DNA from: Paraphysomonas bandaiensis
Taxonomy: Eukaryota; Protista; Chrysophyceae
DNA: 64,000 nucleotides
Direction of reading: 5' to 3'
Assembly (NCBI GenBank): GCA_965644295.1
Contig: CBFFRP010000407.1
Span: forward strand, 122,246-186,245
A model generated the notes under the pieces. The model searched no databases and had not been told where the DNA came from. It worked only from the letters and a program-made list of their open reading frames with translations. The position numbers and the translations under genes are program-made. Positions 1 to 64,000 of this stretch are shown here, piece after piece. Positions within the stretch are counted from its first letter, which is position 1. Every line of letters starts with the position of its first letter.

Positions 1-2139
1 TTCTTCTTTTCATATGTACAACCACGTATCTCAGAAGCCTTTATCCGACGATATTTGCATCAGGGGACAATCCACAAAAGGTAATCACAGATATTTACAC
101 ATCGAATCTGCTGTGTTTGATGTTTCAGTATTATTATTTAGCATGATGGGATTAGCGGGTTTTGTTGGAAAGCTTCAAGGATAGGGGAAAGAGTGAGCTT
201 ATACGTGGCGATCGGATGCGTTTTGATGGCTTTTCATATTCTGTTTCTCAAGCAATAGTTACTCATATCGCACTAGCTTAAAAGTATTCCAGAGAGTATC
301 ACGATGGGTTACCAAATATGATAATTTGTATTTAATAATATTGAGTGAAGAAATTCAATAATACCAGGCTAGATTTAGCCCCTTCAGAAAGAAATATATG
401 GATTTATGTATTTTGCATATCTTATAAACTTATGACGAGGTACAACAGCAGGGCTTGATTTCCTTTTTGTTGAATCTGTTACACCAACCAGGCGTGATCG
501 TTCTCCATCTCTTTACCTCGGAAATCAATTTACATAGCAAATATGTCATCGATATTCACATTTCGTTCAGAATCAAATAGTTTAACGTAATTAAGATTTA
601 TAGGAAGTGCAATAACCAGATATCACCAGGTTACTTTATATTTTATATTTTATACTATGATCTCTCTTTAGTATATGATTACCAAGCTTGTACATATTAT
701 ATGTTTGAAAGCATGCAATTATTACAGTTCGTGGACTTATATATTACCAGGATCTATAGCATATAATAGCATTGATAAGATGAGCTTATTATTGATAAAA
801 ATAACTTTAACAGAAAAGGATATAGATAACAGAGTTATATTGAGGACTATCAATGAAGAATGATGAGAACAATGACTGATGATATTCAAGGGACATTATA
901 ATGATGCGCAATGCAGGAGAAATCCGGGTTTTACGTCCATACTGATAGATGTGTATTGTCGGATTATCCAATATTACAGTTGTACTTTATGTATTCTGTA
1001 TTTGGTATTGTCCCGAAGTTATTGTCTTTTGAATACTATATCTCCTCCTTCTTGCCTATACATATGTATGTTAGTATGTTTGAACTAGATCTATTTTGCA
1101 TCAACTACTATGAAATGCTTAATGTATCTTTCCTTATACATTGATTATGAATTATCCTCATGAACTAGTGTTCATGTCTAATCGACTGGTATGTTGGTAT
1201 GGAAAGCTTTGTTGCGTTTTGCAATTAAAAGCTGTAATTCTATCCGTCAGTTATGTCTCGTGGTTTGACAAATCAATGTACAGCTTTGAATTGAGAGGGA
1301 GTGTTGAGTTTTGCTGTTTGAGCAATTAAAAGCTGTAATTCTAAGGTGTTGGAATTATGACCATTAGTCGAAGAATACAGTATGATGAGCTGTATTATGA
1401 GAAGTGATATCATGACGATGTAAGATCGTACTAGAAATGAGTGGTAGTAGAGATAACGTGATATATAATCTTTTCTTATCTTAACTTGAGTAAATACTTA
1501 TACGTGAAAAAGTAACATTATAAATATGCATTATTAAATTTTGGTATATGGCGACATTTTATCTTTTTAACCTCTCAGAGATACAAATTACAGTAAAGTA
1601 GTAATCATTCAGTACTTTTAGATACAAAACCAGGTTTTGGTATATTACCCCGACGACTTCAAAGCAATCCATCACATAACCAGCACAGTTCATCCATTGT
1701 TGGTGCAGAAAGATTGCCAGCTACTCTTGTCTCATGCATATTATATACTTATATGAATAATGTCCTACAGTGTTAAGCAAGCATATACATATATATAATA
1801 TATTTATATAATATACTGTGTTTATAATAATAGTATATATATTATATACATATTATATAGAACATTGCATACATAAAATTACAATACACATAAAACCTTA
1901 CAAAAAGAGGTCTTACGATGGTTCTTATTCCACCAAAATACTAGTGAATGTCTGATAGGCGTGTAAGAGTCAGAGCTAATGTATCAAAAATATTAACTAA
2001 CTTGTGCTTTACTCTGATATCCTACTCTAATAGATATCCTAACTCGTGATGTTGCTGCAAAGGATGTTGTTGATAGCAAAATATCTACTGATATGCCTCA
2101 TATATCACCTGCACCTCAAAATGTCTCCAAAATATGTCC

Positions 2140-2528
2140 CATGTAGAATCCACCATACCTCGTAACATGCCTGCAATATCTTATGCACCTCATGTTGGCA
2201 TGATGATGGTGTCTGTCTCTCACACGGGAAAACGTCGTCCTCTGAAAGCAATGCATATACGTCGTCTGCAAGGTATCTTGATGCACACGCTCAAAAGTCG
2301 AGTTGCCTGGTCTTGGGCCACCTGCATATACGGAAATATTCCTTATAACTGCTATCATCATGCCTGCTGTTGTTGTTTAACTGTGTAACGCAGTAGCAGA
2401 CGACGTATATGCATTGCTTTCAGTGGACGACGTTGTCCCGTGGTGTGAGAGACAGACACCATCATCATGCCAACATGAGGTGCATAAGATATTGCAGGCA
2501 TGTTACGAGGTACGGTGGATTCTACATG
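2140..2528. repeat. Long inverted repeat (arms ~130 bp at 2140-2269 and 2396-2528, spacer ~125 bp)
   Basis: Arm CATGTAGAATCCACC...CGTCGTCTGC is the near-perfect reverse complement of GCAGACGACG...GGTGGATTCTACATG. The same peptide RDRHHHHANMRCIRYCRHVTRYGGFYM appears on opposite strands in the ORF track. Confidence 0.95.
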
Positions 2529-2564
2529 ATTACTTCAAAACGTTTTTATGAATCCATATTACAC

Positions 2565-2599
<35 letters not shown>

Positions 2600-2930
2600 A
2601 GATTAATAAGATCTGTTCGTGATTATGATTATAATAATATATATAATAAGCAATAATTGTGTACAACATGAGTATCAGTCAGTCAGTAGTACTCTCGAAA
2701 TGTTTTTTCTTTTTTCTCAGAACATGTTTTACTGACACAAGCAAAACTTTTAACAACATGTATGTCAAAAAGTAGTTACTTCTGGTGCATATATGGCTCC
2801 AGAAGAATTCATATGACATCTGAACGATTATGAAAACCTGGTCAAATTCACTTCCCAGGTTTCATGCCCAGGTCGACTTTTGTCCAGTGAACTTAGTAAA
2901 TCATCCAATTGTGCCATATCTTGACAAGCT

Positions 2931-3400
2931 TGAAAGTCTTACTATTAGCAATAGGCGTTAAAAACCTGCACCAAATAGGTAGCTAGATAAATGCTAGACA
3001 AACTAGTTAGACCTCTACCTGTAACTAATCAGTACACACTTTTTTATCCTACTATATAAGAAGGCTACGGAAGCTGCTTGTGAGTCGCCGCAAGCACCAA
3101 GGTGCGACCACCTCCGCTCTGAGTTCTTAAGGTGAACATCCCGGATTCTTGACTTCAGCAGGCAGCCGAATATCCCGGTTACCCTTCAGGTGATCCCTGT
3201 TTTTTCGTCAGGGCCCAAAGACGTCTACACAAGTGACACTTATTGGTGTCCCTTGTACCACACAAGCATTCGGCTGTGAGTGGGCAGACGAATATCTGCT
3301 GACTATGTTTGCGGCTCACGTTAGTTTCCCAGAATGAATCTCTCCGTTACTCTTATCCCCCAGAACATCACGAAAAGGTGAGAGTCCGACTTTGTTGAGG
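2931..3400 (-). mobile_element. SINE-like/non-autonomous non-LTR element, full-length copy
   Basis: On the minus strand it starts CCTCAACAAAGTCGGAC and ends TTGCTAATAGTAAGACTTTCA. It is closely similar to 54864-55311 plus 56502-56540, and its 3' ~190 nt matches the LINE 3' UTR at 9239-9425. Confidence 0.85.
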
Positions 3401-3675
3401 GCATAGGATGGTAAGCTTGAAAGATTTATAGACTGAACGGCATAATGCTTTAATTATTATAAATTAGAAACATATATATAATTATGATCAATGTCACTTA
3501 TCATTCATATGGCCAATTGCCGGATTACACCCTTTCTCCTCTCTCCTTCTTGTGTGTGAATTGAGACGATTCCAACCACCAATCATTCTCATAGTACTAT
3601 CATAACAGATATAATATATAATATTGTCACGATATTATGCAGTCCAGAAGTTTCAGTTTCACTACTACTATGATT

Positions 3676-4037
3676 CCTCAACAAAGTCGGACTCGCACCT
3701 TTTCTTCGACTAAATAGTTCTAGAGGTATGTACCGGAGATATTTCTCCAGGAAACTAATATGAGCCGCTTATATATATAATATATTATAACGTCAGCAGA
3801 TACTGTAGATGTCGTTGGGCCTTGAATAATAAACAAACATCCGGAATTGGGCCCACCTCAAGGGTAACCGGAGTATTGGGCTGCCTTCTGTTGTTCACCT
3901 TAAAATCCTGAAGTTAGCAGCTGTCAGGTATATCAACATAATATATATTCTGCTTTCTCACTACGTTTAGAGTGAAAGTAGTTGCACCTTGTTGATGCTT
4001 GCGGTGATGCATTCAAGCAGCTTTTGTAGCGTTAAAT
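3676..4037 (+). mobile_element. Degenerate SINE-like copy (subfamily with extra internal segment)
   Basis: Starts CCTCAACAAAGTCGGACTCGCACC. Shares AAATCCTGAAGTTAGCAG-TGTCAGGTATATCAAC with the copy at 42868, and the GTTGCACC..TGCTTGCGG..CAAGCAGC tail motif. Confidence 0.75.
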
Positions 4038-5397
4038 ATGACTCTTAAAGTTACTTCATTCAATCCCTCCTAGAAATATTATGACGAGTTGTGGCATCTG
4101 TAGTCAAGAGTGACCCACAGGCCCGAACAGTCAACGAATTCAGCTATCTTATAATAGACCTCTCTTATCATTAGTAGATTTTTTGATCACTGCTTTCATT
4201 TGTCATTTTCTCTACGTTGTACACAACAATATATAGTGTACCCAACCTACACTATAGCGAGAATGTTCGCACCTCTTGGTGCTTCCGACGACGCATAAGC
4301 AGTTAAATATAGTAAGATATTGGAGTTTGCACTTGAGTTTAGTTTTTTGCTTATCTAGCTACAAATCTGGTTCTGACTCTTTTGGCGCCAATTACTAACT
4401 AAACACACATTTAAACGAGTTGGTGAGGAACATCAGCAGCTGGAGAGGATCATCATTTTTTTTCTTATCTCTTAGTTTTTCATAAAAATTCTATTATCTC
4501 TTAGTTTTAGACCGGGAATCTTTTCCTAGTGACAAAGTTCATCAAGATCGGAGAAAAATGATGAAAACGCTTCTATCTCTTCTCTTGGATTATTGACGAC
4601 CCCGCCAGAGTGACTTTCGTGGGAGGACCTTTTCCTTTGAAGAGTTAGCATATACATACATATTTAAAAACATACTATCTTGGAATTCCGTCATTTTTAA
4701 CCCTTTTCAAAAAAAGGTCGGGTTACAACCCAAAGTCTGATATCGCAATGAATGTCTGGCATATGGGAAAACGTCGTTGCCTCTAGATAACATGGAAAAG
4801 CCCAAATTATGTGTATCAATGAATATTACTATATTATATGATATGTAGCAACCTGATATTGTATATTATGCAGTTTAAGATATATATTATGCTTCTATAA
4901 GTTCTGGGGAACTAACGTGACCCGCATATATATATTGTCAGCAACTATTGTTTTCCCCTCTCATAACTACAAGTATTACACTATTATCTATATTTTGTGT
5001 GGTACAAGAAACAATGTGCAACTTGTGTAGTAGACGTCTATTTGCCTTAACGATCTACTTGTCCAAACTACCCTATGTCTCCTGTATATGCGGCAGATCT
5101 GTTGGGCCGTCGTCAAGGTGGTGGTGACAGCAGCAGGTAGTCTGGAGGTAGTCTCTTGCACCGGGTCCTCCCACGGTCTCTCCCCACTCGGATAACATAA
5201 AAGCACTACAAATGTACATGAATGCAAGTTGTAGTGACGACGTAAGATCGTACGAGATATGAGAGGTAGTAGAGACATGATAAAAGATATTGATTATAAC
5301 TTATTATAAAAAGTATAAGGAATTTAATCCAAAACACACCTTATACAGAAGAAAAACAGGCGCCGACGCTCGGCGCCGAGCAGAAAGGGATGGTCTC

Positions 5398-5916
5398 ATG
5401 ACATCAAAAAGAGAAAGATGTCATGAAACCTTTCCCTTTTCCTTTTGCAATGAGGACGTCAATCAAAGTGTCATTAATGCTGACTCTGTAGACGTAACTG
5501 TAAATGCGGAATTGTTGAAATGGCCAGTGTGCGACCCTCAGTACGTCCTTGATCAGCTATTAGAACCTGAACAATGTCCTAATGGAAGAACTATTTTCAA
5601 TAAGTATGTAAAAGGGAAAAAACTTTGTGATCCCCAAAAGAATAAGGCACAAGCCTTTTTTCATTCCCTAAGCCCAAATGTTAAAAAGCTAGTGGTAAGC
5701 GCACTATGCGCACGAATCAACAACTATCACGCATTCGGGCAGCAGGACAATGAGATTCCTTCAGCTGAATGGCTACATTTCTCTGCTCAGTTTGGAGATC
5801 CTTACGTTTACGCCATAACGTTATTCAGTCGTGTAAGTGCATTGAAAACTTGGGTAAGTGCATTGGACCAAAACATCAACGCGATTCAGGTGTCATTAGC
5901 TGTACGGATGACATAA
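5398..5916 (+). CDS. Hypothetical ORF, possibly the degraded second gene of the Harbinger element
   Basis: Open frame lying inside the element and convergent to the transposase; no recognised motif. Confidence 0.3.
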   Translation: MTSKRERCHETFPFSFCNEDVNQSVINADSVDVTVNAELLKWPVCDPQYVLDQLLEPEQCPNGRTIFNKYVKGKKLCDPQKNKAQAFFHSLSPNVKKLVVSALCARINNYHAFGQQDNEIPSAEWLHFSAQFGDPYVYAITLFSRVSALKTWVSALDQNINAIQVSLAVRMT

Positions 5917-6089
5917 CTATAAGCCGCGTCAATAAGGATCGCCAGAGTAAACGTAGGCGAGCTATGAACTAAGAGGGGAAACGCACCCGAGAAATGTCGA
6001 CTCCAAACAGTGATGCCAGCTCTCTGTCGTCTGCGTATATCATATGTACATACTAATGTCTACCTATCATATGCACATCGAAGTTGTCT

Positions 6090-6720
6090 CTAGAGAATCC
6101 CCCACCGTGGCGTCAACACGCCAAAGAACTGGCTCGTATTCGTGAATGCCTTATCCCCAACAAAATAATACGGATGTGGTAATTGACCGTCGTCTAATAC
6201 CTGTTTCAAGTTGCAACAGTCCCATGCTGGGATTATCGTTAGTTGAGCCTGAACATTTGCATACCAGAGAAAGAATTTCAAATCCGCATCGCAGCCAGCT
6301 ATGATCAAAACAGCCATGCCTGTTGCGAAATGTTATAGGAGAAGCTACCTCACTGCTTGTCTAGAAACCCTAACCCAACCATCAACTGCAAGAACACAGT
6401 CTTTTAGAACATCATTGCTCGCCTTAGTGAAACGGTAGCCATCTGCCGTAATTTGATTTTGTCATCAATGGCCTCCATGGTACCCGATATAACTCCCCCT
6501 GTAACGAAGAATGTGAATTGTATGCTATTCCGAACTCAAAGCAGATATCCAAGTGTGACCCACCGGCTAGCCAACGAAGCGTCTCAGCTAGTCGTGTTCT
6601 CAGACAGATGGGGCTTCCGCTTGAATTACAGGCTTTCTGCCAGTGATATTCATTGTCGAATAAACCATCGTAGTACTCAACTGCGTAAGCTATTACATAA
6701 GCATATGTATGGTCTTTCAT
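6090..6720 (-). pseudogene. PIF/Harbinger (HARBI1/DDE_Tnp_4-like) transposase, frameshifted
   Basis: Motifs SSGSPICLRTRLAETLRWLAGGSHLDICFEFGI and HPYYFVGDKAF are split over different frames. Confidence 0.85.
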
Positions 6721-7050
6721 GTTTTACAACCTAGTTTTGCAAGTAGAACTTTGAAGGAAGGTACTCAATGGTCTGTTACAGTATAAATCAAAGTGTGTCA
6801 TGTTGGGTCGATTTCTTTCTTCTGTCTGTATAAGGCGATTTTTCCGTATTCTTGGACGCTCGGCGCTGAGAGAAAAGCCTTTTGACTCTTTTTTGTATAA
6901 TGTGACATATTTGCAAAATACTCTCGGCGCCGAGAGCTGGGCTTTTTAGCTTTTTTATCGACGAGCTCCGTATAAGGCGCCCCTAAGTAAACACTTCGAT
7001 TAGCTAAAAATAGTGATGATTTCAGTATAAGAAATATTATATATATCATC

Positions 7051-9430
7051 TTTGGGTTACAGCTGCTCCAGATCCTTTCTCATTTCTAGCGCAGTCTGCA
7101 GTTTATATGAGACCTCATACTGTACCAATTCAAACAACACAGAAACAATATCTGGGGGCAGATCTACCACTGACACGGACTCATACAACTGGTGTACAAA
7201 CTACCTACAGGCAGCAGGCACACACCTTGGGATCAAGCGGGTTGCAAAGTCATAATTATCCCCACTCTACTTTACAGGGCCACTAAAGCCTCATGGCCCC
7301 TACAATGGTACAAGGACATTGACTGCACCTGCGCACAGGGGAGGGGATGCAGGTGACGCAGCGCACTTCCTCCTCACACAAACAATTGCTCCGCACCTAA
7401 ACTACCACCACTTTGCCTCAAGCTTAAGGTAATGGGATACTGAGGTCGGTCTCACGCTCCAACGGCCGGAACTCGCTGGACCTGAAGATGCACACACACT
7501 GACCAGCATTATACGCACATTAGGACTTGATGATGCCGACTCTGATACTTACCAAGCAATCTTCACAGACGGATCATATACTCCTGCAGCCCTCAGATGG
7601 ACATCACGGAGGGGCGGTGGTCTGGCTACCCTCGGAGAATGAATGGCAGAGCTGCACTACTGAAATCCTGCGCTTAGAGACATACTTCAGCGACGTACCT
7701 GGACTTGGACCGTATGCGTACAAACTCATGGGCGCTGGAATGGCTCTTATACTATCTGCGCCGCTCCCTGCACACATACCGATCAACACAGACTGTAAGG
7801 CCGTGCGGATGCATACTTTCCACCAGACGTCGAGCACTGGGACATCGTGCCAAAGGTGTCCTGCTCGAAAGTATTGCAGCAACCACAGATTGTACAAGGA
7901 AAGTAGCATGGGTTCGATCACACCCGAAACGACGCACCACTGACGAATCTGAAGGCGTTTACATTGCAGACGCAATAGCCGGAGAGGCCTGGCTTGAGGT
8001 TGATAACCTACTGGGCCGACAAAATTACACTGTTTGTAATATAGAAGTGGACCAAGCCATTTAGCGAATATGCTTATGGCAGTGGCGCCTATCGGGGGAA
8101 CGACGGCCATTTCGTACGAGCCCCCTCCCCACGGACCCTAATTCCCTCCGCAGTCATCGGACGCTGGAGTCCTACACTGCATACAGTGATCAACACTACG
8201 GTCACAATCCCGACCGGTAACCTAGATATTGGACAGACAGCGGAGCACTACTCCCGCGCAAACTGGCGCAAGCAGATGGTGGACCATCAAAGGACAAAGA
8301 TAGCTCTCACCTACGCCAACGAGTGCTGAATGTAGCATTGACATGGGATTGTCCTTCAGCATAGGAAGAAACCGGGCTAAAACTAAACACGGACTAGACC
8401 TGATCAAAGCCGTCTGTTCTGACTGCGGATTTAGACTAGACTCCCTCAAGCACATGTGCTTAGACTGCACTAATGACGCCATCACTCAGATAAGGGAATC
8501 GGTATTTCACAGCCACAAAAACGCGCTTCAAGAGGTACTGAGAAATCCGGTCCTACCCCACTGGACCACCACTGCGCTACAGAGACTCTCCAGCAGGGCC
8601 TGGAACCGCTCTGTGCCACAGGTGGAGAGATTCTGGACAGGTACCATCACCTTTGCACAACTCGAGACGATTTTTGGAGATCACATCCATGAGCCCTTTA
8701 GACACCCCAAGGTCTGCGCAACATTGAAACAGCGGAAATCAGCTTGCTTCTACCGCTTTTCGCTGCAGCAAAACTAATGATCCAGGATCCTCACACGAAG
8801 GACCCCCTAGGCTACTCCCGCGACCGCGTCCAAAGCATAAACAGAAATGGAAACGCCCAAGAGTACTACGATTACTAGGAGTCCAAAGACGACCAGAGAC
8901 TGGAGTACCATCCACCGCTAACACCTACCCCACCTCTCATATACGCAGGAATAAAGCACCGGACCGCATGAAACCATCAGGTCCGAGACAAAGACGCCGT
9001 CTCCGGCATCTCCGCCAATGCCTGACGCCCAAACGATGCACGGAGCAACGCCACCTTCCACCACACTACTCACCTCTTTGCACGCACACCTAGTGCTCGC
9101 TACACTACGGACCTTAATGCAGAACCATGTACCACAGAGCCTGGTGAAACCGTATCCCAAGGGGAGACCCCCGGACAACACGCGCCAGTGAGTCCAAAGA
9201 CACACGAGCAGGGCGAAACTCACAAAAAACATTAAGAACGGAAGTGGTTGCACCTTGGTGCTTGCGGCGACGCACAAGCAGCTTCTGTAGCGTTAAATAG
9301 TAGGATAATGGAATTTGTACGGATTAGTTATGGGTAGAGGTCTAACTCGTATGTCTAGCATTCAACTAGCCACTATATTGGTACAGGTTTCTAACGCCTA
9401 TTGCTAAAAAAAAAGACTTTCAATAATAAT
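7051..9430 (+). mobile_element. 5'-truncated LINE family A (RNase H domain, C-terminal Zn knuckle, 3' UTR), frameshifted
   Basis: IFTDGSY-like motif at ~7559, WVRSHPKRR...YIADAIA (RNase H), CSDCGFRLDSLKHMCLDC. The 3' end is TTGCTAAAAAAAAAGACTTTCAATAATAAT. A second copy lies at 55312-56501. Confidence 0.88.
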
Positions 9431-9827
9431 TTAAATATCTTGTAACTTATAACTACAGCTTTCAATTGCTCTCATATAGCAGACCTCAACAATTTCACCG
9501 AATACAACATATTATTTTCACCGTCGTAGACTTCAACATTGAATTAGCTATACTATTTTGTCCAAATTACTGCATTATATAATTGGACTGATATACGACT
9601 ACATGCATTATGTTATTTCCCATTCCTGTTTTCTCGTATATAACAGAGCAATAGTCACTATTATCAGCTACTCAACTGGTACATATTCCGTTTATTATTA
9701 CTTCTATATTCTATTGATACAAAGTACGGTAGACCCGATCAACAAAACTTCACATCATATATTCCATTTTTTATGGTAATTCGAGAATCTCGTGGACTTC
9801 TTACTGATGGACTGACAAGAAATTATC

Positions 9828-11915
9828 TCATATAGTTCCAACAACACAACGCCCATCTACGATGACAGCCTCCACGTTCCTATCGTCACCGAGGAAAATA
9901 AATTTCTCGAAGTAATTATGAACAGTTTCGCCTTCGAAAATATCAATAGGACCTTCAGGATTCTGGACATCCACCAGAATACAATCCATTTTTTTGCCTG
10001 TCAATAGGGTAGTATGAAAGGATGGAGTCAAACAAAAACAAAAACCAGAAGATAAGATACAATGCTGTGAAAAGAATATCGTGATAATGGACAGAAAGTG
10101 CAAAGTATAATATACGGCATACAAAGCCGAAGGTGTAGTGGTTAGTTTACCTGGAGTGAAGTTACCAACCACGCTGCCCATTCCAAGCGCATCCGCACCC
10201 CCTTGTGTTGCTAAATAAAATGCTTCATTCGTCGTCAACCATCTGCCACAATGTAAAGAAGTCGCCGAAAAGCGAAATTACTGCAACAGCTGAGGTATAA
10301 AAGGAAACCGCACATATCAATACTTCACTAAACACAAAATAAAATGTATTGGTCGGCTCATAGCACACCTGTACGGGCCTTTCACAGCATCACCAGAGCC
10401 AGTGTTCGAAGTGTCCAGCTCATTCATAGATGGCGGAATACCGTCTTTTCTTAACCTTTTAATACCACAGACGTGAGAAAAGACATAAAGAATATATACT
10501 CAAGTGTAATCTACATGCAGTCACACCTAAATTTATAGCCTTACCACATACAGATGATGAAATGAAGTCAGCGACATACAACGGCCATGCAAATAATCAC
10601 TACGACACCTGAATCCCATTGCCCTGGAGGCAGATATAGTATTTCTTATACAGTCCAGCATTGAAGCAGAAGCGCCTCCTGCAACGTCTGTTCCTAGCCC
10701 CACTGTCACACCGGCATCTAAAAACCTTCGCACATCCATGATCCCAGAGCCTGCAATATGAAAAGTTACGCACGGCTACTGAATCCGAAAAATATGAAGT
10801 AGTGTGTATACACAGGAATCCGCATGCCGCAAACGATATAGATATGGTGTACGTAACCATCACATCCACATTACGTGTATATTGTTAATCATATATAGCG
10901 TCAGTGTACCTAACAAGAAGTTAGACGAAGCACAATTAACAGTGGACGTGTTAGTTGACTTCAGCAACTCCAATTCTTCTTCAGAGCAGTGAATGCAGTG
11001 ACCCATTATAGATCCCCAATGAAGCAACTTGAAGTCGTTGTATATTCCTGCGTAAGTGGTAGCATCAGGATGAAGGCTTTTGACAAAGGCAATCTCATTC
11101 AGCGATTCGGACAGATGGGACTGAACCGGAAGGCCATACTTATGACTGATAACACCCAATCCCATCATACTTTCGGCAGTACACGTGGGCACGAATCGCG
11201 GAGTAACGCACGGTAATACTAAAGGGGCATCGACACTATTCAATAGTGACCTACGGGATAGAAAGGGTTCATTGCAGTTGTATGAACCGGATGTAGTTTC
11301 CGCGTCAACATGAGACAATATCTCCATACCAGAAGGCGACTGTTGCAGAACTTTGCGTACAAAGCTCTCAGTGTTAGTAACACTATCACTGGTGCTCTCA
11401 ATATAGAATTCAGGACAGTTGCGATCCATTGCCACTTTGCCTACAAAAGCTCTCTGTCCGATGGAAGATATAATTTCAGCTAATAGCACCGCTGCGGGTT
11501 CATGAAGAGTAGCATAGTAAGCCGCGAATGTAGTACCGAATTTCAAGTGGCGACGAACAGCCTTCTCGTAAGCGTAACGTGCAAATGCAATATCTTTAAA
11601 GCGTGATTCGACTGGGAAAGTGTATGTGTCAAGCCATTCCATGAGATCCATATCAACACCTGTGCCTGTGAAGACATATTGTGGGGCATGACAATGAGCA
11701 TCCACAAAGCCAGGCATAATCAATTTCCCGGTTTTTCTGAATACATTAGACTGATCCAGGGCGTCAACCTCTTTCACAGCCTCAGGATTCGATAAATCGA
11801 GAACAGACTCAATAATCCCCTTAGCGTTGTAGATAATCGCACCATTCTCGATAATTTCCAATGCCCCAAACTGTACAGCATGGACAATACTACCAACAAT
11901 GCACTTCTTCGACAT
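9828..11915 (-). CDS. GDA: Guanine deaminase (amidohydrolase), ~5 exons
   Basis: PGFVDAHCHAPQY, VTPRFVPTCT, QSHLSES, MGHCIH, VGLGTDVAGG, EAFYLATQGGADALG, EKFIFLGDDRNV. GT-AG introns separate the ORF pieces. Confidence 0.95.
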
Positions 11916-12074
11916 ACTTGACTAGAATTATCGGAGATGAAAGTATAAATGGGATGGACAAACAAGAATGCAGAAGAATGTTCATATCCAGCTCCACTGC
12001 CTCCAATTGCATGCCATGAAATATGAGTGGACTAACTCCTACGATCATAATACAATAGTGGAATACCGTATCTT

Positions 12075-12104
12075 TGTATGTATGTATGTATGTATGTATG
12101 TATG

Positions 12105-12136
<32 letters not shown>

Positions 12137-12268
12137 TGTATGTATGTATGTATGTATGTATGTATGTATGTATGTATGTATGTATGTATGTATGTATGTA
12201 TGTATGTATGTATGTATGTATGTATGTATGTATGTATGTATGTATGTATGTATGTATGTATGTATGTA
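12075..12268. repeat. (TATG)n microsatellite
   Basis: About 190 bp of near-perfect TATG units. Confidence 0.99.
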
Positions 12269-12566
12269 CTGCAGGTAGGTGGGAATATGTAGGTATCGTA
12301 GTGTGTGGTGCGTACTGGGATTCAATTTTTCTGGTCGTGCGATGTTTTGAGTGCTGGTGGACTACAGTGAGAATTATTTTATGACTGCTGCCACCAACGT
12401 AGCGTTATGTAACGAGAAGAACAGGCTAGTTGGTAAACTTACGTGCCCAGCGGCCGCAGAGCCTTACATCACTCGTCCATATTAGTGACTTGTGTATAGC
12501 TGCTGCGCTTTCATAGTCCACGTCGTTGCATGCTGGTATAGTGTCAGGAGTAGTCAATTCATAGCA

Positions 12567-13328
12567 ATGTGCGTACCCTCGTTGTCCTGGAAAGATTTAT
12601 TTGGCGAGCGCTCATATGGTATAATAAATTGTGACCAATTGTTTGAGTTACTGACTCTGTTGGCACCGGTGTTTGCTGTTGATGGGCAGATAGAAACTGA
12701 TTTCTTGAAAATTCTATTTGTAGAGTCTCGCAACGACGACCCTGACTTAGAATGCATCGTACAATGGGCCAATACACGTCTAAATTTTACGTTGGAGTTC
12801 TATTTTGCTGATATGCTTGTGCGTTACGTACGATTGTATAGATCGTGCGGAGAAAATGTGAGCGAGTATGATGCATTTGAGAGAGCTCGTCGACAGAGAC
12901 CCTTACACATCCCAACCAAAAATAAAAAAGCCTGGAGTATGCGGCTACACCGACTAATTGCACAAGCCAAGAAGAATGTGTTCATCGAAAGGCGGCGTCA
13001 ATCTATATCACTCGCTGGAAAGTTGCATAGCTTCAGTTTTAGTCGCAGTATAGCGGACAGATTCAGACGAACCCCGAAAGTTACCCCCAGCGATAGTATG
13101 CATATAGAAGATATTTCCAGCTCTAGGCTTAGCGCTGGTAGTGTCGATATCCATAACCTTCAAAAAAGGCGTCTCACTAGCCCGCTTTCCACCCCCGTGA
13201 ATCTGTATAAACTCCAGTCATCTGAGCAACAGAACAATTATTCTCCCGATTCCACACCCCCTGCAACAAGGAACACGTCTTGTACATTCGATGGCACTTG
13301 CAAAGACAACTTTGAATTCCTTGGTTGA
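12567..13328 (+). CDS. Hypothetical protein
   Basis: Uninterrupted ORF of ~250 aa with protein-like composition and a Ser/Thr-rich C-terminus; no recognised domain. Start uncertain. Confidence 0.6.
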   Translation: MCVPSLSWKDLFGERSYGIINCDQLFELLTLLAPVFAVDGQIETDFLKILFVESRNDDPDLECIVQWANTRLNFTLEFYFADMLVRYVRLYRSCGENVSEYDAFERARRQRPLHIPTKNKKAWSMRLHRLIAQAKKNVFIERRRQSISLAGKLHSFSFSRSIADRFRRTPKVTPSDSMHIEDISSSRLSAGSVDIHNLQKRRLTSPLSTPVNLYKLQSSEQQNNYSPDSTPPATRNTSCTFDGTCKDNFEFLG

Positions 13329-13931
13329 GAATGAGGATAAGCGATGTATATATCTTAATCAGTATTATGTGTGGAGACATGCTTTGTGTATAGCGCCGAG
13401 TATCAACTTGTGCAAAATTCTGCACATTGTGGTATCCACAGTATATAGATGATTAGTTCACCTTTCATATAACTAATCGTGTTGTAGAACTTTTTATAAG
13501 TGACCTCAGTAAAGAATTGTGCGATACTCATATGTAGGTCCTCTAAATCATGAACTTAATATTTTTTGATGAATTGAACTTGTTATTCAAATGAAATAGA
13601 TAGTGCCCTCAGTCGAGGGTGTATGGGTGCAGATGCATCTATTCCAAGCTTATTTCTGGAGTTCAGTCGTGTATAGTGTTAATTCTAGAATTATACTACC
13701 TTCTCTGACCAAGCATCATATATATGGAGCAGGAAGAAAATAAGGAAAAGCCTATTTCTGATGTTCTTTTCTAGTTTTTATGTAAGCCAACTCAAACACT
13801 GCTCTATACTTCTACAAATGTATGTACAGTACTTAATACGACATAGATATATATATATCATACTGATAAGAAGAGATGAGGAACGATGAAAGTATACAAA
13901 AGTAGAGGTATACAAAATACATGTAGTTGAG

Positions 13932-14057
13932 AATATCTGATTATTACATGAGAACGGTTGTGTACAAACACTAGTTTTACATCTATAGACTAACTAATAA
14001 GTGGACTTGCTATATACGACTAGTGGCGGACAACCGTCTCAGGACTGCTTGTGCATC
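13932..14057 (-). mobile_element. Isolated 3' tail of LINE family B
   Basis: Colinear with 43410-43535 (TCTGATTATTACATGAG..CGGTTG..ACTAGTGGCGG.CAACCGTCTC.GGACTGCT). Confidence 0.85.
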
Positions 14058-14078
14058 CAAAATACATAATATATATAT

Positions 14079-14537
14079 CAGGGCCTGCTAACCGTTAATG
14101 GCTCATTAATGGTAGTCCAGTTCCCGGCAATTATAATGGCATTAATGAAATATGTCCCGGCAATTATAATGGCCATTAATAGCTACTAACTTAAAGTAGA
14201 TAATACCGCTCATAATAATAGATAGTACAGTGCACCCTTAATTTCTAATTTTAAAATAAATAGCATACTACGAATTGTAACTACTTCTCGCTCTCTACTG
14301 GCACATCAGGATCTTCATGGAGGGTATAAGCATCCCACATCATGTAATTGGCTCGTAGGATAGCAACGATTCTAGATAATATATATTCATGTTTCATATT
14401 ATCTTAAAAATACTCGGCTCTATATATAGAGCAGTACAGGCCATTAATGGTAGTCCGGTTACCGGCAATTATAATGGAATTAACGACAAATCTCCGGCAA
14501 ATATAATGGCATTACCATTAACGGTTACCAGGCCCTG
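14079..14537. mobile_element. hAT-derived MITE
   Basis: TIRs CAGGGCCTGCTAACCGTTAATGG ... CCATTAACGGTTACCAGGCCCTG, subterminal CCGGCAATTATAATGG repeats, and internal sequence matching the transposase 3' end at 30929. Confidence 0.9.
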
Positions 14538-16167
14538 GTTTGCTGGTTTATATTCCAATGACTACAACAGAAATGAAAGGAGAGAAAACACACCCTGTGA
14601 TAAAGTATACATTTTAATCATGAAAAGTTAATGTTAACTGTTGTTAATCTGCAACAGCTAAGCCATTACTGCATCGTTGGTATAATTTGTTCTACAATAG
14701 TGTCTACGCCATCATTGCAAGCTTCACTCCAAACTTAAATTAAATTCCTGAGTTATATACATAACTTCAGTGAATCCTGAAGTATTTCGTATGAATTAGA
14801 TGAAAGAAGAGACTAAAGTACTTGTTCGTATACAGCAGTTCAAACGATGAAATCAGCAAAACGTACAGTAACTCCGAAAGCAAATTTTAAATGTACCAAT
14901 AAATTGTATCGAAATTTGACCTTCAATACACTGTAAAAACCAATATTGGCTGTTCATAAATTGCATGCCAATGGCTACATGTTCTACAAAAATTCGCATT
15001 GACGTAATAATGTACACCTCAGTTCTAAGTTAAGACTTTTCATGGTACATTTTCATAACCAAATACTATATCCGCATGGGGTTACCAAGCCCTGATATAT
15101 ATTATGGTAGTATACATGCATAGCGTAGGATGATATAGGAGTAGGTACTACGATGCAGGCTTGTGTAACAATTAATTGGTTTTCAATTTATTGTGTCTGT
15201 ATTATACCCATATATACATTTGCTGCCTCAAATGTAATTTCATTCTAGAGAGGACGGTCCTAAATTCTAAATGCCGAGGAGTATAGGGATGAGTATATAC
15301 TCTTAAGCAAATCAGTCATAACAATCTTAGTTCTACTGATGAATAGTAGGTTGTGGCATGCAAGTGCTTCATGCTGCGGTATCGAGCTAAATTTTTTTCT
15401 CTCCAGGCATTGTGTGTGATGGCATGCTGCGAGAGGTTGCTTTACCAATAACACTTCTCTTTCGCCTCAGAAGACCTTTCCTACAGGACACTCCCGTCGT
15501 TAGTAGGAACGTCGGATAAATTTATCAGAGGACATGTTGTATGTAGTAGTACGTGTGTCTGTGTGTGTAATAATACACTCTTACACAGAGAAACCGTAGT
15601 GTGTGTAAATATGCGACAATAATAGACAAGAATCATTAGATAGCAATGCTTAGCATTATTATCATAATGATGTATTCAACAGGATGGCATCATATATTAA
15701 TGAACAAATTTCACGAGCAAAAATAAGAAAGACAACAGAAAGCGCTAGAAGCACGCATCAAACGCCAACACGATAACGTTGCATCAAGCACTTTTATAGC
15801 ACTACGTGAGAAGTTGTTATTACTGATTTTTGCAAGCGAACGACACCAAGACACCTTAAAAATAAAAATGATGATGTTTCTTTGGGTTGAGGTTATAGTT
15901 CAGAAAAAGTTATTCTAAAATCTAGCAATAGTATATCGAAGGCAATTAATCGGCAATATGTTATTATATTAATTGAATGCTTGATTAATAGTTACTATTA
16001 CTATTGATGGATATATTATATATCTGTCACCAAATAATTGCCAATTACTTGTTACTACACGACGCAAGCCTGGTAGGATGTTAGGGATTTTATTAAATAA
16101 TATATATATTATCATGACTCTATTTCTGAAAATATATTATTATATGTGAATTATAGTGTAGTAATGA

Positions 16168-16468
16168 TAATATCTGATTATTGTGAGAGTCAGAACTAAT
16201 GTAGCAAAACAATTTAACTACAGTAACTAGTGCTTGAATCTGATATATATCCTACTATTTAGCGCAAGCACCAAAGTGCAACCACTTTCGCTCTCTGTTC
16301 TTAAGTTGAACTAGCCCAGATGCTTAACTTCAGTAGGCAGCCCAATACCCCGGATGCCCTTGAAGAAGTGGGCCCATTCCCGGAAGCCTGTTTATACGTC
16401 AAGGCCCAAAGACGTCTACACAAGAAGAGTGACACTTATTATTAGTGTCCTGTTGTGCCACACTAGCT
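16168..16468 (-). mobile_element. Partial SINE-like copy with variant tail
   Basis: GCAAGCACCAAAGTGCAACCACTTTCGCTC...GGCCCAAAGACGTCTACACAAG matches the family. The minus-strand end reads AATAATCAGATATT. Confidence 0.8.
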
Positions 16469-17240
16469 CAGACACCTGTAGCACATGTTGGAATACGTAT
16501 GGTTCTCTAAGATAGTGCTGTATAATACGTTAAATAATGCTAAATACAATGCGAAAAACAGTAATACGCAGTCAATAGTCAAAGATGCTATATAGCTATA
16601 ACTGTGAAACTGATGTATTATATCATGACGATTCAAGATACGTAAGTTGAGCAGTGGTTGACACGAACAAATAATTTATCATGTTACATGACAACATACA
16701 CAATTGTGTAAACAATTACAATAACGTAATCTATCTAGTTTGACTAACTTAAACTTCTCTTAAAACGATCTTCATTGTCTGAAAATGGTCAATAGTCAAT
16801 AGCACAGTCATAATTGCAACAAAATACATCACCAGCTTATATTAGATACTTTGCTTTCAAATGAGTACCACTGTCACACTTCTGTACCTTGAACCGTCGC
16901 GATACTTCAATTTCAAACTAAATGTTTAATAGCATTAGTGATTTTCATATTTCATACCACTCGTTCTCATTAATTAATCTACAACGCAAGCTCCTCAGCT
17001 TCACTTCGAGATTGTCAACTTCAGAAATACGTTATTATAAAAAACGAGGAGAGAGAGGCTAAACCCCAAAGGGGCTCTCTCTCCGATAATATTAACGTAC
17101 AGCCCTTCCTCGTTTTATTAAAAACACATGGCAAGTAAAAGTACTTCAAATATGATATAATAATATAGGTCTTTATTACACAATGAGAATATCCCCCCTC
17201 AACCACTTCGAAGTCGACTGCATTTGCACCTGCACCTACT

Positions 17241-18428
17241 CTACTTTTCTATCTTTGCAATGACAATATCACCAGCCCTACCCAGTAGTGGCACGACTCC
17301 CTCAGGTAAAGACACACCAGAGAGTTTGATGGTGTCTCCATTACGAGCTCCGGTCAAATCGACAGTAATAGCGCGAGGCACCTCATCCTCCAAGTTACAA
17401 GCGACATCAATGAATCTACAGCAATAGAAGATAGAGAAATGATGAAAATCGACAAATGTAAGGCGATTACATATACAATCTCCGCACTTCATGACGGGAG
17501 CATAACATAACACTAGCATCTAAAGCACACCGGTATAAACACAACCGCCACACTTCCAACACGTTATATAAATAGCATTGAGCAATACGATACGATGTCT
17601 GACTCTAAACACGAATCGCAAGCACACTCAACAACAACGAGTGTACATACCATGCCACAGACATAAACATACCTCTGTATGACAACAACTGATGCACCAC
17701 GGCGTATATCAACGCTAGCATCTTCGTTGATAAATCTAACGGGGATACGAATTTGAGTACCCGGGCGGTATCTCAAGAAATTGACGTTCAAGGGTTGTTC
17801 GGTCACTGCATAGGCATCGTTAGAATATTCAATACTTCTAGAACAATATCATGTATTATATATACTGGTGTCATATATCATATATCCCACAATACAGTAC
17901 AGGGCAATCAGAAGATGCGAAAAGAAGGTGCAATGGGACAGAGTACATATACATGTCATACTGTTCCTTAATGGACTGCTATTTCTTACATGCGCATATC
18001 TGGTATTGTCTGATAATAGCTTTGATCTTCTGTCCATCATCCAAATTAACCTCGTAGAGTGTATTTTCCAGGGCCAGATGTCGCTCACGCTCCTCGTTTT
18101 TCAAGTCATGTTCGTCTAGTACAATGGACAACTTCTTCGCATTCGCCGTTGATCTCGGCCAATCTGGGCCGTATATAATACCGGGAATCAGGTTTTCTAC
18201 AGATATTACAAACAACATTAATAAAATCAAAGGTTGAAAATAACTTTACATACTTTGCCGAAGAGCCCGAGAGGCTTTCGAGCCGCCTTTATCCTGTCTA
18301 AGTTTAGCATGAAGCACTCGGAACTTCGGCACTTCCTCCTTCACCATTGGATCTTCGGAAATGCGTGACAAACATAAGGATCGTTTGACAATGTTTCTTC
18401 TATGCAGAGCGAAAGATCTTGACAGCAT
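17241..18428 (-). CDS. rplY: Nuclear-encoded ribosomal protein bL25 (Ctc/TL5 type), probably mitochondrial; multi-exon
   Basis: RQDKGGSKASRALRQ..LIPGIIYG, QPLNVNFLRY, IPVRFINEDASVDIRRG, VDLTGARNGDTIKLSGVSLPEGV. The Arg/Ser-rich N-terminus MLSRSFALHRRNIVKRSLCLSR looks like a presequence. Confidence 0.88.
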
Positions 18429-18980
18429 GAGATCAGAGTATTATAAAGTTAGAGAAGTGCGTATGGGATGAGCTAATGGATCGGGTTAATGTAACTGCTA
18501 CAGAGAATCACCGGATTATACAATCTAAACAAGTCGGTGAATGTATCACTGCAGACAGGTGAGAGAGTATCGTTTGTGTTTATGGGGCAGTAGTTGATCG
18601 GCGCTGTTTGGTGTTGCCGTGTCTATAGCATACCATACATACATACGTACATACCGTATAGCCACAGCCTCCATTGCTTCACACCTCCCGTTGTATATAA
18701 AATATATACGTAAGTATATCACTGTATACGTGTGGATAAATACGTGTGTATATTTGTAGGCGTACGGACGCCACTACTCATTCACTCATACATCGCTCGG
18801 TGCTATGTACAGTCACTCAGGACATACTCCACGAATCAAAATCACGAGATGAAATACCATTCGCTGATATTCGCAGAAGAGTGGGGTACACATGCTCATA
18901 TGATAAGGAGTGTAGAATTATGCTACATGATAAGAAACCTGCAATGAGATCGATAAATTAACTAATCTGGTGATTGCATT

Positions 18981-21957
18981 ATGTGGAAACTTGTCATGAG
19001 TGCCTCTTCTCATCAAACAAGTGCAAGCGCATGGAATCACTCCAGGAGATTGAGGGCTGCCTTTCTCAAGTCGTTCAGCACGCGCAGTCGAGAGAAATAC
19101 ATGAAGATTCTATATCGGAAGTTGTTATTTTTTGTGCATCCAGATTTCCTCATTAACCACACCAGAGAGAAAGAAATCAACGACACCAATTTGAAACTTC
19201 TTTCTCAAGAAATGGACAGGAAAGGGAGTCTTGGCAGCACCAGATCACTTGTGCTGTACATCAAGGCTACCGATGAGAATTCCGCTCCAAGAAGAATTAA
19301 GTTGTCATTGCACCGTTTAGAAGAGAGTATTTGGGAGGTGCTGGATACGCTGGGTGAAGATATTCCAAAGCCCCAAGAAAGCGTTGTTAGTGATAACAGT
19401 TCTCGACGGACTGTATTTGTATCGAGTAACCCAACTGATATTGCAAATTTCTTGGATACATTGTTAGACAAGTTAGTGATAAAATGGCATATTGAAATGT
19501 GTTTTTCTTATTATGCTGCTACTGTCACGCGATGTGCAAATGTGACTTTGTACAAGTTTTACTTCTTGTGTACGTATATATATTTAATTGCTTTTTTGTA
19601 GAAAGGACTTAATGAAATGGCGGTTAGAAAAGTCTCAGAAATTTCATGAACTAGTGGATGTTTGTAAGGCCTCCTTCGGTGTGAATGATATAGAGATCAG
19701 GTTCTACGTGATGGCTTGTATTATTATTTTCTTCCTAGAAAATTTTTATATTGACTATTATGTAGGACAAGCTGGTCTTCTCAGAACAATAATGCTGTGC
19801 TGCAGAATCTGCTCAAGACCCTTGGTATGTGTTTACGTCGTTTGATATTTATGGTACTGTTGAATAATATCATGCTCGTAATGATATATTCACTCGTATA
19901 AGGTGCAGTTGATGCTATTATTTATATACACCTTCTATTTCAGATCTGTATGCAACGGAAAGAAGCCACGTTCCTTGGCAGGGTATGACTATGGTCATCT
20001 CTAATGACGACAAGACTATTGCCATGCCGGTATTGACAGTATGGAGTTGATGTTTATAAAGTATATAATATAATTATTGATTTTCAGGGTGGCTCCATGT
20101 TATACATGCTTATAGCTCATTGTATGTTGCAGGTAGATCCTATCGAAGGAAAAGTATATATTAACCCATCACACGTCCCGCTGCAGTGGAGATCTACTTT
20201 CAAGTGAGCGTATGAGTGTAAATGCGTTTGTGTGATTGATTCAGTGTTTGATATCAAATATCAAAGTGTTTAGTGTGGGTTCGGATATATGTTGCAGTGA
20301 AGCAGATATGTACCCACTGATGGTACCGTGTTTCATTATTTCGCAGGGGAGTTACACCTGAGGTAATAAGAGTATCAATACAGCATCAGCGCGCACTCCA
20401 GGCCCTTGTTGGGCAGATACAAGAGCACTTTGTGAAAATTATTAATGATTATTGGAACCGCATGAAGACAACCACTACGGCGGAGCAAAATACGACTGTA
20501 CCTTTAGTCTTCAAAATAAAGTGAGTTTTGCTGTCATTATTCCTTTTCAGTGTTGGTTATAGAATGTTATTTCAACTGCAGTATACATGAGTGTTTACGT
20601 ATACATTTTTTCACTGTACTGTATAGCGGTAGTATTCTGTAGCAAGCAACTGACTTTACGTAGGAGGGGGTACACCTGCAGCAGTTTGTTCTATTTTGAA
20701 TTTCTTCGAAACCACACTCCGGATTATAATTACTTTCGGATAGCTGGTGAGGAGGGAGTGGGTGTCAGCGTGAGGACTATCGACACCAGCCTTCAGGTTG
20801 AACCGTTGGAGATATGTGTGACAGGTGAAAATTGAAGAATTTAGATGTGCTCATGTACGCGGACAAATTTTCTGCGTATGTGTTTCTATACAGTGCTAGC
20901 AAATGTACATATTATATTAATTGTATAGCCTGTAAATTATATTTTTATAGTCGAAGAAGGCCATGGATCGATGCTCTTGCCTACTGGCCACTTCAGGTGA
21001 CTACTTCTTTTTAGCCTGAATTCAAAGGGGCAATATGTTGATGGTTATTGTTTTGGAGAATTATGCCGTATTTCGGGCTAATATTTAGCAATACTGTTAT
21101 CGTTACGATATTTTTTTGGCCAGAGTTGATTGTCGTTCACATCCAGATGCTACCGAGTCGCTCATAGTCAACCAGGTACAGCACGGGTCAAAGTTATTAT
21201 GTTGTTCACGGTTTTGAATTTTCTGAATGCTACATCTAATATAACATATGTGTGATGCTGTGAATGTAATCCAATGAATTCAGATTGAAGCTTGTCTTAA
21301 CTTGAGAAGAGAATATAAAACAGTTCTCATGAAAGGCACCCACCTTCGGTAAATATTGCTCGATTTCTTTGTGTTTGTCTATACTTGTGTATTTTCCCGT
21401 TATTGAATTTGTGCTATTTATACACCCTATGAATGCGGTTTCTCTAAAGGTTACTGCATCACATCCACTGTGTATAGGAACGAGGTTATAGGATCTCTTA
21501 ATCTGCAAAGCATTGACAGTGGAGTAGGTGTTGATGATCAAATGGTATCTTGCGGTCATACTTGTGACATTTCTGAACATTTGAACATTTGATGGCTTAC
21601 AGTAAAGTTGTGTGGTGCTAATTGTAGACTTTCGAACTGTTTTCTCTGCCTAATATTTGCGTAGATGAATACCTGCTTGGTTAATATGCAGTCCTATATT
21701 GCTGAATCTTATAAGAAACAAGGAGGAAAATTAAAGAATCTCTCGGGTACAAGATATAGGCTATCCGTTTGTATCTTGTGCTTTGCATGTGTTTAAAGTG
21801 ATTATGAACTATGCTTGTTTCGGTTTACTATAATCTATATTCATTGTTGCCTAAAGGATTTTGTATTTTCTTAGGTCTCCGAGTAATAGTTGGGAGGTAC
21901 ATGGGAATCAATGATGATGGGTCATGCATCATTCCCTGGGATTGGCATGTCGTGTAG
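18981..21957 (+). CDS. TCAIM-like mitochondrial protein (DUF4460 N-terminus, DUF4461-like C-terminus); many short exons
   Basis: YRKLLFFVHPDF...EKEINDTNLKLL at the N-terminus. The last exon encodes GINDDGSCIIPWDWHVV*. Internal exon boundaries are not fully resolved. Confidence 0.72.
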
Positions 21958-22865
21958 AAGAAGTTAAAGGTACTAGATATGTATGCATCCGAAGTGATAA
22001 ATTTCATCAGTATTAACACATTGAGGCAGGAAAGAGAAATATCACAGTGGTCGTATAAACGTATCAATAGGTTTACCATACACTTCGTGTTAACTTCATT
22101 CACAGTACTCAAATTTTTAGTGTTTATGTGTTCAGTCTGTCAAATACTTCACGTGCTTTATACATTTTGTCAGTTAGTGCCCATTTATTAAAAAGTGCAA
22201 ATAGTGTTTATAGGGTCGAAGACCCCCCTCTCTGTGTGTGTGTTTTCATGAAATGTAGGCTACCTATGATATTCTTTAGTAAACTTTTCAACAGAACATG
22301 AGAAGCCAGAGGTTTACTGTGCACTTCTTGCAGAATCAGTAGGATGATATAAAATAACATCGAGGAGTCTATTACTCATATATGAGTCGTGAATTTCAAT
22401 GTCTACTTGAGTCACTGCTGCATAATATGTTAGAATTGGACATTCCACTGAAGTTAACTTTGCTCTACACGCAAACCTTAACCCCTTGCTTTGTTGAACA
22501 CAATGCACTTTCAAGTAAGAAATTATAATTATTAATATGAATACTTCACTACATATTCATGTAACATCTGGTGAATAATCTGTTCTCAGCAACATCTGTT
22601 TATCATATGTTCACCAGTCTTCATTGCAAAAGATTCTTGTGTTTTGAAAGAACAGAGAACTGTTTTCAAATTATGAAGAAGAAGACTACTCTGGAAGGAA
22701 GGTCACCGCTCGACGAACTACTGCAATTGAGGAGCCTCTGATATTAGTGTCGTGGTCGACCATTTGATCATTTGATGGTCTTAAAGCCACGGATAATTTA
22801 AGTAAAGTAGTAACGTAGGTTTTCAAGAATACCATACTGATATACCGCTCAAAATGAAATTCCCC

Positions 22866-25800
22866 ACACTCGAATATACGCCGTTGATACATTTGGTGAG
22901 TTACTCATCAATTATTGGAGCATAGATCGCCACTCCTATTCGATTTCTATTCTGAAACTATTGCAGCAGCAATACTGATTGCTACGACAGCATCACTACT
23001 ATGGCCATTACACCACGTACCTAATGAGCAATACACATATACTACATTAAAAGTAACAAGTGTTAAATAATATAATTATTATTTTCCACGAGCAATTGAT
23101 TAAGTGTAACTATTTTTCGTCCACATGATTAGTCCGACAGATAGATTTGCAAATCCTACCAAACACGATAATCATATCAGATGTACCCTCTGCGAGACCT
23201 CACGACCTAAATAGCTTACCTAGAGATATAAAAGAATGAGATACACTCGAATATACGCCGTTGATACATTTGGTGAGTTACTCATCAATTATTGGAGCAT
23301 AGATCGCCACTCCTATTCGATTTCTATTCTGAAACTATTGCAGCAGCAATACTGATTGCTACGACAGCACCACTACTATGGCCATTACACCACGTACCTA
23401 ATGAGCAATACACATATACTACATTAAAAGTAACAAGTGTTAAATAATATAATTATTATTTTCCACGAGCAATTGATTAAGTGTAACTATTTTTCGTCCA
23501 CATGATTAGTCCGACAGATAGATTTGCAAATCCTACCAAACACGATAATCATATCAGATGTACCCTCTGCGAGACCTCACGACCTAAATAGCTTACCTAG
23601 AGATATAAATGAATGAGATACACTCGAATATACGCCGTTGATACATTTGGTGAGTTACTCATCAATTATTGGAGCATAGATCGCCACTCCTATTCGATTT
23701 CTATTCTGAAACTATTGCAGCAGCAATACTGATTGCTACGACAGCACCACTACTATGGCCATTACACCACGTACCTAATGAGCAATACACATATACTACA
23801 TTAAAAGTAACAAGTGTTAAATAATATAATTATTATTTTCCACGAGCAATTGATTAGGTGTAACTATTTTTCGTCCACATGATTAGTCCGACAGATAGAT
23901 TTGCAAATCCTACCAAACACGATAATCATATCAGATGTACCCTCTGCGAGACCTCACGACCTAAATAGCTTACCTAGAGATATAAATGAATGAGATACAC
24001 TCGAATATACGCCGTTGATACATTTGGTGAGTTACTCATCAATTATTGGAGCATAGATCGCCACTCCTATTCGATTTCTATTCTGAAACTATTGCAGCAG
24101 CAATACTGATTGCTACGACAGCATCACTACTATGGCCATTACACCACATACCTAATGAGCAATACACATATACTACATTAAAAGTAACAATGTTAAATAA
24201 TATAATTATTATTTTCCACGAGCAATTGATTAAGTGTAACTATTTTTCGTCCACATGATTAGTCCGACAGATAGATTTGCAAATCCTACCAAACACGATA
24301 ATCATATCAGATGTACCCTCTGCGAGACCTCACGACCTAAATAGCTTACCTAGAGATATAAATGAATGAGATACACTCGAATATACGCCGTTGATACATT
24401 TGGTGAGTTACTCATCAATTATTGGAGCATAGATCGCCACTCCTATTCGATTTCTATTCTGAAACTATTGCAGCAGCAATACTGACTGCTACGACAGCAC
24501 CACTACTATGGCCATTACACCACGTACCTAATGAGCAATACACATATACTACATTAAAAGTAACAATGTTAAATAATATAATTATTATTTTCCACGAGCA
24601 ATTGATTAAGTGTAACTATTTTTCGTCCACATGATTAGTCCGACAGATAGATTTGCAAATCCTACCAAACACGATAATCATATCAGATGTACCCTCTGCG
24701 AGACCTCACGACCTAAATAGCTTACCTAGAGATATAAATGAATGAGATACACTCGAATATACGCCGTTGATACATTTGGTGAGTTACTCATCAATTATTG
24801 GAGCATAGATCGCCACTCCTATTCGATTTCTATTCTGAAACTATTGCAGCAGCAATACTGATTGCTACGACAGCATCACTACTATGGCCATTACACCACG
24901 TACCTAATGAGCAATACACATATACTACATTAAAAGTAACAATGTTAAATAATATAATTATTATTTTCCACGAGCAATTGATTAAGTGTAACTATTTTTC
25001 GTCCACATGATTAGTCCGACAGATAGATTTGCAAATCCTACCAAACACGATAATCATATCAAATGTACCCTCTGCGAGACCTCACGACCTAAATAGCTTA
25101 CCTAGAGATATAAATGAATGAGATACACTCGAATATACGCCGTTGATACATTTGGTGAGTTACTCATCAATTATTGGAGCATAGATCGCCACTCCTATTC
25201 GATTTCTATTCTGAAACTATTGCAGCAGCAATACTGACTGCTACGACAGCATCACTACTATGGCCATTACACCACGTACCTAATGAGCAATACACATATA
25301 CTACATTAAAAGTAACAAGTGTTAAATAATATAATTATTATTTTCCACGAGCAATTGATTAAGTGTAACTATTTTTCGTCCACATGATTAGTCCGACAGA
25401 TAGATTTGCAAATCCTACCAAACACGATAATCATATCAAATGTACCCTCTGCGAGACCTCACGACCTAAATAGCTTACCTAGAGATATAAATGAATGAGA
25501 TACACTCGAATATACGCCGTTGATACATTTGGTGAGTTACTCATCAATTATTGGAGCATAGATCGCCACTCCTATTCGATTTCTATTCTGAAACTATTGC
25601 AGCAGCAATACTGACTGCTACGACAGCATCACTACTATGGCCATTACACCACGTACCTAATGAGCAATACACATATACTACATTAAAAGTAACAAGTGTT
25701 AAATAATATAATTATTATTTTCCACGAGCAATTGATTAAGTGTAACTATTTTTCGTCCACATGATTAGTCCGACAGATAGATTTGCAAATCCTACCAAAC

Positions 25801-26632
25801 ACGATAATCATATCAGATGTACCCTCTGCGAGACCTCACGACCTAAATAGCTTACCTAGAGATATAAATGAATGAGATACACTCGAATATACGCCGTTGA
25901 TACATTTGGTGAGTTACTCATCAATTATTGGAGCATAGATCGCCACTCCTATTCGATTTCTATTCTGAAACTATTGCAGCAGCAATACTGATTGCTACGA
26001 CAGCATCACTACTATGGCCATTACACCACGTACCTAATGAGCAATACACATATACTACATTAAAAGTAACAAGTGTTAAATAATATAATTATTATTTTCC
26101 ACGAGCAATTGATTAAGTGTAACTATTTTTCGTCCACATGATTAGTCCGACAGATAGATTTGCAAATCCTACCAAACACGATAATCATATCAGATGTACC
26201 CTCTGCGAGACCTCACGACCTAAATAGCTTACCTAGAGATATAAATGAATGAGATACACTCGAATATACGCCGTTAATACATTTGGTGAGTTACTCATCA
26301 ATTATTGGAGCATAGATCGCCAATCCTATTCGATTTCTATTCTGAAACTATTGCAGCAGCAATACTGATTGCTACGACAGCACCACTACTATGGCCATTA
26401 CACCACGTACCTAATGAGCAATACACATATACTACATTAAAAGTAACAAGTGTTAAATAATATAATTATTATTTTCCACGAGCAATTGATTAAGTGTAAC
26501 TATTTTTCGTCCACATGATTAGTCCGACAGATAGATTTGCAAATCCTACCAAACACGATAATCATATCAGATGTACCCTCTGCGAGACCTCACGACCTAA
26601 ATAGCTTACCTAGAGATATAAATGAATGAGAT
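22866..26632. repeat. Tandem array of exactly 10 units of 376-377 bp
   Basis: Unit starts ACACTCGAATATACG at 22866, 23243, 23620, 23997, 24373, 24749, 25125, 25502, 25879 and 26256; only a few substitutions separate the units. Confidence 0.98.
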
Positions 26633-27547
26633 GCGTGATGTCTATACTATGCTCATGATCTAACCCTGCCAGAAAGTAGATTAAGATCTTCGCCATGCAT
26701 GATACCACCACCAACACGTCAGAAGTATTGGAGCAGTGAGTACATATTGACATTACCATGTATGACATTGGTATGCAGTTTTACCTGCTCACAATCAGTA
26801 TTGATTAGAACAATTTACGTCTCCTTACGTGTGGATTGTCCGTCCCTGAGATTTAGATCAGCGATAGCACTGAGTAGGCGGCCACCAAAAATGGAACGAT
26901 AACTACAAATGGAACTCGTTTCCCAATGAAATCACTTCACTGTTCTCTTCGGAGTAGTTGCATCTGTACTTTGCAGGGGCAATCACCACAAGCAATATAC
27001 TGAGCCGATTAAGGACTCAAACGCATCTTCATTGCCGGCAACTGCAATGAACCGTACATGGACACTGGCAGTAAATTAATAGAGCCTCTTCATAAGCACA
27101 ATGCCACACTTATTGCGACCATTTCTCTGCTCTCCATATCTACACATGATGTCGACAGAGGAACACATCTAGACATGTCCACATGTCCGGTCCATGTCTG
27201 TCTACGAAGTGGTCGCAGCAGCTCCGATCTGATCCAGCTCAAAAGCATTGCATCGATATGGATATGCATGGAGTGAGACGAATCACTCTCAGTTGGGATC
27301 CAACAAGAAAGCAAAATCCTTGCTTTTTCAGTGCAATGGGTTTTCAAAAAGTGGGGTTTTCAATTTCCATGCTTGGGATTTCGACAAATCCAGGGTTTTG
27401 GGCCTACAAATGGCATCTTTTTTCTTCATTTTGCGGAGGACCCGGAACACCTGGCTGCTTCTCAGTGTGCTCTGTGATGACTCTGCTCTTACAATCTCCA
27501 GCTTCCACTATAATTCTTCTCACCTCTAATCAATAAGATATCTGGAT

Positions 27548-29593
27548 ATGAAAGATGGTCCTCAGTGTTCCCTTTGCTGCATCGGGTATGATACTGAAGG
27601 TCCCCACACCCCTCTGCTGCTCTCATGCGGTCACGGCATATGCTCCAGCTGCTGTCGTGCTCTCGAGTCATCTCACGCTGATCATTCCTCTGGATTAACG
27701 CAAATTCCATGCCCGGAGTGCTTCCAAACATCCAGCCCTCCATTCAGTAAGAACTTTGCGCTCATGAGAGAAATCGTATCCAGACAGTTAGCAGCGAGTG
27801 CCCCCTCTATACAAACCATATGCGATGCGTGTGGGATGTCCACTAGTTCCGTGGAATGCCGTGAATGTGACAGGATGTTTTGTAGAAAGTGTGATTACAA
27901 GATACATCAAGCCAATGATTTGACGGAGCATTTAAGACAGGTTTCTGATACTCCTGAAAGCGACGTGTGTGTCAGCCATATGCAGCCACTTATTGCATAC
28001 TGTACGAAATGCAGACGGTGCATATGTGACGAGTGTATGTGCAATACGCATAAGAAACACATCGTTAGTGTTCTTAAAGATATTGCAGAAGAGAAGAGAG
28101 TGAGCTTGTCACAACATAAATTACATCTGCAGAACATCTGCTCACGGACTGACAGTATTGGCTCTTATATTGAACAATACATGGGTAGTGTTGGTTTTAC
28201 TAATGGCGGATCAGTGAACCTCTCTTCTGAAGGACTGCAGCAAACGGCAAAGAATACTGTAAATCAAACTTTCGATAAGCTTCTTGCTGCATTGCAGAAA
28301 CGTCGTGAAGAGATGTTAGCGATTGTGGACAAAGAATTTGAGAATAAGCGAACTCAACTCCTTTGCCAAAAAGACTCTGCTTGTAAGCTTGGCCAAGAGG
28401 CGCGGAATATGATCGGAAAATGCGAAGATATTTCCTGTGAGCGCGATGCCCCAATGGTAGCTATGTTCACTGAAATGGAGTCGTCCCTGAACAGCCTTGT
28501 CAACACTGATATAAACAGTATTGTGGGGCCGATCGGCGACCTTAGAGTTCATGTAACATTTGACGCTGATCTTCAAAAATTGAATGAAATAATCCGTAAG
28601 CTGGGAAAAGTGGGCGATAGTGCTATTATTGAGTCAGCGGACGGTACCCTTCGAGGTGGCCATTCCTCTACGCCTGTAACTAATAAGAACAGCGGACTTC
28701 CGAAATGCGAAGAACTTACTTACAATGATCTATCAGTAGGTATTACCATATGTATGACAGCTACTATTCTTTATTGTGTATATATGTTGTTGTTTTGCGT
28801 TACTTATAAAATCTCTTCAGGTATGCGAGTTGATGCACTGGATACTGCTAATCGTTGGGCAGAGGCAGAGGTAATACACTACTTATTTTCTGTCTATATG
28901 CACTATGTTGTTTTATGCTTTGCATGGTTTGTCAGATTGTAGACATGAACCCTGTAGATAAAACAGTTCTTCTATCGTACGTTTATTGGTCCAAAGAATG
29001 GGACGAATGGATTCCAGTTATCAGTGAAGTTATTGCGCCACTGAAGACCCATACGCTCGGCATTGGACAACCCATGCAAGTGGGGCAAAGGGTTGAAATA
29101 TGTGACGACAAGAGTAAGTGGAGGGAAGGCTTTGTCACTGGGATCGAAGGCCACCAGGTATTCTGCATTTCACACTATGGATTTAATTTTAGGGGTAGTA
29201 GATAATGTATGCACTTTGGATGACATAATGTGGAGGTGAATTGATTGCTTTACATGCATATTTAAATGCTCGTGAGATATTGTGTATATAGTAGTAGGTT
29301 AAATTTATGTAATTGCCTGTGTTCAATAGCTCTGTACATCTTTTATAATTGCGTGCAGTATTTCCTTGCTACAGCTCATAAAATTTACATATCTATATCA
29401 GATAGAAGTGTTTTATGAAGACGATAAGTTGGAGGGCCATACCGTAATTATTGATTCTCGAATGGATCGCATCAGACAATATGGCATTGCCACCAGTCCC
29501 CCAAAACCCAAGAAACATTCCAGTGAAGCATTTACAGGTTCGACACCGATATTAAAGTCATCTGGTAAAAAGCGAAGTCGAGCCGGTGTATAG
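27548..29593 (+). CDS. RING-B-box-B-box-coiled-coil (TRIM-like) protein with C-terminal Tudor/MBT-like repeats; multi-exon
   Basis: CSLC..LLSCGHGICSSC..CPEC (RING), CDAC..CREC..FCRKCDYKIH..H (B-box), CVSH..YCTKC..ICDEC..H..H (B-box2), coiled coil, then GMRVDALDTANRWAEAE..YVYWSKEWDEWI and VGQRVEICDDKSKWREGFV. Confidence 0.85.
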
Positions 29594-30736
29594 AGGCAGT
29601 AATTTGGCGTATAAGAACTGGAAGTGTTAGAAGGTTATTATTGCGTGATCTATCCCTTAAAAGTGTTTTGTGATAGCTGCGTGATATATATTGTTGTTCT
29701 GTGAGATTAATACGTCTTGTGAGTAGTAGTATATGAGTACATGAGATATACATGTGACTTTATAGCAGTGATAATGATTAGCATTTTGTTTTTGGAATCC
29801 CACTACAGATGTGTTTCTTTTGAGGTATTTTAGAGATTTCAGAATTTTCCTCTACGCCTGTTAGATTTAAACATTGTCAAATTAAATGGGCTGAGTTCAG
29901 ACATGAATAATAACTACGATATTCCTCTTGACACAAATGTGATGACTGTAATTAGTAAACTGTGCATAGTGAGAACAGCTCGATAATCTGATGAAAGAAA
30001 AACTAACTTGTGTATTGTTAATTTGTTGTAATATGCTACACTTCTTTAAACTTGCGAATCTTACAACGACGAGCCAAAGGCGGTTATTGATGTAGATGCT
30101 TCAGAATTATCATGACCCTCACTAAAAGAATATAATTTGCTTCCAGAGTATTGTCCTGGCATAAAATTTAACGATATTACTGAAGTTGATTGGACACCCT
30201 AATCACAGTATCCAATGATCATTTGCTGAGAGTGATCCCGAGTGAAACTTTGCTAGATAAAGCTTATGGAGTCGCCGCTGATGTATAGACAAGCTGTAGC
30301 GGGAGTTTCGGAGATTATTATGAAGCCTAACAAATGTTGACTTCGCGGATTATAGTATAGTAAAATGTGTTCTCTCCTGAGGATATTTTGTATGGGGGAT
30401 GAAGCTGTCAATAATGAGAAAAGCAAGAATATGAATACAAATAACTTTTTATTTAATGCTCAAAAATAATAATAACAGCTGCACCCACGAAACCGAAGAG
30501 AACTACCACGCTATCACTATCGTGGCCTCAGACCGAATTGGCAACAATAGTAGTTTATAAATTGAATAAAGATAAAGGAGTTTAGGGTTTAGCTTATTTA
30601 GTTTCAGTACGATATAAAATTGAAAATTAAAACTACTTGTAAAATAAAAGATTTTGACAGTAATTTTATAAAATTTACGTGTAAGTTTACTCCCAATTTG
30701 TTCACGATAGCTAGAGAACTTTGTTGTATGTTGCGT

Positions 30737-31508
30737 TAGGGCCTGGTAACCATTAATTGTAGTCCAGTTCCCGGCAAATATAATGGCATTAATAAAATAT
30801 GCCCCGGCAATTATAATGGCATAACCATTAATGGCCATTAATATCTAAGTAGATAATGCCGCTCAGAATAGATACTGTAGTGCTCCTTTAATTACTAATT
30901 TAGTAAAATAACATACTACAAATTGTAATTACTTTTCGCTCTCCACTGGCACATCAGGATCTTCTTGCAGGGCTTCATGGAGAGCATAAGCATCCCACAA
31001 CATGTCATCGGCCCGTAGGAGTAGCAACGATTCTAGACTATATGGAGTCATATTTCTACGCTCAGGTGTAATAATCAACTTTGTATGACTAAAGAGCCTC
31101 TCAACAACATTAGATTTTAGACTTTGCTTCGATATGAAACAAGCAGCGGTTGTAGGACTCATAGGTACCAAGTCGAGCTCTCTTGGTGACCTCGGCGCTA
31201 TCCAGAGCACGATTTACAAAATCAGCTCCTTAACTTTTGTCGTGATTGCTGTTGGATGAGAGCAAACTGTCATTCATAAGCATCTTTAGATCTTTCAGCA
31301 AGGGATGCCAGTGTTATCGCTGAGAAAACAAAATAGCTGTGGAATTGCATGAACATTGTTTAGAATTCACTTAGTTCTAAATATATATCATATATCAAGT
31401 GCCAATACATGCCACTAATGGCCCTTTAAGGATAGTCGAGTTTCCAGCAATTATAATGGCAATAATGAAAAGTATCCAGGCATTACCATATACGGTTTCC
31501 AGGTCCTG
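30737..31508 (-). mobile_element. hAT internal-deletion derivative retaining the dimerisation-domain fragment
   Basis: TIRs TAGGGCCTGGTAACC / GGTTTCCAGGTCCTG, 8-bp TSD TGTTGCGT/TGTTGCAT. ORF 30929-31210 contains SNVVERLFS..PERRNMTP.SLESLLLL. Confidence 0.9.
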
Positions 31509-32432
31509 TGTTGCATGTGAATGATAATGATAACATTATTCGGCTTTATCACGATATACTAACTTTGGCACCTCAAGGTAGCTGATTTCCACTATTTAAA
31601 TAGCTAACTCTTGGCTTAAGAACGATTTGAAAATAGTTTGCTAGTATTCGGCTTTTTATTAAGAACGATGACGCACTAGTACTGACACTATATTACTATA
31701 CTGTGCGTGCGATCATCATGTCACTGCAGCGTTAACAGACATCAAACACACATGAATACGGTACTAGCATATACGCAATACATTTCAACCGCCGGTTCGG
31801 ATAAAGCGAGCGTCCAAGTGTACAATCGCCGAGGATGGTCAGTCGCTATCTTGCAGCTGCTCCTTATTATTATCGGGAGAGCTTCACAGGATGCACACTG
31901 CGCATACCTTTTACAAGATAACGGCTCAAGCAGTATCTCATCCTCCTGTAAGGGCTCCCTTCCACTTCACTGTCTCTTCTGATGGCAATAACCTACACAT
32001 GAACCAGTTGTCTCAAGCGGTTAATAGTCAGGTGGGGTCATAATTTCACCCCACAATAAGCGTCTGTGTGTCTATTTATGGTCATGACCCTCATATACAA
32101 CACACTCCTGCCAGTATACCAGCAACCGTATATACAAAATACATACTCTAATAATACGTATATCAGTGACGTGGTTTCAACCTTTTAGAAACATTTTGCT
32201 CCGTTTGAAGAGTTCTAGATTTTCAGGGGTTTATAGTCGTAATGTACACATTTTTTTTATTTTCATGCCTAAAAATACATGATTTTGTATCTATCCGGTG
32301 TAAGTGCGTGTGTCGAGGTCTGAAGTCAGTGACACGAAGTGATCATGTACGTACTCAACCACGCACATAACAACTCGACACACATCGCACAATGAGCAGC
32401 AGACACACTCGTTAATAGTGATCAAGTTTCTT

Positions 32433-34610
32433 ATGGGAGCGGCGATTAGCTGCTGTGATCATTGGTATGAAGAGGGTGTGGTGGACGAGAGGGTTCATAG
32501 TGTCGCCTGTGTTGTTCAATCACCTCACAGAGACTCACACTCTGACAGAGATCAGTTCGCTCTATTGTCGAGCCGGAGCGCATCATCCTCTCTGACTGGT
32601 TCCATCAAACATGCGGCATTATCTCATATGTACCGACAAGTAGGAGTACTTAACAATGAAGCTCATATATACGGCAAGGGAGCCCCTGATGTGGACACTG
32701 ACGACTGTGCTGTGTATGAACACACACGAGAGCGAGAGCTATGCACGGACTGTGCAAAACCTAAACAATCTGAATACGGATATAGATCGAAACGACCAAA
32801 CCTACAAGTAATTGTATCAGATGGTCTCGACGAAGAGAAGCCGGATAGCCAACAACTTGTGATACAAGATATGACCATAAGTGAGGTTGGCATGAAAGTC
32901 AACAGCTTGAATGGTGTCAATTCGACACCCCATTCCTTCATTGAGGATGGCAGGAGCGATTTTATTTACATAGGACCATTAGGAACAGGTGTTGATATTG
33001 CGTTTTTTGTGTAGTGTTGACGTATACTTATTCACAGGATCATCTGGTAGCGTTATAGAGGCCCTCCATGTGCCTACCTTAACCTTGGTTGCTCTCAAAA
33101 TGTTACCGATACACAACGATCAAGAGGTGTCGAGGATATCACGAGAACTTCACGTGCTTCGTCAAAACGTAGCACAGCTTCGAATTTTGACTGGATCCTT
33201 TAAAAAAAATACTCCTAAGAGTGACACCACCAATATGTCAGGATGCACAGATGGCGAAGAAGATTTTGACTGTATCGATGAGTTTGATCGAAATATGGAA
33301 GAGGAGTTAGAGGAGTCTGATATTATTTGCCCGTGCCCACATCTACTGGCTATGTATGATGGTAGGTGTTTCTAGGAAGTACTTCTTTGAATGCTTTTCA
33401 CTACAGTGCATTACTTGATATTCTACCCAGTCAATATCGTATGTGATATTTTGACATAGTGTATCTTTACCACCTTTGTTGCGATGGTTGTTGACATTAT
33501 CGCAGCCTTCTTGGATGGCTCCACCGGTATGGTCAACATTGCCTTAGAATATATGGATGGTGGCTCTCTTCAGGATTTAGTAAATTCTGGAGGATGCAGT
33601 GACGAAGCTGTACTGACAGACATTACGTACCAGATGTTGCGGGGTCTGGAATATTTGCATAGCCATGGTCGAATGCATCGGTAAGTGTGTTTTGATTTAG
33701 AGTGAGCATTACATGTTGCGCTGAATTCGTCTAATTTGTGTCTATAGGGATATTAAACCTGGAAATATTCTTTTGAACAGTAGAGGTCAAGTTAAACTTG
33801 CAGACTTTGGGATATCAACGGCATTTGAAAATTCAGAACCAGATAAGAGTTATGTTGGAGCCATACATTACATGGTAAGTAGTACAGTGCAACTGGTTAG
33901 TATTTTTTTTAATGTAATATATATTGTGGAGCGTTTCTCACTGCTTGTCGTAGGCTCCCGAGCGTATTATGAATGTGCAATATGGTACCGCCAGCGAAAT
34001 ATGGTCCTTGGGCATGACCATATTAGCAGTCTGTTGTGGAAGATATCCCTTGAACACTTCTGAACAAAAACTTCCATCTGACTATTGGGAGCTTCTTCGA
34101 CTAATATGTGATGAGCCACCACCTCTATCGGATACATTGCTTTCAGCTAGTTTCAGCGATATTATACGAAGATGCCTGAGTAAGTCCCCAAATGATAGAC
34201 CTTCGGCGAGAGATCTGTTAAACGAGACGCATTTCAAACATAGAAAACTATGTCGCAGTGTCACGTCATCATCATTCATCTCTTTACGATCTCAGGTCAT
34301 TACCTCCGATAACTTGTTAGGAAATACATCGGATAGTACCGACAGTGTTTTGAATGGTGATGTTGCATACAAAGTAGAGGACATGCGCTCACACCACCTA
34401 GACGCAGTACTTAATAAACTCCGAGCTGCACGTAGCCGAGAGCTTCTTCTCGACCCACTAGGTGAAAGTCAAATGGAAAAACACAATTGTCATAATATTC
34501 CAAGTTTTGAATCCGAATTTGATAAATGGGAACATTTTGCCCATGAGCTCCGATTGCCTGTGAGTGTCGTTATTAAAAAAGCTAAGGTACAATTATTCTC
34601 ATCGAATTAG
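32433..34610 (+). CDS. MAP kinase kinase (STE7-like) Ser/Thr kinase; multi-exon
   Basis: LGTGSSGSV, VALKML, IALEYMDGGSLQDL, HRDIKPGNILLNSRGQVKLADFG, YMAPER, SEIWSLG, RPSARDLL, assembled across GT-AG introns. Confidence 0.9.
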
Positions 34611-34985
34611 TAGTAAAGTATTTGTTTTTAAATGGGGCGTTGTATATCCTCTCTATACTGTTTTGTAGTCATATACTCTTTCTATATTTGAATGTTTCAT
34701 TTGTGTGCATTAGTACTGGTATTTACAGGAATGAAATTTGTTGCATACATGTTTTTGTCCATAATCTGATTTTGTAATAATGAGATTTTGGATTTGCACC
34801 CTTAGTATGCAGTTGTAAGAACATAATAATAATGTCTGGTTATATCAGGTTAAGATGAGCTAGGACAATATGCCCCAGTATTTCATTAATACTGAGGGCG
34901 AGTATAATACCTAAAATCTGAGTTGGTTTCGAGACAAATAACTCGAAATTTAGTGATCAATCGAAATTGTAGCTCTACTCCCCAC

Positions 34986-35894
34986 CAGAGCCTGGTAACC
35001 GTTAATGGTAATGGAAGTCATTGTAATGCCATTATAATTGCCAGGAGGAACTGGGTACCCATCTTTACAATATGCGGGTAAAGGGTAAATAACATTAAAC
35101 ATTAAACTGCATCCTTATCTTTGCGGATGAAGTTTCCCTAACAAGTTGGAAGATAAAATTCTTACTCCAGTTAACGTTAGAGAGATGAAAAAATTACAGA
35201 GTGTTACGCTTGCTGGAACCAATTCGTATCAAGTACGCCAGCTATTTCATATTCAGCTACAAAATTTTCAGGGCTGCATCCATACCTTTCCCCGAGTGCA
35301 AGGATTTTTTACCAGTGTAAATTTTGAGAAGGAAGTAGCTAAAATTCAATGGGACAATGAAGAGAAGAGTTAACAGGCAAAAAGAGATCCATCCATTGCT
35401 GTTAGTGCATCCAACATAAATAGCGACGACAAAAATGATTAAACTGATTTCGAACAGCGTGTTCTGAACAGCGCCGAGGACACCAGAGAGCTCCACTTAG
35501 TCCCTATATGAGCCCAACTACCGCAACATGCATCATATCGAAGCAAAGTCTAAAATCTAATGTTGTTGAGTGGATCTTTTGGCGTGCTAAATTGATTATG
35601 ACACCTGAGCGTAGAAACATATCGTTTAGAATCATTGCTATTCCTACAAGCCGATTACATGTTGAGGGATGATTATTGCTTATGCCCTCCATGAAGCCCA
35701 GAAAGAAGATCCCGATGTGCCAGTGGAGAGCAAAGAGAATGATGATGTGTTGTTACGATTCTTATACTAAATTTGTATTTAAGGGCGTACCACACTATCT
35801 ATTATGAGCGGTATTATCTATTTTTCATTAATTCAATCACAACTTCCGGGAACTGGGCTATCATTAATGGACCATTAATGGTTACCAGGCCCGG
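34986..35894 (+). mobile_element. Degenerate hAT derivative, same family
   Basis: TIRs CAGAGCCTGGTAACCGTTAATGG / CCATTAATGGTTACCAGGCCCGG; EDPDVPVES-coding segment at ~35706. Confidence 0.85.
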
Positions 35895-36389
35895 CTTGTA
35901 TATAGCTGCAGTTCGATTAGATATTACACAAACGAAACACCACTTTTATACTGCTGCTAATAAGAAATTTGTGGAATATATTGATTTTCTTGACTCAATT
36001 TCCCGCGACACTTAAGTAGGTTGGAAATATCACGCTACTCAAGACACATGGTGAACTCATGATTACTTTTTCTACTTTAGTTGAGAGTTGAGCCACAGAG
36101 GGGGTAGATGGCATGGTGAACAACAGTACACTGCTAATGAGATGAGTAATGATGGCTGGCAGTAAATTAAGAAGACGCACTAATCAACATAGCGGAAGTT
36201 ATTGATAAGCGAAATGATTAAAGAATTTGCGCCACATCACTCCTAAGCCAAGTCCCTTAAATTAAACTGCAGTACCAGTTTGAACAAAATAAACACAGCT
36301 GCAGAAAGTGCGTATCAATACTGAATGCTACCTGCTTCTACCACACCATAGATATCACAACAAAACGTAAACGCTACCCATTGGGTGCA

Positions 36390-37913
36390 TTATGATGTGT
36401 CTCCAGAAATTGAATGTGAAACCGACACGCCCTTTTCTGTAGAACTGCCCGCTATGACTGTGTCCGCCGTCCGCTGAACACTCTCAGAACCTTCTCTACT
36501 CTCACCGGATATGGAAGATACCGTATCAGGGCTACAACAAAAAGAGAGCAGTTACGTCATGTGCGCTGCAAGTATAGGATATAGTATAATATGCATACCT
36601 TGTGTGTGTATCAGAAAGGTTTATGGTGGCCATGTCTAGAGTTGCTGCGTCTCCGTCAGAGTACACTAGCTCGTCCTCTAGATGTAGAAATTCAGCGCTA
36701 TCCCTGACCTAAGACGGCAAAAGCATTACACACACATCAAAAAGTATTTAGTAAGACACGGACAAAGCATATTCCTTACTAACCTTCTCCCTGAGTTCCA
36801 CTAGCTGTAACAACCTCTGAGACGCCTCCGCGGTTTGTCGAGTTAAGTCTTGCAGATGGTTGACGCAATCCATTGATATACTCTGCACATAAGAGCAGTC
36901 GTGACAGTGTTCGTGATTGAATGACGTCGAATCATTGACACCAAACTCCTCTCCATTGGCGGATATGAGGTCCACCAAACATTTGTGTGCTTTGGTACAA
37001 TTTTGTAGGTTAACAAGGTGACCTTCTCTTATCTCCAATATGCTGGACAGTTTCAGCACGAATTGCTCACGGCACTACGAAATAAATAAGAAAAACATAA
37101 CAAGTATATAAATCATCTGCCCATACTACAATCCAAATATTATGCAGTATCTGTCCCAGGAAGATTATTTTCCTATTAACACGCTACTATCGATTCAATG
37201 CCGAATACAATTCACTATAAAATCTATATATCGAACACAGTACACATTACCTCTCTTATAGCATTAAGTCTTCTCATGAGCTCGGGGTGATCCGCATCTT
37301 CGCTAAGTTCTTGCTCCGATATGGGCCTCAATAGAACTGCCTTAGAGCCCCAGGAAACAAAGGTTCGGTTGTTTCGAACGGTTTCCATTACCTTTTGACG
37401 AACCAACTCAACGTTGAAGGCTACCATGGCCTTTACTAATGTACTTTCCGTGGAGAGACTGTTGACTGTATTTCTCATGGATTCAATGGTATCATCCTGG
37501 TCATCAATGTACTCCGCGTTATATGAAATGCATGCATCTAAACGTGATTTTAAATGTTTCGCTTGGTCACGCAGAGCTAATTTTTTCTCAACTATTTGAA
37601 TAATCAGATCTCGGAGGTGCTCTTCACACGCTTTAATGCGAGGTAACAAGGAGTTCATAGTTAATAATAATTTCTCATCTCGACGACGAGATCGCCATTG
37701 TCTAAATTTTTTTGCTGCTTGTAGCACTCCACTGCCCTCATCTTCACTCGGGTGGTCTCGTATTTGTGCCATTTGAGCAAGAAATGTTTGGCTTTCTTGA
37801 ATAAGTCCATCTAAATGAGAGAAATTTGGACCGATATCGACTATTCGAGTGGTTATATTCGTGTCTACAGAGCCATCAGATTTGGATCGTTCGAGCCGTC
37901 CAGCCATTCCCAT
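36390..37913 (-). CDS. Hypothetical coiled-coil protein, ~4 exons
   Basis: 229-aa and 103-aa ORF pieces joined by plausible GT-AG introns; heptad-like composition. The 3' end is inferred. Confidence 0.65.
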
Positions 37914-40652
37914 GCAGTGGTTAGAGGGCTCACAGGGGATACTTGCAATGGAAAATGATTATATAATGAGGAGAAGGAAGGGGGAGTGGGATGGGGTCTT
38001 ATGTTACTGTATATGTATTGTATAGTGCCATTATTAAAGTATAGTACTGTACAGGTGGGCTGTGTGTGTACTGGTATAACTAGCTATAGCTATATATATA
38101 TATGTATATATGGTGCTGTTGGTCTGTGACATAAACGAGGTGCGATGTACATACATCAGCAGTGTAAGACTATGGTACAGCAGTACAGCAGTATACCAAC
38201 AGTGTGTGGTATAGTATGGTAGATGGTAGGTGTACTAGGTACTGTACGACAACTGTACTGTATGACAACATGATGCTAATGAAGTACACAATCTCACAGT
38301 ACATTCGTCATGGTGTTGCAAATATCGCTCGTATAAGATACTATGGAAGATATATGCATGTGTACTCCATGTGATCATATAGACTATGGACCATAAATCG
38401 AGTAGGTCATTTGAAGAGGTGAATATAATAAATGGAGTCTGTGTTCTACGCACATACTGAAGAGTAGAAAACCCAACAGCACCAACATATATATCTGTAA
38501 GATGGTATAGTCATATGTATGTAGATATGTATAGTGTGTAATTGATGGTGTTGCTTTGAGAAAGACTAGACGTAGTATGGTGAAACGTGTACCGTTGTGT
38601 GACAATTGCTAGTCGATGCCCTTATTAGTATGAGTGGTAGCGGAATATAATCAAATTGTAATAGCATTTCGAAGTATTTCTCTCTCTCCATTTAGTTTGA
38701 GACACTACATTTCAAATTTACTTTCTGTGTGGGTAATATGTTTGGTGAGATGCGTACGACATCGCAGAAATTGTTAACTGTTCGTTTAGCAGTGCAAACC
38801 TTATTTCTGCGGGAAACTTTTATAACTTTTTGAGGTAGTAGTTCCTTGGCTATCAAATTATTTCAATCGGTATTTCACTCTGCATCTTTGCAGTCATAAA
38901 GTAGGGGCACACTTTTGCATTTTGCAACAGTGAAACAAAGCTGATGCACTGCCATCATCAACACATACTGCTCAGTATCCCAGTAGGAGCCAGCGGTGGT
39001 CTACACTTTGTCTACATAGACACCTTGGAAGAGCACGATACCTTCTTAGTACAAGATCATTTGCTAAATAACTGTTGTGTATATTACGGTGTTAAAATAA
39101 CTGTCAGGTAGCACCAGTACGTAGCTGCATCATATTTTGATGTAGTTGAATAAATAGGAGACTGTTCTCCAAGTTATACTACATACTATAATTATACACA
39201 AATGTTAGGTAACTACGTATTTTAAGTTATCGATGTAATATATTGATTTACTCTCATCATGCTAACGCTGTGCTTGCTATTCATTCGGTTCTATACTAAA
39301 CACAATACATTATATTACACACAAAATAGTTACAGTCAAATTAATAAACCACCAGTAAAAGAAATTCAAAGGAGGAAAATAACCTATCAAAGTGGCAAGT
39401 CAAAGGAAAATATTCTAATCTATGGCACGCTTTTTCTGGAAATGACAAGGTACGAGGGAAATTGCTGGAAGGATCGAACAACAACAACAATTATATGTCC
39501 CGTAATTGTCCAGAAATCGTGCACCATAACTATTCGACTCACTAATGACTAAAATTTGTCAACTTAGAGTCCCGATTCCACCACCAGCTATTTTCTGCAC
39601 TCGAGCTCCCTTTACCCTACTTGTGTTTTCCAACCATGCAATACAACATAAATGAAGTGGTTCTCACAGTGTCTTCAAGAAGGGCCAGAGTACAGAGCAT
39701 GCTGAATATCCTTTCCATTCACAGCGCAACCTGCGAAACATGACTACTGAGCTATTTCAGGATGTCACAGATTGTCACGTCAGCTCTATCAACGACATGA
39801 ATAAATGCTTCAGAATTGATGCAATGTCAAAGAGATATTACTATTGAGAGAGAGTTACGTATAAGGAGCTGGCATTGGAATGGTCAGCCAGCCTCTGTAG
39901 CACCCCACATATGGATCATTCGTCAGATTCAAATGATCTCGCTCATATACATATACGGCCGGCTCTATCATGTATCTCCAGCAGCCAGCCAGATCCAGTA
40001 TACAGTATACCCATACATTGGATACAGTGCTAGTGTAGGAAGATATCTAGATATCAGATATCCAGGGGACAGTGTGGTACAGAGGGTGGTTGTGCATATC
40101 GATTTCATCAAAAAAGTCACTTTTTTTCATTTCACTGAAAAAACAATGAACAAATATGCACAACCACCCCCAGTATGGTATGGTATGGTATGATTCGAAG
40201 GGGCGTCTCATACGAAAAAAAAAAGAAGCAAGCCTTCGGCGTCGACAGCACTAGAAAAAAAGTTCCGTCGTATGTAAATAATTCGATTTTGATTTCGAAA
40301 GAATACCCCGAATACCAGGAATACACACATACACACTGGCCCATGCCCCAGAACATGTGTGGAGAAGTACCGATTTATCTTTTATTCGTTTTTGCAGAAA
40401 GAATAATTAGATAAATTATCCGGATTCACCGTACAGAAGATCCCCAAAAATATGAAAGATCAAATAATGTATGAAAGTCCTCGTTTCATACCATGTGGTC
40501 GTTGCAGGGAAGTACTGGTATGGACATACATACGGTATAAACCCACATGACACTATCGCCTAAAATCTCTGCCACTGGCACTGCCATATGCCAATTGTCC
40601 AGTACACAGACATACATTAGAGTTGAGTTCAATTATATGTCACTATAGTTGA

Positions 40653-41612
40653 ATGGTTTATAGTAGCATCATGTCTGAAAATAACCCCTCTAAGATGGAC
40701 TTAATGAATACGAACAGCAACATATTCCACAACAGTTTCCCCTTATGTCACGATAACGACAATGCATTCCCCACCAATACGGAACTAAAGAAGAAGCAGT
40801 ACTCCAATGATCAAGGAGCAGGAACAAGAGCAGGAGCAGGAGCAACAAAAGAGTGTCGTTTAAGTGTTCCTCCTCTCTTAAGAGAAGTCAATGGCATGAC
40901 ATATGAGGTATCGCATGACACCTATACAGAACTCTGTCGTCTAATTATCTTCGATCAGGTGGTAAGCGAGCGTATATACGCGTGTTACACCCGAGGAATG
41001 GTACACACAATGTTTACAGTGGTCAACGACGGAGGTAGCTATCACAGCGCGTTTATGAAGGTATATATTACTTGTGTGTATAATGTGTACAGCTTTTCAA
41101 CTATGGATGTATAGGGCGATGACTCGGCGTATTCCACTCTTCGAAACTACTTAAAAGAACACTCTCTGCCTCAGGATTGTCCCTTAGTTCCCCAAAGAAA
41201 AGACCCAACGACTACCGAGTACACACTTTTGAAGCAAGCTGTCACAACTGTACGAGAGTCGAAGAATAATCTATACGAACAGGCAGCCCAGACACTCTGT
41301 CTACTTTCAGAATATGAAAGTCTATCAAAATGTCACCTCATACACCCACGCGTATTAGAAGTATTTTCCAGATTACTTCTCTGTGGAAACAGCACGTGCG
41401 CTCATTTTACATTGAAAGCCTTGAAAAACATACTCAAATTCTCTCCTCCATTGCCCAGCGATGAGCATGATGTAAAACCAGCCGTCATGAGACTTGGCAA
41501 AGATATTGAGGACCAACATATAAGAATAGCAGTTCGGACACTTGGCGGGGGTATTCCTCCGCAATGCTTGTTGCTGAGAAAGGAAGTGGTCGAAGTTCTG
41601 AAATTACTGTAA
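40653..41612 (+). CDS. Hypothetical protein with possible ARM-like helical C-terminus, 2 exons
   Basis: Two ORFs joined by a short GT..AG intron at ~41061-41114. Confidence 0.6.
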
Positions 41613-42867
41613 ACCCATTGACGAAAAGATGACAGATGTACAGCTGTATATAGGATGATACTATCGGAGTAGGTTGGCTAAATGAGATAGGGTGATATTT
41701 GTCGTACAATCTTAGGAATTGTGCCACGGAGAAAGGCACCTCACAATAACAAACGTGGTTGTACGGTGAGCCGTACGTTGACGGATATAACATGTCTGTT
41801 GTCACAAAAGCAATGAAAAATCAAAAATTAATGTTGTGTTGCGTTATGCTGGAAGTTAGTAATCGAGCTGTCAGCTCACACGATACTCAATTAATTAAAA
41901 TTGCAACAACCATTTTCATCATAATCGCAACTTGCGATATTAATTGGTTTCGTTATCACCAATTCGAAATTATTTCTAATTTTCACTCCCCCGTATTCTA
42001 CCATAAAATCTACCTTTAACATATATATTTATCCCCATTTCGTCTCAAAAAAAGCTCTTTTTTGACCTGATATAGGCTCAGCACACACAACAACGACGAA
42101 AACCTGCAAGGTGTTGAAATAGTACGTAAGTGTGACGATGAATGCGAATAGTTATAGTTACACAATAGGCTTCTTATTGCCTTAATTTTGGCATCATCAT
42201 CACATTTATATACAATACGTTTAACCTCTGTTAGTGTGCCTGATTAAATGATGTGTGTATGATATGAGGCACACAATATCATGATTATAAGCACAATGTG
42301 ACCCAAACCCTGAATGAACTGGATGCCACTGCCTCTTTAACCACCTATTATGGCACTTAAGCTCTCCTGTAATACTATTGAAGTTGTTTTAAAGTTGGTT
42401 CTTGCCGTAACGCTAAAAAGTAGCTTTCGTAGAGCCAAATGGTAGGATATTAGAGTTAAACACTAGCTAGTTAAATTGTTTTGCTACATTAGATATGACC
42501 CATACAGCCGGTTTGCTAATAATCAGACAATCACTATGCACATCTGTCATCAATATTTTCGCATCGTTATATACAAACTTGTATAATTATTTTGCCTTGT
42601 AGTGTGAGCAAACTTTTTCCAAACCTGGGGGGAAAATTTCCAAATATTTTTATGAATTTTTTCTAGTTGAATGTACATATTTAATTATTCTTCATAATTT
42701 TTGGGTATGGTCGGGGACATTGTCCTTATTAGCATAAAAAGAAGCAAACGTTTTCTCAAACGAGAATAGTAAAGCGTGATGAATATTATCACCACAATAT
42801 AGTTTAATCATTAAATGGAAAACTAAACAAGAATAAGAATATTGAAATAGTACACCAGACATCAGAC

Positions 42868-43300
42868 TTCAACAAAGTCGGACTTGCACTTTTTTGTGGT
42901 GTTCTGGGGGATAAGTACCGGAGATATTTTCGGGAAACTAACGTGAGCCACATTTTTTGTAGCCAACTGATAGCGTTCTGCCCGCTCATAGCCAAATGCT
43001 TGTGTGGTACGAGGGACACAAACAGTGCTACTTGACGAAAAAAATGGCGACCAGGAATGGGTCCACCTCATGAGCATCCGGGACTGGGCCCACCTCAAGG
43101 GCATTTGGGGTTGAGCTGCCCGCTGAAGTCGGGTATTTGGAATGAGTGCACCTTAAGGACTCAGAAATCCTGAAGTTAGCAGATGTCAGGTATATCAACT
43201 TTTGCTTTCTCACTGCGTTTGAGTGATAGAGCGAAAGTGGCTGCACATTGAGCTTGCGGAAATGCACAGATAGTTCTCGTAGCTCTTAATAGTAGAATGT
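42868..43300 (+). mobile_element. Degenerate SINE-like copy
   Basis: TTCAACAAAGTCGGACTTGCAC...GTTCTGGGGGATAAGTACCGGAG...GGAAACTAACGTGAGCC matches the family head. Confidence 0.8.
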
Positions 43301-43407
43301 TAGCATATAGGTTTTTATTAATTTATCACTTAGTGTAGTTCCTTGATTACACGTCTACTATTCAACATAAACAGTATACTAGAATTTGGGTTGATGGAGG
43401 ATGATAT

Positions 43408-46400
43408 ATGAAAGTCTGATTATTACATGAGTACGGTTGCGTACAGAAACTAGTTTATGTCTATAGATTAGCTAATAACTAGATTTGCTATATACTACTA
43501 GTGGCGGGCAACCGTCTCGGGACTGCTGGTGCATCGCTGCGAGCACCATGGTGCAACCGTCCCTTGTAGTGAGGTTAGTCGGGGGGTCTACCTTTGGGCA
43601 ATGTGTCTGGCGGGCCTGTGCCATGGATTATGTGGGGGGTGGGTGAGGCGAGATGTATATATGAGAGTGCAAGTCGGTGGTGGAGATGGTGCTGGTTGTT
43701 GAGGTGGGGTTTCGGCTACAAGTAAGGAGAAGTTGTTTCCGGAGTGGTTCCGCTTGCCTCTGTCGGGTCTGGTCTCTTGCAGAGAGTGTAGTTCGTGGGG
43801 TGGATGTCTCCTGGAGTAGCTGGAGTACTTTTGGTGTCGGGTGGGTATCCTGGGGCTGGCGTTGCTTTGCGTGTGTCGGGACCGGTGTTGCCGGTGCCGT
43901 GTCTACGTTGTGGTATCTGTGTCCCCTATTGCGAAGCATGCGGAGCCCTCCATCATATAGGGGGAGTAGGATAGAGGCGATGGATTTTTCTAGTGTGTGG
44001 AATTGATGTTCGAGCAGTGAGCTGGATATGTGGCGTCCGAATGCGTCGGCCATTTGTGTGGCAGTAATGTGGCCGGTCCAGTAGCGCTCAACCTGGGGGG
44101 TGGTTGGGTTCCATGCGGCTTTGGCTAGTTTGGTTATGGCGGTGTAAAACCAGGGATGGGGGAGCGTGCGTGTGCGAAGTTTGTCAAGCTTATTGTGGTG
44201 TGCTTGGTGGACATCTTCACGTATGTGAATGATGTCAGGGTGAGTGCAGGTGAGAAGCATGTGCGCCATCATGTTGTCTGTGGGGTGTGCACAGTCTGCG
44301 CATGTGGAAGCCGTTGTGCGATCATGTCCGGATTTTCCTTTGGCTCGGTTTCTACCCATTGCAAAGGATTTGTCCCATACGTATGCCGTCTCGCGTATAC
44401 GCTCTGCGAGGGGGTGTAGTGTTTGGAGGAGTTATGGGTACGGAGGGGATGGAGCTTGTGTGGGAGCCTTCTTGTTCCGCTGCGTCGTGTCCAATACTGC
44501 GGGTCTCGTTGCGTTTGTGCTGCATACATGCTATCTCGTCGGAGGGTGTATTGATGGAGGTCCCACTGGTGGTGGAGATCTGTAACAACGTCTCCTAGCA
44601 TAGGACCGAGGTCTGTGAGGAGGTGTGTATCGTATCTACGCCAGTGCCATTGACCCGTGGTGAAGAATTCTTCCAGTATGTGCGTAGCGTCAGTTGTGAC
44701 AACACTGTAGTTGGAGGCTCCGAGCACTTTGTCTAGTGTCTACCAGTCGCCGCTGGCGGCGGCGTCAGCTATATAAATGCCGTGGTCAGTGTAGGTCCAG
44801 TTGCTTTGATCTTGTGTTCTACGTTCGGGGCGCGAGCGCGTCCATTGTATTGGACGCTGTTTAAGAGCTGTGGTGACGAGGCATTCGTAAAATATTCCCT
44901 TGGGCTTTGTTCCGAGGGCGCGCCGTCTGTGTGAGAGGGCCTCTTTGGTCCGCGTCTGTACCGTCTGGCAGTCAGTCCAGATTGGCACGGAAGAGTGGAG
45001 TACATTGGAGAATGTTAGTGTTGCTGACATTGCAAGGGTTTCGTAGGTGTATGCGTTGAGGCCAGGCGCTGTGTGCTGTGGCTGGTGCCGTAAGTTGTAG
45101 GGTTTTGGTTTGTCTGTGACCGCAGGTGTTCTTCTTGGGCGGGAGCCATACAATTGCAGCAGCTCCTCCGTCGTGAGAATTGGGCTGTGTGTGGGTGTTG
45201 CCGAGTAGGTGAGCAGGGGTGAGGTGTGTGCGTGTGAAGGATCCATCCGTGAAGATGGCTTTTTGTAAGCATATTTGTGATCATTGTACAGTTGTAGCTG
45301 TGATTGGACTTTGTCAATGGTAGCTCGGAATTGTGGCGTAGCTGGGGAGGGAGGTTGTATTCTGATGCCTAAAGTAAACATTATGCAAACGTGGGAATTT
45401 TACGATATTTTGGGAAATTTAGGAGTATTTACAGTATTTAAGTAGAAAATGTTAAAGAAACAATTCTATTTGTGGTATTAGGGTTAGAGACAACAAAAAA
45501 TATTAATTTTATTATAATTTTAAGTCTCATAGGATGTAACAGAAGCGCCTTTTTGCTTACCAGCAACCACGTTATACGTTCCCCCTTGTGTGACTCCTCT
45601 CTCCGCGGAGAATCCCATGTCAGGGTGCTGGATAAAGGAGCCATCTGAGCCAAGAAGCAGTTCTTCGAGTGATCGGGGATCGATGTTGTCGGCCATGTGT
45701 GGGGTCCAGATGAAGGTGCGACCCCCATCGTCGAGGTCGCTTAGCCATTTGATAGTGTCATCGGGGACACCAAGTCTTGCCCATGCTTTGAGAAGATTGG
45801 GTGCGATGGAGTCGAAGGCCTTTTGACAGTCCCAGAAGGTGCAGAGTTTCACATGCCCGGTAAGTTTGGCCAGTTCCGTGGCCACGAGGACTCGTAGAAT
45901 GGCCGTGTCCGTGCCGTGTCGCCATCGATAGCCGTGTTGCGCAGGGTGCAGTACTTCATCTTCTTCCCATATGTGGAGGAGCCGGTGGGTGATGATACGG
46001 GTCATTGTTTTGCGCAAAACCTCTAGGAGCCCTATCGCTCGGAGGTTCTTCAGAGACGTGTGTCCTGGTTTTTTAAGAAGTGGCGTCATGACTCTGTCTC
46101 TCCACCAGCGTGGCACATGGCGATGGGTCCAGAGGGTTTGGAGGAGGCCTAAAACTTCAATCTTTATTTCAGGGGTCCATTTCTTTATCATGTTGGTGGT
46201 GACCATGGATGGCCCGGGCGCTTTATCCTTGGCCATCCCGTCCAGAGTGGAGTGGAACTCGCTTATTGTGATCTGCTGTCATAGAGCGTCTTGGATCTTT
46301 TTAGCTGTGGCGGAGGTAACCTTTGTTTTGCATAGGTTTCGTAGGCCAAGCTGGTGGTGATCGGGAATGGCGGAGTGTGGATGCCAGGGTGTGTTCATGT

Positions 46401-48170
46401 CGGCGCCAGCTGCGAGCTCGTGCCACCAGGTGTCGTCATGATGTAGCTTGTGGGCGACTGGATCAAGTCCGGATGGGATGGAGTGGTGGGCTGTGAAATG
46501 TTTGTTCTCAGCTCGTCCTGTATGTCTATGGGGAGGGTTTTAGGGTGGCTCCGTCCTCTAGGGTGAGTCGGGTGAGGGGCGGCGTCTGTTTGCGCTTCAA
46601 TCCTATTGTCTGAAGGACTTTTCCGATGTGTTGGAGTTCCAGGTGGGCTTGGATGGTGTGGGTCCTGTGGGTCATACGCTTCCGCATTTCTGTTCTTGCT
46701 CTTCCTTGGAGCATTCGGGTAAGGTTATCCCGTAGGGTGTCAAACTGTGTGCTATTGATGGTCGCAACAGTCCATGTCAAACTGTGTGCTATTGATGGTC
46801 GCAACAGTCCATGTCAGTATCTGGCGTGGATCCACGGCAGGCTTGATGATGGTGGTGGGTGGGTGGGATGGGTCCTCTGAAGCGTGGTCCAGGGCGGCTA
46901 TATGGTGACCTCCCATCGCTGGAGGCCTCTTCGTGTAAGACTGTAGAGACGTGTGTCATCTACATGAGGGTGGAGATAGCCGGCTCTGTTGAAAAACTTT
47001 CTCTTTAGGTAGATGACTAAGTGGAGCGCTGTTTGAATAACTCTCATTTCCGCAGAAAAGCCGTCTTTGAAGCGGGAACGTTTGCGTTGGCAGAGGTGGT
47101 GAATGCGTGTTTTCTTCGTTCTATCTGCGCTACGTGTGTCGTGAGCCGCGTCGATGGTGATGCGATGGATTAGTGCTATTTTAGTGGCGGCGCGGTCGGC
47201 AGGGTGTGGGTGTGCCGAGGGCTCCGGGAGGGATTGATGATGTGTGCTGAGATGCTGTTGGTATTCCTCCACCATTTCCTGATCGGCGGGATTGATGTTA
47301 AGCCTTGGCAGGATCTGAAGGTGTTGCTCCTTCGGCAGGGGGGGTCCTGTTCCACTGATGCAGAAGTCGGTCCAAACCGGTCTGTGGTCAAAGGTTGCTG
47401 CCGTGAGGGCGCCCGAGGTGTAGCACCCGTTGCCAGAAATTTGTATGTATATGTGGGAAGAGGTGTATGTAGAATGTGGTCTATTCTGGAGATTCCGCGG
47501 TCTTTCCGGAAGAAGGTGAAGTACGGGTCCTCAGTGTTTAGGGTCTGTATGAGGGGCTGTAAGTTGGAGGGATGTTGCTATTCCACGTAGGTCTCGCTTT
47601 CCAGCATGGCCCTCGAGAGAGGCATTGAAGTCACCGCCTACAAGGACTGTGTGACCGTTGGCCCTGGCTTTAACAATCCATTTTGTAAGGATGTTCGTGA
47701 GGATGGAATACGGTCGTCAGGCACCATTTTTGGGCGTCGCTTTTCCAAAGGCTCGTAGTGATGCCCACAGCGTGCACGGGACAGCAGTCGCAGGTTTAGG
47801 GGGTAGGTATGCTCCTATTATGGTGAGTCGGTCGTCGATGTCTGGTCTGCCAGTGTGAAATTCGATGCGAGATATGAGGCCGAGGCCCGTACAGTCAGAA
47901 TTGGTATATTGGATGCGCCCTTTCCATGTTTCACTTATCACCGCGAGGGCGCCCCCCATGTGTGGGTCAGTGGGTCCGAGCTTCGGTTTCGTGTTAAGAA
48001 AGCAGCATACGAGAACACCTGGGATCTGGTCCTGTATATAGTCGTCTAGGTAGGCTGCTTGTCTTTGTGAGAGCCGTACGTCTAGGAGGTAAAGGCAATC
48101 TAGACTTTGAGAGCGAAAGTAGTGGAGTATGGCCTCTATTTTTCCGGGGTTGCTGGAAGGGTTGCTACTA
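43408..48170 (-). mobile_element. LINE family B, degraded ORF2 (APE endonuclease - RT - RNase H - Zn knuckle) plus 3' UTR
   Basis: APE: LDCLYLLDVRL, IIGAYLPP, LVGGDFNA. RT: KAPGPS, LRAIGLLEVLRK, QHGYR, FWDCQKAFDSI, RGVTQG. RNase H: WTRSRPERR..IYIADAAA. Knuckle: CADC..HMLLTC. Many frameshifts. Confidence 0.93.
46738..46811. repeat. 37-bp perfect tandem duplication inside LINE-B
   Basis: TGTCAAACTGTGTGCTATTGATGGTCGCAACAGTCCA occurs twice in tandem. Confidence 0.95.
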
Positions 48171-49444
48171 CAGATAAATATTATCAGATCTTAGTTAAAC
48201 ACGATCATATACAGTTAAAGTATTTCCGTTTCTCTAATCTTATTCATATCACATCATACAACAGTCAAAATTCGAATTCCTTAAATACAGCTTTTAATTG
48301 CTTAAAAATAAGCAAACTTAACAGAAGTAGTAATCTTAATCGAACATTTATCGATTACTCACAAAATACTATTACTAAATAAAACTTTTGTACATTAGTA
48401 TTTTTTATGAAGCCATTTTTGTAGTCATACATAATAACAGAGACATTTTAAGATGAAGGGTTAATGCAGTATACGTTATTAATAAAGGCTTATTAAATAT
48501 ATTAATAGCTGTCTATGAAGGCTGTCTACTGTTTACAACAGTACATTACTGGTTAGTTGAAGTACAATTAATTATTGTTTGGTCCACCCGCTAGAACCCA
48601 AATATACTCTTATTGTCGTTAAAGTTAATCGCTAGAGTACTATACACTATCAGCACCGTCAGTACTCATACCACAACAAATACCATCCCTATCAGTTCAG
48701 TTCTATCACTGCATTGATATACATGGAAGATTGCTGCTATCGCAAAAGATAATAGTCCTCAACCACTCGTTATGAACAATCAGGCATGAGATGGCAGTGG
48801 TCATCTGCTTGCTTCCATCTATGGAATGCTGAATGGAACTAACGGGTTCTAGTGGCAGCAAGACGAGCTGAGCTAACCACATGACTAGATGTGATCTGAG
48901 CATATACACACAAGCATAAGGAGGACACACTGCAGTGTTCTGCTCGACAATTCACATACTCGAAGTTTAATAGAGCGAGATGAAGTCAACAAAGATGAAG
49001 TAAGTAAGTTGATCCAGGTAGAAAAATATATGGTATTTTGATATATAAAACCCCAAAAATACTGTTTTTCGTAAAGTCGATTACCGATTTTTTGTACAGT
49101 ATATGGTGAGTTGTGGACTGTCTCTCAACTATACAGATCAGTATACTGCTGTATATCTGTATATGTATCTATATGAGAGCAGATGAGTGCATGTGACTAT
49201 GCATTGATCGATGAGGACAGTGCACAACACATACACCAATCGAGGCCCCTGATAGGCATTATATCGTTAAAGAGTGCTGAATTGTACGATATTATTGTGT
49301 AGTCAGACTCTGGTCATTAACTTCCTTCATAGCAGATAGATTATAGCGGTGCAGAGCTGTGTTTAGAATCGAGTTAAAATTGAGTCCAAACACGAAATTT
49401 CCGAAAAGAGTGCCGCTGAGAACGCGGCTCCTCATTACGCCGTG

Positions 49445-51095
49445 ATGGTTCAGCCTCTAACTATGCTTTCCAAGTTGTTTTCTATTAAATATGGAGCACT
49501 GGCGCTGCTGGTGTTGCAAAATACGTTCCTGGTAGTGTTCATGAGATACAGTCGAACATCTGAAGGACCCTTGTACGCTTCATCGACAGCTGTTGTTATG
49601 ATGGAGGTATTTTTAATTGTATTGTCTACGTATGGATACTAAAATGCATGTGATACAGTTGTCGAAGTTTATTACATGCAATGTTGTTATCTTCGCTCAA
49701 AGTAATGGTGTGACTGACTACATCCGTCAAATGCGTGCTGAGCTGACGTACATGGAAGTACTCAAAGTATCAGTCCCGTCTCTTGTATATACAGTGCAGA
49801 ACAACCTCCTCTATTTTGCCCTAAGTCATCTCGATGCAGCGACCTATCAAGTTTGCTACCAGGTTGCCATTGTTCAGCTCCAATCAGCCCCGTCTTGTGT
49901 GTGTTGATTGTATGTTACCAGGCAAAAATATTAACCACAGCTCTATTTTCGGTGATGTTGCTTAATAAACATCTCTCTAGCTTACAGTAAGTCTGCTGTA
50001 TGTTGCCATATGCTGTCTCTTCACCAATGACTGTCAGATGGGTGTCATTGGTTATCCTGACAGCTGGAGTCTCTTTAGCCCAGCTTTCCACAATGAAGGT
50101 AAGTATGTGACAGAGTTGCGCGTAGATTTTGCTATGCTCTATGTGGTGTTACTATATGTTAGTTTGCGATTTAGTTTTTCCGTGTATCGAAGTTAGGAGA
50201 AGTACACAATATGGTGTATAATATGGACTCATGATTGCGTAGGGCTCCGCTCCTGATGTTGGCGGTGATAGAATGGGCGCTGCGGATCCACTTCACAGTA
50301 ATTCGACGCTAGGATTCATCGCTGTCATGTTAGCCGCTATCCTCTCTGGCTTTGCTGGTATGTGTTTCAGTGGGTGTTCTATGCTACTTTTTAAGGTGCC
50401 TCACGTCACTGTGTAGGAGTGTATTTCGAGCGCATTTTAAAGGGCTCAAAGACTACACTATGGATGAGAAATGTGCAGATGTGTGTGACATCTATTGCCC
50501 TTGCTCTCGGTGGAGTCTATTTCTCTGGGGTGCGTGTTGCACATGTAGTGATGCATGATTAGGGGTCACGAGTATTAAGCGATTTTGTATTGTGGTTTAT
50601 TATGTGTATATGGTGTTACTGTGCATGTGTAGGATGCGGAGCAGGTTATGAAGCATGGATTTTTCTACGGATACAATTCGTTGGTCTGGAGTGTCATTTT
50701 ACTTCAGGTACCGTACATCATGTCATCGTTACATGACCTGTCATGCAATATGCGTTCTATTATGTACTGTGCTGTACTTATGAGGAACCATGAAGGGATT
50801 CGGAGGCCTCGTGGTGGCTGTAGTCGTGAAGTACGCGGATAACATTTTGAAAGGATTCGCGGCGTCTTTCTCTATCATAACCTCCTGTGTGCTCTGCATA
50901 TACCTGTTTGATTTCAATCCTACCATGACATTTATGTCCGGAGCGGTACGTCACAGAACTATAGCGATATACTCTAGTTGTTTATACTGTTAATTGTCAC
51001 AGGTGTTGGTAAATCTATCTATGTATATGTATTCGTACAATCCCTCCAACAGCGTTACTAAGCACATGAAGACTGAGGATGATAGCAGGGTGTAG
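49445..51095 (+). CDS. SLC35A-family nucleotide-sugar transporter (UDP-Gal/UDP-GlcNAc/CMP-Sia type); multi-exon
   Basis: [92 protein letters not shown]. Confidence 0.95.
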
Positions 51096-51763
51096 ATATA
51101 GAGCGGTGAGAGATGAATTAGCCTTTAGCCGTGCGATAGACTAGTGATTGCATGATATGATTCGTTTGTTTGTCTTTCAATAGTGCTAATCCTGATATGG
51201 AACAGGAAGCTAATCTTTAATAATTGCATTTGAAGTTATATACAATACTAGAGGAGTACAGTGTTAATAGGGGAATATCTACATATGCACTGATATACAC
51301 GGCACAGTGATTGCTGATTGCAGTAACTCACACTGATACTACTCTAATCAGCGTGTGACTCGTAGTAGCATCAAGTGAACACATCACATTCACCTGACAA
51401 CCATAAACTGATAAACCCTTGTGCTTCTATGAGACTCCACTGCTTCCATCTACCATATGCATAAGTGTCAAATGGTGGACAATATCATTCTACAGTATAC
51501 CTATACACGGAACTAGAGTTCTAATTCTTGATTTTCAAACATAAAAACCATGATTTTTAAACAAAAATATCAAAATATAGTTGTATTTTGATGATTTTGA
51601 TGGTTTTCGAGTAGAATATGGTGTATTTATATATATGAATATAGATATATATGTATGTATGTTACAGTGCAGTGATGCTCACATATAGTCCCATTAAACA
51701 TGATGACACACCCTCACTAACCTCTTCCCCTTTCAATACATTATCATTCATTACACACTCATC

Positions 51764-53596
51764 ATGCCCCCTACAATCACCTCAAAGCATAACCCGAAAC
51801 TAGCTGTATGTTTCGTGCTGTTTGCAGTGCTGAGCGCCATCTTCACATCCATGACATACACTGCCAGAGAATACCTCAAATCCGGTCGAGCGATACCAGT
51901 GATTGAAATGGCGAATGATTATTTTAAAGAGGGCAATTTAAAGTATCGCATGAATGAGCACGAGGCCGCTATGCTCGCTTATCAGGATGCCCTCCGCATA
52001 TATCCAGGTGCACACAGACGTTACATGCATGCGGTAGTTTATATGGTCGTATATGTGAGTAATATTGTTGCGTAGAGTATGCGTTCGTATGGACCAATCT
52101 GGGAAGTCTTTTTTATGATATGGGAAGTATGGATGCTGCTATCGCGGCTTATTCTGAATCAATAAAACTCATGCCAACGCGGGCTAAAACCCATTTCCAG
52201 CTCGGCAAGGCGCTGCAGTATATTGATGCTCTGAATGATGCGATTAGTTGCTATTTAAGGGCCATCCAATTAAACTCACGCTTTGTTAATGCGTATTACA
52301 AACTGGGTACAGCATATCGGGATAATGGAAGTATAAAGAGTGCACTTGAATCTTTTCAATCTGTACTACATATAGATCCCTTACATGTTCCTTCACGGCT
52401 GCAGTATTGTCACATTCTACATGTCAAAGAGAACCTGAAGGCTGCGGAGTCTTGTTACAATGACGTACTTTCCATAGAGCCCAATACTGCTGATGCGTTA
52501 ATATATTTGGGGGATCTGTACAGAGACCAAAACGATTTTGATGCAGCATTGAAGTATTATGCCTTTGCTTTAGATGTGGACCCTCGCAGCGTTCCTGCAC
52601 GGTACATGTCAAGTGCTATTACAGGTAGTATGTTGTAAGCATTATATGTTCAGTTGATCCATGTTGTGGTTGTATTTATTTCAAATGACATTTTAGTGTA
52701 TCTTGTAGATGTGTCTGACTTTATCCGTATAATATTTTTATCTGTTTTGCTCTTGTATTACGGTTGAAGTAATGGCATGTACGATAGGAGGTACTGTACC
52801 CAGAGATTTGGCCATTGCTTACACCCAACAATTTTATAACACCCACGCCTATCACTATGAAAGCACGGTACTCCACCAGCAAAAATACAACCTTCATAAA
52901 CAACTTCAGCAGGAAGTCACAAACTTCATGTCCCTACAAGATTGCCTATCGTCATGTGGGGACAGTACTGGCGGGTGTCTACTAGACAATTCGATGGATA
53001 CATGTATCGATTTGCACGTTGTCGATCTGGGCTGTGGAACTGGTCTTCTCTGTGAAGCATTTCGAGATGACGTATCAACTAACCATGCTACTATGATAGG
53101 TGTAGACTTATCCTCTCGAATGCTCAACACAGCAAAGCAACGTAGCTGCTACAGCGAAATATATTTTTCTGAAGCATCTGCATTTCTCAAAGATATTGCC
53201 GGGAATGCGTTCGATGTGGCAGTAGGAGCTGACATTTTTTCATATACAACAGACCTGCAAACAGTATTCGAAGGGGTGCACAGTGCCCTTAAACCGGATG
53301 GAGTTTTCATTTTTTCGATTTATTCTGTAGATTCTGCTGCCAAGCTGATGCCCACCCCACGAGTTGGATTTTATAATCGCTCCAGATACTCGTCCACACG
53401 CAGAGATACAGAATACATCGTACTTCCCACTGGCATTGTAGCCCACAGCATTTTGTATATCAGCCAACTGGCTAATAGTAAGTTTGCACCTTTTGTGCTG
53501 GAGAAGTTAATCAATGCCACATGGATTCAAACTAAAGACAAAGAAACACCTACAGGACATGTTGTTGTTCTCCGTGCTGTGAAAGACCCTATTTGA
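51764..53596 (+). CDS. TPR-repeat plus class I SAM-dependent methyltransferase (COG4976-like) with N-terminal hydrophobic anchor; 3 exons
   Basis: Multiple TPR units, then VVDLGCGTGL, IGVDLSSRML, FDVAVGADIFSY, LKPDGVFIFS. Confidence 0.85.
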
Positions 53597-54863
53597 TATT
53601 AAAGTTCGTTTACTTTAGTTAATGTTCATAATAGTGATGTATAATGATATAAAATGAGTGATTTACGTGTACCAATACGGACTACTTCGAACATTTTTCT
53701 ACGTTCACTAAATCATTGATTGCTATGATCACCCGACAATTATAGTTTAGAAACGCTCCCATAATAATGGAATGAGCAAACTGTGGAAATGTAAGGAATC
53801 ATGTTGTAACTGAGCGTACTACGTACTAATTGACTATATGAAGATGATAACTCCAATATTACTGCGTTGTTGATAGATGTTAAGTACTAATACCCACCTA
53901 ATCTAGGCAATTGATCTTTATGGTTCATTTGATTTTACCTATAAAATGTATAAATGTATGCCCATTTTACTGTTGATAAGATATGTTGATTGACTTGCTG
54001 GTGGACTGAAACAGCGGACACCACGTAAACTCGGCAAAAGTTGGACTACTACTTAGCTCAAAGGTCCTTTAACGGAAACTTAGCTTGACTGATTATGTTG
54101 AGAAAGAATGGTGTACAAGCCTACTTGAGCATTGGAGAGAGCGATGGAGTCCTGCCCATGCTGTTATATCTTACTATATTACTGCTCTTTAGCTTTGTGT
54201 TCGCCTCCGATCTATGTTGTGTTGATTTTACTTCACCTTCTATGACCTCATGCTTCTGTAATTCGTAGCTATATGCGAGTACAATTCATGACTAGGTTAA
54301 ATACTATAATTGGCTAGGTTGAGTCATTTATTGCTTTGACTAGGTTTTTACACCAATTTTGGAGTGACTAGGAAAGTCCACCAAATTGACTAGGTTGAAT
54401 AATATATCCCCTCATACTCTCATACTCTATGTGCTATCTTGAAAGCGTGTTAAAGCAGCTGCAAGCCACTCTGGGTATGGGGTTAGCAGCAATTTTGATA
54501 GCTATATTATAAGGTTGCATGATATGAGTTGTGTGAAAACTACTACAACACGATATGTTAAAGACTAAAAGGGAATAACGTGAGAATAATTCTAGGCACG
54601 GCTATGAAGATATCGAGCGAAACATTGCTAGTTCTACATGATTCTTCATGTTATGTTTTCCTCTGTTGACAGGCCTCAATGCTATATTATACTAAACAGA
54701 AGAAGATTTTATTTTGTTGCCTCTTTCAGTTTCACAAACACTGCCTGTAACTGCTGCTTTCTTCAAGAAACTGTTCTAATTCAAAACTTCAAAAACAACA
54801 AACACATCTCTACATGTTTTCTTCCTCCCATTTATCATTTATCTTATACTACCTAGATACTAT

Positions 54864-56540
54864 ATTGAAAGTCTTATTATTAGCAAGAGGCGTTAAAAAC
54901 CTGCACCAACTTAGTAGCTAGGTGAATGCTAGACAAACTAGTTAGACCTCTACCTAGTACACACATTTTTATCCTACTATTTAAGACTACGGAAGCTGCT
55001 TGTGAGTCGCCGCAAGCACCAAGGTGCAACCACTTCCGCTCTGAGTTCTTAAGGTGAACATCCCCGATGCTTAACTTCAGCAGGCAGCTCAATACCCCGG
55101 TTACCCTTCAGGTGGGCTCATTCCCGGATGTCTGTTTACTCGTCAGGGCCCAAAGACGTCTACACAAGTGACACTACTTATTGGTGTCCCTTGTACAACA
55201 CAAGCATTCGGCTATGAGTGGGCAGAAGAATATCTGCTATAACTATGTTTGCGGCTTACGTTAGTTTTCCAGAGAAATCTCTCCTGTACTTATTCTCCAG
55301 AACATCACGAATATTGAATGTCTTTTTATTTAGCAATAGGCGTTAAAAACCCGTTCCGATATAGCGGCTAGTTGAATACTAGTCTACTAGTTAGACCTCT
55401 ACCCATAACTAATCAGCGCAAATTCTATTATCCTACTATTTAACGCTACAGAAGCTGCTTGTGCGTCGCCGCAAGCACCAAGGTGCAACCACTTCCGTTC
55501 TTGATGTTGTGTGTGAGTTCGCCCTGCTCGTGTGTCTGAGGACTCACTGGCGCGTGTTGTCCGGGGGTCTCCCCTTGGGATACGGTTCCGCCTGACTCTG
55601 AGGTACCGGGTTCTGTATTAAGGTCCTGAGTGTACCGAGTACTAGATGTGTGGACTGAGAGGTTGATGGTGTGGTGGAATGTGGCGGTGTCGCCATGCAC
55701 CGTTTGGGCGTTGGGCATAGGTGGAGTTGCCGGAGACGTCGTCGCCTTTGTCTAGGGCCTGTTGGTTTCATACGGTCCGTTGCTATGGTCCTCTGTGTAT
55801 GGTTGGTAGGGTTCAGAGGTACGGTGGGCGGTGTTCCAGTCTCGGTTCGTCTGTGGATTCCTAGTAATCTTAGCACCCTTGGGCGTTTCCGTTTCTGTCT
55901 GTGGTTTGGACTCGGCCGCGGTAGTAGCCTTGGGGGGCCTTTCCGTAGGGTCACGTATCTTCTTCCGCGATCTCGGATCATGAGCTTTGCTGCAGCGAAC
56001 AGCGGTAGCAGTAAGTTGATGATCGCTGATTCGATGCTGCGCAGTCCTTGGGATGTCAGTGATTCATGGATGTGATCTCCAAAAACCATTTCAAGCTGTG
56101 TCATTGTGATGGTACCCGTCCAGAATCTCTCCACCTGTGGCACGGAAGGGTTCCAGGCCCTGCTGGAGAGTCGCTGGAGTACAGTGGTGGTCCATTGGGG
56201 TAATTCCGGATTCCTCATTTCTTCTAGGAGCGCGTTTTTGTGGCTGTGAAATGCAGACTCCCTTATCTGCGTTATGGTGTCGTTTGTGCAGTCTAGACAC
56301 ATATGCTTGAGTGAGTCTAGTCTAAATCCGCAGTCAGAGCATACGGCTTTAGCCATGTCGAGTCCGTGTTTGGTTTTCGCCCGGTTTCTTCCTATGCTGA
56401 AGGATTTGTCCCATGTCAGTGCTGCATTTAGTACTCTTTGGCGCAGGTGGGAGCTCACTTTGTCCTTTGATGGTCCACCATCTGCTTGCGCCAGTTTGCG
56501 CAACATCACGAAAAGGTGAGAGTCCGGCTTTGTTGAGGGA
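54864..56540 (-). mobile_element. SINE-like copy split by a LINE-A insertion
   Basis: Body at 54864-55311 and head at 56502-56540; joined, they are colinear with 2931-3400. Confidence 0.88.
55312..56501 (-). mobile_element. 5'-truncated LINE family A with 11-bp TSD
   Basis: ORF 55544-56509 is a paralogue of 8343-9190. Flanked by the direct repeat AACATCACGAA (55301-55311 and 56502-56512). Confidence 0.92.
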
Positions 56541-57204
56541 CCTAGATGCTAGATACTAGATACTTATGATAATATTACGGAAATAATTCACCCGCGTCGT
56601 GTTTTCCTTGCAATTTCGTTGGTACATAGCCATACACTAGTGCTATGGAGTCAACAATATATATTGACATTATTATTTGGTGCTGGCAGTATACAGTATA
56701 TTGTTATCCGGCTCTGCTTATGACTATGTATTCAACTGTTTCTCACGTTGTCCTTCATATCTAAGCCACAACACTATCGTAGACTATCATGCATACTTCA
56801 ACAGGGACTACACACAAGGGGAAACTAAAACTGAGTTTGAATTTTTAATACAACAATTACGTAATGGAAATAAAACGTCTTTAAAAATATTCTAGGAGTT
56901 ATCATGTTGTCTATATACTTGCTACATATAAATCAGTGTATGCTATACACAAATCGAATGCAGGGACTTCAAATGCATCCACATCATATAAATATGGTTG
57001 TATAGGCAAGTATTTCAATAATATTCACTCGTATCATGGGTGACAAAAATCTTTAGCTGGACTCTAGCAGTGGACATAAAGTGTAGCCGCAAGGTGTAGA
57101 GAGTGTCATTAACATACGTCTCTGTGAGGAACAAATTGAGCGTCTGTGAATTCAGAACTGCAGGAGAAGAAGTCAAGAAGTGATACCACATATACCACTA
57201 TGGC

Positions 57205-58682
57205 TTAGAGCTTGGTTGGTAAGGTGGAAGGTTGGCTGTGGTTAGTATCACCATTTGACGGATAATCCTTCCGGGAATGCACACCACCTGACGAGAAGCA
57301 TGAGTACACAGCTTACACCATGCTATTCCACAATAACATATACACACACTCCAGAGCAATCGCGAATCTAAATTAGGTTATTTACCATGAGATTCACGAA
57401 CTCTCGACCGAGATTTCGGAAGACTGGTAGCATCCTCAATTCGCTGCCACAGAGCAGAATTCAGAAAATAGCCTTCAACCTCGTTAGACACGCTCCAGGG
57501 TGAGTCCTGTTGTGCACGACAAGTTCCCCGGGAAGTATTAGGTACACATCCAATATTTTGTTCACTGCGTGTCATAGATGGCGGACCACTGGTATGATTT
57601 GACCATTCAATGGACTTCGCAGAACCCGGTACATAAGTGCCTCCCGGAAGATTGTGAGGTGCAGACGGTGAAACTGGAATCCACTGCCAATAGCCCCCCA
57701 CTGCGTCCTCACCGCTCTCATTCGAATTAGATTCCTGATGCTTCAAGGTTTTAGGCGTTGAGGATGTTCCAAGTCCATTTAAAGTGCTGTCTTTTGTAAG
57801 CGCAGCTGCAATCTCTTCTCGTATGGCATCGGACTTTACAGCAACAGGCAGAGAGCCCATATTGCGAAAGCCAGTTCGTTTTTTTCCACGAGCAGCCTTC
57901 GACGGTTTCGATGCTGTGTCACTGGAAGAAGCCGGACGTTTCGTACCACGATACTCACCACTCTCCGTACTGCTGACACCCAAGCCGGTTGTCTGGCCAT
58001 CCGAAGATTCGCACCCATAGATATCAGACCAGTAACCACGCTGTTTGGGCCTTCCATTTTCACGACAGCCGATTACACTTGTAGTGTTTAACATTGTGTG
58101 CGGTTGATCTCTAACCATAGGGGCGTCTGTGGAAGGTGGCTTGATATCACGGTCACGCGAAGACGTGGGTATTGTGGGTGGAACTCGACGTGTTAACGCC
58201 AGCATTGAAGCCTCTTGCGTGGAATCAACCAACCCACTCATACAAGCAGAAGGGTTTTGTTGTAACTCTTTATCATTTGTCGACTGACGCTTCGATCCGT
58301 CAAGGTATTCTTGAACGCCTAAAGCTGGCTGCTGTTGTACTTTGTTGTCAGCCTCTAATGAAACCGCTTCCTCTTTAACACTGACGTGACTCTTACTTCC
58401 CCTTCGACGAGAAGAGTTCTCATCATGTATGGCTTTATGATTAGAGCGATAATTAGGTGGAGGAGGAGTAGCAGATATGAATACTAAGGGATGAGGTAAG
58501 GCTCTTAATGACTCCGCCTCTTTAATAATACTCGAATGATAATCACTCGCATAGGAGCTCACTGTCTCTCCAATCACATCAGGTTTATTCTGTTTGATTG
58601 AAAGAAGAGATGAGACTATACTAGAGAATGTAGCATCAGCATCAACAGATGATTGTGTGGTGTTACGACTGATATCACTCAT
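57205..58682 (-). CDS. Hypothetical low-complexity (Ser-rich, likely disordered) protein
   Basis: 434-aa ORF. A likely intron from ~57384 to 57289 adds a short last exon ending ..LPTKL*. Confidence 0.65.
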
Positions 58683-59399
58683 GTTTCAGTGTTCATAACA
58701 AGGCACCCGTTAAAGGGCAATACTCTATAGATAAGATGAAAAGAATCAGTTCATTGATACTGATAATGAACTGGATGGGGATTGATTTACTCTTGCTAGG
58801 CTATAGGTCTGCAGGAGGTGTGACAGTATGATGTATACTTCCTCATATAATCATATGAGAAGGTGTCCGTCTATATTGTCATATGCGTCACACACACGCA
58901 TTTAAGTCGAAGTTATCAATGTACGGTGTTCAAAATACAGTGATTTCTACAAGAATTCTGGTATGAAAGTATCAGCTGTACTACAGCTCTCCCGGTGTGT
59001 TCAAATTCTGGTGGCATACTACCAAATCTTACCGTAAACATACACACTGATGCGTCATCAATAAAACTGAAAATAACGTATTTTTTAGAGATATGCGTTT
59101 GGACTGACATGTCCATACAGAGTTTGTACAGCAGTATAGAGTATGAGGGCACATCTGCATGCAATCTTATCATCTTGATAGGTCCATATCATGACATAGC
59201 TACTCAATAGATCTACTTGAAATGATGCAGTTAATTTGATGGATGATGTCATCTTTTAGAGAGTCTGTAATCTCAGTGTGGAAATATGCTTTCAATCTAA
59301 TATATCTTCACACTACTGCAGTCATATACCTGGATATACAGTTGAATACCCCAAAGCAGAAATATATCCACTATATAGCAAAATCTTGATAACTTCACT

Positions 59400-61360
59400 A
59401 TAAACACTGAATCACATCCTTTCTAGATTCAAACTTCCATTCGAACCAAATTTTAAATTCAAAACCAACAACAGTAGGTAAATCAAACTGATTCATTGAA
59501 CTTCATCCCTTTCAAAGTTCTAAGAAGAACTATGAAACCATCTTACCACTTTCAACAACACAACTTCAAAGAAAACTTTGATGTTCTCAAACTGTTCACT
59601 CACTCGCAGACATTAATTATTGAAATACCTCAGCATAACAATCGCAACTTTTCGTAAACAAGTTGATATGTTTAACCCTTCACTCTCACTGCAACTTGTT
59701 AACTTGCTAGCCTTTGGTAGTATAAATCAACTTCATTTCGTTTAGGCAATAGATTGAACAACGGCTGAATAATATCTTGAATAAGATATTGGTTAATTTG
59801 CCCAACTCAAGATTGAACTCACAACACACTTCAACACCATTATTTTCGAGAATAACACATCATTATCAAGTGTATAACAATATGATATAAATAAATAAAA
59901 CATGATGAATATTGCATTATAATAAATTGTCTTGAAATAAAACATGCTCGCTGGAATTGGAAATAGAATTATAGAAAGTACAAAGGCGGACCTGGCCCAT
60001 GTTCCTCAATTGGCACCAGCTTTTGCATCAAGAGTTGCAATTTCTTGTCCTTCACAAGCAACTGACAAACAGCACATGCTGCATACTGCTTCGACAAGAA
60101 AACCAAACAATCTCTCATAAGTTTTCCCGTAACAGAATGATACCTTAACAGCATCAAAGAATTCAACACTGCATTAGATACTGAAAAAGGTACGACTGAC
60201 ATGCGCTCGAATACATCGGTAGCATCATCGGCAGTAGTCTCTTTTCCAAAGAAAATTGGAACATCATTCTCAGCATCAATAACATCATCTTGAATAACTA
60301 CTTGGAAATCAACAACCGAATCAAACGTTTCAAGTGAATTATTAGACGGCACACCATACTGCACAACTGAATCAACTAAATCACTGACAACTTTCTGCAC
60401 CGCATAACACTCATTATCAGTAAACTCCGAATCCTCACTGGCAATATCAGTAGACAACTCCTTAATTTCACCATCCACCTCAACAACAACAATTGCATCA
60501 CTGATAACAACATCTCGCACTGACACAACAGACTCAAGCTTAGTAAAATTAGAATCCACAACGCCAACACTTAATGACTGCTGCACTGGTATTTCTGACA
60601 ACTGATCAACTTGTATAATTTCTGAACGAGCTCTCGATGACCTTCCAGATCTCCTTTGATTGATTTCCTCAAGACTTCGTAGAACATACTCATTGAACAC
60701 CTGCTGCTCATGAAAACGCTGTTCCATATACTCACGTTGCTCACGCATATACTGCATCAAGTCTTCCAGAGTTAGCTCTGTCTTCGCATCTCCTTCTGCA
60801 GGCTCCATGACTCTTAGAACAGTTCAAAGGGCTCAATAACACAATAAATGTTCTTATCAACTAGTAATATTACTGTAGTTGTTCTTAAGAACAACGTATG
60901 CTCAAGCAAAAACAACACTGATCTACAACGTTTTAAAAAGATTTTAAGTGCACGCCAGCGGGCTGCTACACTGTTGAACTCACCAGCGGGTGATGTTCCT
61001 CAACTCAGACGCAAACCGCGAAAGAATTTAAATAAATCGTTATTTAAAACGTGTAATAGAAAAGTGAGTAACATGCTATACAACTCTACAGTAACACACA
61101 CATACAACATCATGTTCAGCATTTCACTTCAGCACACAACACACCAGATCAGAAGTATTTTATCCGGTACGTATGTACAGCTTCAACACTCCGTGTATAC
61201 ACTGAAAGAGTAGAAACTGAATATGTAACTGAAAACTGAAAATACAAAAACACTCTGTACGTGTTAGAGAGTACAACAGAAGAGTAACATATAATACTAC
61301 TACCAACGCAGAAAATAACCAGTACTGCGTTACACTGCTTTAAACCTGCACAGGTTTACA
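59400..61360 (-). mobile_element. LTR-retrotransposon-like fragment (candidate LTR 60973-61360, gag-like ORF)
   Basis: On the minus strand it begins TGTAAA at the junction with viral DNA, with a candidate LTR end TCAACA at 60973. A 279-aa ORF with N-terminal coiled coil follows. No pol or partner LTR seen; the left boundary is a guess. Confidence 0.5.
59969..60808 (-). CDS. Gag-like/hypothetical ORF of the LTR-like element
   Basis: Intronless 279-aa ORF: coiled-coil N-terminus followed by an acidic, Val-rich tract. Confidence 0.45.
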   Translation of the reverse strand: MEPAEGDAKTELTLEDLMQYMREQREYMEQRFHEQQVFNEYVLRSLEEINQRRSGRSSRARSEIIQVDQLSEIPVQQSLSVGVVDSNFTKLESVVSVRDVVISDAIVVVEVDGEIKELSTDIASEDSEFTDNECYAVQKVVSDLVDSVVQYGVPSNNSLETFDSVVDFQVVIQDDVIDAENDVPIFFGKETTADDATDVFERMSVVPFSVSNAVLNSLMLLRYHSVTGKLMRDCLVFLSKQYAACAVCQLLVKDKKLQLLMQKLVPIEEHGPGPPLYFL

Positions 61361-61572
61361 CACCTAATAAAGCCTCTATTATTACCTCTGTCCCTGTTGA
61401 TGTTAATGCAGGATCCATTATTAATTATAAAAACATTAATAATATTAAGAGCTTAGTACATGATATACATAATATAAATACTTTACATGTCCAATTATTA
61501 GACCAAGACGCAGATGTATTGGAATTAAACGGTTTACATTGGTCTTTAAATTTATTATTAACTATTGAATAA
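61361..61572 (+). pseudogene. C-terminal fragment of PLV minor capsid (penton) protein
   Basis: Reads PNKASIITSVPVDVNAGSIINYKN...LHVQLLDQDADVLELNGLHWSLNLLLTIE*, matching the penton-type ending DQxxxxxxLNGxxWSxxL. No start codon; the 5' part is cut off. Confidence 0.78.
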
Positions 61573-61602
61573 AAAATATTTCTCTCAATATAGTATATAT
61601 AC
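61571..61602 (+). promoter_or_regulatory. Candidate viral promoter motif AAAAAATATTT-N7-TATAGTATAT
   Basis: Lies just before ATG 61603 and is repeated with identical spacing before ATG 62092. Confidence 0.65.
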
Positions 61603-62043
61603 ATGTCAAAACTAGGCAAAAAGCTAAATCGTAAATTTCGCAAACTAGGACGCAAGGCCGATCACAGAATACATAAACTAGGACAAAAAACACACGACGT
61701 ATTAGACAAGGTCCAACATGGAGTAAATAAAGGACTTGATAAATCAGCAAAGGCAATTGATGTAGCAGATAAAATATTAGGCGTTGGCGATAAAACTATA
61801 CACGCTATTAATAAAGCAGGATTAAATACAATGCCCGTTGTTGGATCAGCATCTAGACTATTGGAAGCAGGATTACACGAAGGACATAAAGGCGTACATA
61901 AGCTACATAAGCTACATAATAAAGCCGATAAACACAGTAAAAAGGCATTTAAAAAGGCTCATAACGCAGGTAATAAATTAGAAAAACACAACACAAGAAA
62001 AGCTTTAGCTAAGTTAACACAAGATGATAGCACATTTATATAA
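61603..62043 (+). CDS. Lys/His-rich basic viral protein (putative core protein)
   Basis: 146-aa intact ORF between penton and MCP, with KLG repeats and a central apolar/amphipathic segment. Confidence 0.75.
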   Translation: MSKLGKKLNRKFRKLGRKADHRIHKLGQKTHDVLDKVQHGVNKGLDKSAKAIDVADKILGVGDKTIHAINKAGLNTMPVVGSASRLLEAGLHEGHKGVHKLHKLHNKADKHSKKAFKKAHNAGNKLEKHNTRKALAKLTQDDSTFI

Positions 62044-62063
62044 ATTATATTTTATTATACTAT

Positions 62064-62091
62064 AAAAAATATTTATCTATTTATAGTATAT
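62064..62091 (+). promoter_or_regulatory. Second copy of the candidate viral promoter motif
   Basis: AAAAAATATTTATCTATTTATAGTATAT directly abuts the MCP ATG. Confidence 0.65.
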
Positions 62092-63450
62092 ATGTCAGGA
62101 TTACCAAAAAACGTATTATATACAAATAATATAAATTCAAGTTATGCGCGTAATTATCAGAATAATATAGCTCCACAAAATGGTTTGGGGCCATATGGTC
62201 CAGGAGAAACAATAATTATTAATATTCCTACCGGTCGTAATCTCGTAATGTCTGGTGCTGATTCACTTTTAAAATTAAGCTTGATTGCTAAAAATTCAGC
62301 GGGAGCTGCTGCCGAGTTTATCAGACTAGATAAGGCCGGTATTCATTCCCTAATTTCTAGAGTGCGAGTATTTCATGGCTCTACTTTACTTTCAGATATC
62401 CAAAATTATAATAATCTAGTTGGTCAGTTAATGGCTTTGCAACAGTCAAACGACGCATATACGAATAAGCATTCAATATTAACAGGTACAGAGGCGCAAA
62501 ATGTTTTGCATTCAACTTTAGTTTATTCAAGAAATATAACGGTTGGTGAAAGTTTAGGTAATTATGCAACAGTTGCAGCTGATAGTAGCACGACTAAAAG
62601 ATATTATACAATACCAATAATGAATTTTTTAAGCTACAGTGACAAATATATACCACTTTTTGCAATGACTGGCGCCCCTTTGCGTCTAGAAATAGTTCTG
62701 GTTAATAATGCCTTAGAGGGTCTAAATTGTGCTAGGGCATTGGATGCAACCAACCCTATAATAGTTAATGATGTTGAATATATTTGTAATTTTATGGAGC
62801 TATCAGATGATGCAATGGGTACAATTAATAAGGCTTCAAATGGTGGACCTATAAAATGGGTTGTGCAAGATTATAGAAATTTTTCACATACTGGAAATAT
62901 TGCTCCCAACGTTGAGCTTTCAATACCCGTACCTGCAAAATTCAACTCGTTGCGGTCTCTCTTTTTTAGTATGCGTAGCAAGCATGCTGGTGCAGTTACT
63001 TTTTTCCCTCTGTCTTCAAATCACTTCGGCTTGGATTCATATACTGTTAGATTAGGTAGTAAAACAGTACCAACTAAAGCACCTAGTACCACACCTGAAT
63101 TTTTCGGCGAATTGATCAGAGCTATTGGTAGCGTGAGTGATCTAAACCATGAACCAAGTATTAATATCCATAGTTATAACGTCCAGGATCCAGTTGCAAG
63201 CACCGAAACAGTAGCCGATGCAACGGGTCTTTCGTCATCTTCCAATTTTTACCTGGGTCTAGACCTAGAAAGTTATAGCAGCTCAGGCATGGAAACAGTA
63301 TACCAGGGTTATAATTCTAGCACTGATGATATCTTTTTTAACCCTCGTTTTAGCTCATCCGCTAGTACTGTGACCGCACGCATAGATACATACGCTTATT
63401 TTGATCAAGTCATTTTAATTGAAAACGGTTTTGCAACATTGCAATATTAA
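62092..63450 (+). CDS. Polinton-like virus major capsid protein (double jelly-roll)
   Basis: 452 aa and beta-rich, with PLV-MCP-like motifs: IAPQNG.GPY..GETIIINIPT, IHSLISRVRVFHGSTLLSDIQNYNNL, KYIPLFAM..APLRLEI, IPVPAKFNSLRSLF, FYLGLDLESY, RIDTYAYFDQVILIENG. Confidence 0.9.
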   Translation: MSGLPKNVLYTNNINSSYARNYQNNIAPQNGLGPYGPGETIIINIPTGRNLVMSGADSLLKLSLIAKNSAGAAAEFIRLDKAGIHSLISRVRVFHGSTLLSDIQNYNNLVGQLMALQQSNDAYTNKHSILTGTEAQNVLHSTLVYSRNITVGESLGNYATVAADSSTTKRYYTIPIMNFLSYSDKYIPLFAMTGAPLRLEIVLVNNALEGLNCARALDATNPIIVNDVEYICNFMELSDDAMGTINKASNGGPIKWVVQDYRNFSHTGNIAPNVELSIPVPAKFNSLRSLFFSMRSKHAGAVTFFPLSSNHFGLDSYTVRLGSKTVPTKAPSTTPEFFGELIRAIGSVSDLNHEPSINIHSYNVQDPVASTETVADATGLSSSSNFYLGLDLESYSSSGMETVYQGYNSSTDDIFFNPRFSSSASTVTARIDTYAYFDQVILIENGFATLQY

Positions 63451-63533
63451 ATTTATAAAAAACCTTTAGATTTTTAAAAAAATAAAAAATTAAAAAATTT
63501 ATTATTTAAAAAATAATATATATTTGTATATTA

Positions 63534-63662
63534 ATGAGTACAAAAGAGAGTTTTGAAGAGTTTGATTTAGAACACCTTGATAACCTGACTTATGAACAGT
63601 CCAAAGCTTACGTAACAAATTATTTTTTCCCACTTACAAACGGCGCACATGCACTCATATGA
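63534..63662 (+). pseudogene. Truncated N-terminus of a probable PLV SF3/D5-like helicase
   Basis: MSTKESFEEFDLEHLDNLTYEQSKAYVTNYFFPLTNGAHALI*. The K.Y.T.YF.PL.NG.HA pattern recalls PLV helicase N-termini (from memory). The stop codon coincides with the TG that starts the next element. Confidence 0.5.
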
Positions 63663-64000
63663 CACAGCCAGGTTTGATAACCAAGGCTGTGCAGCAGAAA
63701 CAAACACAATGAGTTAACCAGAGCTATATGTACGTCTGATTGCAGGAGAACAGGATGATTATTACTCTAAACAGTATGTCAAGCGTTGCAAGCTTGTACT
63801 AGTGACTCCCTCCAAGAATCACCGCGCAAACCCCACCTCCAGTGAAGTCAGAACACTAGTGTACAAACAGAACAACACTTAACAAAACACTGAGCTGTAA
63901 AGCAATGCAACATAGAACAAGCACAACACACCACACTCGCGATGACACCACACACCACACTCGCCAGTTTGTAAATTAGCCGTTGAATACTGCGTATTCA
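63660..64000. mobile_element. LTR-like insertion running off the window edge
   Basis: Starts with TG at the point where the viral ORF ends. Composition switches to CA-rich, like 60850-61360, with short ACACCACACTCGC repeats. Confidence 0.45.

Follow-up and report, generated by a model that had tools for sequence, protein, structure and literature searches.

A Polinton-like virus fragment with a whole major capsid protein gene in Paraphysomonas bandaiensis DNA

According to the available text of one survey, 462 protist genomes contain more than 35,000 matches to viral major capsid proteins (MCPs), and endogenous Polinton-like viruses (PLVs) run to tens of thousands; a single genome carries many copies that are not identical, and Ty3/Gypsy elements occur inside PLVs or close to them (PMC10120064). 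PLVs and virophages interrupted by retroelements have also been described already (PMC12220804, PMC8547959). The window analyzed here, a stretch of 64,000 nucleotides from a Paraphysomonas bandaiensis contig, carries near its right end a block that resembles these endogenous protist PLVs, as far as that text describes them, in its double jelly-roll (DJR) MCP with a penton and a helicase nearby, in a GC content below that of the host, in the existence of many non-identical copies, and in having retrotransposons near or inside (PMC10120064). However, endogenous protist PLVs are given there as typically 15–30 kb, whereas the copy in the window spans 2.3 kb and comes without ATPase, integrase, or terminal inverted repeats. 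The features of the block and its flanks are as follows.

60575..60808, minus strand: N-terminal ~78 codons of a 524–538-aa ORF, likely a retrotransposon gag (from cluster homology and position behind the LTR)
60849..61334, minus strand: high-copy repeat, likely a retrotransposon 5' LTR (from TG...CA ends and contig depth)
61360..61572, plus strand: 3' end of a penton (minor capsid) gene, 70 codons and stop, the 5' 70% gone (from homology)
61603..62043, plus strand: basic protein, whole, 146 aa (from homologues between penton and MCP)
62092..63450, plus strand: DJR MCP, whole, 452 aa (from a structure model, structural matches, and 367 homologues)
63534..63659, plus strand: 5' end of an SF3/D5-like helicase gene, 41 codons, ~92% gone, with a stop supplied by the junction (from homology to protein P0136)
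63660..64000, no strand assigned: non-viral DNA right of the cut, 44% GC, starting with TG

The block is a PLV-type virus piece embedded in eukaryotic DNA. The initial annotation had called it an endogenous PLV at 61361–63659, and this call stands, along with the DJR MCP, penton, and helicase identities behind it; the limits it gave agree within 1–2 bases with the breaks in homology (61360 and 63656–63659), and all four coding pieces are, as it said, intronless and co-oriented on the plus strand, collinear with their homologues. Its count of four ORFs is right for coding pieces, but the whole genes are two, the other pieces being a penton 3' stub and a helicase 5' stub. The AT-richness it noted is likewise real: GC is 33.4% against 40.8% in the rest of the window, a value as low being reached by 3 of 591 equally long windows upstream of the 61361–63659 block. 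The contrast is modest, though, as the first 2 kb of the window equals the PLV block in AT-richness. At third codon positions, GC is 0.25 and 0.23 for the two complete viral genes versus 0.35–0.44 in four host exons. Host genes nearby are indeed interrupted by GT-AG introns: the intron-split eukaryotic genes around the block encode a kinase (GT-AG intron at ~33878–33953), a guanine-deaminase-like amidohydrolase, a B-box protein, and a bL25/TL5 ribosomal protein, the gene of which lies in several pieces. The compactness of this gene layout, the bL25 gene, of a kind that animals are not known to have, and the marine source of the environmental runs containing the stretch together suggest a protist host.

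The surrounding DNA is also rich in repeats. Positions 22866–26632 hold ten head-to-tail copies of an AT-rich 377-base unit, 99% alike, which may represent a satellite or an amplification of recent date; an Rfam scan of the window, this array included, gave no match. A GC-rich (49–54%) broken non-LTR retrotransposon lies at ~43600–48200 on the minus strand, with an RVT_1 match at 45523–46278 and, upstream of it, a piece that looks endonuclease-like by eye; related 3' pieces occur at ~7500–9400 and ~54900–56500. Nested, near-perfect inverted repeats of 86 and 47 bases at 2140–2528 are MITE-like, and another repeat family with inverted copies is found at ~14100–14540, 30750–31500, and 34980–35800. 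An intronless, Ser-rich ORF of 434 aa at 57378–58682 (minus strand) had no match in Pfam or the viral loci.

The MCP gene carries most of the identification. Its 452-aa frame is uninterrupted across 62092–63450, as initially annotated, an outcome with a chance of ~3e-16 at this base composition. Structure prediction followed by Foldseek, the check proposed with that annotation, gave a double jelly-roll with no non-capsid protein among the matches listed. The model, built from 120 aligned homologues, was of high quality (pLDDT 91.9, pTM 0.89); every match listed against the PDB was a DJR capsid, with those of PBCV-1 and an iridovirus at the top (E 4e-18), and a search of a viral structure library with the same model likewise returned DJR capsids among the matches listed. 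The best structural alignment was to a PBCV-1 capsid chain (Z 27.9, rmsd 3.0, 335 residues, 12% identity), while the mavirus and Sputnik MCPs aligned with Z 17.5 and 19.1 at 8–10% identity, below the PBCV-1 score. The sequence gave a weak Pfam match to Capsid_N (E 0.014) and none to the virophage MCP families at E 0.1; an Atlas search with the MCP placed at rank 16 a cluster with Sputnik families on 29% of its members.

Sequence relatives of the MCP are numerous in metagenomes: 367 of 7,992 candidates matched at E ≤ 0.001, and a profile search returned 2,653 representatives (50% clustering), 313 of them at E 1e-30. The closest relatives are one full-length protein at 80% identity and one partial protein that is 98% identical over 261 residues. 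In a quick tree of 80 rows (short search, neither bootstrap nor outgroup), the window MCP paired with P0001 (support 100) within a 30-row clade (support 98) that takes in the closest metagenomic loci. An IMG/VR single-protein scan with the MCP gave no match, although alignment-based scans did find relatives; a PDB sequence search and a phage collection yielded no match, and short capsid motifs had no match in the supplements of the publications searched.

The three other coding pieces were assigned by homology. The stretch at 61360–61572 has no start codon and encodes the C-terminal 70 residues of a 243–255-aa protein, being 65–73% identical to residues 174–255 of the proteins encoded upstream of the MCP in the closest relatives; homologues are present in 83 of 104 related loci. 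Its identity as a penton, the single jelly-roll minor capsid protein, comes from the full-length homologue from locus L002 (71% identical to the stub over 70 residues), for which structural matches included capsid chains of PBCV-1, the mavirus penton, Sputnik, and adenovirus at Z 10.6–15.8 (PBCV-1 15.8 and 14.4, mavirus penton 12.3, Sputnik 11.5, compared to 6.8 for the best unrelated chain) and for which a BFVD search listed minor capsid proteins. The 146-aa protein that follows is strongly basic (34 K+R, 13 H, pI 10.4), and homologues 34–52% identical occupy the same place between penton and MCP in 9 of 104 loci. Pfam and Atlas gave it no convincing match, with Atlas scores all under 0.9; from its charge and position, it is likely a putative DNA-binding or DNA-condensing core protein. 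The last piece, at 63534–63659, ends after 42 codons, and 40 of 41 residues are identical to residues 1–41 of P0136, a 505-aa protein with a Pfam match to DUF5906 (E 2e-14) and a weak one to Pox_D5, which upholds the helicase assignment. Helicase homology stops at 63656, and the remaining parts of P0136 are nowhere in the 64-kb window; an IMG/VR single-protein scan with P0136 gave no match. A helicase immediately 3' of the MCP was found in none of the 88 related loci having a downstream ORF, and the adjacency seen in the window could itself be a rearrangement. Replication modules of such viruses are often swapped, as stated in the available part of one report (10.64898/2026.10.13.758929), which would explain why the helicase sits in such an unusual place.

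The complete relatives indicate how much of the element is gone. MCP relatives at 32–80% identity reside in compact contigs, the complete ones ~16–20 kb in length, and inverted ends of 99–135 bases bound ~16–18 kb in 5 of 16 loci examined; one 20-kb relative contig has a direct terminal repeat. The window retains ~2.3 kb, about one eighth of a complete relative's genome. An A32 packaging ATPase is encoded in 86 of 104 related loci and is missing from the window; in the closest relatives it lies upstream of the penton gene, i.e., on the side that is cut away here. Other relatives' genes, by Pfam, include an rve integrase (L009, L011, L046), SF3 or other helicases, a lipase, and nucleases. The rve integrases of L009 (12069–13154) and L046 (15002–16060) have a C-terminal chromodomain. 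Two proteins of 694–695 aa that are 46% identical (L004:155–2239 and L046:12157–14244) show by eye what we take to be divergent family B polymerase-like motifs, and neither had a Pfam match. When 1,466 ORFs of the 104 related loci were compared with the window, matches were confined to 61360–63653; 14 ATPase, integrase, polymerase-like, lipase-like, and post-MCP queries had no match in the window at E 0.1, and no inverted ends were present in 58700–64000. An integrase, a length of 14–40 kb, and terminal inverted repeats, the traits of a complete mobile PLV, are thus lacking in the 2.3-kb copy, in a window that ends at 64000. Close relatives of the capsid gene at L006:5324–7771 and in L012 lie beside kinase genes in higher-GC DNA, and these copies are for that reason likely also integrated in eukaryotic genomes.

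Copies of the same family are widespread in public sequencing data. Part of the stretch is contained in 20 of 24 listed public runs from 14 studies, and at least half of its words in 13; the runs containing it are environmental and marine. Contigs of four runs (X1, X4, X5, and X15, the last being RNA) were compared with the interval 59500–63480 only. All three non-RNA runs contained short variant contigs at 90–100% identity over all 30 bins. Among the differences listed between copies, 9 of 13 in the MCP gene were synonymous versus 23% expected (P 5e-4, with 227 further rows outside the test), as were all 3 listed for the basic gene; the pattern reflects purifying selection between members of the family and not at the window locus. 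One 698-base contig of X4 matches 61360–61712 and continues into 345 bases foreign to the window, which implies that a copy without the left junction exists. One-base deletions at 61685, 62106, and 62625, each in 3–6 contigs of X1, suggest other decayed copies, or could be amplification or assembly errors. Overall, the virus family has likely been active recently, the window locus being one of its broken copies.

Both flanks point to other mobile elements. The LTR-like repeat, whose end at 60849 was set by eye, stops 25 bases short of the point where the PLV fragment is cut on its left side. In X1, summed contig depth was 29,000–61,000 in the repeat bins versus 300–4,000 in the PLV bins, and in both X1 and X4 the repeat was covered at least 10-fold more deeply than the PLV part, depth not being equivalent to copy number. 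Contigs of X4, X5, and X15 depart from the window at 61336 into polypurine-tract-like sequence (minus strand). Behind the repeat, the gag-like ORF is 74–90% identical to the N-terminus of a 19-member cluster, with the match limited to the first 78–96 residues; it is severed near 60588 and joined there to other DNA, and the X4 and X5 contigs depart at this same position. The full protein of this family had no match in Pfam, gag families included, or in the PDB, and it is the position behind the LTR that earns it the gag label. With neither a second LTR nor pol in the window, the left flank likely fits a truncated LTR retrotransposon, as judged from sequence features. The 25–26 bases at 61335–61360 belong neither to the LTR-like repeat nor to the penton stub; they contain an 8-base inverted repeat, end as the LTR does (TTACA), and are possibly the tip of another element. 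To the right of the cut, the 341 bases of 63660–64000 matched neither the left repeat, nor the rest of the window, nor the 104 loci, and are possibly the end of a second, different repeat. That a single element had captured the fragment as cargo, between its two LTRs, was rejected, as the two flanks share no sequence.

These observations are probably best explained by the recent insertion of a full PLV, after which a retroelement disrupted the penton gene, another event disrupted the helicase gene, and the left arm was lost. A virus of 16–19 kb with inverted ends would have entered a protist chromosome by means of its own rve or tyrosine-recombinase integrase, both of which are encoded by complete relatives. 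An LTR element would then have inserted into the penton gene, with a second insertion or a rearrangement in the helicase after codon 41, and a deletion on the left side may have taken the ATPase side together with most of the retroelement. Alone, the remaining piece is incapable of packaging, copying, or excising itself. The MCP gene would be open because the insertion is young, selection having acted on the virus family during replication, and the host population likely harbors intact siblings elsewhere, which would probably replicate with giant-virus help, as some cultured PLVs do. This bears on the initial proposal that the element is "recently integrated or still-selected": recency is plausible for the family, given its near-identical copies in many runs, while selection at the locus does not follow. 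With ~2.3 kb kept out of 16–19 kb, the penton and helicase genes truncated, and the window devoid of a packaging ATPase, an integrase, and terminal inverted repeats, continued selection here is unsupported, and the open MCP is no sign of it, since a young insertion would look alike without selection. The fragment itself is likely dead, a leftover of an integrated virus of a common type.

The arrangement at the cuts is that of this assembly: no contig among those listed from the four runs bridges the left junction (61334–61361), and the right junction lies beyond the compared interval. It is conceivable that multi-copy PLV and retroelement pieces were joined by the assembler or by amplification, and that the real copy is longer. 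All parts involved occur in multiple copies, short variant contigs number in the thousands (3,933 in X1), the left junction is unbridged among the contigs listed, and partial elements are often assembly products according to the available text of two studies (PMC10120064, PMC8547959). However, the ten copies of the 377-base array were resolved with small differences between them and the MCP gene is free of frameshifts, which would fit accurate long reads, and both cuts adjoin TG/CA ends. Such ends are typical of insertions. We consider an assembly chimera unlikely on this evidence.

Alternatively, the virus may be interrupted rather than finished, with the helicase remainder and the right arm beyond the window and rescue in trans by intact copies. 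Only 341 bases separate the right cut from the end of the window, and nested retroelements of 4–9.5 kb have been described in PLVs (PMC12220804, available part). Nevertheless, the 61 kb on the left contain no further viral gene, the ATPase side and the left end are lost from the locus regardless, and excision would presumably be impossible without both ends, so that this reading appears quite improbable.

A role for the remnant in the host is harder still to reconcile with the data. If domesticated, the basic protein and MCP would have been kept and expressed, e.g., to disturb capsid assembly of incoming viruses. Both whole genes do retain a common 32-base upstream element (61569–61600 and 62062–62093, 87.5% alike), and they adjoin a transcribed repeat: in the RNA run X15, bins of the LTR-like repeat are covered, while most of the PLV is without cover, which does not prove silence. 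On the MCP gene, however, X15 offers a single divergent 89-base piece (9 mismatches, depth 3.5), the LTR is oriented away from the viral genes, and codon GC is still virus-like; moreover, the MCP shares 98% identity with a metagenomic copy across 261 residues, which leaves no time for a selection signal. Domestication is accordingly very unlikely. Finally, an origin from a giant virus or from a true virophage can practically be dismissed: capsids of PBCV-1 and other Nucleocytoviricota are the best structural matches, and Capsid_N matched weakly, but identity to Nucleocytoviricota capsids is just 9–13%, the sequence relatives sit in compact contigs, and the virophage MCP families are unmatched, with the mavirus and Sputnik MCPs ranking lower.

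A (T)ATCT motif is positioned 14–19 bases before the ATG across the PLV family (loci L009–L104) and is a candidate promoter. Eight motifs were tried, after ATCT had been noticed by eye. In the more distant groups, ATCT lay 10–24 bases ahead of the start codon in 114 of 435 upstream regions and in 56 of 248, versus 33 and 17 in shuffles, and in the closest group in 10 of 63 versus 4.8, which is inside the shuffle range; before 36 MCP genes (<70% identical), it was found 9 times against 3.0 in dinucleotide shuffles (maximum 8 in 300). A TCTA late promoter is common to mavirus and CroV, according to the available text of PMC8547959, and the TATCT motif of the family resembles it but differs from it. 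Identity with the mavirus/CroV promoter was rejected, as exact TCTA was not enriched before MCP genes (2 of 36 versus 3.1 expected). Our literature search found nothing tying ATCT to a giant-virus late promoter and a virophage, and for PLVs with a TCTA promoter motif it found only PMC8547959. For helper dependence, the motif offers a lead and does not count as evidence. One could speculate, with considerable reservation, that this is a separate lineage of marine PLVs, young and still active, marked by the basic gene before the MCP and the SF3 helicase right after it, with TATCT read by a giant virus's late transcription machinery and intact copies providing an inducible defence of the virophage kind, for which the helper virus could be predicted. 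A family-wide upstream motif, if real, would help predict that helper.

Among described groups, the relatives of the window MCP share several gene-content traits with Gossevirus (GKS1), which is linked to stramenopiles and, in the available text of its descriptions (PMC7805220; 10.64898/2026.06.19.733378), has a lipase, rve or recombinase-like integrases, variable replication genes, and a single MCP per genome, as do these relatives. In contrast, most Gosseviruses have a cysteine protease in their core (PMC7805220; 10.64898/2026.06.19.733378), and a Pfam scan for proteases found 0 among 120 ORFs of the relatives (15 + 105; 203 ORFs were listed from 15 loci); one Gossevirus cluster is, however, likewise without this protease (PMC7805220, available part). 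As far as gene content goes, the relatives are compatible with Gosseviruses. The Trimcap group has three divergent MCP genes; the relatives show one MCP per locus with the profile of the window MCP, a count that could miss divergent extras; split genes and one inverted duplication are the exceptions, and no neighbor of the MCP in the close relatives is an MCP-sized capsid by any match.

Two further systems offer parallels. EMALE virophages of Cafeteria burkhardae are also AT-rich integrated DJR viruses hit by retroelements, with about one in four interrupted and an AT-flanked short promoter motif before genes, as described in the available text (PMC8547959). They differ in belonging to Maveriviricetes with a different MCP, in being mostly full length, unlike the window copy, and in their interrupter, a tyrosine-recombinase Ngaro element (PMC8547959), whereas the one in the window looks like an LTR element. 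PgVV/Gezel-14T and the Tetraselmis PLVs share the PLV gene set and serve as the model for dependence on giant viruses (10.1101/2022.07.28.501842; 10.1101/2025.10.09.676808, available parts); on the PgVV/Gezel-14T model, a putative helper dependence may extend to the family of the window PLV, although the PgVV early motif AAAATTGA is not enriched here (0 of 63, 1 of 248, and 1 of 435 upstream regions). With endogenous PLVs this numerous and retroelement interruption already described, the locus alone matters little. It does illustrate that a whole MCP gene is no guarantee of a whole element, a point of consequence for surveys based on counts of MCP genes. Set beside these known systems, the window copy is broken and belongs to a large family that has been sampled before, and it ties one subclade of marine PLVs to the genome of a eukaryotic host.
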